NCBI GenBank assembly: GCA_045580325.1
Contig: JAZNNR010000005.1
Location: forward strand, 3,504 to 67,503
Reading direction: 5' to 3'
DNA: 64,000 nucleotides
From: Eubacteriales bacterium
GTDB taxonomy: Bacteria; Bacillota; Clostridia; Oscillospirales; CAG-272
Shown here: positions 1 through 64,000 of the stretch, one piece after another
How the letters are laid out: each line of letters begins with the position of its first letter
Position numbering within the stretch: the first letter of the stretch is position 1
Notes under the pieces: generated by a model
Told to the model about the DNA's origin: nothing
The model's input: only the letters and a program-made list of their open reading frames with translations
Database searches by the model: none
Position numbers and translations under genes: made by a program

Positions 1-2243
1 ATCGTCGCAAAGCGCTTCTCGTTATGGCAACCGGATCGGGCAAGACAAGAACTGTAATTGCGCTCTGCAAGGTATTGCTTGATCACGGCTGGGTGAAGAA
101 TATTCTGTTCCTTGCCGATCGTAATTCGCTCGTTACACAGGCAAAGCGTGCCTTTGTGAATATGCTTCCCGACCTCTCTGTAACCAATCTTTGCGAGGAC
201 AAAGAAAACTTTGATTCCCGTTGTGTTTTCTCGACTTATCAGACTATGATGAATTGTATTGATACCGTCAAGGACGAAAACGAGAAAAAACTCTTTACAG
301 TCGGACATTTTGATCTCGTTATAGTGGACGAGGCGCACCGTTCGATCTATAACAAGTACAAGGATATTTTCAATTATTTTGATGCACCTTTGGTTGGACT
401 TACCGCAACGCCGAAGGATGAGATCGATAAGAACACCTATGAGATTTTCGAACTTGAAAACGGCGTTCCTACCTATGGTTATGAGCTTGGACAAGCAGTT
501 ACCGATGGATATCTCGTTGACTTTATGTCAGTCGAGAGTAAACTGAAATTTATTGAGCAGGGGATCGTATATGATGACCTTTCAGAGGAAGATAAAGAGG
601 CATATGAAGATACGTTTGAGGATGAAAACGGCGAACTCCCCGAAAGCATTGCTTCTTCTGCTATTAATGAGTGGGTGTTTAACGAGGACACCATTCGTCA
701 AGTGCTTCATATTTTGATGCAAGACGGTTTGCGCATTGATTATGGCGAAAAACTTGGAAAGACTATCATCTTTGCCAAGAATCACGAGCACGCCGAAAAG
801 ATTCACGAGATATTTGGAAAAGAATATCCCAATCTTCCCGGATACACAAAGGTTATTGACAACTATATGACTTATGCACAGAGTGCGATCGATGAGTTTT
901 CCGATCCAAAGAAATTACCTCAAATTGCGATCTCAGTCGATATGCTTGATACGGGTATTGACGTGCCCGAGGTGCTGAACCTTGTCTTCTTCAAGAAGGT
1001 TATGAGTAAGGCAAAGTTCTGGCAGATGATCGGTCGTGGTACCCGTCGTTGCGATGGACTTATGGACGGTAAGGATAAAGATAAGTTTTTCATCTTCGAC
1101 TTCTGCGGAAACTTTGAGTTCTTCCGCATGAATAACGGCAGACCTACAGCAAATCAGATTGCTTTGCAGGGAGCGATTTTTAAGCTCAAAGCACAGATTG
1201 CTTTTAAGCTTCAAGATCTTGCATATCAGACAACCGAGCTGATCGCATTTAGAAAGACTTTGGTTGATGATATGGTGCGTAAAGTGCGTGAACTCAATAA
1301 GGAGAATTTTGCTGTTCGTCAGCATTTGCGCTACGTAGAACAGTATGCGAATCCCGATAACTATAACTCACTCAGCTACGAGGATACGCTACTCATGGCA
1401 GAAGAACTTGCTCCATTGATTACACCCGACGAAGATGAAGCATCGGCTGTTCGTTTTGATGCTTTAATGTATGGTATTGAGCTTGCATATCTTGCAGGCA
1501 AGAAGTATTCGCGTGCCCGTACCGATCTATATAAAAAAGTCAGCGGAATTGCGCGAGTGGCAAATATTCCCGAGATTATGGTTCAGTCAGAACTGATTAA
1601 CAAGATTCTTCATACCGATTATTTGGATAATGCGGGTATCAATGAATTTGAATATATCCGTGAAAATCTTCGCGATTTGATGAAGTATATTATAGGCAAA
1701 CAAGTAGTCCCCTATATCACTAATTTTAATGATGAGATTCTCTCTGTTGAATGGAACGAATCGGATCTTGAAAGCGATGATCTAAAGAACTATAAAGCAA
1801 AAGCAGAGTTTTATATCCGTCAGCATCAGGACGAGGCGGCAATCGCAAAGTTAAAGAGCAACGTTCCTTTGAGTGCGGAAGATGTTAAGGCGCTTGAGCG
1901 TATTCTGTGGAGTGAGGTTGGTAGTAAAAAGGACTATGAAGCAGAATACGGTGAAAAGCCTCTTGGCGAGTTTGTTCGTGAGATCGTCGGACTTGATATG
2001 ACCGCAGCTAAGGCGGCGTTTGCGGAATATTTAAACGATGTTAATCTTGATGCAGATCAAATTTATTTTGTGAACCAAATCATTGAGTATATCGTACATA
2101 ACGGCGTAATGAAAGATATGTCAGTGCTTCAAGAGCCTCCATTTACTGATAGAGGAAGTATTGTTGAGGTGTTCACCGATATTTCGATTTGGTTGGGTAT
2201 TAGAAACGTAATTGAAAAGATTAACGCAAATGCGGCAGCATAG
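1..2243 (+). CDS. hsdR: Type I restriction endonuclease R subunit (HsdR), N-terminus outside the window
   Basis: Frame is open from base 3 (..RRKALLVMATGSGKT). SF2 helicase motifs are present: ATGSGKT (I), VIVDEAHRS (II), LTATP (III), QMIGRGTR (VI). The C-terminal part (LSAEDVKALERILWSE...FVNQIIEYIVHNG) resembles the EcoEI-R C-terminal domain. Confidence 0.85.
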   Translation, partial: RRKALLVMATGSGKTRTVIALCKVLLDHGWVKNILFLADRNSLVTQAKRAFVNMLPDLSVTNLCEDKENFDSRCVFSTYQTMMNCIDTVKDENEKKLFTVGHFDLVIVDEAHRSIYNKYKDIFNYFDAPLVGLTATPKDEIDKNTYEIFELENGVPTYGYELGQAVTDGYLVDFMSVESKLKFIEQGIVYDDLSEEDKEAYEDTFEDENGELPESIASSAINEWVFNEDTIRQVLHILMQDGLRIDYGEKLGKTIIFAKNHEHAEKIHEIFGKEYPNLPGYTKVIDNYMTYAQSAIDEFSDPKKLPQIAISVDMLDTGIDVPEVLNLVFFKKVMSKAKFWQMIGRGTRRCDGLMDGKDKDKFFIFDFCGNFEFFRMNNGRPTANQIALQGAIFKLKAQIAFKLQDLAYQTTELIAFRKTLVDDMVRKVRELNKENFAVRQHLRYVEQYANPDNYNSLSYEDTLLMAEELAPLITPDEDEASAVRFDALMYGIELAYLAGKKYSRARTDLYKKVSGIARVANIPEIMVQSELINKILHTDYLDNAGINEFEYIRENLRDLMKYIIGKQVVPYITNFNDEILSVEWNESDLESDDLKNYKAKAEFYIRQHQDEAAIAKLKSNVPLSAEDVKALERILWSEVGSKKDYEAEYGEKPLGEFVREIVGLDMTAAKAAFAEYLNDVNLDADQIYFVNQIIEYIVHNGVMKDMSVLQEPPFTDRGSIVEVFTDISIWLGIRNVIEKINANAAA

Positions 2244-2314
2244 TTTCTATTCTCTCTGGACTTCCGCGCCTTTCTGTGATATTGTGTGTGCTACCAAAGA
2301 AGGAGGTAGTACAT

Positions 2315-2587
2315 ATGGTACGGACAAAACAAGTAAATAACGAAAACAGAGCGGTTCTGAATCGGGATTTCCCGAGGCGGGACCGCTTTCTCATTATGGT
2401 GCCGGAGGAGCTGAAGAGGCTTTATCCCAACGCCAAGCTGGAGCACATCAAAATAGCTTTGGAGAGATTCGGCGATTATGAGTGCGGAGAGGGTGAGAGC
2501 AAGATCGAGCTGTTCGGCAAGGTGCTGGCGGCGGTGATCATTGATGAAACCATCGGAAAGAGAGGTGGCGCGCATGAACATCATTGA
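2315..2587 (+). CDS. hypothetical protein (GC-rich element backbone)
   Basis: AAGGAGG lies 7 nt upstream of ATG 2315. 90 aa. No domain recognised. Confidence 0.5.
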   Translation: MVRTKQVNNENRAVLNRDFPRRDRFLIMVPEELKRLYPNAKLEHIKIALERFGDYECGEGESKIELFGKVLAAVIIDETIGKRGGAHEHH

Positions 2588-2846
2588 AGAATTATGGTAT
2601 GGCAACATCTCGCCGTGCGAGCGGGACTTCAAGAAAGGCAGTACATACTCGGAGCTGCTTGGGTACATCGTTAGGCACGAGGAAGACCTGCAAAAGCGGA
2701 TGAACGACGAGGAAAAGGAAATCTTCGAGAAGTTTACCGAATGCACCAACGAAATGTACGGCATCGCGGAGCGGGAGGCGTTCGCAAGAGGCTTCACGCT
2801 TGGCGCCAGGATCATCATCGAAATAATGAATACGGAAATCGAATAA
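2574..2846 (+). CDS. small conserved hypothetical protein of the kind seen in Clostridia phage/ICE regions
   Basis: ATG 2574 follows GAGAGGTGG and overlaps the upstream stop by 14 nt. The N-terminal MNIIEELWYGNISPCE motif is one I recall from small mobile-element proteins; the family name is not certain. Confidence 0.5.
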   Translation: MNIIEELWYGNISPCERDFKKGSTYSELLGYIVRHEEDLQKRMNDEEKEIFEKFTECTNEMYGIAEREAFARGFTLGARIIIEIMNTEIE

Positions 2847-2864
2847 GAGAAAGGGATTACATAT

Positions 2865-3095
2865 ATGAAGAAGTTAATCACCAGTATTATCGCACTGATT
2901 ATGACATTCTTCACAGCATCGAATCAGAGTGCAGATCGACCGCACGTGACCGCCGTAAAATCGCCACATACGGCGATAACGGTGCAGGTGGAGCAAGTAC
3001 CCGAAAAAAGCGAAACACGCGCAGAAACGGCAATTACAGGCAAAGCAACTGAGGTTGAAAGCGCGATAGAAACGAAGGAAAACACGCCTAAATGA
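2865..3095 (+). CDS. small secreted protein (signal-peptide-like N-terminus)
   Basis: MKKLITSIIALIMTFFTASNQSA is a hydrophobic leader. 76 aa. Followed by a hairpin terminator. Confidence 0.4.
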   Translation: MKKLITSIIALIMTFFTASNQSADRPHVTAVKSPHTAITVQVEQVPEKSETRAETAITGKATEVESAIETKENTPK

Positions 3096-3132
3096 TAAAT
3101 GTTTTTAGCCTCAATATTATGTAACTTATTTT

Positions 3133-3177
3133 ATGAACCGATAGGGACAAGCGTGCTCTTATCGGTTCATTTCTATT
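3133..3177 (+). terminator. intrinsic terminator after the small ORF cluster
   Basis: ATGAACCGATA (3133-3143) pairs with TATCGGTTCAT (3160-3170) and is followed by TTCTATT. Confidence 0.45.
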
Positions 3178-3276
3178 GTAATACTTTTTTAAAAAAGGTA
3201 AAATGCAATCCATATTGTTACCCAATAAAACATTTTACACAATTTTAATGTAAAATACTTTTATTTAAGGAGGTAA

Positions 3277-3894
<618 letters not shown>

Positions 3895-3902
3895 CGTTAC
3901 AA

Positions 3903-3928
3903 CTATCATAAGCTACACCTTTTGATAG
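3903..3928. repeat. left hix-like recombination site (12-2-12): CTATCATAAGCT-AC-ACCTTTTGATAG
   Basis: Read directly. It is an inverted copy of 4050-4075 (23/26). Each site is itself an imperfect palindrome. It starts 8 nt after the recombinase stop. Confidence 0.75.
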
Positions 3929-3945
3929 GCACAACTATTTAAATT

Positions 3946-3974
3946 AGTATATCATAAATATGTAGAAAATTCAA
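3946..3974 (-). promoter_or_regulatory. sigmaA-type promoter inside the invertible segment, currently pointing toward the recombinase gene (OFF for the operon)
   Basis: The minus strand reads TTGAAT (3974-3969), a 17-nt spacer, then TGaTATACT (-10 at 3951-3946). Confidence 0.55.
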
Positions 3975-4049
3975 GTCATTTAGCGATTCAATTTGACAAA
4001 ATTTCGAAAAAAGTTACAGATTTTTCATCCAACGACTTAAACGAGACCA

Positions 4050-4075
4050 TTATCAAAAGGTGTACCTTATGATAA
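4050..4075. repeat. right hix-like recombination site: TTATCAAAAGGT-GT-ACCTTATGATAA
   Basis: Reverse complement of the left site, with the core dinucleotide inverted (GT versus AC). The half-site TTATCAAAA matches the Hin hix half-site TTATCAAAAACC as I recall it. Confidence 0.75.
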
Positions 4076-4134
4076 TGCTCTCACACCAAATGTTGGCCAA
4101 GGAATGATGGATTTGATAAAGGAGAAAATCGAAA

Positions 4135-6819
4135 ATGTCTGCAAGCTACATATCTAATGAAAAACTAACAACAGGAGAATTCATTGCCCTTTCTTCTTTT
4201 GAAATTACTTCAATCCCGCATGTTAAAATTGTCGATAATGGTAAATTGAGTACCTCTGAGGTTTTAGAAAAGTATAAAGCCGAATTTGGAAATTTACTAA
4301 AAGAGATATATCAAGTGTACAGAACCATAAGTGTTTCTGCAGGATATTCAAAGGATATCTCAGTTGAAATTTTTTGGAAAACAACGGAAGTGAAAAATCA
4401 GCCGTTTAAAGCAAACATACGGTTATTTATAATCGTTCGTGCAATTGATAGCGACAAAAGTTCCGTAAATAAGACTGTAGAGTCTATGGTTCGGCTATGT
4501 CAAGCATCATTGACTCTACAAAAATACGAATACAAAACATTGTTGTATGAAGAGCTTTCTCAAATCGTTAAAAGTGTTGACGATACAAACATTCGCGCAA
4601 TTGTCAAAGAAGAAAAGGTTGAAAACTTGCAAAATCAACTGTTACCGCAGTGTTACTCGTTCGACAGAATTACTCCTTCAAACAGTGATTTAAGCCGAAT
4701 AGTTAATGCTTTGATTGAATATCCCGATTGCGCTATTTCAATTCAATTAATTCCCAATATTTATGACAATAGTGAGATTATTGAGATTGATAAAACCACT
4801 CAAATGCTTGAAACACTTAATAAAGGAGTGTCGGACCATAACATGGGCAACGTAAGTTTCGCACTCGCAGGCAAGCACGCAGCTAATTATAGATATTACT
4901 CTGAAAATAAAACAAACGAGTTGTTTTTCTTTAACATACTCGTGCTTGGCAATAGCGAAGCTGTTTCGAATATTTCCAGCCGCATATATGGGCAATTATC
5001 ATCCGGAACGGGGGCATCCACAAATCTCAAAATGGTTTCTCTTACACAGACGGAGGTGTCGAAGGATAACAATTTTTATCCATTACCTTGGGCTGTAAAC
5101 GAAATCTTGATTGGAAAAAACAGAAACAATCAGATTTGGAATTCGGGACAATTCTCCAATGCATTATACAGATTGCCATACATTATCACTGTAGAGGAGG
5201 CGGCAGAGTTTTTTGCTTTGCCTGTTGGCAGTGATCGAATTTCTGCCGGTTTGAATGTAAATGAATCCGGGAAAGACAGCAAAACATATTCATCAAATAT
5301 AATCAATGCCGGAGATATAACCGTAGGTAAACTACGTTCTTCTGCCAAGGGAGATACTATTGGTTTTTCTCTGAAAGATTTAGCAAAACATATGCTCGTT
5401 GTCGGCACTCCCGGTTCGGGCAAAACAACTTTTTCTGTTAGTCTCTTGGATAGATTATGGAAGGATCATAAAATTCCTTTCTTGGTTATCGAGCCGGCTA
5501 AGAATGAGTATCGTGCGCTTGTGCAAAGCATTCCTGAACTTCAAGTTTTTACGCCCGGCAAAAACCATATTTCTCCGTTCGTATTCAACCCTTTTGTGCC
5601 GCCAAAGAATGTTAAGCTAGAAACATATAAATCCACTTTGAAAACTGCATTTGCAGCAGCCGTTTCAATGTCTACGCCTCTTGACAAAATTTTTGAGGAA
5701 TCTATTAATAACTGCTATTCTGATTTTAGGTGGCTTGACACATATACTGTTGACGACAAAGGAAAGACTTTCAATATTTCTGACTTTATCAAGTGTTTCC
5801 AACAAACATTTGATGAAATCGGATATACGGGTGATGCCAAGAATATTGGCCGAGCAGGTGTAGTAAGACTAAATAGCCTTGTGAATCTGTTTGACAATTA
5901 TTTTTCAATTCCTATCGAAGATATTTTGCAGAAACCAACGATTATCGAACTGGCAGCTATTGAAAACAGTGATCAAAAAGCATTGATAATTGCACTGCTT
6001 TTGCTTTCAATTCTTGCATATGTTAATTCCAATTATGTTGGTGAAGGTGGCTTGAAAAACGTAATATTGCTAGAAGAGGCGCATGTACTTTTAGATGCAG
6101 ATACCAATGCAGGACAAGGAGATGCCAATCCTAGTGCTATTGCCCAACGACTTGTTAAAAGAATGTTAGCAGAAATACGTTCCTATGGAGTTGGATTAAT
6201 TATTGCCGATCAATCACCTAGAAAAGTTTCCACGGACGTAGTTGCTCTAACTGATATGAAGATGGTCTTCCGTCTAGTAGAGAGCGCGGACAAACAGATT
6301 ATTGGCGATAGTACGAATATGTCCGAAACTCAGATTCAACGAATGTCAAAATTGAAACCGGGCGAAGCATTTTTGTTCTTTAACAAATTGGAAGAGCCGG
6401 AAGAAGTTATTACTCCGGATTACCGCTTAGAAAATAACATAAGCATCTCGCTTTCCGATGAGGGTATCAAATCCTTGTCAACATATTGGAACGACAAGGC
6501 AGATAAACTTCGGCCATATCCTCAATGCGAGCTTTGTTCGTCTTGCCAACACACGTGCGTTTACTCAAGGAGAGTTCTTGCGCGAGAAATAGCAAGAAGA
6601 ATTTATGTTAAAAACTTCAAACCCGATACTTCAGATTTCGATATTTTGAAAAAAGTCTTTGGGAAGATCAGCAGACTAATTCAAGATGAGTTAAATGACG
6701 AGCCCTTCACTTCCGAACTGCTCTTATGTGTAAAAGTTCATTTATGGAGAAGGATACGCTATGGAACCAAAATCAGTATTACTGATACTCTAATTGAAAA
6801 CTCACTAAAAAAACAATAA
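4135..6819 (+). CDS. HerA/FtsK-superfamily P-loop ATPase (DUF87-like) with an uncharacterised N-terminal region of about 400 aa
   Basis: Walker A GTPGSGKTT (5404-5430), Walker B VILLEEAH (6061-6084), LIIADQSPRKV...MKMVFRL. AAGGAG RBS. C-terminal Cys cluster CELCSSCQHTC. No TM segment. Confidence 0.8.
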   Translation: MSASYISNEKLTTGEFIALSSFEITSIPHVKIVDNGKLSTSEVLEKYKAEFGNLLKEIYQVYRTISVSAGYSKDISVEIFWKTTEVKNQPFKANIRLFIIVRAIDSDKSSVNKTVESMVRLCQASLTLQKYEYKTLLYEELSQIVKSVDDTNIRAIVKEEKVENLQNQLLPQCYSFDRITPSNSDLSRIVNALIEYPDCAISIQLIPNIYDNSEIIEIDKTTQMLETLNKGVSDHNMGNVSFALAGKHAANYRYYSENKTNELFFFNILVLGNSEAVSNISSRIYGQLSSGTGASTNLKMVSLTQTEVSKDNNFYPLPWAVNEILIGKNRNNQIWNSGQFSNALYRLPYIITVEEAAEFFALPVGSDRISAGLNVNESGKDSKTYSSNIINAGDITVGKLRSSAKGDTIGFSLKDLAKHMLVVGTPGSGKTTFSVSLLDRLWKDHKIPFLVIEPAKNEYRALVQSIPELQVFTPGKNHISPFVFNPFVPPKNVKLETYKSTLKTAFAAAVSMSTPLDKIFEESINNCYSDFRWLDTYTVDDKGKTFNISDFIKCFQQTFDEIGYTGDAKNIGRAGVVRLNSLVNLFDNYFSIPIEDILQKPTIIELAAIENSDQKALIIALLLLSILAYVNSNYVGEGGLKNVILLEEAHVLLDADTNAGQGDANPSAIAQRLVKRMLAEIRSYGVGLIIADQSPRKVSTDVVALTDMKMVFRLVESADKQIIGDSTNMSETQIQRMSKLKPGEAFLFFNKLEEPEEVITPDYRLENNISISLSDEGIKSLSTYWNDKADKLRPYPQCELCSSCQHTCVYSRRVLAREIARRIYVKNFKPDTSDFDILKKVFGKISRLIQDELNDEPFTSELLLCVKVHLWRRIRYGTKISITDTLIENSLKKQ

Positions 6820-6849
6820 GTAATGAATGTCTTTAATGGAGGAATAAAA

Positions 6850-8499
6850 ATGGGAGATGAATTTGATACAGACCTTGGGTCAACCGACTTAAGTGATTCT
6901 TCGGACACAAACACCTCTGAAGTTGAGGATACTTCTGACTCTTCGGAAATCGCATCAAGCGAAATACTTGAAGATACTTCAGAACTTTCTGATAATTTTG
7001 CTGAAGATGCAGGATTTGAGTTAACAGAAGACTCATACACATCTGAAACAGATGCTAATTTTGAAAGCACTGATGATTTGATTTCGGAGGACAGTATCGA
7101 CTACGACAATGAAGATGTTGATATGATGGAACAAGACGAAATTGCTGAGGATTCTTTCGGCGAAGAAAGCGATGTTGTTTCAGAGAATCAGAGCGAATAT
7201 GTCCCCGAAGATGTCGAAATGGATGAAAACACGTTTGAGTCTGATCAAGGCGAAGAACTTCAAGAAGATGTTTTAGACGATTCCAATGAAGACGATCCTC
7301 CCAAGGTTTTGAAACGTGATGAATTTGATCTGCTTAAAACCGGAAACGATGCTATCAATGAGAGGTTAGAAGCACAAGCTGATAATTATCGTGATAAGGG
7401 ACTTTCGGAAGAAGAAATTGAGGAACGTTTGGCCGAGGATAAACAATACTATCAAAAAGAATTTTTAGAAGATGCTTTCCCCGGACAAGAAGTTTCTCCT
7501 AATGTTTTCAATGGTTTTTCGGAGGCAGACAAAAAAGACTTGAGCCAAGAAACAAGGAATGACCAATTTGTTGATGATCAAAATGATGTGAATGAAATTC
7601 AACAAGGCGATAGCAATTTTAAAGACTCAGTTTCAGATGGTGTAGGCGATTTTGATGAACATGAGTTAAGCGATAATGATCTTACAGTTGATGACGGTAT
7701 TATGACCGAGGAGGTTAAAGGTGAAGAAACAGAATTTCCCGAAACAGATGAAGTTTCAGTAGCTAATATTGAAAGCGAGATCTCCACAAACATCAATAAT
7801 GACGAAATGACGGACGAGAATTCATATTTTGAAAATGATGATGTTGATGAGGATGAGCAGAACGAAGTTGCTCCTGATGACAATTCTGTTGATAGGAAAT
7901 TGAACTTAGAAGTTGATGACAGTGATTCTCCATCTTCTAAAATGAGTGACGACTCTTTGTTTGAGGATAATAAGGAAACCGATTACATATACACTGAAAC
8001 CGACTATGGTAAACACGCATCAGGTCAATTGGACTTGGAAAAAGGTAAAAGAAGTGCTTATGCTCAACGAACGGTTGGCGGTGAAGATCGACAAGAATAC
8101 GACGATGGAGGTCATTTGATTGGAAGTCGATTCGCCGGATCGGGAAGTTATGAAAACCTAGATGCACAGTCGCGTGATCTTAATCGCGGTGAGTACAAAA
8201 AGATGGAGAACGAATGGGCAAAATCGCTTGAGAATGGCGAAAGAGTCTATGTCGATGTTAACACATATAAGTCTAACGGCTCGGATAGACCAGACTCGTT
8301 TATGGGATATTCAATTGCAGAGGATGGCTCTGGGACACGTTCAATTGATGCGTTTTCTTTTCAAAACGAGAGTGTAGAAACACAAGAAGAATGGGAAGAA
8401 ATAGTTTCTAGTACAGATATGCAAAATGATTTTAGTAATGCAATGAAATATACAAACGAGCAAAAGAAAATAATCGATGAAGAAAAAGATACCGAATAA
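6850..8499 (+). CDS. acidic low-complexity N-terminal region (about 390 aa) fused to a C-terminal DNA/RNA non-specific endonuclease (Endonuclease_NS_2, EsaD/YeeF-type beta-beta-alpha-Me)
   Basis: GGAGG lies before ATG 6850. The D/E/S-rich sequence is followed by DDGGHLIGSRFAGSGSYENLDAQSRDLNRGEYKKMENEW...RPDSFMGY. No signal peptide, LXG or WXG features. Confidence 0.8.
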   Translation: MGDEFDTDLGSTDLSDSSDTNTSEVEDTSDSSEIASSEILEDTSELSDNFAEDAGFELTEDSYTSETDANFESTDDLISEDSIDYDNEDVDMMEQDEIAEDSFGEESDVVSENQSEYVPEDVEMDENTFESDQGEELQEDVLDDSNEDDPPKVLKRDEFDLLKTGNDAINERLEAQADNYRDKGLSEEEIEERLAEDKQYYQKEFLEDAFPGQEVSPNVFNGFSEADKKDLSQETRNDQFVDDQNDVNEIQQGDSNFKDSVSDGVGDFDEHELSDNDLTVDDGIMTEEVKGEETEFPETDEVSVANIESEISTNINNDEMTDENSYFENDDVDEDEQNEVAPDDNSVDRKLNLEVDDSDSPSSKMSDDSLFEDNKETDYIYTETDYGKHASGQLDLEKGKRSAYAQRTVGGEDRQEYDDGGHLIGSRFAGSGSYENLDAQSRDLNRGEYKKMENEWAKSLENGERVYVDVNTYKSNGSDRPDSFMGYSIAEDGSGTRSIDAFSFQNESVETQEEWEEIVSSTDMQNDFSNAMKYTNEQKKIIDEEKDTE

Positions 8500-8514
8500 A
8501 AGGAGAAAATAATT

Positions 8515-9696
8515 ATGGCACTTTTCGAAAAAAACGCAAATGAAGCTGCATATGCGGGTGGCAAAAAGCATTGGGCTGATGTAATAAAAAACACTGGTCC
8601 CGGAGAACTGTTGATTTGGCGGCAGCCTGAAGAAGATTTCAATACTAATTCAACGCTAGTGGTTATGCCAGGAGAAGAAGCTATTTTTATCAAAGGGGGC
8701 ACAATTGAACAGGTTTTTGAAAATGGTACATACCAACTCTCTACTGAAAATTATCCCTTCATAAGCAGATTGCGTAACGCCTTTACCGGTGGCGTCAGTA
8801 CATTCAATTGTGTGGTTTATTTCGTTCGTAAAGCTGACAGCATGGAAATTCTTTGGGGAACCGATTCTCCCATTCAAGTACGTGATAAACATTGGGGGGT
8901 TCGAACTGATGCGAAAGCCAGAGGAGCATACAAAGTCAGAATAACAAATCCGGCAAAATTTTTAGAAAAACTTGTCGGAAACAATGTTCAATATCAAACT
9001 CAAGATGATTTGAACAAGTATTTCCGTAATGAGCTTCAGGGAAAAGTAAAATCGGCTGTATCAAAGTTCCTTAATTCTTTAACTCAAGAACTTATTGGGT
9101 TGGATGCTTATTTGGACGAATTGTCCGAACATGTTGAGCCTTACATAAATGAAGCTTTGGAATATTATGGTCTCAAGTGCGTTAAGTTTTCACTATCGGG
9201 CTTGGATATCGATGTGACAAAATACGATGTTTTGGATGAGTCTCAAATCGGACTGATAACCAAAGACCGTTTTGAAAGAGGAAGAGAATTTGAATATAGA
9301 ACCGAGAAAGCGGGAGTTAATATTCAGGGCGAAGATTGGGGCCGTATTCAAGGCGTTGAAGTTATCCGAGATTTAGCAAACAATCCAGGTGCCGGTGGAG
9401 TTGCAGCCGCAGGCGCAGGAATGGGAATGGGTCTTGGGGCCGCAGGAGTATTCAGCACAGTGGCACAACAAGTTTTTTCACCAGCAAATAACGCATTTGC
9501 ACTTCAACAAAACACACCACCTCAAAGCGGGCCTTCCGGAAGATTTACTCAGCAAAGTGCCGCAAATCCTACAACTCAGCCGATTGCTGAAGATCCAGTT
9601 GAGGTTCTTGGTAAATTAAAGAGACTTTTAGATGCGGGACTTATTGAGCAAGCGGAATACGATGCTAAGAAAGCAGAAATTCTAAGCAGAATGTGA
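8515..9696 (+). CDS. SPFH/band-7 protein of the COG4260 type (B. subtilis YdjI-like) with a Gly/Ala/Gln-rich linker and a C-terminal SHOCT domain
   Basis: LIWRQPEEDFNTNSTLVVMPGEEAIFIKGG...YQLSTENYPFIS...VVYFVRK...WGTDSPIQVRD fits the pattern. The C-terminal VEVLGKLKRLLDAGLIEQAEYDAKKAEIL is SHOCT-like. Confidence 0.8.
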   Translation: MALFEKNANEAAYAGGKKHWADVIKNTGPGELLIWRQPEEDFNTNSTLVVMPGEEAIFIKGGTIEQVFENGTYQLSTENYPFISRLRNAFTGGVSTFNCVVYFVRKADSMEILWGTDSPIQVRDKHWGVRTDAKARGAYKVRITNPAKFLEKLVGNNVQYQTQDDLNKYFRNELQGKVKSAVSKFLNSLTQELIGLDAYLDELSEHVEPYINEALEYYGLKCVKFSLSGLDIDVTKYDVLDESQIGLITKDRFERGREFEYRTEKAGVNIQGEDWGRIQGVEVIRDLANNPGAGGVAAAGAGMGMGLGAAGVFSTVAQQVFSPANNAFALQQNTPPQSGPSGRFTQQSAANPTTQPIAEDPVEVLGKLKRLLDAGLIEQAEYDAKKAEILSRM

Positions 9697-9707
9697 GGTG
9701 ATCTGCT

Positions 9708-10598
9708 TTGCCATTAGTTCCTGCAAAGTGCACACAATGTGGAGCAAGTTTAACTGTTGATCCATCTAAGGAAGCAGCGATTTGTCCATATTGTAATCAA
9801 GCATATATCGTGGAAAAAGCTATCAACTATTACAATACCACCAACGTAACAAATATAGACACATTACACGCTGATAAAGTTATTGTTGAAAGCAGTGATT
9901 CGGCAGAAAATTTGCTTAGGGCTGGAGAAACGCATATAAGATTAAAGAATTATATCGAAGCCGTGTTGAAATTTGAAGAAATGTGCAATAAATTCCCACA
10001 TAATTTTCGAGCATGGTATGGTCGACTCAGGGCTTTAACTAATGATTTCATAACATATGAGAAATTTAAGGAGTATTCGCCACACGACAAATGGGAGTTT
10101 TTCACCAAAGCAATGGATCAACACACCAAAAACACTTCGAAAACAAATCTTAAATATTGTGCGGATTTACTTGGTGTTTGTGAAAGATATTGCATTATAA
10201 TTGCTGACGAATTACCTAAACCCGAGAATTATCTTGAGACCATTAATTCGGTTTTATCGTTTGTTAAAAATGTACTTGTTGATCATAGCAAAAGTATCAG
10301 AGAGAATTATGATCCAATCGAAAAACGCTGCGCATCATTAATCGAAACGATGGAACTGAAAATGGCAAAATTATCCCCAAGAAAAATAAAGAATGTCCAA
10401 ACTGTGTTGAAAAGTGATGAAGTGTGTCATTGGAGTTGTTACCAAGAGAGATATATCCAAGAAATAGTTGAACTTCATAATGAAACCAAACGTGCCGAAT
10501 CCGAACGTCGTCGCATATGGAACAGATTGGACATTGACCTCTTCAGTACAAACGTGGAAAAGTTACAAATTCTGCGACAAAAATATTTAAAGGAGTGA
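9708..10598 (+). CDS. zinc-ribbon protein with a TPR-like helical region
   Basis: TTG start 6 nt after GAGGTG. CTQCG...CPYCN ribbon, then LLRAGETHIRLKNYIEAVLKFEEM..AWYGRL. Confidence 0.6.
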   Translation: MPLVPAKCTQCGASLTVDPSKEAAICPYCNQAYIVEKAINYYNTTNVTNIDTLHADKVIVESSDSAENLLRAGETHIRLKNYIEAVLKFEEMCNKFPHNFRAWYGRLRALTNDFITYEKFKEYSPHDKWEFFTKAMDQHTKNTSKTNLKYCADLLGVCERYCIIIADELPKPENYLETINSVLSFVKNVLVDHSKSIRENYDPIEKRCASLIETMELKMAKLSPRKIKNVQTVLKSDEVCHWSCYQERYIQEIVELHNETKRAESERRRIWNRLDIDLFSTNVEKLQILRQKYLKE

Positions 10599-10603
10599 TA
10601 ACG

Positions 10604-11284
10604 ATGAGAAAGAAAACAATATTATACCTTTTACTTGATTTGATATTTCTTGTGATTTTTAACTTGATATTTTTTATGGTGGGAGGGGCTGAACACCCAG
10701 CATCTGTGTGGCTTTCCTATGGTTTTATTCATTTTGCTTACATAATGCTAATCATAACACCTGTATTGACGAAAAAAAGCAGTAGCAAAGCGGTTTTGGG
10801 ATTCCCTTTATATACAGTTTCAGCCATATACTTTATTATTGAGTTTGTAGTGGGTTTGATTTTTATATTTATTAGAAGCGAATTCTACACGGTTGCATTA
10901 ATTGTTCAGGTTATATTGCTAGGCATATATGTACTGCTGCTTATTCCAAATCTTATTGCTAATGAGCAAACGGCAGAAAACATAGAACTACACGAAAGAG
11001 AAGTAGCATATATTAAAGAGGCTTCTTCAAGAGTAAGAAGTCTTGTTGACAAGATGAGCGACAAAGGCGCTAATAGGGCTATAGAAGCTGTTTACGACTT
11101 GCTTCATTCTAGTCCAACGCGCTCTCATTCATCTGTTGAGCTTCTCGAAGAAGATATCATTAATAAAGTGACGGAACTTGACGTAGCTGTTTGTTCAGAT
11201 GACATTTCAAAAGTTTTATCTACCTCAAAAGAACTGATTGCTATAGTTGAAGAGCGAAACAGAAAATTGAAACTCTATCAATAA
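10604..11284 (+). CDS. membrane protein with four predicted TM helices and a cytoplasmic helical C-terminal domain
   Basis: AAAGGAG lies 8 nt before ATG 10604. There are four hydrophobic stretches in the first 120 aa or so. Nearly abuts the upstream stop. Confidence 0.65.
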   Translation: MRKKTILYLLLDLIFLVIFNLIFFMVGGAEHPASVWLSYGFIHFAYIMLIITPVLTKKSSSKAVLGFPLYTVSAIYFIIEFVVGLIFIFIRSEFYTVALIVQVILLGIYVLLLIPNLIANEQTAENIELHEREVAYIKEASSRVRSLVDKMSDKGANRAIEAVYDLLHSSPTRSHSSVELLEEDIINKVTELDVAVCSDDISKVLSTSKELIAIVEERNRKLKLYQ

Positions 11285-11310
11285 AAAATATAAATTGGAG
11301 GACATAAAAA

Positions 11311-12246
11311 ATGATGCAAATTAAATGTGAAATGTGTGGAAGTTCAGATTTGGTGAAAGAGAATTCGCTTTATGTATGCAAGCACTGCGGCATGAAGTAC
11401 TCTCCCGAAGAAGCTAAAAAAATGATGGTGGAAATCGAGGGCGCTGTAAAAATAGACAATACCGAGGAAATTGCAAACCTTTATGTACTAGCAAAAAGAG
11501 CAAAAGAAAGTGAGAATTATAAAGAAGCACAAAATTATTATAGTCAAATATTGCTAAAAGCACCAACAGATTGGGAGGCTGCGTTTTATTCGCTGATTTT
11601 TGACGCTACTAACTGCGTAATTGCACAAATTGCAGAATCTTGCGATAAAATAACTTTGGGCATTCCTAGTGTTATTAAACTTGTAAAAAATACAGTTACA
11701 GACAGAGAAGAACTAAAACGCATTTGCAACGAAATGGCAAACGAAGTAAATTGGGCAGTTGGACTCTTTTTCGAAACTGCTCAAAAGCACTTTGATTATG
11801 ATTGGCATAAAAAAGAAGAGGCGGAGAGTAGTGCGGTTTATGCTGCGTACGAATTTGCTTATGAATTAAGAATGGCTTTCCCTAATAAGGAATATATTGA
11901 CTCGGAGATTTTATGTATAAAACAAGCTATGTTAATGCAAAGCCGAATGTATACTTGCGATGCTAAACACAGAGAAATATACATAAATAACGCTCGATAT
12001 CTCAAGCAATATTGTCCATCATATGAAGTACCTTTAATAGGAGGTGTCACCACACAACAAATCGAATCAGGGCTCTCGGTGGAAGAAATTGAAGCAGCAT
12101 ATATAAAAGACTGTAAAGAAATAGAAGAACAGACAAAAGCAGAGGACGAAAAATCAAAGAAAAAATTTTGGACTATTGTTATTGTGATTGCTGTAGTGAT
12201 GTACATTTTGGGTCGTTTAGGTATAGGACTGTTGTTGGGTTTTTAA
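11311..12246 (+). CDS. zinc-ribbon / TPR-like protein with a C-terminal TM anchor (paralogue 1)
   Basis: MMQIKCEMCGSS..VCKHCGMKYSPEEAKKMM. C-terminal FWTIVIVIAVVMYILGRLGIGLLLGF. GGAGG RBS. Confidence 0.7.
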   Translation: MMQIKCEMCGSSDLVKENSLYVCKHCGMKYSPEEAKKMMVEIEGAVKIDNTEEIANLYVLAKRAKESENYKEAQNYYSQILLKAPTDWEAAFYSLIFDATNCVIAQIAESCDKITLGIPSVIKLVKNTVTDREELKRICNEMANEVNWAVGLFFETAQKHFDYDWHKKEEAESSAVYAAYEFAYELRMAFPNKEYIDSEILCIKQAMLMQSRMYTCDAKHREIYINNARYLKQYCPSYEVPLIGGVTTQQIESGLSVEEIEAAYIKDCKEIEEQTKAEDEKSKKKFWTIVIVIAVVMYILGRLGIGLLLGF

Positions 12247-12312
12247 CTTTCCAAATACATAAATAATTTGAAAATAAAAATATGAAGTTACATAATTAAC
12301 TGGAGGTATAAA

Positions 12313-13284
12313 ATGATGCAAATTAAGTGCGAAATGTGTGGAAGTTCAAATATGGTGAAAGAGGATTCGCTTTATGTGTGCAAGCACTGCGGTATGAAGT
12401 ATTCTCCCGAAGAAGCAAAAAAAATGATGGTTGAAATCGAAGGCGCGGTAAAGATTGATGATACTGAAGAACTTTCAAATTTATATGTACTTGCAAGGCG
12501 TGCTAGAGATAACAAGGATACAGACGGAATTTTGAAGTATTATGGCGATATATTAAGAAAGGATCCAATGAGTTGGGAAGCTTCTCTTTTTCTGCTAGTT
12601 TATGATCATACCGAAAGAGTGTTGGCAGAAACTGAGCAATCATGTCAAAAATTTCTTAATGGAATCTCGTCTATTGTCGATTTGGTAAAAGATACCGTTG
12701 AAGATGACGAAGAGCGAAAAAATGCTTATAGCGAAGTATCACGATATACGGTATGGGCTACTGAAAATATTCTTTCCGTAACTCAAAAGTACGAGGATAT
12801 ATTTAAGGAAAGGCGCAGTCAGATATTAACTTACTTACACAATATTACATATACGTTTGCTAATCAAATGCAGAATAATTTCCCAAAAGGAGAATATGCT
12901 GACTCTATAATATTGTGTGCAAAACAAGGCGTGAAGCTTCAAAGTTTAAAAATGAACGCTTATGTACCACTAAACAATGAGGCAGAAAGAAAAACATATT
13001 TGGAATGGGTTAGATATATAAAACAATATGATCCACGATATTGGGCTCCTTCAATACCGGGAGTTACCTCACAACAAATAGAATCAGGACATACTATAGA
13101 AGAAATTGAAGAAGAAAATTTACTACAGGAGGTAAAAGAGCTAGAAGAAAACGAAAAAGCAGAAAAAAAAGCATCAGTTCTCGGATGCGTTGTGGTATTA
13201 ATCCTTTTGATATTAGCATTTTTCTTCGTGAAGTGGGCATTCGGTTGGATTTTGGGAGATATCGGAAAGTGGTTTGGGCTTTAA
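12313..13284 (+). CDS. zinc-ribbon / TPR-like protein with a C-terminal TM anchor (paralogue 2)
   Basis: The first 50 codons or so are nearly identical to 11311-11460. Same architecture as paralogue 1. GGAGG RBS. Confidence 0.7.
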   Translation: MMQIKCEMCGSSNMVKEDSLYVCKHCGMKYSPEEAKKMMVEIEGAVKIDDTEELSNLYVLARRARDNKDTDGILKYYGDILRKDPMSWEASLFLLVYDHTERVLAETEQSCQKFLNGISSIVDLVKDTVEDDEERKNAYSEVSRYTVWATENILSVTQKYEDIFKERRSQILTYLHNITYTFANQMQNNFPKGEYADSIILCAKQGVKLQSLKMNAYVPLNNEAERKTYLEWVRYIKQYDPRYWAPSIPGVTSQQIESGHTIEEIEEENLLQEVKELEENEKAEKKASVLGCVVVLILLILAFFFVKWAFGWILGDIGKWFGL

Positions 13285-13307
13285 TATTACATACTACCTA
13301 TAATGAA

Positions 13308-13342
13308 AGTGTCGAGGCAGATAGACTCCTCGGCACTTTTTA
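13308..13342 (+). terminator. intrinsic terminator ending the 7-gene operon
   Basis: AGTGTCGAGG...CCTCGGCACT stem followed by TTTTT. Confidence 0.6.
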
Positions 13343-13539
13343 ATATCATCGCACAAACTAACAAAGAAACCGTAGAATGCATAGAGGAAGGTGAAGACCG
13401 TCCCGGCGAGGGAAAACACTTCTAAGTTTTAAATAGGTGTGACAACACCTACCATAAAGATAGGGCATGACATACACTGATTTTTCAGTGGTATCGTCAT
13501 GCTCTTTTTATTTGTCTCTTTTCAGCTTAGGGGTGTAAA

Positions 13540-14050
13540 TGTAAATAAATTGTTAATTGTCAAAATTTCTTTGCTCAAATCGCAAAAAAAATTGCCCAAT
13601 AAAGGATGGAGGGGTTTTTCGGTAAACAAATTGTAAATTCGTAAAAAACATGGTAGTCAAATCGAAAAAAAGTCAGCAATAAAGGATGAGGGTACATTTC
13701 ATTAAGAAAAAGTTTCGTCCAAGCGAAAAAATAGTGTGGAATATATAGTGAGAGCATTTTTTCATCAATCGAGCTTTTATTTGATAAAAGTCGCAAATTT
13801 TGGGGCTATATAATTGGAGGCTAAAATTTGCTTCGTCCAAAATGTAAAAAAGTCAGTAATAAAAGATAGGCGCACCTTTCCTAAATAATTCAAAAAAGTG
13901 CCTAATAAAGGATAGAGGAATTTTTCCTAAAAACTCAACAAAAGTCAACAATAAAGGATGAGGGCACTTTCCGTAAATAAATTGTAAACTCTCAAAAAAT
14001 CCGGCGCTCAAATCCGAAAAAAGTGTGGGATATAAGGTGAGAGGTTGTAA
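13540..14050 (+). repeat. iteron-like array: seven same-orientation copies of a 40-45 bp unit plus three GTAAAYAAATTGTAAA boxes
   Basis: Copies at 13584-13620, 13665-13700, 13725-13755, 13846-13881, 13892-13927, 13939-13972 and 14016-14044. The array lies just upstream of the RepA-like gene. Confidence 0.7.
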
Positions 14051-14134
14051 AAATGACGTTCTCGCTGGCTACCTATTAGAGGGATCTTTTTCTCAAAGAT
14101 AAAAATACATCAATAAAACCAAGGAGGTAAACAA

Positions 14135-14971
14135 ATGGACAAACAAATGAAACTGGTCTCGATCTCCGAGATCGAACTGCAAGAGGTGGAGTGGTTGTGG
14201 TATCCGTATATCCCGTTCGGGAAGATCACGATTATCCAAGGCGATCCGGGTGAGGGTAAAACTACGCTCGGGCTCAGGCTTGCGGCGGCGTGCTCAAACG
14301 GGAGCGGTTTTCCCGGTATGGAAGAGCGACCGCCCATCAGTGTGATCTATCAGACTGCCGAGGATGGTCTCGGCGACACGGTGAAACCGCGACTGATGGA
14401 AGCGGAGGCAAACGAGAATCTTATCTTCAACATCAGTGAAGAAACCGACGTGCTGACGCTGAAGGACGTGCGCATCGAGGCGGCGATCAAAGCAACGGGT
14501 GCAAGGCTAATGATCTTCGATCCCATCCAAGGCTACGTTGGAGAGGACACCGACATCAACCGTGCAAACGAGATCCGCACCGTGATGCGCGGTATCGCAA
14601 GGATCGCCGAGGAAACGGGTTGCGCGATTGTCTTCGTGGGGCATCTGAACAAGATGAAAGGAACGAACAGCGCATACCGCGGACTTGGTACGATTGACTT
14701 TCGTGCATCGGCGCGAAGCGTGCTTCTCGTCGGAAGACTTCGCAAGATGCCAAACGTGCGTGTCATCGTTCACGACAAGTCGTCCCTTGCGCCCGAAGGA
14801 AAATCGATGGCGTTCAATCTCGGTAACGAAGAGGGATTCAAGTGGCTCGATGGTTACGACAAGATCACAGCGGACGAGCTTCTCGGCGGCGGTGAAACTG
14901 AAACGAAGACTGACATGGCAGAGGACTTGATTCTCGATATGCTTTCCTCGGGTGAGTTTGTTCCCGCCTAA
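14135..14971 (+). CDS. RecA-fold AAA_25 / RepA-DnaB-like replication ATPase of integrative elements
   Basis: Walker A GDPGEGKTT, Walker B RLMIFDPIQ, VFVGHLNK. AAGGAGG RBS. Ends at TAA 14969-14971. Confidence 0.8.
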   Translation: MDKQMKLVSISEIELQEVEWLWYPYIPFGKITIIQGDPGEGKTTLGLRLAAACSNGSGFPGMEERPPISVIYQTAEDGLGDTVKPRLMEAEANENLIFNISEETDVLTLKDVRIEAAIKATGARLMIFDPIQGYVGEDTDINRANEIRTVMRGIARIAEETGCAIVFVGHLNKMKGTNSAYRGLGTIDFRASARSVLLVGRLRKMPNVRVIVHDKSSLAPEGKSMAFNLGNEEGFKWLDGYDKITADELLGGGETETKTDMAEDLILDMLSSGEFVPA

Positions 14972-15115
14972 AAGATCTTCGAAAAAGCAAAGGAGCTGGG
15001 CATTTCACAGCGCACAGTTAACGAGGCTAAGCTGAAGAACAAAAGCATTGTTACGAAGAAGATCGGCAAGCGTTGGTTTTGGGCGATCCCCGATAGCGCA
15101 GAAGAAACGGCATGA
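14972..15115 (+). other. in-frame continuation after the TAA that encodes an HTH-like tail (KIFEKAKELGISQRTVNEAKLKNK..KRWFWAIP)
   Basis: 47 sense codons in the same frame directly after the stop. This resembles the C-terminal DNA-binding tail I recall on full-length homologues. Confidence 0.5.
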
Positions 15116-15483
15116 AGATTGTAACATTGCAGAGTGTCTCTGTCGCAAGGTTGAAGATTGCAACCTTTGGAAAGATCACGCACAGTGTCACTTGCATTGT
15201 TGCATTGTTTTCGAGAATTTGCGCAAATTCCCCAAACTTATTTTAGGGCAGGTTAAAGTGCAGGCGACTCACACCCGCACATTCACAGCGAACGGCAACA
15301 GCCGACCGCAAAAAGTGGCGTAAATAAAGGCTTTTCCGCCTCCGACCGATTTTTCTCGGGTGGCTGGCAAATTTCAAAATCACACGCGAAAAGTGTGAGC
15401 AAACACCCGATTATGGCGGTACGTCCCGCGTTTTTCGGGTGTGAAAGAGAGAAAAATTATCGATTAATTGAAAGGAAGTATTT

Positions 15484-15906
15484 ATGACAAAGACACAAGA
15501 ACCGGTAAGAAAAACAGTTTATCTTGAAGAAAAGCTTGTCAGACAAGCAGAAATTCTCTTCGGTGAAGCGGAGGTGGACTCCTTTTCTGCATTCGTGACC
15601 AAAGCGATTGAGAATTATATCACCAAGCTTGTCATCGACAAGAACGGCGATCTCCTCTCCAAAGAGATCCGTAAGGCCATCCACGAAGAGATCAATCCCA
15701 CCAACACCCGCATCTCCAAAGGGCTGTACCGATACGCTATCGAGCTTGATATGCTTGCTCAGATGGTGGCGTATCAGCATGACTTCCGATACGAAGAGAT
15801 CGTTGGAATGCGCAAGGAAGCCAACAAGTACGTAGCGCAGATGCGCGGTAAGATCAATGTGGATGAGCTGATCTGCGAGGTGCACGGTGAATACTACGAC
15901 GATTAA
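15484..15906 (+). CDS. hypothetical protein, possibly ribbon-helix-helix at the N-terminus
   Basis: KTVYLEEKLVRQAEILF..FSAFVTKAIENYI pattern. GAAAGGAAG RBS. Confidence 0.55.
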   Translation: MTKTQEPVRKTVYLEEKLVRQAEILFGEAEVDSFSAFVTKAIENYITKLVIDKNGDLLSKEIRKAIHEEINPTNTRISKGLYRYAIELDMLAQMVAYQHDFRYEEIVGMRKEANKYVAQMRGKINVDELICEVHGEYYDD

Positions 15907-15919
15907 AAAGGAGAAATCT

Positions 15920-16303
15920 ATGAGTAAAATGACAGACATTCGTTTCAGATTACAAATTGCAGGAGGTAATATGCGTATGATCAAGAGAGACGTTTTCGAA
16001 TATTTCAAGAAGGAGCCCGACGTGATGCAGGTCAAGGACGTGGTGCGGCTGCTCCATTGCAGCAAGAACACTGTGTACAAGCTGATCCACGAGGGGCGCA
16101 TTGACAGCATCAAAATCGGTCGGAACATTCTGATTCCCAAGACCGCGCTGGTGGAAATGATGGTGAACGAAAGATATTATCAAATTATTTGTCCCTACAA
16201 TCCCGATTCTCTCTGGACTATGAAGGAGCGTAACCGTATAATTGCTTCGAACAAGAATTCCAAAACGAAAGGAGGCAAAGGCGTGAATGAAGATTATCAA
16301 TAA
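15920..16303 (+). CDS. excisionase-family helix-turn-helix DNA-binding protein
   Basis: AAGGAG lies 6 nt before ATG 15920. MQVKDVVRLLHCSKNTVYKLIHEGRIDSIKIGRNILIPK is a typical Xis/MerR-type HTH. Directly upstream of the integrase. Confidence 0.7.
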   Translation: MSKMTDIRFRLQIAGGNMRMIKRDVFEYFKKEPDVMQVKDVVRLLHCSKNTVYKLIHEGRIDSIKIGRNILIPKTALVEMMVNERYYQIICPYNPDSLWTMKERNRIIASNKNSKTKGGKGVNEDYQ

Positions 16304-16372
16304 CCGAAACTTTAACTATCACGCCATCCATTTGTGCTCCGCACAAATGCAAAGTAAGAAAGGAGATAAAGC

Positions 16373-17557
16373 ATGAAAAGAATCACAGGACGGCTCGCCG
16401 AGGACAAAGGCAAATACTATGCGGTGATCAATCTGCCGGCAGTGGACGGCAAGCGCAAGACGAAGTGGCACACGCTGAACCTTGAAGCAAAGAAGGGCAA
16501 CAAAAAAGAGGCACAATACCGCCTCAACCAAATTCTTGATAAGTACAACGCGGGTGACGTGCACCTCGCCGAGACGATGACTCACGCCGACCGTGAGCGC
16601 AACCGACTTGCCAACACGAAGATGCTCGACTACCTTGACGAATGGCTGGAGGGGCATCAGCACGACATCGAGCGGGAGACCTACCACCAATACAAGCGCT
16701 ATATCGACGGGCGCATCCGCGAATTCTTCACGCCCCTCGACCTCACCGTCAAGGATCTGTCGGGAGATGAGATCAACGAGTTTTACACCTACCTTCGCAA
16801 CGCAGGGCTGAAGGGCTCCACCGGTCAACGTTATCACGGCGTGCTCCATAAGGCGTTCAAGGATGCGGTGAAGCGGCGGATCATACCGAGCAATCCCGTC
16901 GACCAAGCCAACCGACCGAGGAAGGAGCAGTTCATCGCCGCCTACTACAACGCCGAGGAGGTGAAGCAACTACTCGAGCTGGTCAAGGACGACGAGATCT
17001 ATATCCCCATCCTCCTTGCCGCTTACTATGGGCTCAGGCGTAGCGAGGTGATCGGGCTGAAGTGGTCGGCGATCGACTTCACCGAAAACACGCTGACCGT
17101 CCGTCACACCGTCCACTCCACCGAGGAGGGCATCGTCGCCAAGGACAGACTGAAAACGAAATCGTCCTATCGCACGCTGACGCTGGAGCCCTTCGTCAGA
17201 GGCGAACTGCTGAAGCATCGTGAGAAGCAGGAGCAGATGAAAAAGGTGATGCGCTCGGCGTACTCCAAGGAATACACCGATTACGTCTGCGTGGATGCCC
17301 TCGGCAAGCTCTACGATCCCGACTTCGTCACCGGACACTTCGGACAGCTTCTGAAGAAGCATAACCTGAAGAAGATCCGCTTCCACGATCTGCGCCACTC
17401 CTGCGCCTCGGTGCTCCTTGCACAAGGTGTGCCCATGAAGCAGATCCAGGAATGGCTCGGACATAGCGATATGAGCACAACCGCCAACATCTACAGCCAC
17501 CTTGATGCCGTCAGCAAGGCAGATACGGGAGCAGCGATGAGTAAAGCGTTGGGGTGA
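16373..17557 (+). CDS. tyrosine site-specific integrase
   Basis: GLRRSE...HDLRHSCASVLL...LGHSDMSTTANIYSH (R..H-x-x-R..H..Y), with an N-terminal SAM-like domain. Confidence 0.9.
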   Translation: MKRITGRLAEDKGKYYAVINLPAVDGKRKTKWHTLNLEAKKGNKKEAQYRLNQILDKYNAGDVHLAETMTHADRERNRLANTKMLDYLDEWLEGHQHDIERETYHQYKRYIDGRIREFFTPLDLTVKDLSGDEINEFYTYLRNAGLKGSTGQRYHGVLHKAFKDAVKRRIIPSNPVDQANRPRKEQFIAAYYNAEEVKQLLELVKDDEIYIPILLAAYYGLRRSEVIGLKWSAIDFTENTLTVRHTVHSTEEGIVAKDRLKTKSSYRTLTLEPFVRGELLKHREKQEQMKKVMRSAYSKEYTDYVCVDALGKLYDPDFVTGHFGQLLKKHNLKKIRFHDLRHSCASVLLAQGVPMKQIQEWLGHSDMSTTANIYSHLDAVSKADTGAAMSKALG

Positions 17558-17571
17558 GAGTATAACGAAAG

Positions 17572-17600
17572 GGGGTGACCGAATCGGTCACCCCTTGTGC
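17572..17600. terminator. bidirectional hairpin between the convergent integrase and the 226-aa gene
   Basis: GGGGTGACCG-AAT-CGGTCACCCC. Confidence 0.6.
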
Positions 17601-17627
17601 TTTATACAAATAGAATTTGTCGAATCG

Positions 17628-18308
17628 TTAATATTCAAAAACCAACGGAACATTCTGTGCAGTAAATGCATTCTTTCTTGGTTTAATCGTCACTCGTTTT
17701 GCGCTGACTTGTATATCACCAAGATAGTCTAAGGTCACGGATTCTGGTAAATCCTTTTCGAATAGCATATTATCTTCCGCATCATATACCCTTAAGAGTG
17801 GAAAGAACTTACAGGAATCCAGAAAACGCAAAAATATGATAGCCTTTCGCTTTGTACTGACTTTTTCTTTGAATTTCATTAACATATTCTCGCCTTGTTC
17901 AACTGCTTGTTGAACACAAGCCAGTATATGCATTTCATTAAAGTCTTCCGACTTAAAATGAGTAACGAGGATGGTGCTTATATACCGGATAATATCATTC
18001 AATGTCTCAGGGCTGTCGAGCTTTTGATATAATTCTTTTTCTATATGGACATTGCAATATCTGTACCACGGATGATACCTATCTACCTTGTCGGATAAGT
18101 CAATGCTTTTGGGAATATCGCAGGTGGTAAAATTGATGTACAAATGGTCAAATTCTCCAAGAGAGAATCCATTCTCACGTAGCTTCATAACCACTCTATT
18201 CACAACAGCATTTAACTTTTTATCCGCAAAAGATTCTGTAATATATCCATATTCATTTTGAGATTCACTTTTGTACAAGCGAATATCACTGATTATTTTC
18301 TTATTCAC
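17628..18308 (-). CDS. hypothetical protein (AT-rich, no recognised domain)
   Basis: The ORF in the track runs through the tRNA. I trimmed it to GTG 18308, which is preceded by AAGGAG. 226 aa. Confidence 0.55.
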   Translation of the reverse strand: MNKKIISDIRLYKSESQNEYGYITESFADKKLNAVVNRVVMKLRENGFSLGEFDHLYINFTTCDIPKSIDLSDKVDRYHPWYRYCNVHIEKELYQKLDSPETLNDIIRYISTILVTHFKSEDFNEMHILACVQQAVEQGENMLMKFKEKVSTKRKAIIFLRFLDSCKFFPLLRVYDAEDNMLFEKDLPESVTLDYLGDIQVSAKRVTIKPRKNAFTAQNVPLVFEY

Positions 18309-18356
18309 AAAAGCTGACTCCTTTGACCAAATAATTGATTGCGTTATAAAATTCAA

Positions 18357-18382
18357 GACCGCAATTCGTGAGAACTGCGGTC
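18357..18382 (-). terminator. hairpin downstream of tRNA-Ser
   Basis: GACCGCA...TGCGGTC. T-rich flanks on both strands. Confidence 0.5.
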
Positions 18383-18386
18383 TTTT

Positions 18387-18475
18387 TGGCGGAGAGAGTG
18401 GGATTCGAACCCACGTGAGATTGCTCTCAAACTGATTTCGAGTCAGCCCCGTTATGACCACTTCGATATCTCTCC
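18387..18475 (-). tRNA. tRNA-Ser (anticodon CGA), CCA encoded
   Basis: GGAGAGA acceptor stem, anticodon loop CTCGAAA, long variable arm, GGTTCGAATCC T-arm. 89 nt. Confidence 0.9.
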
Positions 18476-18598
18476 GTATTAAGTTAAGTTTGAATTTTGC
18501 ACGGCTTTTGCAAGGCCGATGGTGAAATGCATTCATCCAAAATTCAAGAAAAATGAAGCATTTGGGAGATATTGCGAGAAAGCAAGAGCTTTCGTAGG

Positions 18599-18652
18599 TT
18601 GCGGAGTGATAAGTTCGGCTACCTTTCGAGTCAGACCTGTTACGATTACTCC
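18599..18652 (-). pseudogene. degenerate tRNA-Ser-like remnant (acceptor ends and anticodon arm retained, D and T arms deleted)
   Basis: GGAGTAATCG..TAACAGGTCTGACTCGAAAGG..ATCACTCCGCAA aligns with the 5' end, anticodon arm (16/19) and 3' end of the adjacent tRNA-Ser. Confidence 0.35.
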
Positions 18653-18762
18653 AATATATCTCTATATTTTGGATCTGCGGTTTTGCACCGCGACGAGTAT
18701 TATATCATAACAAAAACGATTTTGCAAGTACTTTTTAAAGTTTTTTTATATTTTTTTGAAAA

Positions 18763-19299
18763 TCAGGGAAGTTTTATTACTTGCGGAGTATGCCTGAGCG
18801 CAGGAATCACCTTGCTTCGCAGATCCTCAGTACGAAATCTCAGACTTGTCGTGTTAATGCAAGGATGACAGCCGACGAACTCGCCCGAAAGCACGTCCTC
18901 GTCGATGAGAAGCTTAACCTTGTTGTCTTTGTCATTCATAAGACCGAGAATGCTTACAGAGCCGGGCGTAAGATCGAGAAATTTTTCCATATATTCGGGC
19001 GAGGCAAAAGAGAGTCGGGAAGAGCCGACCTGCGATGAAACGATGCTCGTCTTAAAATTTTTGTGCGCGGGCATCATAAGCAGATAAAAGCTCGTTTCTT
19101 GACGGTTGCAGAGAAAAAGGTTCTTGCATATAGTTGTTCCGATCTCCTTGTCTATCTCACGGCAGGCGACCATTGACATAGCTGCCTCATGATCGACTCT
19201 CGTGTATTTTACGCCGATCTTATCAAGAAAATCGTAAGAGCGTATTTCTTTTTCAATACGTCCCTCACAGTTTTCGGGTCTTCCGTTGTATATTATCAT
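18763..19299 (-). CDS. YbaK/ProX-family aminoacyl-tRNA deacylase (prolyl-tRNA editing domain protein)
   Basis: 178 aa. CKNLFL..SFYLLMMP..KNFKT...LTPGSVSILGL..HPC pattern. Confidence 0.7.
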   Translation of the reverse strand: MIIYNGRPENCEGRIEKEIRSYDFLDKIGVKYTRVDHEAAMSMVACREIDKEIGTTICKNLFLCNRQETSFYLLMMPAHKNFKTSIVSSQVGSSRLSFASPEYMEKFLDLTPGSVSILGLMNDKDNKVKLLIDEDVLSGEFVGCHPCINTTSLRFRTEDLRSKVIPALRHTPQVIKLP

Positions 19300-19315
19300 T
19301 TTTACCTCTTTTAGA

Positions 19316-20275
19316 TTATTTTTCCGAAAATGCCTTGTGTATATAGCCGTATATTATGTCATTGTCGGCTTCAGACAGCAGATATACCATATCGGAGAAG
19401 ACGTGGGAATTGCTATCGCCCTCTTTTACCGCGTTTCCTGCGAGCATATAGGTCAGCTCCGCGCTTTCTCCGAGTCCGAATTTAAGAGCGAGCGTGAAGA
19501 GAGCGTTTTCGCTGCCCACGTAGGTGATATAAACGCTTATGGCATCACTCTCGGAAAGCCCGTAGATGCCGTGCTTTTCACTTCTGAAATCGACGAACTC
19601 CTCAAGCTTTATGTCGCAGAGTGTAGATATAAATTTCGAAGATTTATCGTCGTCGGGCGTTATTTTCTCCGAGTAATTTCCGCATACGATTTCTACGCAT
19701 TTCACATTTTCGGCTTTTATGTCGGGGAGAGTGTCAAACGTGAGGAAATCGGTAATTTCAAGAGAAAACGAGTCAACGTAGGTGCGCTCAACAAGATAGA
19801 CTGCACCAGAGCCCTTTTCGGTGGCGTAGTAGAGTCCCTTTGACTCAATAAAATCGCCGAAAAGATAGGTTTTTTCTTCTTTTTCAAGCGTGAGTGTGAG
19901 CGTGTACTTAGGGGTGTCAAGACCGTACTCGGAGAGTTCTTTTTCGGAAAGATCTCTTGCTATTTCTTTGTTTGCAAGGAAAAACTCGATGCTCGAAAGA
20001 GTTTTTTCTACAAAAGCCTTATTTACGGGAAGCGAAAGGTTTTCGCTGTATTTCCAAGCGCCGCTCCCGTCTTTTTCAAATGAAAGGTCGAAATCTCCGC
20101 CCGCGAATGAAAATCCGATTATGTCCGCTATGTCGGTCTGGTCGATGTAAAGATAAGCATTTTCCTCGCCGTCGGGAGTTTTTTCGCGATCAGGCAGAGA
20201 AGATAGTATAAAATAGAGCGCAAAAATAACAAGGCATACACAGGCGCAGATTATAAGTGTGGATCTTCTTTTCAC
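19316..20275 (-). CDS. DUF4340-like protein (last gene of the GldG-type ABC operon)
   Basis: N-terminal TM. The size and the position after the GldG-like gene fit the usual operon. Overlaps the upstream gene by 4 nt. Confidence 0.5.
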   Translation of the reverse strand: MKRRSTLIICACVCLVIFALYFILSSLPDREKTPDGEENAYLYIDQTDIADIIGFSFAGGDFDLSFEKDGSGAWKYSENLSLPVNKAFVEKTLSSIEFFLANKEIARDLSEKELSEYGLDTPKYTLTLTLEKEEKTYLFGDFIESKGLYYATEKGSGAVYLVERTYVDSFSLEITDFLTFDTLPDIKAENVKCVEIVCGNYSEKITPDDDKSSKFISTLCDIKLEEFVDFRSEKHGIYGLSESDAISVYITYVGSENALFTLALKFGLGESAELTYMLAGNAVKEGDSNSHVFSDMVYLLSEADNDIIYGYIHKAFSEK

Positions 20276-21774
20276 GCTATGCCGCGCCTCCTCTTTCTAA
20301 CCTTGATGATACCGCATATCACGAACACACAGGGAATTACAGCGATAAGGATCACCGCCCAGAAGCTTGCCTGTCCCGAGGATATCGTAAGCACGTCCTC
20401 TTCAAGCAGCTTGGAAGCAAAGGATACAGACTCCTTTTCGCAAAGAATCGCGAGAAGTGCGCTGAAATATGAGTAGTTTCCGCCGCCCGTGAGGGTATTG
20501 TCCTCGTCTGTCAGAATATTCGGAGCGGCAAACCAGATTATCTCGCCGGCGTCCTTTTTGGAGGCTGAAACAGCGATAGAATACTGTGCTTTTTCGCTCT
20601 TTTCACCCTCTTCGTTTTTCTCATAGTATGCGCCCGTTGTCGTCTGCAAAAGGGTAGTATATCTCATATCCTCAAGCGATGTGTTTGTCTTTATCGCGTG
20701 AGCGGACGAGGTCAGAAAATAGTGGTTTTCAACACCGCAAAGCTGTGAAAGGGTATCTGTCGCAGGGAGAATAAAATGCGAGTATCCGGGATAAAAATAT
20801 GCCGAATTAGACTCGTGAAGCTCGTTTGCCTCTGCCGTCATACCGTATTTTTCAAGAAGTGCGGACAGATTTTTCAGAGATGCTATATAGACGTGTGATG
20901 TCGTAAGCACGAGCTTGCCGCCGCTACTGAGATATTCTTCAAGTATTTTTGCTTCGCTCTCGCTGATGTCAGTTATCGGAGAGTTCATTACGATAGCACC
21001 CGCGTCTTCGGGTGGCTTTTTTGAAAGGGTTACCCAATCAGCAGGCAGATTGGAAAGCTCGAGCAGATCGGCAAGAGCCTCTGTCGCGGCAGTTTCGCCG
21101 TGCATCGTTGTAAAATAGACCTTTGGCATATTTTCAGGATCGGTCGTAACGTAGTCTATCGAAGAAATAAGTGTTGTTTCACCGCCGAATTTTGTTTCGT
21201 AGTAGGCATAACCGCTTTCGAAATAGTCTGCCATAGAGGCGTAAAGAGAAACGAATTCGCCGTAGGAATATTCTCCGTAGGATTCAAATGCTTCGCTTTC
21301 GGTGTTTACGATAAAAGCCTCGTAGGTGTAAAGCGTTTCGGGGGAAATGACCTTGACTGTACCGTACTTCTGACCGTGCATGATTATCGTATTGTCTGAA
21401 ATTTCGTCGGGCGACTCTCCGATAAGCTTTTCAATAAAGCTACGCTTTACGGTCGGATCGATAGACGTGAACTTGATTTTTGAATTTGCCTTGGTAAGAT
21501 TTTTCAGAAATTCGCTTACAGAGGGGTCCTCTGTGCCCGACTCGGCAACGAGATACATATATACGTTGCTGTCGAGATTTTCCTTTAAATGTTTCCTTGC
21601 TTCGTCCGACACCTCGGTCAGCTTTTCGGTGGAAATATCTATTCTTCTCACAAAATCGGGCAGAAGGGAGAAGAGAAGATTTAGAGCTATAGCCGTGAGC
21701 AAAACGATAACAGTCAGAATAATACCGTACGTTCCGTATGAATTTTTGTTACTTGACTTGTTCATAATTTCCAC
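20272..21774 (-). CDS. GldG-like ABC-transport auxiliary protein
   Basis: N- and C-terminal TM anchors with a large extracytoplasmic domain. Operon context: ABC ATPase and ABC-2 permease upstream. Confidence 0.6.
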   Translation of the reverse strand: MEIMNKSSNKNSYGTYGIILTVIVLLTAIALNLLFSLLPDFVRRIDISTEKLTEVSDEARKHLKENLDSNVYMYLVAESGTEDPSVSEFLKNLTKANSKIKFTSIDPTVKRSFIEKLIGESPDEISDNTIIMHGQKYGTVKVISPETLYTYEAFIVNTESEAFESYGEYSYGEFVSLYASMADYFESGYAYYETKFGGETTLISSIDYVTTDPENMPKVYFTTMHGETAATEALADLLELSNLPADWVTLSKKPPEDAGAIVMNSPITDISESEAKILEEYLSSGGKLVLTTSHVYIASLKNLSALLEKYGMTAEANELHESNSAYFYPGYSHFILPATDTLSQLCGVENHYFLTSSAHAIKTNTSLEDMRYTTLLQTTTGAYYEKNEEGEKSEKAQYSIAVSASKKDAGEIIWFAAPNILTDEDNTLTGGGNYSYFSALLAILCEKESVSFASKLLEEDVLTISSGQASFWAVILIAVIPCVFVICGIIKVRKRRRGIA

Positions 21775-21780
21775 CTCCTA

Positions 21781-22647
21781 TCAGCCCAAACGGGCTTTTT
21801 CAGCCGACTGAACGGTGAAAAATACGAATATAAAAGCAACCGTTATAAAATAGAGTATTGACGAGAGATCGAGTATCGCTGTGGAGGTAAATGCTTCGAC
21901 TCTGCCTATTACTGAAAGCGCAGAGGATAGCTTTCTCACACCACCCTCAAGCCACTCCGATTTGACAAAATACGCGCCGAGAAGTATAAGCTCGCTCACA
22001 CAGGTAAATCCGAGCGCAAAGGTCAGATTTGCCGATACTTTATACACAAGCAGACCGAGAAGGAGTATGAGAAGAGTAAAAACTATCATAGAGCCAAGCG
22101 CACTTGCGGGAAGAAGCATAGTAAGCGCAGGCATAAAGTAGATAAGAAGCATAGCACCAAAGCAGCTTATAGCAGCGCTCACCATACTGCTTGTAAGAGA
22201 TGATATGAACAGACCGATAGAGGCAAGAGCGCAGCCGCACAGATAAAGGGCAAGCGTGCCGAAAATTGCCGAAAGAAGATTTATATCGCCATAGAAGGAA
22301 AGTATAATCGTGTATGAAAAGATTATAACGGTCGGAATAAGCAGCATAGTAATTACCGCGAAATACTTTCCGAGAATATAGTCTGTCGTTTTAAGAGGGA
22401 GTGAGCGGAGCAAGGTGTACGTTCCCGTACGCTTTTCCTCTGACATCGTTTTCATTGTGAGTATCGGTATCGCAAAGAGATATACGAGTACGGTATTTGA
22501 GTAGGAAGACTCAATAGCCGAGCTTCCCACAAAAAGATTGTTTACCGTAACGAATATTCCCGCGAAGAGAAGAAAGAATGCTATCGTTATATATCCCGTG
22601 AAATTATTGAAAAAGCTTTTCATTTCACGCGTGTAAACTGCAAACAT
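21781..22647 (-). CDS. ABC-2 type transporter permease
   Basis: About six hydrophobic segments. 288 aa. Located between the ATPase and the GldG-like gene. Confidence 0.7.
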   Translation of the reverse strand: MFAVYTREMKSFFNNFTGYITIAFFLLFAGIFVTVNNLFVGSSAIESSYSNTVLVYLFAIPILTMKTMSEEKRTGTYTLLRSLPLKTTDYILGKYFAVITMLLIPTVIIFSYTIILSFYGDINLLSAIFGTLALYLCGCALASIGLFISSLTSSMVSAAISCFGAMLLIYFMPALTMLLPASALGSMIVFTLLILLLGLLVYKVSANLTFALGFTCVSELILLGAYFVKSEWLEGGVRKLSSALSVIGRVEAFTSTAILDLSSILYFITVAFIFVFFTVQSAEKARLG

Positions 22648-22685
22648 ATTTTAGTCCTTTCTGTGTAATATGTGTAGAAAAAGGC

Positions 22686-23780
22686 TTATTTACGACTAAA
22701 AAGCGGCTTGTAGGTGTCGTCTTCGTCGTCATCATCGTCATCGTTATCTTCCGCTTTTTTAGAAAGGGAAGAGCTGCGAAGAAAATCCTTTATTGAGGGT
22801 ATGGCGCTCTTTATGTCATCGTCCTCGGAGATGTCCTCGGGATATTCAGCTACCTCGCTGTCGGTCGCTTTAAGGAAGAGGTCTACAAGGCTTGTGTTCT
22901 GCCTTGTCATAGCTATTATCGGCTTCTTTGCCTCTGAGAAAGCGAAGAACAAATCCTCGCGTATATCTCTGTCCCTGGGAGCTTCTATCACTATCTCACA
23001 AATATCCCCGTCGGGCTCGAGAGATATTTTTCCGAGCTTTCCGACCTTTTTGAGTATCTCGACAGCCTGCTTGGGCGTTGCCTTTACCGAGAGAGTAAGG
23101 GTATCGGGACCTACGTACTTGCTGTGAAGATTTTCAAGAGTATCGCAGGCAACGACCTCGCCCGAGGAGATTATTATTATCCTGTCGCATATTTCCTCGA
23201 TCTCGGTGAGAATATGGCTTGAAACGATAACCGTGCCCTTTTTGCCAAGCTCGGAGATGAGCTCGCGTATCTCGATTATCTGACGCGGGTCAAGACCTGC
23301 GGTAGGCTCGTCAAGGATAATTATTTCGGGATTTCCGATGATAGCCTGCGCGATGCCCACACGCTGACGGTAACCCTTTGAAAGAGTCTTTATCAGCTTG
23401 TCCGCGACTCCTAAAATCTTGGTTTTCTCCATAATTTCTTCGATGTGGCCCTCAGCTTCATCTCGCTTCATACGTCTTGCCGACGCGACAAAGCCAAGAT
23501 ATTCGCGGGGAGTCATATCGGTATAAAGAGGGGGTACCTCGGGAAGATAACCGATAAGAGCCTTTGCCTTCTCGGGCTGCGAAATCATATCGTATCCGCC
23601 GACTGTAACAGTACCCGAGGAGGGTGCAAGACAGCCTGTGATCATATTCATAGTAGTTGATTTTCCCGCACCGTTTGCACCGAGAAGACCGTATACGTGT
23701 CCGCCTTCAATGTTAAACGATAGGTTATTTACGGCTGTAAGATCGCCGTAATACTTGGTAAGATTTTTTACTTTTATCAA
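22686..23780 (-). CDS. ABC transporter ATP-binding protein with an acidic C-terminal extension
   Basis: GANGAGKST, LSKGYRQRV, IIILDEPTAGLD, SSHIL. Tail EDNDDDDDDEDD. Confidence 0.9.
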   Translation of the reverse strand: MIKVKNLTKYYGDLTAVNNLSFNIEGGHVYGLLGANGAGKSTTMNMITGCLAPSSGTVTVGGYDMISQPEKAKALIGYLPEVPPLYTDMTPREYLGFVASARRMKRDEAEGHIEEIMEKTKILGVADKLIKTLSKGYRQRVGIAQAIIGNPEIIILDEPTAGLDPRQIIEIRELISELGKKGTVIVSSHILTEIEEICDRIIIISSGEVVACDTLENLHSKYVGPDTLTLSVKATPKQAVEILKKVGKLGKISLEPDGDICEIVIEAPRDRDIREDLFFAFSEAKKPIIAMTRQNTSLVDLFLKATDSEVAEYPEDISEDDDIKSAIPSIKDFLRSSSLSKKAEDNDDDDDDEDDTYKPLFSRK

Positions 23781-24023
23781 TTTTGCACCGCTTCCTTTAC
23801 GTGTAGCTGAGTTATAAAAATATCCATAATAAATTTTAAAACAAAATTGTTAATAATGTGTGTGTGAAAGTATTGCTTGACGGCAAAAAATGTTAATTAA
23901 CTGTAAACATTTGCCACCGGCTCTTTAATTAAAACTTTTGGTAATTATAATAAAAAAGGGTTTTTGTAAATATTTGCGTATATTATATAGTGAACTTTAA
24001 TGTTTGTTTCGGAGGATAGAGCC

Positions 24024-25052
24024 ATGTGCGTAAAAGCTGACAAGGTAAGTGCAGAAAAAACAAGCATAAAAAGTATGCTTGAAAAAAGAGAGCGCGAAAC
24101 GCTTTCTCAGTATGCTTTTTTGTCGGAAAATACCGCGGGCAGACTTGCGCCTGTAACTCCCGACGATATGCGAACGGAGTTTCAGCGCGACAGGGACAGA
24201 ATAACCCACTCCAAATCGTTCAGAAGACTTATGCATAAAACACAGGTCTTTCTTTCTCCCGAGCACGACCATTACAGAACGCGCCTTACACATACTCTCG
24301 AGGTAACGCAGATAGCGCGTACTATATGCCGTTCGCTCTCGCTTAACGAGGACCTTGCCGAAGCGATAGGACTCGGACACGACCTCGGGCATACCCCCTT
24401 CGGACACGCAGGCGAAAGAGTGCTTCAAAAGTGTTATAGTTCAGATTTTACTCACAGTAAGCAAAGTCTTCGCGTTGCCGATAAGCTTGAAAAATTAAAT
24501 CTTACATATGAGGTGCGCGACGGTATCCTGATGCACAGCGGAAAGGATATTGCCTGCACACTTGAGGGCAGAGTAATAAAATTTGCCGATAGAATTGCAT
24601 ATATAAACCACGATATCGACGACGCTCTTCGCGCAGGTATACTTTCACAGGAAATGCTTCCGAAAAACGCTACCGACGTGCTCGGAAAGACACACGGCGA
24701 GCGAATAAACTCTATGGTAAACAGCATCGTAAGAGCGAGTGAAAATAAAGACGATATAATAATGGAGCCCGAATTTCTCGCGTCTACCGAGGAGCTGAGG
24801 TCATTCCTCTTTGATAAGGTCTATTTCAATTCGGAGGCTAAATCCGAGGAATATAAGGCGGAGGCAGTTGTTGAAACACTCTATACCTACTTTGTCAAAA
24901 ATCCCGAAAAGCTTCCCGCGGAGTTTACGCAGACAGTAAACGAAGAAGGCAAAGAGCGTGCGGCTTGCGACTATATTTCGGGAATGACCGATAGATATGC
25001 GATAAGAACGTACAGCGAAATATACGTTCCGAAGCTCTGGATGGGATTTTAA
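24024..25052 (+). CDS. dgt: dGTP triphosphohydrolase-like HD-domain protein
   Basis: FQRDRDRIxHSKxFRRL, HYRTRLTHTLEV, GHDLGHTPFGH. GGAGGA lies before ATG 24024. Classic position upstream of dnaG-rpoD. Confidence 0.85.
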   Translation: MCVKADKVSAEKTSIKSMLEKRERETLSQYAFLSENTAGRLAPVTPDDMRTEFQRDRDRITHSKSFRRLMHKTQVFLSPEHDHYRTRLTHTLEVTQIARTICRSLSLNEDLAEAIGLGHDLGHTPFGHAGERVLQKCYSSDFTHSKQSLRVADKLEKLNLTYEVRDGILMHSGKDIACTLEGRVIKFADRIAYINHDIDDALRAGILSQEMLPKNATDVLGKTHGERINSMVNSIVRASENKDDIIMEPEFLASTEELRSFLFDKVYFNSEAKSEEYKAEAVVETLYTYFVKNPEKLPAEFTQTVNEEGKERAACDYISGMTDRYAIRTYSEIYVPKLWMGF

Positions 25053-25091
25053 GATTAAATAAAAGTAAAATACTTCAGAAAGGATAAAGGT

Positions 25092-26861
25092 ATGGCGATA
25101 GAACAGTCAACTATTGAAGAAATAAAATTCCGAAATAATATCGAAGACGTTATATCTCAGTACGTAACGCTCAAGCGTGCAGGCTCAAATCTCGTCGGTC
25201 TTTGTCCTTTTCACAGCGAAAAATCACCGTCCTTCACCGTTTTTTCAAACGAAGGCAATTTCTACTGCTTCGGATGCGGTGCGGGCGGCGACGTAATAAC
25301 CTTTGTAAGACGTGCGGAAAACCTCGATTACAGGTCAGCACTTGAATTTCTTGCAAAGCGTGTAGGTATAACGATAGCGCAAAATGATACTGACAGACAG
25401 GAAGCAAGACGTAAAGAGAGAGTCCTTGAAATGAATAAGATAGCGGCTCGGTTTTTCTATGAAAAGCTGATGTCGCCCGAGGGTAGAGAAGGCTACGAGT
25501 ATCTTACCAAAAAACGCGGACTTTCAAACTCTCATATAAGACATTTCGGACTCGGCTTTGCACCAAACAGCTTTGGCGCGCTGACCGATCTGCTTCGCTC
25601 AAAGGGATATGCCGATCACGAAATGGCATCTGCGTTCCTATGCGGAGTCAGTCAAAAAACAGGCAGACCGTATGACTATTTCAGAAACCGCGTGATATTT
25701 CCTATACTCAGCGTGTCGGGCGATGTCATAGCCTTCGGCGGAAGAGTTATGGACGATTCAAAGCCGAAATATCTGAACTCATCGGATACTCCCGCATTCA
25801 AAAAGAGCAGAAACCTTTTCGCGATGAATTTCGCTAAAAACTACTGCGCTGAGCAGATAATACTCTGCGAGGGCTATATGGACGTTATCGCGCTTCACTG
25901 CGCGGGCTTTACGAATGCGGTAGCGACGCTCGGTACGGCAATAACACCCGAGCACGCGCGTATGCTCAAAAGATATACAAAAAAGGTAATTATTTCGTAT
26001 GACAGCGACGGTGCGGGACAGACCGCGGCTGATAAAGCGTTCAAACTTCTCGGTGAGGTCGGTGTGGAAACGAAGATAATTCATATGAACGGGGCAAAGG
26101 ATCCAGACGAATACATAAAGAAATTCGGCTCGGAGAGCTTCAGAAAGCTTATCGAAGGCTCTCAGACCGAATTCGATTATAAATTCGGAAAAATTTTAGC
26201 AAAATACGATTTCGGGATAACCTCCGAAAAAATAAAAGCACTTGACGAAAGTGAAAAGCTCATAGCACAGGTAACGTCGGCAGCAGAAAGGGAAATATAC
26301 ACCCACGTTGCCGCACCCAAACTCGGTATCACTCCCGACGTTATGAAAAGGGATATAGACCGCTTCATCTCAAAACGCGATAAAATAGCAGCGGCAGAAG
26401 AGTCGAAAAAAATAATGCTCGCAAGCGAAGGCTACGGCGACCGCACAAATCCCGACTATATAAAAAATCCCAAAGCGGCAGCAGCCGAGGAAGCGATTCT
26501 CGCGCTTATCATACTTCACCCAGAATATTTGCGTGAAATTTCCAAAAACGGCGATCCTCTGACAGAAGATGAAATGTTTACCGCTTTCGGAAAAAAAGTA
26601 TGCGGCGCAGTACTTTGCGCTGTCGAGGAAAGCGAAGAAAATGCAGCGGTACTTGAAGGTAAACTTGGAGAATTTTTAGAGGTCGATGAGCTGTCGCGCG
26701 TAACTAAAATGTGCATTTCAAGACGCTCTCTTACAAATAATACTCTTGAGGTACTTCGTGAGTGCAGAAAGACGCTTGCAGGCGCAAAACTAAGATCCGA
26801 GCTTGATATACAGGATATCATAAATATGAAGCGAAAAAAGTCGGATAAAGCAGAGAACTGA
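25092..26861 (+). CDS. dnaG: DNA primase
   Basis: Zinc-binding CPFHSEKSPSF..CFGCG. Toprim motifs EGYMDV and DSDGAG. Confidence 0.95.
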   Translation: MAIEQSTIEEIKFRNNIEDVISQYVTLKRAGSNLVGLCPFHSEKSPSFTVFSNEGNFYCFGCGAGGDVITFVRRAENLDYRSALEFLAKRVGITIAQNDTDRQEARRKERVLEMNKIAARFFYEKLMSPEGREGYEYLTKKRGLSNSHIRHFGLGFAPNSFGALTDLLRSKGYADHEMASAFLCGVSQKTGRPYDYFRNRVIFPILSVSGDVIAFGGRVMDDSKPKYLNSSDTPAFKKSRNLFAMNFAKNYCAEQIILCEGYMDVIALHCAGFTNAVATLGTAITPEHARMLKRYTKKVIISYDSDGAGQTAADKAFKLLGEVGVETKIIHMNGAKDPDEYIKKFGSESFRKLIEGSQTEFDYKFGKILAKYDFGITSEKIKALDESEKLIAQVTSAAEREIYTHVAAPKLGITPDVMKRDIDRFISKRDKIAAAEESKKIMLASEGYGDRTNPDYIKNPKAAAAEEAILALIILHPEYLREISKNGDPLTEDEMFTAFGKKVCGAVLCAVEESEENAAVLEGKLGEFLEVDELSRVTKMCISRRSLTNNTLEVLRECRKTLAGAKLRSELDIQDIINMKRKKSDKAEN

Positions 26862-26926
26862 AAATAATTTAAAATAAAGGTAAATATACATAGAAATCTA
26901 TGTGTTACAAAGAAAGGAAGACATAA

Positions 26927-28036
26927 ATGAAGATCACTGATGAAGATAAGATCGTTGACGTAAACGATATAATCGGTCAAAATGATGCTCAGCCCTATTA
27001 TTCTGAAAGCGAGCTTATTTCTGCACTCGAGGACGAAGATCTCAACCTCGAGCATATCGAGCAGGCGTTTGACGGAAACGACGAGCTTGCAGAAGATGAA
27101 ATAGACGGCTATATCAAGCACGGAGATGCAACCGAAATCGAAAGCGAAATAGAGCAGTATGAGTCCGCAGAGGATATGGAAAAAATGCTCGCACAGGAAG
27201 GTCTTGCAATAGACGACCCTGTAAGAATGTACCTCAAGGAAATAGGCAAGGTGTCCCTTCTGAGCGCAGAAAAAGAATCAGAGCTTGCACAGCGTATGTT
27301 TGAGGGCGACGAAAGCGCTAAAAACGATCTTGTCGAAGCAAACCTACGTCTTGTCGTAAGTATTGCTAAAAGACATTCGGGAAGAGGTCTTTCTTTCCTT
27401 GATCTTATTCAGGAGGGCAACCTCGGTCTTCTCAAGGCTGTTGAAAAGTTTGACTACCGTAAGGGCTATAAGTTCTCTACTTACGCAACATGGTGGATAA
27501 GACAGGCTATAACAAGAGCTATTGCAGATCAGGCGAGAACGATAAGAATTCCCGTTCATATGGTTGAAACTATACACAAGGTGTCAAGAGTTTCAAGACA
27601 GCTTCTGCAGGAGCTCGGACACGAGCCTTCAATCGATGAGATCGCAAGGGAAATGGAAATATCTCCCGAAAAGGTACGTGAGATCTCCAAAATAGCACTT
27701 GATCCCGTTTCTCTTGAAATGCCGATAGGCGAAGAAGAGGACAGCCATCTCGGCGATTTTATTCAGGACGACGATTCTCCCGCACCGTCGGATGCTGTTT
27801 CGCAGACAATGCTCAGAGAACAGCTTCTTGAAGTGCTCCATACACTTACTCCGAGAGAAGAACACGTTCTTATGCTGAGATTCGGTCTTACCGACGGAAG
27901 AATGAGAACTCTCGAAGAGGTTGGTAAGGAATTTAACATAACAAGAGAGCGTATACGTCAGATAGAGGCAAAGGCGCTTCGTAAGCTCCGCCATCCGAGC
28001 AGATCGAAAAGACTTAAAGATTATCTCGATCCGTAA
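26927..28036 (+). CDS. rpoD: primary RNA polymerase sigma factor (sigma-70/SigA)
   Basis: Regions 1.2-4.2 are present: [62 protein letters not shown]. Confidence 0.95.
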
Positions 28037-28307
28037 TAAAATCGGCATAATTTCCAATAAAGACACTTGTTATTTGTTATACATCGCCAAAGCAGATGGT
28101 AAATATGCTTAAAAATATCCCATACCGGTTGGCTAAAATAAATTAACAAAGTGTAAAAATGGCCGATTATGTTTAAATGACAGTAAAAATGTTTTTTTAA
28201 AGGGTGAAAAATCTCTTGACATAACCCGCGAGATAGTGTAAAATAGGAATGTTATAAAAGGCTATGCCGCGAAAGTGCGGTATGTTTGACAAGGAGGAAA
28301 TCCAATA

Positions 28308-30023
28308 ATGAAAAAAAGATTAGTTGCCGCGATACTCTGTCTGGTTACTCTTGTTGGGGTACTTGCAGGATGTAATAACTCTTACGTTGCAACAGACACA
28401 TCTACACGCGCTATGACCGTTGTAGTTGCGCTCGTGTCCGATGAAAAGCCTTCTGAGGATGCAAGACTTGCAGTAGAAGATGCGCTCAGCACAATTACAA
28501 AACAGCTTTACAGTATAGAAGTAAAACTTGATATATATACTCCCGATGAATATCGCAGAGCTATAACCAAGAAGCTTGAAGCAAGAGAAGAAGCATTTTA
28601 TGACTTCACCAACGAAGATACTTCTATTGCAGATAACGATTCTTACATAAAGAATGAATTCGGAAGAGATGAGATAAAGTATCCTGAAACCTATCCCAAT
28701 CAGGTTGATATTCTTCTTGTTAACGATCCTCTTATGCTTCGTGAATTTGCAGAGAGAGGTTGGCTGTACGCTCTCGAGGGATCTGACTGTATGACCTCTA
28801 CCGACGGAGAAGGTACGCTTATTTCCAAGCACGTTCCCGAGGCTCTTCGTAGTATCGGTGTGATCGACGAATCTCTCTATGCTATTTCAGGAAACTCGGT
28901 ATATCAGGATTATCAGTATCTCCTCGTAGATAAAGAGCTTTATACAAGCTGGGGAACAACTAAAGCGGAAGACATCAAGGGACTTGATTCTATAAACGAT
29001 TTCCTCGTAAATCTCGCTAAAAACGAAAGCGACGTTATCCCGCTTTATAACGTTACCAATATGGGTATTACAACAGTTACGGGCAATAAAGAATCTGTTG
29101 TAGGACAGTATATTTCGGATGTGGATCAGCCTAATATTTTTTCTACAACCTTCTTACCGAACAGCATTCTTGCACTCCCTGAGGTCAAGTCTCAGATAGC
29201 AACGATCTGTAATCTCAGATCAGCAGGCGGAGAAATGCCGAAACACACTTATGAGGTTGACTTCTCCAAGAAGTTCGGTGCCTGCTACGTTTCAGGAACC
29301 GCAGAAACAGTAGAAAAGTATCAGGAAGACTACTATGTAGTTCCTGTTGTTAAACCCCTTGCAACTACAGAATCTATCTACAACTCGATGTTCGGCGTCT
29401 GCACATTCTCCTCGGATCCCACTCGTGCATTTAAGATTTTGTCCCTGCTTTATACTAACTCTCAGTTTGTAAACACCCTTCTTTACGGCGTTGAAAACAA
29501 GCATTATACCGTTGATCCTGTGAGCGGAATTCTTACCAAAATGGAAGGCTGCGAGTATAATATGAACAGATACGGCGTAGGTAACGTTTTCCTTACAAAG
29601 CAGTGCTCTGATATGACAGAAAAAGAACTTGCTCTTTCTGCAAACGGTTGGAAGCACGGCAAAACAGCTCTTTCTGAGCTTCTCCTTACTCCTTATCTTG
29701 GATTTGAGTTTAAGTATAACGAAATGACCGATTTTGAAGAAACGGCTGAAAACAAGTATCTCGCAAGAGATGTTGAGGAAAATCTTGAAATGATGTATTC
29801 GGAGCTTCTTCTTAAAATTGCCGATTTCTCGGATACTATCAACCCTGCAACAGGTGTTCCTTATACCTTTGACGAATTCTATACAGAGCTCTCTAACTGG
29901 GTAAAGAATGACGAATACGTAAAGGCAGCGCTTAAGAACGGAGAAGACGAAATTTATTCCTTCCGTTCACAGTACGAGATCTGGTTTGAACTTATGAATC
30001 CTAAAGAGGAAGAAGCTGAATAA
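28308..30023 (+). CDS. large extracellular solute-binding lipoprotein (sugar ABC-type SBP); no cognate permeases adjacent
   Basis: Lipobox LAGC at residues 19-22. 571 aa. General resemblance to LplA/YtcQ-type SBPs. Confidence 0.6.
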   Translation: MKKRLVAAILCLVTLVGVLAGCNNSYVATDTSTRAMTVVVALVSDEKPSEDARLAVEDALSTITKQLYSIEVKLDIYTPDEYRRAITKKLEAREEAFYDFTNEDTSIADNDSYIKNEFGRDEIKYPETYPNQVDILLVNDPLMLREFAERGWLYALEGSDCMTSTDGEGTLISKHVPEALRSIGVIDESLYAISGNSVYQDYQYLLVDKELYTSWGTTKAEDIKGLDSINDFLVNLAKNESDVIPLYNVTNMGITTVTGNKESVVGQYISDVDQPNIFSTTFLPNSILALPEVKSQIATICNLRSAGGEMPKHTYEVDFSKKFGACYVSGTAETVEKYQEDYYVVPVVKPLATTESIYNSMFGVCTFSSDPTRAFKILSLLYTNSQFVNTLLYGVENKHYTVDPVSGILTKMEGCEYNMNRYGVGNVFLTKQCSDMTEKELALSANGWKHGKTALSELLLTPYLGFEFKYNEMTDFEETAENKYLARDVEENLEMMYSELLLKIADFSDTINPATGVPYTFDEFYTELSNWVKNDEYVKAALKNGEDEIYSFRSQYEIWFELMNPKEEEAE

Positions 30024-30181
30024 TTTACAAATAATAATATAAATTTAAGGACCGGAGTCTGAAAAGACTTCGGTTCTTTGTGTAAATTTTATATAAAAAT
30101 GTAAAAAATGTTAGTTAATATTTCAAAAAAAGTATAAAACTTGTGCAAATCGTAGAAAATATTGTAGCTCAAAAACTATGC

Positions 30182-30210
30182 TTGACATTTTGAAGATAAA
30201 ATGGTATAAT
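30182..30210 (+). promoter_or_regulatory. sigmaA promoter of the str operon
   Basis: TTGACA, 17-nt spacer, TATAAT. Confidence 0.6.
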
Positions 30211-30305
30211 TTTAGAGTCTTATGGTGTAAAGTTATGTCAGCCCATAGGTTTATGCCTTTGAGATATAATATTAAACACAAAATCAGCAGGTAAGGAGGT
30301 GCCAC

Positions 30306-30722
30306 ATGCCAACATTTAACCAGCTTGTCAGACAGGGCAGACACGACAAGATTTATCTGTCCAAGGCTGCAGCTTTGCAGAAGGGCTTCAACACACTGAA
30401 GAATGAACCCACAAACCAGAGTTCTCCTCAGAAGAGAGGCGTCTGCACAAAGGTTTCCACAACCAGCCCTAAGAAGCCTAACTCGGCTCTTCGTAAGATC
30501 GCCAGAGTAAGACTTACAAACGGACTTGAAGCTACAACCTACATTCCCGGAATCGGACATAATCTTCAGGAGCACTCTGTAGTGCTTATCCGCGGAGGAA
30601 GAGTTCGTGACCTCCCTGGTGTACGTTACCACATCATTCGCGGTACACTTGATACACAGGGCGTTGACAAACGTATGCAGAGCCGTTCTAAGTACGGTGC
30701 AAAGAGAGCTAAGAAAAAGTAA
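30306..30722 (+). CDS. rpsL: 30S ribosomal protein S12
   Basis: [12 protein letters not shown]...[10 protein letters not shown]...[14 protein letters not shown]. Confidence 0.97.
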
Positions 30723-30904
30723 GCTCTGACTTCGGAGAGATCCGAAAAAGGTATTAAATTCTTTATCGTTTAAAGCAGAGTACCGACAACTGTTGATTTT
30801 AAATAACGTTTACTGTTATATTTCACATTATCGACTTTGCATTTACGGAAGAAATCTTTCGAGTACCTATGATATCATTTATTATTATGAAGGAGGGAAG
30901 TACA

Positions 30905-31375
30905 GTGCCGAGAAGAGGACAAATTTCCAAAAGAGACGTATTACCGGATCCTATGTATAATTCTAAGCTCGTAACAAAGCTTATCAATAACATAATGTAT
31001 GACGGTAAGAGAGGCGTGGCTCAGAAGATCGTATACGACGCATTCAAGGCTGTTGAAGAAAAGACAGGCAAGAGCGGACTTGAGGTTTTCACCCAGGCTC
31101 TCGAAAATGTAATGCCGGTTCTCGAAGTAAAGGCTCGCCGTCTTGGTGGTTCTACTTACCAGGTTCCTATGGAAGTAAGACCCGAAAGAAGACAGACTCT
31201 TGGACTTCGTTGGATCAGAAATTTTGCCAGAACTCGTAGCGAAAAGACAATGGCTGAGCGTCTTGCAGGCGAGATTATGGACGCTGCTAACAATATGGGC
31301 GGCGCAATCAAGAAAAAAGACGAAACACACAGAATGGCAGAGGCGAACAAGGCGTTTGCACATTACAGATATTAA
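30905..31375 (+). CDS. rpsG: 30S ribosomal protein S7
   Basis: GTG 30905 after [25 protein letters not shown]... Confidence 0.95.
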
Positions 31376-31464
31376 TTATAACGGCTGTGTTTTTCGAAAG
31401 GCAGCCTAAATAACAAAAGATATTAAATGAAACGCTTTGTATAAAATAAAGGAGAAAAAAGTCT

Positions 31465-33537
31465 ATGCCTAGAGAATACTCACTTGAGAATACTCGTAAC
31501 ATCGGAATTATGGCGCATATCGACGCCGGAAAAACGACAACAACCGAAAGAATTCTCTACTATACAGGTATAAATCACAAGCTCGGTGATACCCATGAAG
31601 GTACAGCGACAATGGACTGGATGGAACAGGAGAAGGAGAGAGGTATTACAATTACCTCTGCTGCTACGACATGCTTCTGGAAGGGCCGCCGCGTAAACAT
31701 CATTGATACTCCCGGACACGTTGACTTTACTGTGGAAGTTGAGCGTTCGCTCAGAGTTCTTGACGGAGCTGTTACCGTTCTTTGTGCAAAGGGCGGTGTT
31801 GAACCTCAGTCTGAAACCGTTTGGAGACAGGCTGATAAGTATCAGGTTCCGAGAATGTGTTACATTAACAAAATGGATATAATGGGTGCTGATTTCTACC
31901 GCGTTGTTGGAATGCTCGTAGACAGACTCAAAACAAATCCGGTACCGATTCAGCTTCCTATCGGAGCAGAAGAAAACTTCAAGGGTATCGTTGACCTTAT
32001 GAATATGGAGGCTGACGTATATTACGACGACCTCGGTAAGGACATGAGAGTTGAACCTATCCCTGCAGATATGGTAGAGCTTGCTGAAGAGTACAGACTG
32101 AAGATGGTAGAAGCCATCGCAGCAACAGACGACGACCTGATGGAAAAGTTCCTTATGGACGAAGAGATCACAGTCGACGAGCTTAAGGCTGCACTCCGTA
32201 AAGCTACTATCGAGAACAAGCTCGTTCCCGTAGTTTGCGGAACATCTTATAAGAATAAGGGAGTACAGAAGCTCCTTGACGCTATCGTTGACTTTATGCC
32301 CTCGCCTATCGACGTACCTGCGATCCGCGGTACAAACGAAGACGGTGAAGAGGTTGAACGTCCTTCTGACGATAACGCACCCTTCTCAGCTCTCGCATTC
32401 AAGATTATGACAGACCCCTATGTCGGAAAGCTTTGCTTCTTCAGAGTATATTCCGGTACAATTCCCGTAGGAACTACCGTATATAACTCCTCTAAGAAAC
32501 AGCGCGAGCGTATGGGAAGAATCCTTCAGATGCACGCTAACGACAGAAAGGATATAGACGTATGCTACGCAGGTGATATTGCCGCAGTAGTAGGTCTTAA
32601 GAATACATCGACAGGAGACACCCTCTGCCTTGAAGGTGCTGACGAGGTCGTTCTCGAGTCTATGGAATTCCCGGAACCCGTTATTAAGGTTGCAATCGAG
32701 CCTAAGACAAAGTCAGGACAGGAAAAGATCGGTATCGCTCTTGCAAAGCTTGCAGAAGAAGACCCGACCTTCAGAACCTACACTGATGAAGAAACAGGTC
32801 AGACAATTATCGCCGGAATGGGTGAGCTCCACCTTGAAATTATCGTTGACAGACTTCTCAGAGAATTCAAAGTAGAAGCTAACATCGGTAAGCCTCAGGT
32901 ATCCTACAAGGAAACAGCTCGTAAGGCTGTTGAGGCAGAAGGTAAGTTCGTAAGACAGTCGGGTGGTAAAGGTCAGTACGGTCATGTTAAGATCAAGCTC
33001 GAGCCTAACGAGCCCGGAAAGGGATACGAGTTTGTCGATGCTATCGTCGGCGGCGTAGTTCCTAAGGAATATATTCCCGCAGTTGACGCAGGTATCAGAG
33101 ATGCAATGCTCACCGGTGTAGTTGCAGGATATAATACCGTTGATATTAAGATAACACTTTATGATGGTTCTTACCACGAAGTCGACTCTTCGGAAATGGC
33201 GTTCAAGATTGCCGGATCTATGGCATTCAAGGAAGCTATGAGAAAGGCTGACCCTGTTCTTACAGAGCCGATCATGAAGGTCGTTACAGTTGTTCCTTCC
33301 GAATACATGGGTAATGTAATCGGTGGATTCTCGTCTCGCCGCGGAAACGTAGTTTCTATGGAAGACAACAAGGGTACAGCAGAGATCATTGCAGAAGTAC
33401 CGCTTTCTACAATGTTCGGTTATGCTACCGACCTTCGTTCCTCTACACAGGGACGTGGTAACTATTCTATGGAGCCCAGCCACTTCGCAGAAGTGCCTAA
33501 GAGCATCCAGGAAGAAATAATCAAGAAAAAAGCTTAA
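31465..33537 (+). CDS. fusA: translation elongation factor G
   Basis: [37 protein letters not shown]. Confidence 0.97.
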
Positions 33538-33598
33538 TTTAAGCTAAAATAAAAAACAAAAATAAAAAATAAATAATTGTTCAGGAGGAATAATTACA

Positions 33599-34804
33599 AT
33601 GGCAAAAGCTAAGTTTGAACGCACTAAGCCGCACGTTAACATTGGTACTATCGGACACGTTGACCACGGTAAGACCACTCTTACAGCGGCTATCACAAAG
33701 ACCCTCGGTCTTAAGACAGGTACTGTTGAATTCATGGCATACGACCAGATCGACAATGCTCCCGAAGAAAGAGCAAGAGGTATCACAATCAACACTCGTC
33801 ACGTTGAGTACGAAACAGATGCTCGTCACTACGCACACGTTGACTGCCCCGGACACGCTGACTATGTTAAAAACATGATCACAGGTGCAGCTCAGATGGA
33901 CGGCGCTATCCTCGTTGTTGCAGGTACAGACGGACCTCTTCAGCAGACTCGTGAGCACGTTCTTCTCGCACGTCAGGTTGGCGTTCCTGCAATCGTTGTA
34001 TTCATGAACAAGACTGACCTCGTTGACGACGACGAACTTCTCGACCTCGTTGATATGGAAATCCGTGATCTCCTTTCTCAGTACGACTTCCCCGGCGATG
34101 ACACACCTATCGTTCGTGGATCCGCACGTGATGCACTTGAATCTGCTTCCACAGACCTCAGCTCTCCTGAGTACGCTCCTATCCTTGAGCTCATGGACGA
34201 AGTAGACTCCTTCATTCCTACTCCCGACCGTATGTCTGACCTTCCTTTCCTTATGCCTGTTGAAGACGTATTCTCGATCTCCGGACGTGGTACAGTTGCT
34301 ACAGGTAGAGTAGAGCGTGGTACAGTTAAGATCGGTGACGTTTGCGAAATCGTTGGTCTTTCCGACGAAAAGAAGTCCACAACCGTTACAGGTGTTGAAA
34401 TGTTCCATAAGATCGTTGACGAAGCTCAGGCTGGTGACAACATCGGTGCACTTCTCCGTGGTATCGCAAAGAACGAAATCGAGCGTGGACAGGTTCTCTG
34501 TAAGCCCGGCTCTGTTCAGCCCCACACCAAGTTCGTTGGACAGGTTTACGTTCTTACCGAAAAAGAAGGCGGACGTCAGAAGCCCTTCTTTGCTGGTTAC
34601 AGACCTCAGTTCTACTTCAGAACAACAGACGTTACAGGTACAATCAACCTTCCCGAAGGCGTTGAAATGTGCCGTCCCGGCGATAACGTTGATATGAGCG
34701 TTGAACTCATCACACCTATCGCTATTGAAAAGGGTCTTCGTTTCGCTATCCGTGAGGGTGGTAGAACCGTAGGATCGGGCGTTGTTGCTACAATTATCGA
34801 ATAA
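33599..34804 (+). CDS. tuf: translation elongation factor Tu
   Basis: [31 protein letters not shown]. Confidence 0.97.
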
Positions 34805-34825
34805 TTTGTAATTAAAGCTTGACGC

Positions 34826-34862
34826 ATACGGCGGGCGGGTAACCGTCCGCCGTATATTTTTG
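34826..34862 (+). terminator. intrinsic terminator after tuf
   Basis: ATACGGCGGGCGG-GTAA-CCGTCCGCCGTAT followed by ATTTTTGT. Confidence 0.8.
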
Positions 34863-34867
34863 TATAC

Positions 34868-34982
34868 TATACTTTGAGGGTTGGTTAGATTCCACACCGG
34901 CGGTTAAAGTCCGCAAACGCTTAGAAGCGCCGAGCAGGTGAAACTCCTGTACCGACGGTAAAGTCCGGATGAGAAAAGATAG
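34868..34982 (+). promoter_or_regulatory. FMN riboswitch (RFN element)
   Basis: AGGGTTGGTTAGATTCCACACCGGCGGTTAAAGTCCGC...GCAGGTGAAACTCCTGTACCGACGGTAAAGTCCGGATGAGAAAAGA matches the RFN core as I remember it. Upstream of a RibU-like gene. Confidence 0.85.
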
Positions 34983-35031
34983 ATTTCCCGTATTTTCGGT
35001 AATTTTATACTGTCTTTTCTCCGATATTTTT
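34971..35031 (+). terminator. putative riboswitch expression-platform terminator
   Basis: GAGAAAAGA (34971-34979) pairs with TCTTTTCTC (35013-35021), followed by GATATTTTT. Confidence 0.45.
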
Positions 35032-35049
35032 AATATAGGAGAAATAAAA

Positions 35050-35637
35050 ATGAAAAACACAAAAATAAAATACATAGTTAAAATTGCGCTTCTTTCCGCG
35101 CTTTCGGTGGTAATAATGTTGCTTGAGTTTCCGCTCGTTTTTGTGGCACCGAGCTTTTATGAGCTTGATCTCAGCGAATCGGTCATACTTATGGGCGGCT
35201 TTGCGCTTGGACCGGTAGCAGCGGCAATTATGGAATTTGTGAAAAATGCTCTAAATATCCTTATAAACGGAACGTCAACGGGATTTGTAGGCGAATTTGC
35301 CAACTTTGTTACAGGCTGCTGCCTTACTGTTCCTGCTTCTCTGATATATAAGTACAGAAAGAGCCTTAAAGGTGCGCTTATCGGCATGGCAGTCGGAATA
35401 GCCTCTCTCGCTATTGCGGGCGGACTTATAAACTACTTCATTATGCTTCCGATGTATTCTGCCTTTATGCCGATAGAGGATATAATAAAAGCGGGCGCGG
35501 CAATAACAGGATTTATACACGATAAGGTTACTTTTGTACTCTTCGCGGTAGTTCCGTTCAATCTTATAAAAGGCGTTCTGTGTTCGGCGGTTTGTCTTAT
35601 ACTTTACAAGCGCCTGTCGAAAATTCTACACGCATAA
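35050..35637 (+). CDS. ribU: ECF-transporter S component, riboflavin-type (RibU-like)
   Basis: ATG 35050 after AGGAGA. LLSALSVVIMLLEFPL..FYELDLSE..GGFALGPV..EFVKN...GFVGEFANF. FMN riboswitch upstream. Confidence 0.75.
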   Translation: MKNTKIKYIVKIALLSALSVVIMLLEFPLVFVAPSFYELDLSESVILMGGFALGPVAAAIMEFVKNALNILINGTSTGFVGEFANFVTGCCLTVPASLIYKYRKSLKGALIGMAVGIASLAIAGGLINYFIMLPMYSAFMPIEDIIKAGAAITGFIHDKVTFVLFAVVPFNLIKGVLCSAVCLILYKRLSKILHA

Positions 35638-35659
35638 TTTTGCGTAGTTGCGGTGTTTT

Positions 35660-36163
35660 ATGATAGAATTTATTCAAAACTTTTTCCTTGAAACAGTCGG
35701 TAAGGAGCTGTGCGTGTTCTTTTGTTCAATGCTTCCTATAATTGAACTCAGAGGCGCGATACCGCTCGGAGCGGCACTCGGACTTGAGTGGTGGTCGAGT
35801 TATGTTTTGTCAGTTGTCGGCAATATTTTGCCCGTACCGTTTATACTGCTCTTTATAAAAAAGATAATTACATGGATGTCTTCCTGCCGTATAAAGTTCT
35901 TAAATAAGACGGCAAACTTTCTTATACGTAAGGCAGAGAAGAACCGTGATAGAATTGAAAAATATTCATTTTGGGGCGTATGTATCTTTGTTGCGATACC
36001 TCTTCCGATGACAGGCGCGTGGACAGGCTCGCTTGTAGCGGCATTCATCGATATGAAATTCTGGAAAGCGATACTTTCCTGTTTTATCGGCGTACTGATC
36101 GCGGGAGTAGTTATGACACTTGCATCGTACGGAGTTGTAGCGGCTTTTCAAATATTCGCCTGA
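35660..36163 (+). CDS. small multidrug-export family membrane protein (COG2426-like)
   Basis: IELRGAIPLGAALGL motif and four TM segments. The start is uncertain (TTG 35648 or ATG 35660). Confidence 0.6.
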   Translation: MIEFIQNFFLETVGKELCVFFCSMLPIIELRGAIPLGAALGLEWWSSYVLSVVGNILPVPFILLFIKKIITWMSSCRIKFLNKTANFLIRKAEKNRDRIEKYSFWGVCIFVAIPLPMTGAWTGSLVAAFIDMKFWKAILSCFIGVLIAGVVMTLASYGVVAAFQIFA

Positions 36164-36190
36164 AAAATATATTTTTAAATAAGAAAACTA

Positions 36191-36219
36191 TTGCAAAACA
36201 GTTATGTTTGTGATACAAT
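36191..36219 (+). promoter_or_regulatory. sigmaA promoter for the metK leader
   Basis: TTGCAA, 17-nt spacer, TGaTACAAT. Confidence 0.55.
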
Positions 36220-36233
36220 ATTAGAAAATAATA

Positions 36234-36324
36234 AATCATCAAGAGTAGGGGAGGGATAGGCCCGTTGATCCTACAGCAACCTACCGCAAAAGCGCGGAAA
36301 GGTGCCAATTCCTAAGAGATGAGA
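36234..36324 (+). promoter_or_regulatory. SAM-I (S-box) riboswitch
   Basis: TCATCAAGAGTAGGGGAGGGATAGGCCCGTTGATCCTACAGCAACC...AAGGTGCCAATTCCTAAGAGATGA. Confidence 0.85.
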
Positions 36325-36337
36325 GCAAAATAAATGC

Positions 36338-36370
36338 GAGCGTCTGCGGGAATACTGTTGACGCTCTTTT
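36338..36370 (+). terminator. S-box leader terminator
   Basis: GAGCGTC...GACGCTC followed by TTTT. Confidence 0.7.
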
Positions 36371-36413
36371 GTTTGCCGGATTTTCAAAACTAAGAAAGGT
36401 AAAAATAGCAGAA

Positions 36414-37592
36414 ATGAAAAAACTTTTTACATCAGAATCGGTAACCGAAGGTCATCCCGATAAAATATGCGATAAGATCTCAGATTCTATACTCGATGCG
36501 ATTCTTGCCAAGGATCCTATGGCACGTGTTGCCTGTGAAACTACCGCAACTACGGGAATAATCTACGTTATGGGCGAGATTACCACAAATGCGGGTGTAA
36601 AGTATGAGGAGATAGTAAGAGAAGCGGTAAGAGAAATAGGATACGACAGAGCAAAGTACGGCTTTGACTGCGATACCTGTGCGGTTATTAACTCTATACA
36701 TAGTCAGTCGCCCGATATAGCGATGGGTGTTGATAAATCTCTCGAAGCGAAAAACGGTGAGGACGATAAATACGATACGGGCGCAGGAGATCAGGGAATG
36801 ATGTTCGGCTTTGCTTGCGATGAAACTCCCGAGCTTATGCCTCTTCCTATATCACTTGCCCACAAGCTCGCAAAACGTCTTACAGAGGTCAGAAAGAAGG
36901 GAGAGCTGTCTTACCTTCGCCCCGATGGAAAAACGCAGGTAACGGTAGAATATGAGGACGATAAGCCTATAAAGGTTGATACTGTCGTTGTATCCTCACA
37001 GCATGATCCCGACGTTACACAGGAAAAGATCAGAGAAGACATTATCAAATACGTAATAGAGCCGACCGTACCGAAAGATCTTCTTGACAGTGAAACAAAG
37101 ATCTACGTAAACCCTACAGGCCGCTTCGTTATAGGCGGACCGCAGGGAGATAGCGGACTTACAGGACGAAAGATCATCGTTGATACCTACGGCGGATACG
37201 GCAGACACGGAGGCGGAGCTTTCTCGGGAAAAGACCCGACAAAAGTGGACAGAACAGCGGCTTACGCAGCAAGATACATCGCAAAAAACGTGGTAGCTGC
37301 GGGAATTGCTAAAAAATGTGAGGTTCAGCTTGCGTATGCAATAGGTGTTGCAAGACCTGTTTCGGTTATGGTAGAAACCTTTGGAACATCCGCTTATACA
37401 GGCGAGGAAATTGCCGACGTGATCGCAAAGCTTGTGGACCTTAGACCTGCGGCAATTATCGAAAAATTCGACCTTAGAAAGCCGATATACGCGCCTCTTG
37501 CGGCATACGGACATATGGGTAGAGAAGAGCTTAACGTTCTTTGGGAAAAGACAGATATTGCCGATAAGATAAAAGAGGCACTCTCTGAATAA
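36414..37592 (+). CDS. metK: S-adenosylmethionine synthetase
   Basis: [41 protein letters not shown]. Confidence 0.97.
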
Positions 37593-37639
37593 TCAAAAAA
37601 TAAGACTGCAGCATAGAATACACTGCGAGGTGAATTTCT

Positions 37640-37822
37640 ATGCTGCAGCTTGTATGCGAAATATTTTTAGCACTTGTTGTTGTTTTTATTATATATCTTG
37701 CATTTCTGAGGATATTTGTCAAGGATAATGCCATATCTTCTCTTAAAGAAGAGGAAAACAGGGAATTTGATAATAATTTTGACAGTAAAAACGATAATAA
37801 GAACATAAATAAAAAACAGTAA
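37640..37822 (+). CDS. possible small membrane protein (60 aa)
   Basis: One hydrophobic helix followed by a polar tail. The start codon lies inside a 13-bp hairpin arm. Weak support. Confidence 0.25.
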   Translation: MLQLVCEIFLALVVVFIIYLAFLRIFVKDNAISSLKEEENREFDNNFDSKNDNKNINKKQ

Positions 37823-37844
37823 ACTTACGAAAGGAGAAAACGGT

Positions 37845-40064
37845 ATGGACTCAAAATTTGAAAACGAAGAGCTTGTAGTTATCGACGGAATCATAGAAAC
37901 TGTTATGTTTGAAAATCGCGACAACGGCTATACCGTTTGTCTTCTTGAAACCGAGGACGAGCTTATCACCGCGGTCGGTATTATGCCTTGCAGCCAAGAA
38001 GGCGAGATCATAAGAGCGCAGGGAAAATGGGAAACACACCCAAGCTACGGTAAGCAGTTCAGAGTAATATATTATGAAAAGCAGCTTCCCGCAACGGGCG
38101 CGGCGATGATAAAATATCTTTCGTCGGGTATAATCAAGGGCGTGGGCAAGAAAACTGCCGAGAAGATCGTCGGAATGTTCGGCGATGAAACGCTCGACGT
38201 TATTGAAAACGCTCCGCATCTTCTCTGCGATATTCCGGGAATAAGACCTAAAAAGGCGCAGGAAATAAGTGAAGCCTTCAAAAATCAGTTCGGAATGAGA
38301 AATATTATGCTCTTTTTAAGAGAATATTTCGGTCCGTCCACGATAATGAAGATATATAAGAGATGGGGCGCAGGCTCGGTCGACGTAATAAAGCAAAATC
38401 CCTATATACTCTGCGACGAGATATACGGAATAGGCTTTGAGCGCGCGGATAAATTCGCTCTTTCGCTCGGAGTTGACCTTCTGTCGCCTTATCGCATAAA
38501 ATCGTGCGTCGTATATGCGCTCAGCTCAAACGCGATGAGCAACGGACACGTTTTCATACCCAAGAAAAGACTCGCAGAGCATATCGCAGGTATGATAGAC
38601 TGCTCAAGTGATGCCGCCGAAGATGCCATTGATATTCTGACCGAAGAAAAAAGAACGGTAATCGTTAAGTATTTCGATCAGGAATGCGTTTATTTGAAGG
38701 AATATTACGACGCGGAGCGCTATATAGTTCAGAAGCTCACACTTCTTGAAAAGGTAAGCACAGCGGCGTATATGGACGATGCTTACTCGCTTATAAAAAT
38801 GGTTGAAGAGGAAGAGGACGTCGAGTACGAGTCTTTGCAGAAAAAAGCGATATCGGAGGCTATTTCAAGCGGAGTAATGCTTCTTACAGGTGGTCCCGGT
38901 ACGGGTAAAACCACTATAATACGCGCGGTAATACGTATTTTTGATAAAATAGGCATAAAGGTAGCACTTGCCGCTCCCACGGGACGTGCGGCAAAAAGAA
39001 TGTCCGAAACAACGCAGAGAGAAGCCAAAACGATACATAGACTTCTCGAAATGGAGTTTACATCAGACGATAGACCGCGCTTCAGACGCGATGAGAATAA
39101 CCTTCTTGAAGAAAGCGTTATTATAATCGACGAGGCGTCTATGGTCGATACTATGCTTATGGCGTCCCTTCTCAAAGCGGTCAAGCCCGGCTCGAGATTT
39201 ATTCTCATAGGAGATGCCGATCAGCTCCCCTCGGTCGGTGCGGGTAACGTGCTTTGCGACCTGCTTGCAAGCGATATTTTCCACTCTGTACGCCTTACAG
39301 AGATATACAGACAGGCAAGGGAGAGCCGAATAGTAACCAACGCACACGCGATAAATGACGGCGAGCTGCCTATCCTCGATGATAAAAAGGGCGATTTCTT
39401 CTTCATTTCAAGAGAGGACGAAACACAAATAGCTCCTACTATATCAGACCTCTGTATGAACAGACTTCCCAAAAAATACGGTAAGGATATAATTTCGGAA
39501 ATACAGATAATAACACCCTCGCGTAAGGGTGTCGCAGGAACGGAGATACTAAACGAGCGCCTCAGAAACGTTCAGAATCCTCGTTCACAGGACAAAAAAG
39601 AGAAGAAGGTGCGCGATATTACCTTCCGCGAAGGCGATAAGGTAATGCAGATAAGAAATAATTATTCGATAGAATGGACTCGCTCAGGCGAAGAGGGCGA
39701 AGGAATGTTCAACGGAGATATCGGGATAATAGAAACGATAGATAACGTGAACGAGAAAATGTATATCAATTTCGATGGCAAACTTACCGAATATTCGTAC
39801 GATGAGCTTGACGATATCGAGCATGCCTACGCAATAACTATACATAAGAGTCAGGGAAGTGAGTATCCTGTCGTTATAATTCCTGCTTATATGTATTCTC
39901 CAAGGCTTCTCACACGAAACCTCTTATATACCGCGGTAACACGCGCGCAGAAGATGGTAATAATCGTAGGACGCGCCGAAATAGTCAGAATGATGGTCGA
40001 AAATAAGCGCCTTGCCAAAAGATATACGGGGCTTCGTTATATGCTTGAAGCGTATGACGTGTAA
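37845..40064 (+). CDS. recD2: RecD2-type SF1 ATP-dependent DNA helicase
   Basis: LTGGPGTGKTT, IIIDEASMVD, LIGDADQLPSVGAG, C-terminal ITIHKSQGSEY. Confidence 0.9.
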   Translation: MDSKFENEELVVIDGIIETVMFENRDNGYTVCLLETEDELITAVGIMPCSQEGEIIRAQGKWETHPSYGKQFRVIYYEKQLPATGAAMIKYLSSGIIKGVGKKTAEKIVGMFGDETLDVIENAPHLLCDIPGIRPKKAQEISEAFKNQFGMRNIMLFLREYFGPSTIMKIYKRWGAGSVDVIKQNPYILCDEIYGIGFERADKFALSLGVDLLSPYRIKSCVVYALSSNAMSNGHVFIPKKRLAEHIAGMIDCSSDAAEDAIDILTEEKRTVIVKYFDQECVYLKEYYDAERYIVQKLTLLEKVSTAAYMDDAYSLIKMVEEEEDVEYESLQKKAISEAISSGVMLLTGGPGTGKTTIIRAVIRIFDKIGIKVALAAPTGRAAKRMSETTQREAKTIHRLLEMEFTSDDRPRFRRDENNLLEESVIIIDEASMVDTMLMASLLKAVKPGSRFILIGDADQLPSVGAGNVLCDLLASDIFHSVRLTEIYRQARESRIVTNAHAINDGELPILDDKKGDFFFISREDETQIAPTISDLCMNRLPKKYGKDIISEIQIITPSRKGVAGTEILNERLRNVQNPRSQDKKEKKVRDITFREGDKVMQIRNNYSIEWTRSGEEGEGMFNGDIGIIETIDNVNEKMYINFDGKLTEYSYDELDDIEHAYAITIHKSQGSEYPVVIIPAYMYSPRLLTRNLLYTAVTRAQKMVIIVGRAEIVRMMVENKRLAKRYTGLRYMLEAYDV

Positions 40065-40076
40065 GAGAGGCGCGCT

Positions 40077-40796
40077 GTGAAAAAGCTGGTAAAAAGAGTA
40101 ATAAATATAGTTTTTCCGCCGAAATGCGCTTCGTGTAAGGATATTCTTCCGTATTACAGCGATCAGGTCCTTTGCGATAAATGCAGAGAAAGGTGGAAGA
40201 CCGAAAAGGAAACAAAATGCCGCAGATGCGGGAAAACAATTGCATTCTGCTCGTGTATTCCCGAAAGCTGTAAGGACGTTATCGAAAAGCTTGTCAGCGT
40301 AGCTCCGTATACTTCTTCGGGTAGCACTACCGATAATATCGTGCTTTACGCGAAGGACTGTAAGGATAAAGAGCTGTTTAAATTTATGGCAAGGGAAATG
40401 TCAGAGGCGGCATATGCCGAAATCCCTTCGACCGAGGGCATTACAGTTACCTTTGTTCCGCGCTCACTTGCAAGAAAGAACGAAACGGGACACGACCAGT
40501 CGGAGTATCTTGCGAGATACGTAGCCGAGAATTTTTCACTAAAAACAGAAAAATTATTTAGAAAAACAGGAAGCGCAGAGCAAAAGACTCTTGGCGCACA
40601 GGAAAGAGCTGTAAGCGCAGAAAGCTCGTACGTTATGCGTAAAAATGTCGAAAATACGGTAAAAGGAAAGACCTTCATTCTTTGTGATGACGTAGTTACA
40701 ACAGGTTCTTCGCTTTCGGTATGCGCAAGAAAGCTTCTCGATGCGGGAGCAGAGCGTGTTTATGCGCTCACCTTTGCAAAGACGCTGAAAAAATAA
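40077..40796 (+). CDS. comFC: ComF-family phosphoribosyltransferase-like protein
   Basis: GTG start. N-terminal double zinc ribbon (PPKCASC..CDKC..CRRCG). C-terminal PRPP loop ILCDDVVTTGSS. Confidence 0.8.
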   Translation: MKKLVKRVINIVFPPKCASCKDILPYYSDQVLCDKCRERWKTEKETKCRRCGKTIAFCSCIPESCKDVIEKLVSVAPYTSSGSTTDNIVLYAKDCKDKELFKFMAREMSEAAYAEIPSTEGITVTFVPRSLARKNETGHDQSEYLARYVAENFSLKTEKLFRKTGSAEQKTLGAQERAVSAESSYVMRKNVENTVKGKTFILCDDVVTTGSSLSVCARKLLDAGAERVYALTFAKTLKK

Positions 40797-40817
40797 ATAA
40801 GTTTTTTAAAAAAAGAC

Positions 40818-40846
40818 TTGACAAAGGGAAACCCTTGTGATATAAT
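40818..40846 (+). promoter_or_regulatory. sigmaA promoter for tRNA-fMet
   Basis: TTGACA, 17-nt spacer, TGaTATAAT. Confidence 0.65.
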
Positions 40847-40875
40847 GAAAATGTTCCGCACGGAGCATAATATAT

Positions 40876-40948
<73 letters not shown>

Positions 40949-40956
40949 TAAAAAAT

Positions 40957-40986
40957 AAAGACACCCTTTGGGTGTCTTTATTTTTT
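40957..40986 (+). terminator. intrinsic terminator after tRNA-fMet
   Basis: AAAGACACCC-TTT-GGGTGTCTTT followed by ATTTTTT. Confidence 0.8.
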
Positions 40987-41413
40987 ATTATGAGAAAGAT
41001 TTAAATTACGTTCTCGGGTTATATACCGGTGAGCGTAGCTCGTTGGGTTAGCGAAGCAAAAAGGTGCCGGCGGCACGTTTTTGCAAGCGGTGTCGCCCAA
41101 AGTGCGAGTTTTGGAGCACGGCTGTGCCGTGAGAACAAAACGACATACGACGGCGACGGGCGCGAAGCGATAAACCCGGAGGTCGTCAGGTATTACGCAA
41201 TTACTGCACGTAGAACCACGCAAATCCGCAGGATTTGCTGATCGGCGCAAAGGATAACGAAAAGGGAAATATTACGTAGGCGCCGATCTTGGTTCGTAAG
41301 TCCTTCCTTGATGCTGAAAAACGACACACGACGGAGACGTGCACGAAGCGATAAGCACACAGATCAATGTCGTGCCTCTTCACTGTGACAAAAAGTGTTT
41401 TTTACTTTGTAGG

Positions 41414-41442
41414 TTGCAAAGTAATAGATTTTATTGTATAAT
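41414..41442 (+). promoter_or_regulatory. sigmaA promoter for the AAA ATPase gene pair
   Basis: TTGCAA, 17-nt spacer, TATAAT. Confidence 0.5.
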
Positions 41443-41530
41443 GAACACATCAAGTTGAAATGATAAAATAGAGAGTATTACTGAAACGGATTTTAATTTC
41501 CTCTATCAATACTGCCAAGGAGAATATGAA

Positions 41531-42289
41531 ATGACTACGTCCAAATATATAAGTGAAATCGTATTTGATAATGGTCTAGATAAAAGATCTTATCTTAATG
41601 ATCTGCCTATCATAAAGTTCCTTTCAAGAGAAAAGAAACTGTCGTTTTCTTCTAACGTTACCTTTTTTGTCGGAGAAAACGGGACAGGCAAATCGACCTT
41701 GCTTGAAGCTATTGCGGTGGCTTACGGCTTTAACGCCGAGGGAGGCTCAAAAAATTTCACTTTTTCTACCAATGACACTCATTCCGAACTTTGTGAGCAT
41801 ATATCTATTGCAAAGAGGGGATATGCGCGCGACGGCTTCTTTCTTCGGGCAGAGAGTCTTTATAATCTAGCGACCAATATAGACGATATGGATAAAGCGC
41901 CTTCTTTTGACCCACCTGTCATTGAAAGCTATGGCGGAGTTTCCTTACATAACCAATCTCACGGCGAGAGCTTTCTCTCGATTATTCAAAACCGTTTTTT
42001 TGGAAACGGGCTTTATCTTTTAGACGAGCCGGAAGCAGCTTTGTCGCCTATGAAGCTGCTGACCTTAATGGCTGAAATTGATGGGCTGGTAAATAAAAAC
42101 TCACAATTTATAATCGCAACACATTCTCCGATGTTGATGGCTTTTCCAAATGCGGAAATTTTAGAATTTTCAAAAGACGGTATTAGCAGAGTGGATTATA
42201 GGAATACTGAACATTTTAAAACTACAAAAATGTTTTTAGATAATCCCGAAAAAATGCTGCATTATTTGCTAGACAATGACGATATCTAA
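41531..42289 (+). CDS. stand-alone ABC/AAA_21-like ATPase (about 250 aa, COG3910-like)
   Basis: Walker A GENGTGKST, Q-loop/signature region HNQSHGESF, Walker B LYLLDEPEAALSP, H-loop ATHSP. Confidence 0.75.
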   Translation: MTTSKYISEIVFDNGLDKRSYLNDLPIIKFLSREKKLSFSSNVTFFVGENGTGKSTLLEAIAVAYGFNAEGGSKNFTFSTNDTHSELCEHISIAKRGYARDGFFLRAESLYNLATNIDDMDKAPSFDPPVIESYGGVSLHNQSHGESFLSIIQNRFFGNGLYLLDEPEAALSPMKLLTLMAEIDGLVNKNSQFIIATHSPMLMAFPNAEILEFSKDGISRVDYRNTEHFKTTKMFLDNPEKMLHYLLDNDDI

Positions 42290-42341
42290 GTCAGTGTAAC
42301 TTGACAAAGAAAAAGCAACAGTATTCACAGGAGTTTTTATT

Positions 42342-42905
42342 ATGGTAACCAATATAAACGCTGAAAATGATTGGAATTTTGATTTTTCTTCTCTTCCGAG
42401 ATGGGATGTTCGTGATAGGATTCCTTTTGTTTATGATAGGTTTTATCCTTTGTCCGAGTGTGATGCACTATGCTGTATTTATTCGATTGCAGAAGTGAGA
42501 ATGGGTTGTTACCAAGGATTTTTGGCGATATTAAAGAATAAAGAAAAGCCTGAACTTGTTTTGAATATAAACCAAAAACTCAATTTTGGCGATAATTTCT
42601 CCGCAAGTAAAAAAGGCGACATCATTTTCTTGCTATCTTATTTTCACGATAAAACCACGGATGGACCGTGTAGTCTTGTTTTGATTTGCGATATTGTCCG
42701 TGAAAAGTTTTCGTATTTTACGACTGATAACTACAACCCCTGCTACAAGGTCATTGAGCTTGGCAACGGTGTTTTCGGTATTGAAGCCGATGAATCTCAA
42801 AGGAATGATAAACGGCTTGATGCCTTTTCTAAAACAAGAATAGACCTGAAATGCTTGAATTGGTATGATTTTAAGGAAATAAATATGTTGCTAGAAAGAA
42901 TATGA
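42342..42905 (+). CDS. hypothetical protein
   Basis: 187 aa. AGGAG-like RBS. No domain recognised. Confidence 0.55.
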   Translation: MVTNINAENDWNFDFSSLPRWDVRDRIPFVYDRFYPLSECDALCCIYSIAEVRMGCYQGFLAILKNKEKPELVLNINQKLNFGDNFSASKKGDIIFLLSYFHDKTTDGPCSLVLICDIVREKFSYFTTDNYNPCYKVIELGNGVFGIEADESQRNDKRLDAFSKTRIDLKCLNWYDFKEINMLLERI

Positions 42906-42933
42906 ATTTTGAAATATTATCTCTGCACATAAA

Positions 42934-42964
42934 ATAAAGACACCCAGCGGGTGTCTTTATTTTT
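42934..42964. terminator. bidirectional terminator, near-identical to 40957-40986
   Basis: ATAAAGACACCC-AGC-GGGTGTCTTTAT followed by TTTT. Confidence 0.75.
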
Positions 42965-42975
42965 ACTATTTAAAC

Positions 42976-44061
42976 TCAAAACAATGATTTAACATACCTC
43001 AAAACAGGCTTTACAAGACCTGCTGACGGCTCGACAAAAGAAAGGGCAATAAAGCCTAAAACAACGCATATTAACGCTATTTTTGCAAGGGAGATTTTTT
43101 TCTCTTTTTGCATTAGCAGCGCAGCTCCCGATTTTGCGAAATTGTTGAGGAAATTGCCTAAAAAATCATTTCCGAATAAGAAGCATATTACAAACGTTAT
43201 AATTAACGATGCCACAATAATCGTTAGAACCTGCGTGTTTACTAAAAACTTGCTTGCAAGCAGTGTTATAGGACGGTGGAATACAAAGATCCACAGAGAA
43301 TTACGACCGAACGCAGAGAGCAGAGGCATCTTCTTTCGAGGGGAAATATAAAGCAGTAGCGGTATGCTTAAAAATGATACGAAGAACATAATAATTCTTT
43401 CGATAATGTCGAGCTTGTCGGCATAAGCCCCAAGCACGAAGGTCGCGTCGGAAAATGATAAAAGATCAAATGAAAAGTAAAGTGTCAGCGAGATAGCAGC
43501 TAAAATAACGAGAGCAGAGAAGAAGCGCCTGAGCGGACGCACATCGCACATCTTGCTGTAATCACTTTCTGCAAACTTATATCCAAGCATATAAAAGGGT
43601 AAGAAACCGATAGTTCTTGCAAGTGCAAGCGTGTTGTTTACAGAAGGATGAAATCCGATTATTATGGCAAGCAAGAACAGTACTAAAACAATATGCTTTG
43701 TACTGGAAATATGGTGCGTAATGAGTCGCCAAAAAACAAGAGCTACTAAATACCAATATGAAACAAGAGGCTTGAGCAGGGAATCAAACCCGTATATAAA
43801 TCCATACGCGCTGTTGAAAATAAAGAATAAGAATACGAAACGAAGTATTGATTCGGCGCTGTGAGAGCGTTCGCTTTTTCCAAAATATCCCGATACAAAG
43901 ATAAACGCAGGCATATGGAAGAAATAAATTATATCGACTATGTAATTTATTATAGGGCTGACGTCCTGAAGCTGATATAGTATGTGGGCAAATACAGTAA
44001 GAATGATCAGTACTGACTTTATATTGTCCCAGTGATGATTTCGGGTTCTGATAGAGCTCAT
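42976..44061 (-). CDS. acyltransferase family 3 membrane protein
   Basis: About 10 TM segments. N-terminal HHWDNIKSVLIILTVFAHI is typical of Acyl_transf_3. Confidence 0.7.
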   Translation of the reverse strand: MSSIRTRNHHWDNIKSVLIILTVFAHILYQLQDVSPIINYIVDIIYFFHMPAFIFVSGYFGKSERSHSAESILRFVFLFFIFNSAYGFIYGFDSLLKPLVSYWYLVALVFWRLITHHISSTKHIVLVLFLLAIIIGFHPSVNNTLALARTIGFLPFYMLGYKFAESDYSKMCDVRPLRRFFSALVILAAISLTLYFSFDLLSFSDATFVLGAYADKLDIIERIIMFFVSFLSIPLLLYISPRKKMPLLSAFGRNSLWIFVFHRPITLLASKFLVNTQVLTIIVASLIITFVICFLFGNDFLGNFLNNFAKSGAALLMQKEKKISLAKIALICVVLGFIALSFVEPSAGLVKPVLRYVKSLF

Positions 44062-44155
44062 TTTACCCTCCGCTTTTTATAAATATAAGAAAATGATGTT
44101 ACCGCTAACGGAAATTATATCATATATTTGGTGGATTGTCAATCTAAATATCCCC

Positions 44156-44184
44156 TTGACAACACCCCACTTTTGTGATATAAC
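44156..44184 (+). promoter_or_regulatory. sigmaA promoter for glnA
   Basis: TTGACA, 17-nt spacer, TGaTATAAC. Confidence 0.55.
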
Positions 44185-44244
44185 TATACTGTAAAATGGT
44201 ATTTTAATACAGTACCAAATAATAAAAACAAAGGAAATAAGAAA

Positions 44245-45669
44245 ATGGCAAAAAACGTACAGGATATCCTCGCTCTTATTAAAGAGAAGGGCATTAAAAT
44301 GGTTGACTTCAAGATGGTTGACATCAACGGTCAGTATCGCCACGTAACTATCCCTGCAGAAAATTTCTCCGAAGACACTATGCGCAGCGGAATCGGATTT
44401 GACGCTTCAAACTACGGCTATGCAGTAGTTGAAAAGAGTGATATGGTATTCATTCCCGATCCCGACACAGCGGTAATCGATCCTTTCTGCTCGATTCCTA
44501 CACTCTCTATGACGGGTAACGCTATGATCATTGACAACCCCGAGAACCGTCCTCTCCCGCAGTATCCCAGAAACATCATCAAGGCTGCTGTAAAGGCGAT
44601 GCAGGATAGCGGTGTTGCTGATACTATGTATATTCTTCCCGAATTTGAGTTCTATCTCTTTGATAACGTAAGCTGGAACGTAAGCGAAAGATCTGTCAGC
44701 GCATCTGTCGACGCTGTTCAGTCCTACTGGAACAGTAATCTTGACGGCAAGGGCGTTATCGTACCCAAGCAGAAGAACTATCATATTGCAAAGCCCTTTG
44801 ATATTTCCTATGAATGCCGCAGTGAAATGTGTATGCATATGAAGGACGCGGGTATTGAGATAAACTACCATCACCCCGAGGTTGCCGCATCCGGTCAGTT
44901 TGAGATCGAGCCTCAGCTCGGCGAGGTCGTTCATATGGCAGATGCAACTATGATGATAAAGTATATCATTCACAATACTGCACTTAAATATGATAAGACA
45001 GCTACATTTATGCCCAAGCCTATTTATAGCGAGGCGGGAAGCGGTATGCACGTTCATATGCTTCTTATGAAGGACGGTAAGCCTGTATTCTCGGACGATG
45101 AAGGCTATGCACATCTTTCAAAGACTGCTCACTACTTTATGGGCGGACTTCTTAAGCATATAGCATCTCTTTGCGCTATTACAAACCCCTCTACAAACTC
45201 CTTTAAGCGCCTTGTTCCCGGCTTCGAAGCTCCCGTTACAGTTGGATATGCAACCTCTAACCGTTCGGCAGTAATTCGTATCCCTGCTTATGCAAAGAGC
45301 CCCGAAAAGCGCCGCTTCGAGCTTCGTAATCCCGACGCTACCTGTAACCCCTATTTCTGCTATGCGGCAATTCTTATGGCAGGACTTGACGGTATCAAGA
45401 ACAAGATCGATCCTCACGAAAACGGCTGGGGACCTTACGACTTCAACCTCTTCCATCTTCCCGAAGAAGAGAAGGCAAAGCTCAAGGGACTTCCCACGTC
45501 GCTTCCCGAAGCACTTGATGCACTTGAAGCAGATAATGATTACCTCACCGCAAACGGAGTATTCCCGAAGGAGCTTATCGCAAATCTCATTAAGACTAAG
45601 CGTGCTGAATGTATGGAACTCTCCAAGATTCCTCATCCCGCAGAATTTGAGAAGTATTATAACCTTTAA
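44245..45669 (+). CDS. glnA: glutamine synthetase, type I
   Basis: 474 aa. FKMVDINGQYRHVTIP, HHPEVA.GQFEI, GSGMHVHM, NSFKRLVPG.EAP, RIP. Confidence 0.93.
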   Translation: MAKNVQDILALIKEKGIKMVDFKMVDINGQYRHVTIPAENFSEDTMRSGIGFDASNYGYAVVEKSDMVFIPDPDTAVIDPFCSIPTLSMTGNAMIIDNPENRPLPQYPRNIIKAAVKAMQDSGVADTMYILPEFEFYLFDNVSWNVSERSVSASVDAVQSYWNSNLDGKGVIVPKQKNYHIAKPFDISYECRSEMCMHMKDAGIEINYHHPEVAASGQFEIEPQLGEVVHMADATMMIKYIIHNTALKYDKTATFMPKPIYSEAGSGMHVHMLLMKDGKPVFSDDEGYAHLSKTAHYFMGGLLKHIASLCAITNPSTNSFKRLVPGFEAPVTVGYATSNRSAVIRIPAYAKSPEKRRFELRNPDATCNPYFCYAAILMAGLDGIKNKIDPHENGWGPYDFNLFHLPEEEKAKLKGLPTSLPEALDALEADNDYLTANGVFPKELIANLIKTKRAECMELSKIPHPAEFEKYYNL

Positions 45670-45676
45670 TTTATGC

Positions 45677-45709
45677 AAAAATCCTCGGATAACTCCGAGG
45701 ATTTTTTTG
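45677..45709 (+). terminator. intrinsic terminator after glnA
   Basis: AAAAATCCTCGGA-TAAC-TCCGAGGATTTTT followed by TT. Confidence 0.85.
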
Positions 45710-45716
45710 CCCTATA

Positions 45717-45744
45717 TTGACATTTATGGGGAATATGGTATAAT
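45717..45744 (+). promoter_or_regulatory. sigmaA promoter for the paralogue array
   Basis: TTGACA, 16-nt spacer, TGgTATAAT. Confidence 0.55.
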
Positions 45745-45799
45745 AAAAATAGAAGCGTAAGATATGCTGGTACTATAATAATCAAAAGGAGAGTGGCTT

Positions 45800-46549
45800 A
45801 TGAAGAAGCTTTTTGAAAAAATGAAGAGCATAAGCATTATCACTTATTTGTTTATTGCTTTTTTAGTATGGCTTTTTATATTTGCCCCTCTGGACGCAAG
45901 TGATTATTATCTAAATTCCAATATTCCGCTTACAGAAACACCTGTCGTTGCACAAATACTCGGATACGGAACGATAGTACTATTTATTACGTTACTGATT
46001 ACTGTATATTCTTTCGTCTTTCCGCTTTTGCGTCTTATGACAAGGCGTATAGGCTTGTATATTCGCCTGCATTTTACAGCCGCAAGACTTGGATTTAAAT
46101 TTAAGCTAAAACGCATTCCGCTTGCCTCACTTTTCGGTTTGCGTGTGAAGGAAGATATTTTAATAAAAAACAAAGAAAAGACATTTTACATTCACTTTAT
46201 AGACGTTGTAGGTCGGGCACGTGTGTTTTCAATAGTAAATGAAAACGAATACAATATAGCTCGCACTACTCCCGATGCGCCGAAAAGTATAGGTGCGGCT
46301 TACTACGGAGGTGCGTCGGGTGCAAAACTTTCTGCTGTTATGAGTAGTACTATAAGTAGCGGAAAAACAATGAAATTTCCAAAGTTTGATACAAGCGTTG
46401 GAGAACACATTATTATTCTCGATCCATTGCCTATGGAAGTAAGATATATTGACGGCGGAGTTCCTAAACCCTTGTTCAGCGGATATAGTGTAGGTAATGT
46501 CACCTATTATGAAGCAAAGGATTTTATAAAATTTTTAAAAAGAATTTGA
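45800..46549 (+). CDS. membrane-anchored hypothetical protein, paralogue A
   Basis: Two N-terminal TM helices. Shared blocks KRIPLASLFG, YIHFIDVVGRARVF, GEHIIILDP, YSGYSVGNxTYYEAK.FIK.LKR. Confidence 0.65.
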   Translation: MKKLFEKMKSISIITYLFIAFLVWLFIFAPLDASDYYLNSNIPLTETPVVAQILGYGTIVLFITLLITVYSFVFPLLRLMTRRIGLYIRLHFTAARLGFKFKLKRIPLASLFGLRVKEDILIKNKEKTFYIHFIDVVGRARVFSIVNENEYNIARTTPDAPKSIGAAYYGGASGAKLSAVMSSTISSGKTMKFPKFDTSVGEHIIILDPLPMEVRYIDGGVPKPLFSGYSVGNVTYYEAKDFIKFLKRI

Positions 46550-46582
46550 TGTTTATTTGGTACTAGATATGGAGGTGTTTAT

Positions 46583-47299
46583 ATGAAAAAAATATTTTTA
46601 TTTATCATTATATCAGCACTCATAATACCTGTGATCATCATAACTGCTTCAAATATAGTAACGATTTTTAGTTATTTGGAACGCGGTTACGAGTTTGAAA
46701 AAATTCCTCTTGTGGTAGATACAGTAGAGCGATTAACGGCTTGGAAAAATCTTTTATGGCTTGTGCTTGCTGTACTACTCGTACTTATATTCTTTTCACT
46801 TATCATATTTGCTTTTAAACGTATAAAATGCTATATTAGGTTATGTTCTGTTTGCTCCAAAGAGGGATATAAATTTAAAATGAAGCGCATCCCGCTTGCT
46901 TCGCTTTTCGGCGTAAAAAACAAAGAAGATATATGTATTATCTGCGGAGATAAAAAGTATCTTATACATTTCGTTGACGTTGTCGGTCGCGCAAGAGTTT
47001 TCACCTTAATAGATGATAAAACTTATGATGTATCAAAAACAGCAGCGGGAAATGTTTCAAAAATGCCAATGTACACGGCGCGCCTTACTTCTACGGAAAG
47101 AGTGATGTTAAACGGTCACCAGAAAACTATACCTAATTTTGATAAAAGTGACGGTGAGCATATTATCATACTTGATCCGCCTACTATGGAAGTAAGATAT
47201 ATTGACAGTATCCCTAAACCTTTGTTTAGTGGATATAGCGTAGGCAATATCACCTATTATGAAGCAAAGGGTTTCATAAAACTTTTAAAGAGGATATGA
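46583..47299 (+). CDS. membrane-anchored hypothetical protein, paralogue B
   Basis: Same blocks as 45800-46549. Confidence 0.65.
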   Translation: MKKIFLFIIISALIIPVIIITASNIVTIFSYLERGYEFEKIPLVVDTVERLTAWKNLLWLVLAVLLVLIFFSLIIFAFKRIKCYIRLCSVCSKEGYKFKMKRIPLASLFGVKNKEDICIICGDKKYLIHFVDVVGRARVFTLIDDKTYDVSKTAAGNVSKMPMYTARLTSTERVMLNGHQKTIPNFDKSDGEHIIILDPPTMEVRYIDSIPKPLFSGYSVGNITYYEAKGFIKLLKRI

Positions 47300-47301
47300 C
47301 A

Positions 47302-48063
47302 ATGAAGAAAAACATTTTTGATAAGCTGAAAAATACAAATCCTATCTGGTTTGTAATAGCTTTTCTCGTCCTTGTTGTCGGAATACCTCTCGGAATCTTT
47401 CTCTATTTTTACATAAGTATAGAGCTTCCGCAGATAGCAGATACTTTTGAGGATTACAGTAAACTTTTCGCTATTGTAGGTATAGGACTGCTTGTCATAA
47501 TATTTTTTTCTTTCTTCCTGCTTCCGATCATAATTTTTCTGATTAAACGTGTAGCTTGTTATTTTTCGCTTTGGTCTGCGTGTAAAAAGAATAATATTAG
47601 ATTTAAGATAACAAGATTTCCGCTTGCATCTCTTTTTGGAATAAGCGAAAAAGAAGATATAACGGTATCTACGTCAGATGAAACCTACTGTATTCACTTT
47701 ATTGATCTGGTGTTCAGGGCACGCAGAGGTTTTACGCTTGTCGATGAAAAAGAATACTGTATAGCAAATATGCGTGTAGAAATGGGCGGATACGGTGGTG
47801 GCTTTATAAAAGGAAGACATAGTTTTCCGATGATGTTTGCAATTTCAAGCACACCAAAGTCATATACGACATACGCTTTTCCAAAGTTTGACGATTCGAA
47901 AGGTAAGCATATAATTATGGTTCACCCAACACCAAACCACGCCCTTTATATTGATAGAACATCAGATAAGGACGGAAAAAAAGAGATATACAGCGGATAT
48001 ACCGTCGGTAATATTACATATTATAGCGCAAAAAAATTTATAAAGCTTTTAAAAAGATCTTGA
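47302..48063 (+). CDS. membrane-anchored hypothetical protein, paralogue C (more diverged)
   Basis: ATG 47302 lies 7 nt after AGAGGA. Same architecture as paralogues A and B. Confidence 0.65.
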   Translation: MKKNIFDKLKNTNPIWFVIAFLVLVVGIPLGIFLYFYISIELPQIADTFEDYSKLFAIVGIGLLVIIFFSFFLLPIIIFLIKRVACYFSLWSACKKNNIRFKITRFPLASLFGISEKEDITVSTSDETYCIHFIDLVFRARRGFTLVDEKEYCIANMRVEMGGYGGGFIKGRHSFPMMFAISSTPKSYTTYAFPKFDDSKGKHIIMVHPTPNHALYIDRTSDKDGKKEIYSGYTVGNITYYSAKKFIKLLKRS

Positions 48064-48092
48064 CAGATAATATTTCGGAAAGGATTTAATTT

Positions 48093-48431
48093 ATGAATAG
48101 ACCAAAAGACAGAGGTAAACTGCTTTGTATATTGGGCCTTGTGTGTTTACTTTTAGCACTTGTGCTTTGGGTGTATTTCGCAGTACACTACGCGCAGTAC
48201 TTTTCTTCTGCAAGCTCGGACGGTATGTCAAAGCTTATGTATGAAATAAGTCTTGTCCTTGAAATATTGTTTATTGAACTGGTTTTGTCGATAGGCACGG
48301 TACTTTCTTGGCTCGGTTTTAAATTTACACATAGCGAAAAACTGAAAAAGGCTTCAAAAATTATTTTAGTAATTTCTATGGTGCTCTTCGGTGTCGGCAT
48401 TTTAGGTGTACTATATTTACTTTGTTTTTAA
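48093..48431 (+). CDS. small membrane protein (3 TM)
   Basis: 112 aa, hydrophobic. Same strand, directly after the array. Confidence 0.5.
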   Translation: MNRPKDRGKLLCILGLVCLLLALVLWVYFAVHYAQYFSSASSDGMSKLMYEISLVLEILFIELVLSIGTVLSWLGFKFTHSEKLKKASKIILVISMVLFGVGILGVLYLLCF

Positions 48432-48479
48432 AATAATAAAAATAAACAAAAATGGAAAATGGAAAGGAAATAAAAAATT

Positions 48480-49421
48480 ATGAAGCTTATTCACTATAAA
48501 GAAGGGAATTATCCCTCACAAGCAGACCCCTATCTTATAAAAGCAAACGACGGTTACTTTTATATGTACGTTACGGGCGTTGACGCTGTTCACGCGTTCA
48601 GATCAAAGGAGCTTTGCGGCGAATATGAGGACATAGGTATTGTCTTCTCAGTTGAAAACGGTAAAGAATACTGGGCTCCGTCGGTTACGTATATTGACGG
48701 AAAGTACTATATGTACGTGTCCTTTATGAAGAAGGACGAGGACGACGTTCACCTTCAGACTATGTACGTGGCGTCTTCCGATACTCCGTGCGGCCCGTTT
48801 GCAGATGAGAGAAAGCTTATCGCTCCTTTTGCGATCGACTCACACGTTATTAAAAACGAAAGCGGACTCTTTATCTTCTATTCGATAAACGATTACGATG
48901 CAGAGCGCGCAGGCACTTATATAGTTGTGGATAAGATGAAAAATCCCTACGAGGTGTGCGGAGAGCCTGTGTCGGTAGTGCGCCCGACTCTCGATCAGGA
49001 GATATTTATGCGCGACAGGTTCAAGGCTGGTCAGCACTGGCATACTCTTGAAGGCGCGTTCTATTTCCGCGAGGGTGATTATCACTATATAATTTATTCG
49101 GGAAACTGCTATGAGAACGAATATTATTATCTCGGCTACGCTGTGGCAAAAACGTCTGAAACAGACCTTACAAAGATAAAATTCACAAAATATCCCGATG
49201 AAAACACCTATGCTCCGCTTATTTCCAAGAATGAATACGAGGAAGGAACAGGGCATAACAGCGTTATCAAATATGACGGCGAGTATTACGTTATCTATCA
49301 CGGACGCGACGTTATAGACGACGGACGAATCACGGGTGATAAGCGTACCGCGCGTATATGCAGACTCACACTTGACGGTGAAAAGCTTACTGCTGTAAGA
49401 GATGAAAATAAGCTTGTTTAA
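48480..49421 (+). CDS. glycoside hydrolase family 43
   Basis: ADPYLIKANDGYFYMY, YWAPSV, GTGHNSV beta-propeller-type blocks. Confidence 0.7.
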   Translation: MKLIHYKEGNYPSQADPYLIKANDGYFYMYVTGVDAVHAFRSKELCGEYEDIGIVFSVENGKEYWAPSVTYIDGKYYMYVSFMKKDEDDVHLQTMYVASSDTPCGPFADERKLIAPFAIDSHVIKNESGLFIFYSINDYDAERAGTYIVVDKMKNPYEVCGEPVSVVRPTLDQEIFMRDRFKAGQHWHTLEGAFYFREGDYHYIIYSGNCYENEYYYLGYAVAKTSETDLTKIKFTKYPDENTYAPLISKNEYEEGTGHNSVIKYDGEYYVIYHGRDVIDDGRITGDKRTARICRLTLDGEKLTAVRDENKLV

Positions 49422-49433
49422 GTGGTGAATATT

Positions 49434-50063
49434 ATGACAAACGATTATACTTATCAGGAAAAAATAACCGAGTGTCCGCTCGAACAGTACGAATGGGAGC
49501 GTATTTGGTTTGAAGACGTATATGATACAGAAGCTAAAAGGGTATTATATATCGGAGATTCAATTTCAAACGCCACATTTCCGTATGCGACATCAGAGGC
49601 GGGACGTAAGCTTATATTCAATAACTTCGCAAGCTCAAAAGGACTTGATAACCCCTATTACTATCCGATGATAAAGATGTTTATCGAGCAAAATGAGCGC
49701 AAGGACGCTATAATCATAAATAACGGACTTCACGGATGGCATCTTGACGATGATAAATACGAGGAGCTTTATCTGAAGCTTGTAGAGAATATAAAAAAAT
49801 GTTCTCCCGACACACCCATTTTTATCGTACTTACAACTGCTGTTGACGACGCAAGAGAATTTAGTCAGAGAGTTCCGAAAAGAAATGAGAGAGCGATAGC
49901 TGTTGCAAAAAAAGCAGACGCGGGAATAATTGACCTGTACTCTGTGTCAAAGGCAAATAAAGCACTCCTCTGCGATGACGGAGTTCACTTTATACCCGAG
50001 GGGTATGAGGTGCTCGGAAAAGAAATTATAAGAGCACTTGGCGAAAATCAAATAATAGGATAA
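49434..50063 (+). CDS. SGNH/GDSL hydrolase family protein
   Basis: Block I YIGDSISN, block III NNGLHG, block V DDGVHF. Confidence 0.7.
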   Translation: MTNDYTYQEKITECPLEQYEWERIWFEDVYDTEAKRVLYIGDSISNATFPYATSEAGRKLIFNNFASSKGLDNPYYYPMIKMFIEQNERKDAIIINNGLHGWHLDDDKYEELYLKLVENIKKCSPDTPIFIVLTTAVDDAREFSQRVPKRNERAIAVAKKADAGIIDLYSVSKANKALLCDDGVHFIPEGYEVLGKEIIRALGENQIIG

Positions 50064-50145
50064 TTTTCCAAATATATTCTTGACTTTTTCGCTTGAATGT
50101 TTTATAATAAGATTGTTAAATAAAAAACGAAAGGAAATTTCAACC

Positions 50146-51291
50146 ATGAACAGATTTATCCTTAACGAAACATCCTATCACGGAGCAGGCGCTATCAATG
50201 CAATTCCCGATGAGATCAAGAACAGAGGATTTAAAAAGATCTTCGTTGCTTCTGACCCCGACCTTATAAAGTTCGGCATCACAGCAAAGGTTACAAACCT
50301 TCTTGACGCTGCAGGAATTGAGTACAGCGTATTTTCTGACATTAAACCCAATCCTACCGTTGAAAACGTACAGAGCGGCGTAGAAGCATTCAAGGCTGCA
50401 GGCGCTGACGCTATCGTTGCTATCGGCGGCGGCTCTTCTATGGACACCGCAAAGGCTATCGGTATTATCATTACTAACCCCGAATTCGCAGACGTTCGTT
50501 CTCTCGAAGGCGTTGCACCTACAAAGAACCCCTGCGTTCCGATCATCGCAGTTCCTACAACAGCAGGAACAGCAGCAGAGGTTACTATCAACTACGTTAT
50601 CACAGACGTTCAGAACAAGCGTAAGTTCCCCTGTATCGACGTACACGATATTCCCGTAGTTGCAGTAGTTGACCCCGATATGATGTCCACTATGCCCGCA
50701 GGACTTACAGCTGCAACAGGTATGGACGCTCTTACACACGCAATCGAAGGCTACACAACTCTCGGTGCTTGGGAGCTCTCCGATATGTTCCACATCAAGG
50801 CTATCGAGATCATCGCACGCTCGCTCCGCGCTGCTGTAAAGAACGATCCCGAAGGACGCAACGGTATGGCCCTCGGTCAGTACATCGCAGGAATGGGCTT
50901 CTCCAACGTAGGTCTTGGTGTTGACCACTCTATGGCTCACACTCTCTCCGCATACTACGATATGCCTCACGGAGCAGCTTGCGCAACACTTCTCCCTACA
51001 GTTATGGCATTTAACGCAGAAGCAACAGGCGAAAAGTACCGCGAGATCGCACGCGCTATGGGCGTTAAGGGCGTAGATGAAATGACTCAGGAAGAGTACC
51101 GCAAAGCAGCAGTTGACGCAGTTCGTCAGCTCGCAGAGGACGTTGGAATCAAGGTATCTCTCAAGGGTATCGTAAAGGAAGAAGACCTCGATCAGCTTTC
51201 TATCGACGCATATAACGATGCATGCCGTCCCGGCAACCCCAGAGAAGTATCTGTTGAAGACATCAAGGCTCTTTACAGATCTCTTATGTAA
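50146..51291 (+). CDS. fucO: lactaldehyde reductase / 1,2-propanediol oxidoreductase (iron-dependent ADH)
   Basis: Collinear with E. coli FucO as I recall it: NPEFADVRSLEG, PTTAGTAAEVTINYVITD, GMDALTHAIEGY, GFSNVGLG, GNPRE. Confidence 0.85.
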   Translation: MNRFILNETSYHGAGAINAIPDEIKNRGFKKIFVASDPDLIKFGITAKVTNLLDAAGIEYSVFSDIKPNPTVENVQSGVEAFKAAGADAIVAIGGGSSMDTAKAIGIIITNPEFADVRSLEGVAPTKNPCVPIIAVPTTAGTAAEVTINYVITDVQNKRKFPCIDVHDIPVVAVVDPDMMSTMPAGLTAATGMDALTHAIEGYTTLGAWELSDMFHIKAIEIIARSLRAAVKNDPEGRNGMALGQYIAGMGFSNVGLGVDHSMAHTLSAYYDMPHGAACATLLPTVMAFNAEATGEKYREIARAMGVKGVDEMTQEEYRKAAVDAVRQLAEDVGIKVSLKGIVKEEDLDQLSIDAYNDACRPGNPREVSVEDIKALYRSLM

Positions 51292-51302
51292 TTTTGAATA
51301 TA

Positions 51303-51335
51303 AAAAATCTCCCGTATTTTACGGGAGATTTTTTG
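51303..51335 (+). terminator. intrinsic terminator after fucO
   Basis: AAAAATCTCCCGTA...TACGGGAGATTTTT. Confidence 0.85.
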
Positions 51336-51401
51336 TAGATGTATTGAAAAACACACTGCTGTATGATATAATGTAAATATAAAAGCGAAAGGGAATAAAA
51401 A

Positions 51402-51806
51402 ATGTCATTTTATAGCCATTACCGTAAATTTGGTGAAAAAGTAGATGAAAATGAGTATATAAGGACTGTTCGTTTTAACTATAAGGATAAAAATTTTGTC
51501 ATTTATATTACAAAAAAATCGGCAAACAGACATACTTTCATACACTGCAAGGAAGATGAAACTGTCAATTGGGAGCGGTGTTATCGGTATGGTTATAATG
51601 TTCCGTCGCGTGTGGAACGTGTTCTTGCAAAACCCAAAAGATCTGCTAACGAGATAGTGGTATTCGTTATAAAGGGAAGACCGGGGACAATAACAGGACT
51701 TGACGAAGGAATTTTTGTTTCTGCAAAGAAGGGAAGACTTGACACGGATAAAGATATTTTCGTTATGTCAGAAGCGGTATTTAAGTGCTTCGAACCGAAT
51801 TTATAA
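51402..51806 (+). CDS. hypothetical protein
   Basis: 134 aa. AAGGGAA RBS region. No domain recognised. Confidence 0.5.
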   Translation: MSFYSHYRKFGEKVDENEYIRTVRFNYKDKNFVIYITKKSANRHTFIHCKEDETVNWERCYRYGYNVPSRVERVLAKPKRSANEIVVFVIKGRPGTITGLDEGIFVSAKKGRLDTDKDIFVMSEAVFKCFEPNL

Positions 51807-51814
51807 AACAAATG

Positions 51815-51844
51815 AGCCGATACGGAGTGTTTTCCGTATCGGCT
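51815..51844. terminator. bidirectional hairpin between convergent genes
   Basis: AGCCGATACGGA...TCCGTATCGGCT. Confidence 0.7.
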
Positions 51845-51854
51845 TAATGTTTGT

Positions 51855-53561
51855 TTAGTTGTTCTTATACTCAACTATCTTACGTATTTCCTGCGCGGGC
51901 AGCTTGATCTCTGCGCGGTCGTGTGTGATAAGACCGTTGACCTCGTCCTCGACGTCTGAAAGCTGAGTGTAAACCGCCGCGGCAAGACCTTTTTCTATCG
52001 CAGGGAATATCTGCTCTTTGTAAAGCACCTCGAGGCTGTTTTTCAGCTCCTCGGGTGTTTTTAAATGCTTGTACCCGAAACTGCGCGAGCTGAACGAATG
52101 TCCTTCTACGCGATAATTGTAGCCGCCAAATTCGCTGAGTATAACGGCGCGTCCGAGCTTGTCGGGACTGAACTTGTATCTCGTAAAATATACGTGCAGA
52201 CTTTGAATGTCGCCGATTTTTTGATCGTGCCAACCGCTTGCGTGGTCGACAGTTCTCGTCTTGTCAAGCGATAAGAGCTTTTCGTAGGCCTTTGCCGCGT
52301 CAAACTGTCCCCAACCTTCGTTGAATAGTACCCACATAGCAAGAGATGGCACGTTTATAAGCTGCTTAACCATTTCTTCAAGCTCGCGGTAATATTCGTC
52401 GCGCCCCGCCTTGTCGCTTCGCGCAAACCAAGAGTATCGGCTGTCTTTAAAATGTATCTTCGTTATAAGCGGAGTTGAAATAACGAGCGGATTGTAATGA
52501 CGGCCGCCGTTTATCATATCCTGCCACACGAGCACGCCAAGACGGTCGCAGTGGTAATACCAACGCATAGGCTCGATCTTTATGTGCTTGCGTAGCATAT
52601 TGAAGCCCATTTCCTTGGTGCGTACAATGTCTGAAACCATCATTTCGTCGCTTTCGGGAGTGTAGAGTCCGTCGCCGAAATAGCCTTGATCGAGAAGACC
52701 GTTGTGGAAATAGGGCTTTCCGTTAAGAAAAAGACGCATTACAGAGTTTTTGTCCTTTTCAACCGAGAAGCTTCGCATAGCAAAATAACTGTTTACGCTG
52801 TCACTGCCGAGCGTTACCGAAAACTCGTAAAGCTGAGGCGTTTCGGGAGTCCACGCTATAAAATCGTCGAGCGGTATTTCGCATACCTTGTTTGTCGCTG
52901 TCAAATAGCTCTTTCCGCTAAATTCTATAACGGCATCAGCATCAGACTCGGATATTACGGTAATAGAAACCGAAGAATTCTTTATAGACGGAACGATCAA
53001 AAGGGAAGATATGTAATCGCTCGGCACACTTTCAAGCCATACCGTCTGCCAGATTCCGCTTTGAGAAGTGTACCAGATACCGCCGCGCTTTTCTCTCTGC
53101 TTTCCGCGTGAGTGATATGACGTGTCAGACTCGTCGCGTACGGCTACGACGATTTCGTTTTCGCCGAGATGAATAAACTCGGTTATGTCAAAGGAAAAGG
53201 CGGTATATCCTCCGCTGTGACAGCCGACGAGCGAGCCGTTGATATATACGTCAGCAAAGAAATCGACCGCTCCGAAGTGAATTATGAGCCTGTCCTTCAT
53301 AAAATCCTCGGAGATGTCAAAGCTTCTTCTGTACCAGAGCGTTTCTGCACTTGAAAGCTTCCTGTTTACACCCGAGAGCCTGCTTTCAGGCGAATAGGGA
53401 ACCTTGATCTTGCCGATATATTCTTTTGGTAAATTATTTTCGGTGCTGATAATATAATCCCAATATCCGTTAAGACAAATATAGCTGTTTCTTACAAGCT
53501 GCGGTCGCGGATATTCGGGAAGAGGAATATCAGAAAAGTTTGGTGTCTGCGGAAAAAACAT
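51855..53561 (-). CDS. glycoside hydrolase family 2
   Basis: WYRRSF, FGAVDFFADVYINGSLVGCHSGGYTAFSFDIT (sugar-binding domain), NMLRKHIK, WVLFNEGWG (TIM-barrel acid/base region). Confidence 0.8.
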   Translation of the reverse strand: MFFPQTPNFSDIPLPEYPRPQLVRNSYICLNGYWDYIISTENNLPKEYIGKIKVPYSPESRLSGVNRKLSSAETLWYRRSFDISEDFMKDRLIIHFGAVDFFADVYINGSLVGCHSGGYTAFSFDITEFIHLGENEIVVAVRDESDTSYHSRGKQREKRGGIWYTSQSGIWQTVWLESVPSDYISSLLIVPSIKNSSVSITVISESDADAVIEFSGKSYLTATNKVCEIPLDDFIAWTPETPQLYEFSVTLGSDSVNSYFAMRSFSVEKDKNSVMRLFLNGKPYFHNGLLDQGYFGDGLYTPESDEMMVSDIVRTKEMGFNMLRKHIKIEPMRWYYHCDRLGVLVWQDMINGGRHYNPLVISTPLITKIHFKDSRYSWFARSDKAGRDEYYRELEEMVKQLINVPSLAMWVLFNEGWGQFDAAKAYEKLLSLDKTRTVDHASGWHDQKIGDIQSLHVYFTRYKFSPDKLGRAVILSEFGGYNYRVEGHSFSSRSFGYKHLKTPEELKNSLEVLYKEQIFPAIEKGLAAAVYTQLSDVEDEVNGLITHDRAEIKLPAQEIRKIVEYKNN

Positions 53562-53748
53562 AGTTAAAATTTCACTTTCAAGTATTTGTTATTTAGATTA
53601 TATCACAAAATCATTGATATTTCAATCGTTTGAGGTAAAACAAAATCTGAAATGAGAAAAAATCCCCCAAAACCATTCTAAACAGTTAATTTAATATAAA
53701 AAAAGGTATTCAAGTATGCTTTACAGCTAAATGAATACCTTTTTGATT

Positions 53749-54294
53749 TTATTCTATGAACGTGTGGAATATGTACGATGAGATTTCATAAACCATCTCA
53801 AATGTAAAAAGAAACGGAACGAATAATAAAACAACGATGAGCAGGTCTATTAGTACGCCTGGAAATAAAGGTTTTGTACTGCGAAAACGCATGTATAAGA
53901 AGAGAAATACCCAAGCACCCAAAAAAGTAAGAGCGCCTGTAAGTGCAAAGGCTTGGTCAGCAATAGGTGTGCTTGCGTACCAAGGCGAAGGAATCATAAG
54001 GTAAAGTCCGCTCAAGAATCCAACCGCTCCGCAAAATGAAATTCCGACTGCCGACAGCGTGGTAGATACAGGACAGTTTCTTTCAACGAATTTCGGGAAT
54101 ATAAATCCGAAAACAGCGAAAAGAATAATGAGAGTACCGATGAAAAAGAGTGAGCAAGGAAGCATACTTATGAGAGCCTGCCAATATGTTTTTGTCGGAT
54201 TAAGCGATATAGCAAAGTAAAGAATAGGATATAAAAATCCGAGTGCGATTACGGTAGCGCCCAAAAGCAGAGTGATAAAATTTCTTTTCTTCAT
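53749..54294 (-). CDS. polytopic membrane protein, paralogue of 54316-54837
   Basis: MKKRNFITLLLGATVIALGFLYP. 5-6 TM segments. Confidence 0.6.
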   Translation of the reverse strand: MKKRNFITLLLGATVIALGFLYPILYFAISLNPTKTYWQALISMLPCSLFFIGTLIILFAVFGFIFPKFVERNCPVSTTLSAVGISFCGAVGFLSGLYLMIPSPWYASTPIADQAFALTGALTFLGAWVFLFLYMRFRSTKPLFPGVLIDLLIVVLLFVPFLFTFEMVYEISSYIFHTFIE

Positions 54295-54315
54295 AACACA
54301 GCTCCTTTTGTAAAG

Positions 54316-54837
54316 TTATGCTATAATAGCGTGGTAAATATCTTCAACGATCTCAGCAATCCCGCCCGATATAAAAATAAAAGGAATAAAGGTTAAAATA
54401 ACTATAAGCACGTCTATTCCGAAGCCGCTTAATGAGAATTTTTTAGCTCTGAAACATATGTAAACCACAAGTAATGCGAGTAAGCATATAGTGAAAATGC
54501 TTCCGAATGTTGTGAACACAGGGTAAGCTATCGGATGACTTTTGCTTGAAAGTGTGGCGTAACAAAGAAAGCACCAAACCCAACAAGATCCGACAAGTGA
54601 ACCTGCCGTCGCGGTTATCGTTGTGGAGAGCGGACATTTTTCCTTGAAAAAGTCAGGATAAGCGAATCCTAAAGCAGCGAAAATAATAATAAAGATACCC
54701 AGTAAAATAAAGGCGGGGGGAACCAGTGTTAAAAAACATTCCCAATATGAATATGCCGATTTAAGTAACGGATATAAAAATCCGAGTGCTATCATAAGCG
54801 CGCCTAAAACTAATGTAACGATGTTTCTTTTCTTCAT
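54316..54837 (-). CDS. polytopic membrane protein, paralogue of 53749-54294
   Basis: MKKRNIVTLVLGALMIALGFLYP. Same topology as 53749-54294. Confidence 0.6.
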   Translation of the reverse strand: MKKRNIVTLVLGALMIALGFLYPLLKSAYSYWECFLTLVPPAFILLGIFIIIFAALGFAYPDFFKEKCPLSTTITATAGSLVGSCWVWCFLCYATLSSKSHPIAYPVFTTFGSIFTICLLALLVVYICFRAKKFSLSGFGIDVLIVILTFIPFIFISGGIAEIVEDIYHAIIA

Positions 54838-54933
54838 AGCATTACTCCTTTCTTTTCAGTAAAGTTTTTGGAGTTCCAAGAACCTTTTTACAAAAAGGTT
54901 CTTGGCGCCTTCCAAGGACAGAGTCCTTGGCTC

Positions 54934-55515
54934 TTAACCGTCCTTAAGCTCTTTAACCGTGTGAGCCTTGTTTTCGGGATTTTCGATGTAAGCGAAAATT
55001 TTTCCGAGATCGTCGGTAATTTCATAGAGATCAGTACAGTTTTCGCGAATGAAATTCTTTTTCATAGCCTCGATAAGCACCTGATTAAGCTCGTCGTAAT
55101 AACCGTTAATATTGTAGATAGCGATAGGCTTGTTATGTCGGCAGAGCTGCTTTAAAGTAAGGATTTCAAAAAACTCTTCAAATGTTCCGATTCCGCCGGG
55201 AACAATAATGAACGCGTCTGCGTTGTCTTCCATTATCTGCTTGCGCTCACGCATAGTGTTTGGCTGAATAAGCTCATCGCAGAAGTCGCAGATAGCTTCT
55301 ATATTTTCTTCGTCAAAGAATTTAGGGATAACGCCGAGAATTTTACCGCCCTCGGAGCGAACACCGCGCGCAGCAGCTCCCATAAGACCGTTTCCTCCGC
55401 CTCCGAAGACAAGGGAATGTCCGCGTAAAACCATTTCTTTTCCCATTTTTTCAACCGTTTCGATGTAGCTGCGGTCGATAGTCGGTGATGCTGCACCGTA
55501 TACACATATTTTCAT
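54934..55515 (-). CDS. LOG-family nucleotide phosphoribohydrolase (TIGR00730-type)
   Basis: ATG 55515 after AAGGAGG. VFGGGGNGLMG, PGGIGTFEEF. Confidence 0.8.
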   Translation of the reverse strand: MKICVYGAASPTIDRSYIETVEKMGKEMVLRGHSLVFGGGGNGLMGAAARGVRSEGGKILGVIPKFFDEENIEAICDFCDELIQPNTMRERKQIMEDNADAFIIVPGGIGTFEEFFEILTLKQLCRHNKPIAIYNINGYYDELNQVLIEAMKKNFIRENCTDLYEITDDLGKIFAYIENPENKAHTVKELKDG

Positions 55516-55829
55516 ATTGAAACCTCCTTTGTGTGCTGAGTATATACTGATCATATCATAAATTGCTAGAAATATCAATCCTTCAAAAGTAAAATATTTC
55601 TGTCTAAAATATTACCATAAAACTGTCATAATTATACATTTTTTGATTCCAATTTTTAACACGGGTAATACTGCACAATTTTGAAAAAACTAAATTGTGC
55701 ATAGTAACAAAAATGTTCATAAAGTGTTGAAAACTTGTGAATAGTACTTGAAATATTTTAATGCGTGTGATATAATTTAGGCAACGACGGGAGAAACTCC
55801 CGTACGAATATTTTTTGGAGGAAAAACCA

Positions 55830-56648
55830 ATGAAAAAATTTCTTTCTATACTGCTTGTAGCAGTAATGATGCTCAGCGTACTTTCTCTTACAGTAGCAGC
55901 TGACACCACATACTCTATCGCTACTGATGGAGATGGCAACACTCTTAACCCTCATTTTGTAAACAACGATGTTTGGGTTAAAGAAAACGGCGGCATTAAG
56001 ATGCCCGAAAACAAGCTCTTTAGCTTCCTTCTCTTCGATACCCCCCTCACAACAAACAGAGTTGAAGCTACATTCGAGGATATGTCTCTCAGCGGTAGCG
56101 GCGATGACAGAAATGGTATCGTATTTGCTCTTACAGAACACAACCCCGGCGCTACACTTTCTGGTGAAGGTGATGCTAACGTAAGCTTCTACTGGGCATA
56201 CATCACCGGATGGGGCGATGAATATAGAGTAGCCGTTCTTAAGATGGGCAAAGGTGGCGACTGGAATATGATAAGCGACGGCGGCTGGGAAAAATGCGGT
56301 AAGACTTTCACAGAGATTGGTGTTGCAAACTCTGGAGAAAAGGTTAAGCTTGCAGCTGAATGGGATAACGAAGGTCACATCAAGGTATTCGTAAACGGAA
56401 AGCTCGCTCATGATATTACCGACGCAGCACCTTTCACAGGCAATCTCTACGGTGTGCTTACAAGAAGATGGGCTAACAGTCCTGACGCTAATAATCGCGC
56501 AGCTTATACTGATACCCTTACTTCTTTCGTAGCTGGTAAGGTAAATAAGCCCGTTACAGGCGATACAACAGTTATCGTTTCCCTCATCGCTCTCGTAGCA
56601 GCTATGGGAACAGGTATCGTTATTGGCAAGAAGCGTCACTTCAACTAA
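55830..56648 (+). CDS. secreted cell-surface protein with a C-terminal sorting-signal-like anchor
   Basis: Signal peptide MKKFLSILLVAVMMLSVLSLTVAA. C-terminal KPVTGD, hydrophobic helix and KKRHFN. Confidence 0.6.
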   Translation: MKKFLSILLVAVMMLSVLSLTVAADTTYSIATDGDGNTLNPHFVNNDVWVKENGGIKMPENKLFSFLLFDTPLTTNRVEATFEDMSLSGSGDDRNGIVFALTEHNPGATLSGEGDANVSFYWAYITGWGDEYRVAVLKMGKGGDWNMISDGGWEKCGKTFTEIGVANSGEKVKLAAEWDNEGHIKVFVNGKLAHDITDAAPFTGNLYGVLTRRWANSPDANNRAAYTDTLTSFVAGKVNKPVTGDTTVIVSLIALVAAMGTGIVIGKKRHFN

Positions 56649-56666
56649 TAATTAACTAAACCTATA

Positions 56667-56696
56667 AAAACGCGGACTTTGTCCGCGTTTTTCTTT
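56667..56696 (+). terminator. intrinsic terminator
   Basis: AAAACGCGGAC-TTT-GTCCGCGTTTT followed by TC. Confidence 0.8.
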
Positions 56697-56775
56697 TATA
56701 TCTTTCTTTTCTATCCGATATGAAAATCCCCACACCGACGCGTCAGTGTGGGGATGGCTCTCTTATAAGGGTAAA

Positions 56776-58611
56776 CTATACAACTATGTTTCCGGCGCCG
56801 TTCACCGTAGCTTTGCTATAATATGATTTTATTTCCGGTGTCAGCTCGTATGAAAAGTTGATTTGAATTAACCTTTCAGATTTTATATAGTCAAAAAGTA
56901 TAACTATATCGTATTCTTCATCATAAATATAGATGCTGCTTTTATAACTACCTTTTGATATATATCTTTTGTAGTACGATGCATACGTTTGAGCGCGGGA
57001 TACAATGGGAGAGGAATTTAAAAGCGGGCTTTCGTCTATCGTATAAACTATTCCTAAGGATTCTCCTATAATATCTGTGATAGTTCTGTCAAATTCGATT
57101 ATATTAAATTTTCTGATAAATTCTTCAAATGCATCATCTTTCAGGCTAAGAAAGAGCGTTCCTTCAGGAACTGTTATCTTATCGGCTAATTTGTCGGGTT
57201 TTAAGGAAAATTCCAAAATCTTTTTGCTATTTAAAGATGAATCATTTTCTACTATTTTATCAATGCTTAGGTATATACTGTCGTCGGCAGTATCAAATTC
57301 AAATTTTCCGTTAACAGAAAGATTTTCTGTGTCGTCGCTATCCGAATATTCTATTGAGTATTCGTTAGTGTTTTTGTCATAAGAGAGTTTAGCTGAATAA
57401 ACTTCATCTACGGTGCGTATATCATTTCCCGGTCTTTCTCTGATGTCGCTTGAAATAAGCGAAAAATCAATAATAACTTCGGTTTTGTTTGATACTTTCT
57501 TATATTCTGCTACTTGTCTGTTTCTTTCGGTGATCTTTATGCCTTGTTCAGCAACTTCATATTCTATTTTGAATTCGGGATTTTTTGTTTTTCCGTTGAA
57601 TGTAAAATGAAAATCGTTAGTGATAGTTTTTTTCTCTTCTTTTGAAACCGTGATTACAGAAAATTCAACCAACGTTCTGCCGGCGACGGTATAAGAAATG
57701 GTTACCTGACTTCCCGTTAACGATTCCTTGAATTTATCGAATTCGGCATCAAGATCAACATCCGTTTCTGAATTTCCTTCGATGATTTTATATAAATAGT
57801 TTTTAATAGTAGGGTAGGATCCCAGTTCGCTATAAACAATATCTGTAAGTTCTTTTAGATCATCTTCGCTTAGTTTGATTTCGGTCGTGCGGCAAAGCGC
57901 AAACTTGTTTTTAGCAAAGCCATATGTGTTTTTCGGTCGAATAACATCTTCTGTTTTTTCTGTTAAGCTTTCTATTAGCTCGCTAAGCTCTTTTGAGAAT
58001 TTTTCCTGTGTATTCAGATCAAGGTTTTCAACCAAATCACATAGCTCATTGTATTCATCTTTTTTTAGAGCATATTTAGATTTGCTTTTGTGTGCAAAGA
58101 TAGATTTATCAAGCGCATCGGTTATATTTCGTCTTGGAAATGTTATAATAACGTCCTTATCAAACGAAAGTCCTTGCAGAGCGAGATTTTTGTTATCGTA
58201 CGCTATATCAAACTCGTAGCCGTTTTGCTCGGAATCGAGTTTTACGTTTATCGTTTTCTTTTGATTTTCACCTGAACCTATACCGCGTTCGGATATTTTT
58301 AAATTTATATCTTGATTTAGCTCTGTGATTTCAGAAGGAATACAGAGTGTAGTACTGTTCTCGTATCCCGAAGCATTGAGAGATGACATAGTTTCAGATA
58401 ATACATCGGTGTCGAAAAACAATATTTCGAAAGTGTTTTTGACAGGATTTTTCGTAAATAAAGGCAATATCAATATTAGGGATAGTATTATTGCGGCAAC
58501 AAGAAGGGCAGTAGCTGAAAACAAAATTATTTTCGAGATTTTTTTGGATTTTGACGAAACTTGTTTATCAGTACTATCGCTCGGAATGATTTTTTCGGTG
58601 TTTTCGTTCAT
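56776..58611 (-). CDS. large N-terminally anchored hypothetical protein
   Basis: 611 aa. One TM helix (residues about 25-50). AT-rich. No domain recognised. Confidence 0.6.
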   Translation of the reverse strand: MNENTEKIIPSDSTDKQVSSKSKKISKIILFSATALLVAAIILSLILILPLFTKNPVKNTFEILFFDTDVLSETMSSLNASGYENSTTLCIPSEITELNQDINLKISERGIGSGENQKKTINVKLDSEQNGYEFDIAYDNKNLALQGLSFDKDVIITFPRRNITDALDKSIFAHKSKSKYALKKDEYNELCDLVENLDLNTQEKFSKELSELIESLTEKTEDVIRPKNTYGFAKNKFALCRTTEIKLSEDDLKELTDIVYSELGSYPTIKNYLYKIIEGNSETDVDLDAEFDKFKESLTGSQVTISYTVAGRTLVEFSVITVSKEEKKTITNDFHFTFNGKTKNPEFKIEYEVAEQGIKITERNRQVAEYKKVSNKTEVIIDFSLISSDIRERPGNDIRTVDEVYSAKLSYDKNTNEYSIEYSDSDDTENLSVNGKFEFDTADDSIYLSIDKIVENDSSLNSKKILEFSLKPDKLADKITVPEGTLFLSLKDDAFEEFIRKFNIIEFDRTITDIIGESLGIVYTIDESPLLNSSPIVSRAQTYASYYKRYISKGSYKSSIYIYDEEYDIVILFDYIKSERLIQINFSYELTPEIKSYYSKATVNGAGNIVV

Positions 58612-58769
58612 TGTAATATCCTCCTTAATATAAAATATTATTTAAGTAAAGCCTATCCTACCGATATTATTATACAGGAAATATAACATAATTTCAATAA
58701 CGCAGTAGTTGAAAAAAATCAATCAGTGCTATAAAATTCAAACGGTATATGATAATTTTATATGTATGC

Positions 58770-59351
58770 TTATAAATAATAATCTTCAAGCTCAAAAAAC
58801 TTAGTATTATAAACGTAAGATACTGTTGGGTCTGATTCAAGCTTTATGAAATAGAACTCATTACCGCTGACCGAGGTATTGTTAAGACCTGCAGAGCTTA
58901 TATAATACTCTTTACTCCATTCATAGTGTTTGGCGATTCTCGGCATTCGCCATTTTATTCCCGAAGCGAAATAGAAGAAATAAACGTCTTTTGTAGAGTG
59001 ATATTTGCCGCTGTATCCGCTATGGGGTTCGTAAATGGTTTCCTGACGGACTTTATCGAGTGTTTCAAGAGATATAATAAATTCCTCGCGATTTACGGCA
59101 TCTTCGGCTGCTCTTACTTTGTTTTTAAACTTCTTTTCCGCGATTATATAGCGTACCGCCAGATAAACAGCAGGCGCAAAGATCGCAAGACCTATCCAAA
59201 TATTTTTAAGAAAAATACCCGTAGTAATTGCAAACAGGGTTATGGCAAAAGATGACGTAAGCCGCCACTCCGATTTGTTTACGTAATTTGACTGTATTGA
59301 TAAAAGTAGATCGTGTTTTATGTTGTCTATGGTCAAATGTTCTTTTTTCAT
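58770..59351 (-). CDS. hypothetical membrane protein (2 TM)
   Basis: 193 aa. Confidence 0.5.
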   Translation of the reverse strand: MKKEHLTIDNIKHDLLLSIQSNYVNKSEWRLTSSFAITLFAITTGIFLKNIWIGLAIFAPAVYLAVRYIIAEKKFKNKVRAAEDAVNREEFIISLETLDKVRQETIYEPHSGYSGKYHSTKDVYFFYFASGIKWRMPRIAKHYEWSKEYYISSAGLNNTSVSGNEFYFIKLESDPTVSYVYNTKFFELEDYYL

Positions 59352-59450
59352 AGGGCGCCTCTTTCTTTGAGTTGCGGTTATTATAGCAGATATTTTACGT
59401 TTTTTAATCGAGAAATTTTTGCTGTATTGACAGAAAAGATAACGTGTAAA

Positions 59451-59831
59451 TTATTCAAAATATTGCTTATATTCAAGCTCTGATTTCAATGCAATTATAG
59501 CTTCATTTTCTGTCCCAAAAAATGAATAGGCAAAAGAATGGTCCTTAGGCCCCCACCAACCCGCTCGTGCGTCTTTAGAACGGCAAAAATAATTCCATTC
59601 TTCTTCGTTGCAAATAATAATTTCTTCGTAAGTATATTTGAAAAAGCCTTTATTACTTTCTAAAACAACAAATCGCTTTGAATTATCTTTGCTATATATT
59701 ACTTTGCAAATTTTAAATTCGTCGGAATAAACGAGATCTTTGTCATATAGAGATCTAACAATTTCATCATATGGAGGCATTTGAAGAATATTAGCTTTTT
59801 TGTTTTTGAAAAGTGCCTTTAACCATTTCAT
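59451..59831 (-). CDS. hypothetical protein
   Basis: 126 aa. GGCGGTGGA RBS-like leader, shared with 60063-60371. Confidence 0.5.
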   Translation of the reverse strand: MKWLKALFKNKKANILQMPPYDEIVRSLYDKDLVYSDEFKICKVIYSKDNSKRFVVLESNKGFFKYTYEEIIICNEEEWNYFCRSKDARAGWWGPKDHSFAYSFFGTENEAIIALKSELEYKQYFE

Positions 59832-60062
59832 ATTTCCACCGCCTTTCCGATTTTATTATAGCATACTTGTGGGCGGATTGCAATATAAAATGCTTTTCGT
59901 TAAAACGAAAAGCCACCTATTCTTTTCTCTTTTATCTCTTATCTTTTATCTGGAAAAGTGGCTCAGGGGATATAGAGAAAAGAGAAGAGTGAAAAGAACA
60001 AAAAGAAAAAGCCGCTTGCGCGACTTTTCTTTTTGAGTTGCGTTGACAAAAAAGATGCCGCC

Positions 60063-60371
60063 TTATTTTTCCCTTTTTGAAACAATGCGAACGATAATGC
60101 CGAAGATAATTTGAACAGCACTTATACCAAGTGGAATAAAAAGCATATATTTTCCAATTTGTCTTACGTATATGTCATCGGAAATAAGAGCAAAAACGCC
60201 CAATAGCATTGCAAACAACAGTAAGGCAGAAAACACCCAAACAAGAACTCTTAAAACAGTTCGAAAGGTACGCGAAAAATATCGTTCGGGAATGATCCAT
60301 TCCATTAAGAAAAACCAACCTTCAATAATTGCATCGCCCAATAGTTCCAAAGGAAAAAACAAGCATCCCAT
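60063..60371 (-). CDS. small membrane protein (3 TM)
   Basis: 102 aa. Its leader is similar to that of 59451-59831. Confidence 0.5.
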   Translation of the reverse strand: MGCLFFPLELLGDAIIEGWFFLMEWIIPERYFSRTFRTVLRVLVWVFSALLLFAMLLGVFALISDDIYVRQIGKYMLFIPLGISAVQIIFGIIVRIVSKREK

Positions 60372-60635
60372 ATCTCTACCGCCTTTCTGGTTTTATTATA
60401 TCACAGTTTTCGGCGTTTTTCAAGACTCTACGGCGAAAAGGCGGGGGAAAGTTTTAAATGAAGCATCGCCTTTCGGCAATATGATATTTTTCGCTTCGCT
60501 CAAAATGATGTTGCGCCACTTCGTGCCGCAATGATGCGATGTTTGCCATAAAATGTGGCGAAGCCACGCATCATTAGGCAAAGCCGTCATCACTCGGCGA
60601 AGCCAACATCATTTGCCGAAGGCAAACATCATTTC

Positions 60636-60664
60636 CAAAACAAAAAGCACTGCTTTCGCAGTGC
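60636..60664 (-). terminator. terminator downstream of tRNA-Thr
   Basis: GCACTGC-GAAA-GCAGTGC followed by a T-run on the minus strand. Confidence 0.7.
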
Positions 60665-60673
60665 TTTTCGTTT

Positions 60674-60749
<76 letters not shown>

Positions 60750-60868
60750 AAATATTAAATTAAATACCTTAAATGCGGTACTTACGCATTATACCAAAAG
60801 ATTTTTGATTTGTCAATAGATTTTACCGAAAAAATTTGCTTTTTCGATAAAATCTATTTTACTAAATA

Positions 60869-61459
60869 TCATATTTTTCTTTTAGTCATAAGGAAACGCT
60901 TGTTTTTCCTTGCAAGAGCATATTTTTTTATGTCGCCGTCAAAAACCACGTTTCCTTTAACGATCTTAGAGAGATCGTCGGGGTTCACAAGGGTATAGGC
61001 CTTGTTTATAGGGCATATTCCGTAAATATCAAGCGTCTCAGCAACGAACTGTGAGCAGGTATACTTCCCGTCGGGTGCGTAATCTTTCTTAAGCAGATAG
61101 AAAAAGAAGCCTATCATATTGTATTTATGTTCTTTTTTATTTACCCAAAAGTCGATAAGTCTGCGCTTTACGTTTGCATACTGTTCGTCGCTTACGGGGA
61201 TTTCTACGATTCTGCCGCGCAGGGAATCGCAGTGGCTGTAAAAGCTCTTGTCAAGCTCTTCGCGCAGATAACAGCCGATAAAAGGGAAGTATGAGTATTT
61301 TCTTCCGAAAGAAAACATATGTCCAAGGTCGCGGTCAAGTGTCAGCGAGCAGTGCGTAAACTCACCGCCCGTGAAAAAGCCGATAGTTTCAGACACGATA
61401 GACTTAGGGTGTGAAAATACCACGTATATATATTTTTGAGGCGATGTGTTTTTTTGCAT
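60869..61459 (-). CDS. possible permuted papain-fold (YiiX/YaeF-like) protein
   Basis: 196 aa. GEFTHCSL and YTCSQFVAETL resemble that family. The assignment is tentative. Confidence 0.45.
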   Translation of the reverse strand: MQKNTSPQKYIYVVFSHPKSIVSETIGFFTGGEFTHCSLTLDRDLGHMFSFGRKYSYFPFIGCYLREELDKSFYSHCDSLRGRIVEIPVSDEQYANVKRRLIDFWVNKKEHKYNMIGFFFYLLKKDYAPDGKYTCSQFVAETLDIYGICPINKAYTLVNPDDLSKIVKGNVVFDGDIKKYALARKNKRFLMTKRKI

Positions 61460-61589
61460 ACTAAACCTCTCAGTAATCGTTGTATAATATAATTATACAT
61501 ATTTTAATGAAAAAGTCAACCTTAATTTGATAATTACCGAAAACGGAGCAATTTTTTCGAAAAAATATTTATTTTATAGAGAAAAACTG

Positions 61590-61618
61590 TTGATTTTTTG
61601 ATTTTGCTGTGCTATAAT
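61590..61618 (+). promoter_or_regulatory. sigmaA promoter for tRNA-Leu
   Basis: TTGATT, 17-nt spacer, TGcTATAAT. Confidence 0.6.
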
Positions 61619-61630
61619 GTGTAAGCACTT

Positions 61631-61714
61631 GCCGGTGTGGTGGAATTGGCAGACGCGTCGGACTCAAAATCCGATGGTAGCAATACCGTGCGGGTTCGAC
61701 CCCCGCCACCGGCA
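61631..61714 (+). tRNA. tRNA-Leu (anticodon CAA), CCA not encoded
   Basis: GCCGGTG acceptor stem, loop CTCAAAA, long variable arm, GGTTCGACCCC T-arm. Confidence 0.9.
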
Positions 61715-61813
61715 TTAAAGACTTTCACAAAGGTGGGAGTCTTTTTTGTTGCTTTGTTTACAAAGCGCAGTAAGCGTGCTATATTATTCGCAGACTATTT
61801 TTGTGAGGAAATT

Positions 61814-62368
61814 ATGGAAGGGATAGAAATAATTGCGCAGGCTGTTGGAATCGTAGGTATGACCTTTAATATACTCTCTTATCAGCCTAAAACCAAGAAA
61901 AACGTGCTTATTCTTCAGCTTATCGGCGCGGCATTTTTTACAGTCAATTTCTTTTTACTTAAAGCCATCACAGGAGCGGTGCTCAATATAGTTAACGTTG
62001 CGCTTGCGCTTGTTTTTGCGTTTAAGGAAAAGACACGCGCAGATCATCCTGCGTGGGCGGTAGGCTTTTGCGCGGCATATATATGCTCTTACGTTCTGAC
62101 CTTTACACTGTTTGGATTAGAGCCTACTACGGCAAATCTTATAATAGAGATTTTTCCTGTAATAGGAACGCTTCTTACAGTGCTGAGCTATAAAATGAAG
62201 GACGCAAAGGCGATTAGAAAAATAGGACTTGTCCGTTCTCCCGCTTGGCTGATGTATAATATTTTTGTCTTCTCAATAGGCGGAATTATATGCGAGGTAG
62301 TTACTATTGTATCGATAATTATAGCTATGATAAGGCTTGATATTAAAAAAGAAGGGTCAGAAACATAA
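61814..62368 (+). CDS. YgjV-family inner membrane protein
   Basis: ORF trimmed to ATG 61814 because the track ORF runs through the tRNA. IIAQAVGIVGMTFNILSYQ. Five or six TM segments. Confidence 0.65.
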   Translation: MEGIEIIAQAVGIVGMTFNILSYQPKTKKNVLILQLIGAAFFTVNFFLLKAITGAVLNIVNVALALVFAFKEKTRADHPAWAVGFCAAYICSYVLTFTLFGLEPTTANLIIEIFPVIGTLLTVLSYKMKDAKAIRKIGLVRSPAWLMYNIFVFSIGGIICEVVTIVSIIIAMIRLDIKKEGSET

Positions 62369-62477
62369 ATTCTTACCTTCTAAATGACACTAAAAAACCG
62401 ATATGGACTAAATTCCATATCGGTTTTTGTTATGTGATGGGCGCACAGACATATTAAATATTTTACGTCCTAATTGC

Positions 62478-63695
62478 TCACTCTCCGCGCCTGTCAACAA
62501 CCAGAGTAGAGTGTTGCGAGATACATTCAATAGACGTTCCCTTGATATGTCCGATGTGAATATCGGCACAACCGTCAGCATTTAAGTCTGCATTCCTTAC
62601 ACTCAGCTTTTGAGCAGAAATGTTACCGCTGCCCTTGATTTGTGCTTTAAGTGTTTCTATCTCACCACTGGCAGAAATATCGCCGCTGCCGCTTATGGTA
62701 ACATCCAGCGCGGTGCTTATATCATCGATAGATACACTACCGCTTCCTGCAATCGCCGCCTTTACATCGCTTGCACGCTTCATCGAAATACAGCCGCTTC
62801 CTGAAATAGTGAAGTTAGCGTGTTCCTTGGCTTCAGCGTAAGTAACCGCGCCGCTTCCGGAGATTGAAGTAGTTAAACTGCCTGCAGACGAACCGGTAAT
62901 ATCGCCGGATCCGCTAATACGGAAAGTGGCAGTGTCAAATGTAGGATCGATCAAACAGTCACCACAACCGCTGATAGCAACCGTAAGTTCTTTGCCGTGT
63001 TCAAACGGAACAGAGATAACAATGCGATTGTTTTCGCCATTATTATCGCTAGCGTTTTTTCTCGTTACCTCTAATGTACTGCCGTGTATATCATATTTAA
63101 GAGCGTTAATAAAGTATGCTGATCCCTCTGCGCGAAGATGAGCAACTCCGTCGGTGGATTTCTCAATTACACCGCTGCAACAGCCGTTAAGTTCGAGATA
63201 TATCGAACAAAAACTGCCAAGTTCTACATCGAGTTCCGTTGGCGCATCGGCGGTGAACTGAGAGAGACGTTTCTCAGGCTGATAGATTGTAATTTCTCCT
63301 ATACCGCAGTTACGAACAGTGGCACTGACTAAGTCTGCCGTGCTGCCGTCGGCAAAATAGACAACTCCTGCGTCTTTGTCAATGCGGTTAATTTCCTTTG
63401 AGGAGTAACACGCGCGATGATCTCGCGAGCATATAAAGGGCATACCACGATGCTCGGTAGGAAATTCAATATATTTGTTTGCTGTACTTGTTTTTACCCC
63501 GAAAAGCGCATCGATAGATACACCGAGCGTGCTTGCAATGGCAGGGAACAAGGTTACGTCGGGAAGTCCGATTCCGTTTTCCCATTTAGATACGGCTTGG
63601 GCGGTAATACCCAGCCTCGCGGCAAAAGCTTCTTGTGTCAAGTTAGCTTCTTTTCTTTTTTTGGCAATTAGTGCGCCAAATTCAGTTACATTCAT
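62478..63695 (-). CDS. XRE-family HTH protein fused to a GSG-repeat beta-solenoid-like domain (DUF2807/DUF4097-like)
   Basis: LTQEAFAARLGITAQAVSKWENG at the N-terminus. Repeated GSGD/GSGxV(I)S motifs toward the C-terminus. ATG 63695 follows GAGGA. Confidence 0.7.
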   Translation of the reverse strand: MNVTEFGALIAKKRKEANLTQEAFAARLGITAQAVSKWENGIGLPDVTLFPAIASTLGVSIDALFGVKTSTANKYIEFPTEHRGMPFICSRDHRACYSSKEINRIDKDAGVVYFADGSTADLVSATVRNCGIGEITIYQPEKRLSQFTADAPTELDVELGSFCSIYLELNGCCSGVIEKSTDGVAHLRAEGSAYFINALKYDIHGSTLEVTRKNASDNNGENNRIVISVPFEHGKELTVAISGCGDCLIDPTFDTATFRISGSGDITGSSAGSLTTSISGSGAVTYAEAKEHANFTISGSGCISMKRASDVKAAIAGSGSVSIDDISTALDVTISGSGDISASGEIETLKAQIKGSGNISAQKLSVRNADLNADGCADIHIGHIKGTSIECISQHSTLVVDRRGE

Positions 63696-63822
63696 GATTA
63701 TTATCCTCATTTTTTTGAGATTTCGTGATCACAACCATATTATAACGTAAAATCAGAAGAAAATCAATAACCGCTAGGTTTAATTTACTCATAGAGTTTT
63801 ACTCATTAAATACGGCAAGATA

Positions 63823-63872
63823 CAAAAAACTCAACGCACAGTTGTAATAGTGTAGTTCAACTGCGCGTTGAG
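63823..63872 (-). terminator. terminator for the partial gene at the window end
   Basis: CTCAACGCGCAGTTG...CAACTGTGCGTTGAG followed by TTTTTTG on the minus strand. Confidence 0.65.
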
Positions 63873-63926
63873 TCGGTGCGGGAAGGATGGAGATGACTCC
63901 TTCTCAGGTTATCACATTTAAATTTT

Positions 63927-64000
63927 TCACTTATACTCCATATAAACCTTTCCGTCAAGGTCTTTCCAAAGAAACTCGCCGTTCTCGAGGGTCATATAAC
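63927..64000 (-). CDS. 3' end of an unidentified gene running in from beyond the window
   Basis: Open frame ..YMTLENGEFLWKDLDGKVYMEYK with stop TGA at 63929-63927, followed by a terminator. Confidence 0.3.
   Translation of the reverse strand, partial: YMTLENGEFLWKDLDGKVYMEYK

Follow-up and report, generated by a model that had tools for sequence, protein, structure and literature searches.

A putative serine-invertase promoter switch, sequenced in its OFF orientation, upstream of a seven-gene operon in a Clostridia genome

Introduction

A small serine recombinase gene and a run of seven tightly spaced genes lie next to each other on a contig of an Eubacteriales bacterium, separated by a short intergenic region with two inverted repeats. 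Between the repeats sits a promoter that faces the recombinase gene and points away from the seven genes. Is this region a switch that turns the seven genes on and off by DNA inversion, and if so, in which state was it sequenced? The question reaches beyond the single locus. A 2026 paper found that small serine recombinases mark anti-phage defence loci and left their role open, naming inversion as one possibility (PMC13552941).

We analysed the window, a stretch of 64,000 nucleotides that holds the recombinase gene, the repeats and the downstream genes, and compared it with related loci. A sequence-only reading had proposed an invertible promoter switch of the Hin type, captured OFF. Our results indicate that the region is a phase-variation switch, in which a serine invertase drives an invertible promoter controlling the seven-gene operon and which was sequenced in the OFF state; we give this reading a probability of roughly 80%. 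The mechanism is already well known in kind, and the locus is of value for the family of switches behind it and for its connection with recombinase-associated defence.

Results

The recombination sites and the segment between them

The invertase gene ends in a TAA stop codon (3892-3894), followed by an 8-nt spacer (CGTTACAA) and the left recombination site (Table 1). The right site, read as its reverse complement, is identical to the left at 23 of 26 positions. A repeat search recovered the same pair as arms at 3904-3927 and 4051-4074 (24 nt, 96% complementary) with 123 nt between them. Each site is also an imperfect palindrome in its own right, matching at 10/12 positions in the left site and 11/12 in the right. 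The two core dinucleotides are 147 bp apart, or 14.0 helical turns of about 10.5 bp each, and are the same core in inverted orientation. As the cores are mutually inverted, recombination between them should produce inversion and not deletion. The sequence-only reading had described this arrangement of two inverted 26-nt sites starting 8 nt past the stop codon, each a 12-2-12 imperfect palindrome, with inverted AC/GT cores; sequence reading and the repeat search reproduced all of its coordinates.

Table 1. Positions of the predicted switch, its genes and its signals in the window
Feature	Position	Strand	Details	Basis
Candidate invertase-gene promoter	3176-3204	plus	TTGTAA-17-TAAAAT; weak, 9/12	Consensus scan only
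Putative portable module: invertase promoter region, invertase gene and switch to ~5 nt past right site	3201-4080	plus		blastn
Small serine recombinase, presumed invertase	3283-3894	plus	203 aa	PF00239, E=3e-29
Terminator-like 10-bp hairpin and T-run	3785-3818	minus	Inside 3' end of invertase gene	Terminator scan
Left recombination site	3903-3928		CTATCATAAGCT-AC-ACCTTTTGATAG, 12-2-12, core AC 3915-3916	Fits family consensus
Invertible segment	3917-4061		145 bp between both core dinucleotides
Predicted segment promoter	3946-3974	minus	Sigma-70-type TTGAAT-17-(TG)a-TATACT, facing invertase gene (OFF)	Consensus scan
Extended 19+2+19 palindrome around right site	4043-4082		89% complementary; current (OFF) orientation only	Repeat search
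Right recombination site	4050-4075		TTATCAAAAGGT-GT-ACCTTATGATAA, 12-2-12, core GT 4062-4063
RBS AAGGAG (4119-4124) and ATG of first cargo gene	4119-4137	plus		Sequence reading
Seven tightly spaced cargo genes	4135-13284	plus	Gaps of -4 to 67 nt	ORF list; Pfam, PADLOC and NCBIfam scans

The site pair is specific to this place. A degenerate site pattern allowing up to three mismatches matched the two sites and nothing else in the 64 kb window, and 100 shuffled sequences gave no match. The interior of the segment occurs once in the window, and the region matched no Rfam family. Scans of metagenome and viral collections with a DNA pattern for the conserved interior sequence (3970-4019) returned only chance matches, in AT-rich coding DNA and without sites.

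Three of the four half-sites are typical of the family consensus described below, and the inner halves do not differ from each other. The weak one is the left outer half-site (TATCATAAGCT), which carries a C (at 3913) where 96% of family half-sites carry a G and falls at the 5th percentile of family half-site scores. The same G-to-C deviation at half-site position -2 was also found in the right site of another family switch (L105). Extended palindromes similar to that around the window's right site, with different flank sequences, were seen in L001, L097, L105 and L109; the family-wide pattern was too mixed to use the palindrome as an independent marker of orientation. If the segment were flipped, the ON junctions would read CGTTACAACTATCATAAGCTACACCTTTTGATAATGGTCTCG on the left and GTTGTGCCTATCAAAAGGTGTACCTTATGATAATGCTCTC on the right, and a diagnostic flipped junction sequence would be, for example, CTATCATAAGCTACACCTTTTGATAATGGTCTCG.

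The segment promoter and the predicted transcripts

All promoters, transcription starts and terminators given here are consensus predictions. The -10 element of the segment promoter (3951-3946 on the minus strand) ends 18 nt from the 24-nt core of the left site. Mirroring the segment moves the promoter to the plus strand at 4004-4032, with its -10 element at 4027-4032, and gives a predicted ON-state 5' UTR of about 95 nt before the ATG at 4135, right site included. On the plus strand, the scan detected no promoter-like site between 4076 and 4134. Three proposals of the sequence-only reading were thus upheld: the best promoter of the segment is TTGAAT-17-TATACT with an upstream TG (minus strand, 3974-3946), firing towards the invertase; flipping would place it about 95 nt upstream of ATG 4135; and no comparable promoter lies between 4076 and 4134.

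The interval from the invertase gene to the operon (3894-4135) has no predicted plus-strand terminator, and the terminator scan found no T-run after the sites on that strand. Since read-through from the invertase gene is therefore possible, OFF may mean low rather than zero operon expression, further lowered by the convergent promoter. On the minus strand, the predicted OFF-state transcript (3945 to 3780, 166 nt) includes the terminator-like hairpin and folds below shuffled controls (z=-4.0). Close relatives retain the hairpin stem although its sequence varies (AAGACTTCTG, AAGACTTCC, AACTTCC and AGCTTCC); distant ones lack it. The hairpin probably ends an antisense transcript started by the OFF-oriented promoter. 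In some relatives the stem is retained at the cost of amino-acid changes in the invertase (L/S to P/T).

The invertase and an observed inversion in a sister locus

Full-length alignments of the recombinase were obtained with Sin/Bin3 (2r0q, E=2e-31), gamma-delta resolvase (3e-22) and Gin (5e-18). Alignment to Sin and gamma-delta resolvase indicated that the catalytic motifs are intact, namely YVRVSS-DQ (with Ser11 and Arg9) and DRLGR. An exact-protein look-up returned no record of the window's own protein. Close relatives (80-90% identity) number in the thousands in gut metagenomes, and recombinases about 50% identical are found on plasmids.

Direct evidence for inversion came from a sister locus, P0032, whose invertase is 86% identical to that of the window. 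Nine contigs encode exactly the same P0032 protein, and in each the sites follow the stop codon at +10 and +157, the same placement as in the window. Of these contigs, seven (L007-L012 and L015) are in the window's orientation. In the remaining two (L013 and L014), which come from other samples, the 145 bp between the cores are exactly reverse-complemented (145/145). Over 400 nt on the upstream side and 380 nt on the downstream side the two orientations have identical sequence, and the left core is still AC and the right core still GT. This is the product expected of a serine recombinase that cuts at the central dinucleotide. Both flipped contigs have the promoter (TTGAAA-17-TATACT) directed at the genes downstream. 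As the inversion appears in two independent assemblies and assembler k-mers are longer than the repeats, it is unlikely to be an assembly artefact. Three further sets of contigs with the same invertase (P0084, P0092 and P0041) contained no flipped copies, each set having a single orientation.

We also looked at the orientation of the window's own locus. Its flipped state was not found: the window and two contigs with a first operon gene 98% identical to that of the window are all OFF, one of these contigs beginning inside the segment. The left outer half-site also deviates from the family consensus in L098. The window's own copy may switch slowly or be locked, possibly owing to its weak left outer half-site (C for G, 5th percentile). 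We infer that it still flips.

A family of related switches

One genome per species was scanned, yielding 80 loci with related invertases (64-82% identity). These are nearly all from Clostridia, including Lachnospiraceae, Oscillospiraceae, Acutalibacteraceae and Ruminococcus. In about 44 of the 80 loci a site pair begins 2-30 nt past the end of the invertase gene, with the consensus TRTCAAAARGT-GT/AC-ACYTTTTGAYA, the conservation of which is somewhat inflated as the sites were found with the consensus pattern. With the exception of two loci, each locus combines one AC core and one GT core (43 of each). Palindromic cores (GC, AT) were seen in L020 and L085; such cores would not alone fix the relative orientation of the sites.

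A sigma-70-type promoter scoring at least 9.5, with its -10 element ending 16-19 nt from a site, is present in 34 of 45 switches, compared with an average of 0.8 and at most 3 in shuffled controls and with 0-2 for other distance windows. The promoter faces the invertase in 32 loci and the cargo in 6, and in one further, separately fetched locus it also faces the cargo. Most assemblies, the window and its two closest relatives included, thus hold the promoter towards the invertase (OFF).

The distance between cores falls into discrete classes across the 45 switches, at 115-117, 126-127, 135-139, 145-148, 156-158, 166, 177, 188, 200 and 223 bp. Each class corresponds to an integer number of steps of about 10.5 bp (Rayleigh R=0.80, a value reached by none of 5000 jittered sets), although the family statistics are optimistic because the loci are phylogenetically related. 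That all ten length classes fit this rule indicates that both sites lie on the same helix face, as expected for synapsis across a very short loop. In 38 of 44 switches, the right site is followed within 450 nt by the start of a gene that is on the same strand and has a Shine-Dalgarno sequence; in 28 of these the start is 16-134 nt away.

Many contigs end or start inside the switch (L002-L006, L016, L017, L022, L023, L035, L071, L097, L115-L118 and L144-L149). Four contig ends are exactly at the right-site centre and two are 24 nt past the invertase stop codon. These breaks are consistent with mixed orientations breaking assemblies. Other loci appear incomplete. In P0025 and P0003 only the left site is present, followed by an IS transposase gene or by other sequence. 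L150-L159 and L002-L006 likewise keep only the left site, which in L150-L159 is accompanied by interior-like sequence in the cargo-facing orientation and then by an IS-type (rve) transposase gene. Cassettes with only a left site are probably disrupted switches. Separately, a Clostridia-type cassette was filed under Escherichia coli, Synergistaceae and Alloprevotella bins (L062, L083 and L096), reflecting either binning contamination or horizontal transfer.

Proposed mechanism and alternative readings

Taken together, three lines of evidence support the earlier proposal of an invertible promoter switch captured OFF: the exact inversion in the sister locus, the conservation of promoter and phasing across about 45 members, and the window promoter facing the invertase. 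In the mechanism that we propose, the 203-aa recombinase (3283-3894) would bind as dimers to the palindromic sites (3903-3928 and 4050-4075). Staggered cuts at the central AC/GT dinucleotides and rotation of the half-complexes would then invert the 145 bp between the cores. In the OFF state the segment promoter, about 18 nt from the left site, would start transcription near 3939, which would cross that site and enter the invertase gene at its 3' end; there a short antisense RNA is probably terminated, near 3790, by the minus-strand hairpin and T-run. The operon, without a predicted promoter of its own in this region, would be off, or low through read-through. Inversion to the ON state would put the promoter at 4004-4032, with transcription starting at about 4039, some 95 nt before ATG 4135. 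We infer both the transcription start and the effect of flipping on expression from these predicted signals.

The switch could instead be a relic, a family member that decayed in the window lineage and is now locked with its promoter away from the operon. All three sequences of this lineage are OFF, and the left outer half-site is at the 5th percentile in the window and deviates from the consensus in L098 too. We nevertheless consider a relic unlikely, though it deserves some weight. Three of the four half-sites are consensus-like with identical inner halves, the invertase reading frame is intact with its catalytic motifs, the -2 deviation from G to C recurs in the right site of L105, and OFF is the majority state also in loci shown to flip. 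It is more improbable still that the flip mainly regulates the invertase, through antisense RNA in one orientation, whilst the operon is read through from the invertase promoter either way. This would fit the lack of a predicted plus-strand terminator between 3894 and 4135, the structured antisense RNA of about 150 nt predicted for the OFF state and ended by a hairpin inside the invertase gene, and a report that an Enterococcus recombinase, distantly related to that of the window, is co-transcribed with its defence gene (PMC13552941). However, what is conserved across unrelated cargoes is a promoter placed to fire across the site towards same-strand cargo, and antisense control of the invertase is compatible with cargo control rather than opposed to it.

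We see very little room for the view that the sites serve resolution, excision or integration, as res-like sites for multimer resolution or for moving neighbouring genes, in place of promoter inversion. Sin and gamma-delta, the nearest relatives of solved structure, are indeed resolvases, the module ends about 5 nt past the right site, and such recombinases have been hypothesised to mobilise defence genes (PMC13552941). Against this, the cores are mutually inverted and an exact inversion is observed in nature in the P0032 contigs, whilst the 64 kb window holds no further site that could flank the cargo and no accessory sub-sites of differing spacing. Finally, AT-rich intergenic DNA often contains palindromes, and a chance inverted repeat, a transcription terminator or a MITE could on that ground be suspected. 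None of the 100 shuffles matched the site pattern, dozens of species keep the placement of the sites with respect to the invertase stop codon, the window holds a single copy of the interior, and the sites are followed by no T-run on the plus strand. The shuffles, the conserved position and the exact inversion effectively refute this last group.

Comparison with known systems

The phase-variation switch proposed here shares its basic design with Hin/hix and the Gin/Cin/Pin (Din) systems, in which a small serine recombinase likewise acts with two inverted 26-bp sites of 12-2-12 layout and matching asymmetric 2-bp cores. With Hin/hix it also has in common a promoter inside the segment that switches a downstream operon. 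By contrast, the Hin segment is about 1 kb or more, much longer than the 147 bp of the window, whose invertase gene lies outside the segment and whose family has spacings quantised by helical turns. We know of no Fis or enhancer for these bacteria. The 9/12 match between the window half-site and a hix half-site, proposed in the sequence-only reading, agrees with hixL as given in the published Hin-family site table, TTCTTGAAAACC AA GGTTTTTGATAA (PMC3241671), the outer 9 nt of one hix half-site being identical to the window-type half-site (TTATCAAAA). The inner triplet of the window family is GGT as opposed to ACC in Din sites, its cores are GT/AC as opposed to AA/GA, and the sites depart from the dix consensus (PMC3241671). 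The enzyme, too, is nearer Sin/Bin3 (2e-31) and gamma-delta (3e-22) than Gin (5e-18), as judged by alignment E-values. The description 'Hin-type' therefore holds for chemistry and site layout but not for family membership, given the protein's closeness to Sin/Bin3, the departure from the dix consensus and the invertase gene outside the segment.

Mpi of Bacteroides fragilis is also a serine recombinase that flips short promoter segments in a gut anaerobe, and the segments under its control are about 170-230 bp. Mpi acts in trans on many dispersed promoters, whereas invertases of the window family adjoin their own switch and only two sites occur in the 64 kb window. The repeat sequences differ, and the window protein is far below the cut-off of the Mpi model NCBIfam NF009949 (46.8 against 272 bits). 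The Sin/Bin3/beta-type resolvase-invertases of Gram-positive plasmids and transposons are the nearest solved relatives by sequence (2r0q, E=2e-31). These enzymes resolve or invert plasmid DNA at res sites, which include accessory sub-sites, whereas in the window two equivalent crossover-type sites flank a promoter. The features of a res site are lacking here: the two 12-2-12 sites are equivalent, their cores are inverted and there are no accessory sub-sites of differing spacing. Two features of an inverton were found in the window, namely an internal promoter computationally predicted to be able to face the regulated gene and a recombinase gene whose stop codon is 8 nt from the left site; both orientations were seen in the P0032 cassette, and only OFF in the three sequences of the window's own locus.

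We also considered the RADS bait locus EF_B0058-EF_B0059 on pTEF2 of Enterococcus faecalis, where EF_B0058 is 35% identical to the window invertase. It was ruled out as an instance of the same switch, as the two genes are separated by a 54-nt gap with no comparable repeat pair; the switch is thus not a feature of the bait locus. In the searchable literature we found no paper printing the site motif and no survey describing the family, and the hCom2 inverton survey supplements yielded nothing. The bulk lists of PhaseFinder (Jiang et al. 2019) may include members.

A putative portable module and its cargo

In blastn comparisons, window positions 3201-4080 are 84% identical to L001 and positions 3282-4080 are 79% identical to L007. 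In both cases homology stops at 4080, about 5 nt past the right site, and the genes beyond are unrelated. The junction with new cargo is thus at the recombination site itself, a position that may be a clue to how the module becomes joined to other genes. First cargo genes were compared across 39 switches and are very diverse. Defence-related examples include BrxA (BREX), a PD-T4-6 kinase, type IV restriction enzymes, PbeA, mad6, HerA, HEPN and helicases. Surface-related examples include LRR/BspA proteins, glycosyltransferases, GtrII, MBOAT, collagen repeats, pilin/VWA proteins and AMP-binding enzymes. With a shared module in front of such unrelated and diverse cargo, the invertase and its switch behave as a portable unit.

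We tentatively extend this to a broader view, to which we give slightly less than even odds. The invertase and switch, about 880 bp together, would be a portable phase-variation module grafted onto dozens of unrelated anti-phage and surface cargoes of gut Clostridia, would account for part of the linkage between recombinases and defence, would synapse across a very tight loop and would possibly capture cargo through its own site. If this holds, it provides a concrete mechanism for part of the unexplained linkage of small serine recombinases to defence genes, and the strict n x 10.5 bp spacing would mean that the enzyme brings its two sites into synapsis over a very tight loop of DNA. Given the sharp junction, new cargo may be captured at the invertase's own site.

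If the switch works as proposed, a costly or self-harming seven-gene system with an ATPase and a nuclease would be expressed in only part of the population, a form of bet-hedging. Such bet-hedging is best known from Bacteroides capsules and Salmonella flagella. For this clade, the switch offers a testable answer to the question raised in 2026 about recombinases beside anti-phage genes, namely that they flip a promoter. Genome annotation and defence surveys would miscount switched-off systems as 'present', and assemblies break at such switches. A compact module of about 0.9 kb with a defined site and a helical-phase rule could also serve as a genetic tool.

Genomic setting and neighbourhood of the seven genes

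The gene upstream in the window is a truncated type I restriction R subunit, of which the C-terminal part remains (24-2243), followed by about 1 kb without a recognisable gene (2243-3283). Downstream of the operon are an AAA_25 ATPase (14135-14971) and then a tyrosine integrase (16373-17557). GC content is 35-40% over 4-14 kb compared with 42-46% in the housekeeping part of the window (DnaG, EF-G). In view of the restriction remnant, the ATPase and integrase and the GC drop over the operon, positions 1-17557, operon included, look like a genomic island.

The seven genes probably form one operon, as suggested by their spacing. They encode a HerA/FtsK-like ATPase (DUF87), an acidic-linker protein with Endonuclease_NS_2, an SPFH and SHOCT protein, two proteins without a match and two zinc-ribbon paralogues. 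Relatives of the HerA-like ATPase (4135-8499) with 79-81% identity (L099-L101 and L121-L140) usually occur without the invertase, behind HTH, TPR, 212-aa and YidD-like genes. In the loci fetched with enough flank (L099-L101) they adjoin a tyrosine integrase gene. On their 3' side are acidic-repeat proteins of very variable length with toxin-like C-termini (TNT and Gln_amidase, with Endonuclease_NS_2 in the window). Such a neighbourhood resembles that of polymorphic toxins more than any named defence system.

Follow-up and report, generated by a model that had tools for sequence, protein, structure and literature searches.

The gene analysed here is one exchangeable payload of a four-gene, membrane-associated ATPase system widespread in gut bacteria, not a stray toxin without partners, and by its sequence the product belongs to a separate polymorphic family with an N-terminal tag and a hairpin module of its own. 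The original prediction had described it as an EsaD/YeeF-type toxin stripped of its usual parts, a view that did not hold. Conservation of the cassette was assessed from 79 genome loci together with context look-ups, and its order is HerA-like ATPase, acidic-leader protein, a partner ORF in some loci, SPFH/SHOCT protein and 4-TM protein, plus Zn-ribbon/TM accessories. The features found in the window (the whole stretch of 64,000 nt that was analysed) are collected in Table 1.

Table 1 Features of the toxin gene and its cassette, in window coordinates.
Feature	Position	Strand	Basis
10.3-kb cassette, resolvase plus eight genes, putative mobile unit	3067..13386	.	missing from variant metagenome contig
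Serine recombinase (resolvase) heading the cassette	3283..3894	+	Pfam Resolvase E=3e-29
HerA-like P-loop ATPase, 894 aa	4135..6819	+	Pfam DUF87 E=1.4e-10, weak FtsK_SpoIIIE
Acidic-leader polymorphic toxin, 549 aa, net charge -132	6850..8499	+	Pfam, homologues, composition, AF2
N-terminal tag MGDEF and acidic tract 1, aa 1-148, predicted disordered	6850..7293	+	composition, AF2
Conserved helical hairpin module, aa 149-226, DDPPKVLKRDEFDLLK...FPGQxVSPNVFNGF	7294..7527	+	homologues, AF2
Acidic tract 2/linker, aa 227-375, net -43, predicted disordered	7528..7974	+	composition, AF2
Endonuclea_NS_2 (EsaD/EssD-type beta-beta-alpha-Me) nuclease domain, aa 380-484	7987..8301	+	Pfam, PDB, Foldseek, alignment
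Acidic C-terminal tail, aa 485-549, low confidence	8302..8499	+	alignment, AF2
SPFH (Band_7_1) protein, C-terminal SHOCT, no TM; core partner	8515..9696	+	Pfam E=7.7e-36, SHOCT E=4.9e-6
Zn-ribbon protein, 296 aa, accessory, N-terminal CxxC...CxxC	9708..10598	+	motif; family F7 in 12 loci
4-TM membrane protein, cytoplasmic helical tail, 229 aa; core partner	10595..11284	+	hydropathy; family F2
Zn-ribbon...C-terminal TM protein, 311 aa, accessory, YdjG-like layout	11311..12246	+	Pfam, hydropathy
Tandem paralogue, Zn-ribbon...C-terminal TM protein, 323 aa	12313..13284	+	Pfam, hydropathy

The ORF list gives the reading frame as 6823-8499, and we take the ATG at 6850 as its functional start, with a GGAGGA ribosome-binding site upstream (6838-6843) and homologue N-termini (MGDEFD or MDEEFD) that agree with this choice. 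The toxin opens with MGDEFD, followed by an acidic disordered tract, and Asp and Glu together account for 31% of its residues. RNA-seq contigs cross the junction between the ATPase and toxin genes, and a full-length orthologue with 88% identity to the toxin ORF exists. The lack of an LXG domain, a WXG domain or a signal peptide, as claimed earlier, was borne out: neither LXG, WXG100 nor any other T7SS targeting domain gave a Pfam match at E<=0.01, and hydropathy analysis of the toxin found no hydrophobic segment.

At its C-terminus, the ORF encodes a nuclease of the EsaD/EssD beta-beta-alpha-Me type, whose active site is intact and for which DNase activity is predicted. PF13930 was matched at 74.2 bits against a cut-off of 27 (E=1.4e-20), and a phmmer search of the PDB recovered Staphylococcus aureus EssD/EsaD (8GUO, E=1e-16; also 8GUN), with about 50% of residues identical across the catalytic core. 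The DDGGHLIG motif lies at 8101-8124; in the alignment, its His422 pairs with an EssD residue that 8GUN carries as Ala, and the N..N of EssD aligns with Asn436 and Asn445, so that both the family call and the catalytic residues of the original prediction were confirmed. In the AF2 model, the domain has a pLDDT of about 70-89, and its top Foldseek matches were only nucleases of the EndoG, CPS-6, Serratia and Sda1 types (probability 0.9-1.0), with the EndoG/EndoGI complex 3ISM among the structural matches. The corresponding E-values are weak (6.5e-3 and weaker) because most of the query is disordered.

Charge and disorder profiling supported the acidic region of about 390 aa that had been proposed upstream of the nuclease, as two disordered tracts; it is not uniform, however, as the hairpin at aa 149-226 lies between them. 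The first tract (aa 1-148) contains no Lys or Arg at all and has a net charge of -59, and pLDDT values below 50 mark residues 1-151 and 225-356 as predicted disordered. The two hairpin helices (156-182 and 187-209) are modelled at pLDDT 82-87, and the module is 50-75% identical to homologues bearing unrelated toxin domains. No Pfam model matches it; an HMM built for the module matches 11 of 53 loci, and it is duplicated in two proteins (P0005 and P0009). The N-terminal tag, M-x-[DE]-[DE]-[FYW], is found in 38 of 53 family members (72%), compared with 35 of 804 background ORFs (4%). The search for homologues retaining the acidic tract was productive, showing that the tag and a polyanionic disordered leader are kept, often with the 80-aa hairpin. 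At the other end of the protein, pLDDT falls below 50 beyond aa 508 and the tail is not kept in all NS_2 members. We rejected this acidic tail of about 60 aa as a cis-inhibitor replacing immunity, given that it is poorly conserved and short or missing in P0004 and P0006.

The ATPase consists of an N-terminal domain of unknown type (about 390 aa), the ATPase core and a Cys-rich C-terminal region, and hydropathy analysis found no TM segment in it. Its family profile matches HerA (4D2I, E=1e-9) and the defence HerAs 8WIV, 8XAU and 9X1L; HerAs, defence-system members included, are the closest matches to the profile. In NCBIfam and PADLOC, the partial matches to HerA, CedD and mad8 all fell below the cut-offs, and NCBIfam HerA_antiphage scored 47 bits against a cut-off of 800. 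The family comprises 1,708 representatives of 50% clusters at E<=1e-30. We left the AF2 model of the ATPase (mean pLDDT 43.9; alignment 88% identical throughout) out of the fold search. The original prediction correctly named an SPFH protein as the product of the next gene. This protein, in which we found Band_7_1 and SHOCT domains, is not an unrelated neighbour but belongs to the core of the cassette, its gene lying downstream of the acidic-protein gene in 58 loci. The 4-TM family F2 follows immediately after the SPFH gene in 47 loci; the 4-TM protein has no match in Pfam, NCBIfam or PADLOC, and no PADLOC model matches the leader protein or the SPFH protein either. The 311-aa and 323-aa Zn-ribbon/TM proteins are 46% identical, and their counterparts in two other loci (L171 and L172) carry TIR domains; in some loci a YidD-like protein is among the membrane proteins of the cassette. 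A tblastn search showed the upstream accessory genes F3, F4 and F5 to be absent from the window, and no PspA/IM30 match was found by Pfam among the scanned cassette proteins.

An acidic-leader protein directly downstream of a HerA-like ATPase of about 890 aa is a near-universal feature of the family, even where the acidic protein measures only 67-73 aa and bears no toxin, and toxin-less versions are common. Homologues share the N-terminal region and end in PF13930, PF12639 plus PF14414, or PF15644, and TNT, DUF6782/SprT-like, Gln_amidase and C39-like domains are further payloads on the same region. The payload classes are accordingly NS_2, colicin-DNase/WHH, glutamine deamidase, TNT and metallopeptidases, and peptidase, deamidase and NADase payloads, as well as toxin-less proteins, equally bear the leader. 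At least 567 species genomes from many phyla carry the cassette, with ATPase identities of 45-80%; the carriers include monoderms, diderms and the wall-less Acholeplasmataceae, which have the same core cassette without envelope-specific parts. Searches of Pfam, NCBIfam, PADLOC and the literature, including that on HerA/DUF87 with SPFH and toxin, on SHOCT, on acidic-leader polymorphic toxins and on YdjGHI, turned up no account of the four-gene system, which is apparently undescribed.

The absence of an immunity gene, another claim of the original prediction, was upheld: the gap between the toxin and SPFH genes is 15 nt, and no small or alternative-frame ORF of the island, overlooked ones included, gave a DUF600 or Imm-type Pfam match. 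Across the family, partner ORFs co-vary with toxin class, and the DNA-targeting payloads are the only classes without one. A partner ORF accompanies 25 of 26 non-DNA toxins and 0 of 7 DNases (Fisher p=2e-6, with loci that are not phylogenetically independent). In the metallopeptidase class, a conserved 98-aa ORF follows the toxin in 8/8 cases; this partner family lies in cis in 58 of 59 metagenome loci, a sample biased towards close relatives, and the single orphan partner gene (L136) adjoins a SUKH_6/SMI1_KNR4 immunity gene. Tandem toxin/partner pairs occur in L047, L032, L036 and L053, and an orphan toxin cassette occurs in L001. The 296-aa Zn-ribbon gene was considered as nuclease immunity and rejected: because its family (F7/F11) accompanies TNT toxins and toxin-less acidic proteins as well, it is not a nuclease-specific immunity protein.

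The cassette rides on small recombinase-bearing islands. One DNA contig of a metagenome run (X1) joins 3066 to 13387 and thereby skips 10,320 nt, which is weak single-contig evidence for a cassette-less joint (depth 8, shorter side of 37 nt); the joints obtained from four more metagenomes were all noisy and short-sided. In L004, L088 and L170, too, a resolvase stands at the head of the cassette, and the commonest families flanking the 79 loci are integrases, resolvases and relaxases. Megablast found no plasmid match to the core region. A phage origin was considered and rejected, with one relative of the ATPase among 2.9 million viral contigs. Neighbouring genes include a type I R-M system in the window, Mrr, WYL and PemK in L004, and Abi_2 and nSTAND6 in L170. 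Strong PADLOC matches were found for about 8 of the 140 nearest flanking genes of the 79 loci, each of them a single occurrence, with no obvious enrichment in defence genes.

We tentatively favour a reading in which the ORF encodes the exchangeable effector of a conserved, horizontally mobile, membrane-associated conflict cassette, and a DNase held by its leader is unleashed inside the cell upon a trigger. Here, a family-specific handling region would be made up of the tag, the hairpin and the disordered polyanionic leader. This region would act as a DNA-like pseudo-substrate that the neighbouring HerA-type hexamer may hold or thread, and the EsaD-like DNase would be the C-terminal payload. 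In the resting cell, the tethered polyanion would keep the DNase off DNA. Invading DNA or a membrane perturbation, sensed at the SPFH/TM platform, might then lead the ATPase to pull the leader off, freeing the toxin in the cell with an abortive-infection or anti-invader outcome.

If a tethered polyanion holds the enzyme away from DNA, this would account for DNase payloads being the only ones that do without a partner or immunity gene, and the contrast in partner ORFs described above (0/7 vs 25/26) fits such cis-inhibition of the DNase by its leader, as far as sequence comparison can speak to it. The leader is probably also the handle of the ATPase. The original prediction's speculation on an autoinhibitory or ATPase-docking role of the acidic tract gains indirect comparative support from the acidic protein that follows the ATPase and from the DNases that have no partner ORF. 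It fails as regards nuclease inhibition as the primary role: because the leader is also carried by non-nuclease payloads, cis-inhibition can only be secondary.

As to where the toxin acts, we lean towards release inside the cell as an abortive-infection-type defence. The TIR-bearing accessories, the R-M, Mrr, WYL, PemK, Abi_2 and nSTAND6 neighbours and the in-cis partners support an intracellular, defence-type reading; flanks that are not obviously enriched in defence genes count against it, as do the orphan partner beside the SUKH gene and the failure of any PADLOC model to match the leader, SPFH or 4-TM proteins. Co-varying partners, tandem pairs and the orphan toxin cassette of L001 are classic marks of exported interbacterial toxins and speak against abortive infection.

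These marks belong to the strongest rival, which we consider possible but rather doubtful: a novel system, powered by the ATPase and comparable to the T7SS, that would export or deliver polymorphic toxins, with the DNase acting outside the producer on competitors or extracellular DNA. Secretion would be signalled by the M-x-DEF tag and the leader; the unfolded leader would be threaded by the HerA-like hexamer, which would strip off immunity proteins, and the membrane conduit would be formed or organised by the SPFH, 4-TM, 2-TM/PH-like and YidD-like proteins. The polymorphic-toxin architecture, with domains typical of interbacterial toxins, is in line with export, and so are the conserved tag, the orphan toxin modules and the orphan partner adjoining an immunity gene. 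The several membrane proteins, including the YidD-like one, would also suit a translocon, and the short toxin-less acidic proteins could be core substrates, like WXG100 proteins. Moreover, the T7SS and T4SS are powered by FtsK/HerA-superfamily ATPases (PMC3482391), and T7SS assembly in S. aureus is scaffolded by flotillin (PMC5718613). Against export, the same core cassette, without envelope-specific parts, serves monoderms and diderms as well as a lineage that has no cell wall; no TM segment is present in the ATPase; DNase payloads without an immunity gene (0/7) would expose kin; the TIR domains of the L171 accessories are TM-anchored and face the cytoplasm; and partner genes are almost never orphans among the sampled loci. 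A proposal common to both readings, that in a so far unrecognised, phylum-spanning machine a HerA-type motor recognises the M-x-DEF tag and threads the DNA-mimicking polyanionic leader instead of acting on DNA, either freeing a self-inhibited toxin on invasion, as a new class of immune system gated by a DNA mimic, or exporting it at a membrane site organised by SPFH, as a new toxin secretion system of gut bacteria, seems to us an idea to be held with some scepticism.

It is improbable that the cassette is a membrane-maintenance module of the YdjGHI/PspA kind, with the acidic protein in a structural or regulatory role and the toxins and partners serving as addiction modules that stabilise the cassette. 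A soluble Band_7_1 SPFH protein with Zn-ribbon/TM proteins recalls the layout of Bacillus subtilis YdjG/H/I (PMC8581546; PMC11237479), and common toxin-less versions, residence on recombinase-bearing islands and partner ORFs strictly in cis (58/59 metagenome loci) agree with it, but the cassette has no PspA gene, and the invariant HerA-like ATPase, the tag and the antitoxin-less DNase versions would be left unexplained. An ordinary or decaying EsaD/YeeF-type T7SS toxin that has lost its LXG domain and DUF600 gene, with a meaningless acidic tract, has in its favour that EssD is closest to the nuclease domain, but is very hard to credit and already contradicted by the comparative data: the leader, ATPase and SPFH arrangement is kept in dozens of loci across phyla, the leader has a conserved tag and module, and the ORF and active site are intact, as is the length of the 88%-identical orthologue.

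Should the comparative picture hold, an uncharacterised, toxin-swapping four-gene machine is carried by hundreds of species of the gut, rumen and termite gut, spread over most bacterial phyla. It would offer testable cases of an intrinsically disordered polyanion that a HerA/FtsK-type motor uses as handle or pseudo-substrate, of a nuclease kept harmless by a DNA mimic tethered to it rather than by an immunity protein, and of an SPFH scaffold integrated into a conflict system. Whether as a defence system or as an export route for polymorphic toxins, it would be a new entry in a well-studied catalogue, and it would also yield novel toxin/partner pairs as well as a natural template for switchable nucleases.

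Compared with known systems, the toxin shares with EsaD/EssD-EsaG (EssI) and B. subtilis YeeF-YezG the PF13930 nuclease with its conserved DDGGH..N..N, and with EsaD/EssD the placement of the nuclease as the C-terminal payload of a longer protein encoded near an FtsK/HerA-superfamily ATPase. In contrast to the T7SSb, there is no LXG/WXG domain and no DUF600 (EsaG/YezG) gene, and a polyanionic disordered leader is present instead; the ATPase is a single-core HerA/DUF87 protein without TM segments, not a multi-domain FtsK/SpoIIIE protein like EssC, and its partners are SPFH, Zn-ribbon and 4-TM proteins, not EsaA, EssA and EssB. As in polymorphic toxin systems (PMC3482391), a constant N-terminal region is joined to swapped C-terminal toxins from the same repertoire, and small downstream ORFs co-vary with most toxin classes. 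The N-terminal region is, however, none of the trafficking domains surveyed there, DNase members have no immunity gene, and many family members are toxin-less; in the text of that survey, the terms HerA, FtsK and acidic occur only in T7SS and T4SS contexts. With PspA-YdjGHI of B. subtilis, the cassette has in common a TM-less Band_7_1 SPFH protein with Zn-ribbon/TM and multi-TM anchors (PMC8581546), from which it differs in lacking PspA, in adding a HerA-like ATPase and an acidic effector, and in a 4-TM protein with no detectable similarity to any known family.

The SIR2-HerA and DUF4297-HerA systems (8XAU, 8WIV) resemble it in an effector gene of variable type directly beside that of the ATPase, whose profile matches these HerAs and archaeal HerA, and in being mobile and phylogenetically patchy. 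The cassette departs from these antiphage systems in an ATPase that has about 300 additional residues and an unrelated domain at its N-terminus, and in an effector that joins an acidic leader to an NS_2 nuclease in place of SIR2 or DUF4297; partner ORFs accompany this type of effector in some loci, along with SPFH and TM partners that are not part of known HerA systems. Protein inhibitors or DNA mimics acting on nucleases are familiar from EndoG-EndoGI, Anabaena NucA-NuiA and Ocr/ArdA, and in the EndoGI/NuiA type, a beta-beta-alpha-Me nuclease is neutralised by an acidic polypeptide that fills its DNA-binding groove. Unlike the inhibitors of the EndoGI, NuiA and Ocr types, the putative inhibitor described here would be disordered, about 375 aa long and covalently attached to the nuclease that it restrains.

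The open reading frame listed at 6823-8499 most likely starts at ATG 6850 and encodes 549 aa, a start favoured by the GGAGGA site upstream (6838-6843) and by the N-termini of close homologues, all of which begin MGDEFD, MDEEFD or MDEEY. The nuclease domain near its C-terminus truly belongs to PF13930 (Endonuclea_NS_2; Pfam E = 1.4e-20, scoring 74 bits where the cut-off is 27), and its closest solved structure is EssD/EsaD, the T7SS nuclease of S. aureus (8GUO, E = 1e-16). His422 of the DDGGHLIG motif (nt 8101-8124) aligns to the position mutated to Ala in 8GUN, and Asn436 and Asn445 align with Asn residues of EssD. This region is folded in the AF2 model (pLDDT about 70-89), whose best Foldseek matches are EndoG, CPS-6, Serratia nuclease and Sda1. 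The whole protein holds 86 Asp and 85 Glu versus 39 Lys+Arg (net charge -132), with zero Lys or Arg in residues 1-148, and AF2 indicates disorder over residues 1-151 and 225-356. Pfam searches found no LXG or WXG domain, and a hydrophobic segment was likewise absent. The next gene, encoding an SPFH/SHOCT protein, follows after 15 nt, and no small or alternative-frame ORF in the window gave an immunity-type Pfam match. The factual statements of the original prediction, namely an NS_2 signature behind an acidic leader, no LXG or WXG, SPFH as the next gene and no immunity gene, are thus all borne out. Judged from its sequence, the product is an intact EsaD-like nuclease, with predicted DNase activity, tethered to a 375-residue polyanionic leader.

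A search among 5.8 billion proteins returned 64 relatives, most with 50-75% identity confined to 14-40% of the query. What they have in common lies outside the nuclease, in an 80-residue island of the acidic tract (aa 149-226; DDPPKVLKRDEFDLLK...FPGQxVSPNVFNGF), which forms a confident helical hairpin in the AF2 model. Leaders of the relatives are long, acidic and often repetitive, and their C-terminal domains are unrelated: Colicin-DNase + WHH, Gln_amidase (papain-fold toxin), HExxH metallopeptidase-like and NS_2, joined in a wider survey by TNT, DUF6782/SprT-like metallopeptidase, C39-like peptidase and, by eye only, a ParB-like GRHR motif. The family's N-terminal region had zero model matches in Pfam, NCBIfam and PADLOC. 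Acidic proteins range from 67 to 1,374 aa (D+E 20-43%), and many in Bacteroidales and some in Bacilli/Clostridia are without any toxin domain; features common across them are their place after the ATPase, their acidity and an N-terminal tag, M-x-[DE]-[DE]-[FYW], found in 38 of 53 members versus 35 of 804 background ORFs. The architecture of the acidic-leader proteins is that of a polymorphic toxin family.

We surveyed gene order through context look-ups (comparison loci L001-L006, L088 and L170) and an ATPase scan of one genome per species, in which at least 567 genomes were positive and 79 loci were fetched. The order was constant in all look-ups: a HerA-like ATPase (~890 aa), directly followed by the acidic protein, sometimes a small ORF, an SPFH Band_7_1 (+SHOCT) protein (58 loci) and a 4-TM protein (~227 aa; 47 loci). 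Frequent accessories are Zn-ribbon+TPR, 2-TM and YidD-like proteins upstream and Zn-ribbon ... TM proteins downstream. The window cassette comprises the four core genes and three Zn-ribbon proteins, the upstream accessories being absent; it includes tandem paralogues, 46% identical overall and near-identical over the first 60 residues, each with an N-terminal Zn-ribbon and a C-terminal TM helix. At L171 (9298-13209) and L172, both Zn-ribbon ... TM accessories bear a TIR_2 domain and lie between the acidic toxin and SPFH genes. An SPFH-less variant (L087, 1-9080; L089) runs HerA-like ATPase, 582-aa protein, Zn-ribbon protein, 153-aa protein, AAA+ ATPase (524 aa), WHH/colicin-DNase acidic toxin and double-Zn-ribbon protein.

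Among the hosts are Lachnospiraceae, Oscillospiraceae, Ruminococcus and Faecalibacterium, Bacteroidales (Prevotella and Alistipes among them), Treponema, Planctomycetaceae, Kiritimatiellia, Akkermansiaceae, Fretibacterium, Modestobacter, Eggerthellaceae, Fibrobacteria and Acholeplasmataceae; across these hosts the ATPase keeps 45-80% identity, which implies extensive horizontal transfer. At E<=1e-30, clustering at 50% identity leaves 1,708 representatives of the ATPase family, whose members databases name only 'DUF87 domain-containing' or 'ATP-binding protein'; just one relative turned up among 2.9 million viral contigs. In the Walker-B/arginine-finger region, the family profile matches archaeal HerA (4D2I) as well as anti-phage HerAs (8WIV, 8XAU, 9X1L); the N-terminal domain of the ATPase spans ~390 aa. 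Near the C-terminus (aa 798-865, window 6526-6729), cysteines C798, C804, C808 and C865 are nearly invariant across phyla, which suggests a putative metal-binding module.

The cassette sits on an integrative island, for which the tRNA-Ser gene is a likely attachment site. The backbone of the island comprises the AAA_25, HTH_17 and tyrosine integrase genes with the tRNA-Ser gene, while HsdR and DUF6809 flank the cassette on its opposite side.

Coordinates of the island, the cassette and neighbouring genes in the window
Feature	Position	Strand
HsdR, type I R-M	24-2243	
DUF6809	2541-2846	
Resolvase	3283-3894	
Cassette	4135-13284	
Zn-ribbon/TM paralogue, first	11311-12246	
Zn-ribbon/TM paralogue, second	12313-13284	
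AAA_25 protein	14135-14971	
HTH_17 excisionase-like gene	15887-16303	
Tyrosine integrase	16373-17557	
tRNA-Ser	18387-18475	minus
ABC_tran, ABC-2 permease, ABC_transp_aux, DUF4340 cluster	19316-23780	minus

GC is 35-40% over 3-14 kb versus 42-52% in the flanks. A single metagenome DNA contig (run X1), extending 37 nt on its shorter side, joins 3066 directly to 13387, skipping 10,320 nt, which suggests that a variant without the 10.3-kb resolvase-headed cassette exists; a small ORF ending at 3095 seems to have had its 3' end replaced by the insertion (compare an ORF end near 13425). A resolvase also heads the cassette in L004, L088 and L170, and integrases, resolvases and relaxases are the commonest families flanking the 79 loci, where defence genes are only sporadic (AbiD, AbiEi, RT; Abi_2/nSTAND6 in L170). 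Near-identical sequence is present in animal gut metagenomes. Chicken-gut RNA-seq contigs (run X14) match 5687-7588 at 90-97%, spanning the ATPase/toxin junction from the 3' part of the ATPase through the toxin leader and hairpin, and diverge after about 7588, where strains differ in their toxin cassettes. The ABC transporter cluster, outside the island, looks like ordinary chromosomal context.

Clustering of C-terminal domains and of the ORFs between toxin and SPFH genes related partners to toxin class. A conserved 98-aa ORF comes after every DUF6782-like metallopeptidase (8/8), ORFs of 61-78 aa after the HExxH class, of 132-164 aa after the C39-like class (4/5) and of 74-103 aa after the Gln_amidase class, and an 88-aa ORF after TNT. 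No partner ORF accompanies the NS_2 class (window, L004, L005, L006) or the colicin-DNase/WHH class (L022, L030, L088), i.e., 0/7 DNase loci versus 25/26 with other toxins (Fisher p = 2e-6, the loci not being phylogenetically independent). A partner ORF is also missing in ParB-like L057 and L061 and in the SHH-like protein P0009, called nucleases by eye only. On this pattern, a missing immunity gene is the rule, not an accident, for predicted DNase payloads, and putative partner and toxin co-vary strictly. The Zn-ribbon gene after SPFH was rejected as nuclease-specific immunity, since its family occurs with other toxin classes too. L136 (6929-7830) has a homologue of the 98-aa partner that stands as an orphan beside a SUKH_6/SMI1_KNR4 immunity protein and an FtsK_SpoIIIE-like fragment, with neither HerA-like ATPase nor SPFH gene nearby. 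L001 (9277-11161) holds, downstream of its 4-TM gene, another NS_2 nuclease with an acidic leader, this one short (302 aa); the gene after it encodes a Cys-rich 223-aa protein without a Pfam match, possibly a nuclease inhibitor.

HerA/FtsK motors hold polyanionic DNA within their central pore, so the leader could plausibly serve as a pseudo-substrate or handle for the neighbouring ATPase. The tethered polyanion might also act as a competitive inhibitor of the DNA-binding active site, and inhibition of the DNase in cis is plausible; such a model predicts that partner-free payloads are DNA-targeting only, matching the observed pattern. The earlier speculation that the leader is an autoinhibitor or ATPase docking surface thus survives as a secondary role of the leader.

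Our tentative first choice is that the toxin acts inside the cell, as in abortive infection, which is in line with the ATPase's affinity to HerA, a distribution independent of the envelope, DNases carried without immunity, partner ORFs strictly in cis (58 of 59 in the 98-aa family), the TIR-bearing accessories and occasional R-M, Abi or STAND neighbours. T7SS-like export is somewhat less likely; pointing to it are toxin/partner pairs, some of them in tandem, orphan toxin cassettes, the single orphan partner gene beside SUKH, the N-terminal tag and the many membrane components, including the YidD-like protein. A YdjGHI-like maintenance or addiction module is improbable. The SPFH/Zn-ribbon/TM part of the cassette is parallel to YdjGHI of B. 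subtilis, but PspA is missing (PMC8581546; PMC11237479). A degenerate T7SS toxin is very improbable, and the protein falls outside the LXG/EsaD class because a targeting domain, an EssC-type ATPase and a DUF600 immunity gene were each sought and found lacking.

The gene with its leader is real and exceeds the original prediction in interest. Full-text searches found the cassette not described in the literature searched, which is no proof of novelty; the cassette represents a large mobile system that lacks annotation and carries polymorphic effectors. If a HerA motor does handle a DNA-mimicking protein leader, this would be a new kind of machine. The protein in the window matches polymorphic toxins in architecture but departs from them in immunity. 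The cassette resembles HerA-effector defence systems in its HerA-like ATPase and the variable effector beside it, but it falls far under their family cut-offs, its effectors differ and its SPFH and TM partners are extra. At the least, the cassette adds a new variant to the conflict systems of the polymorphic-toxin or HerA-effector kind.
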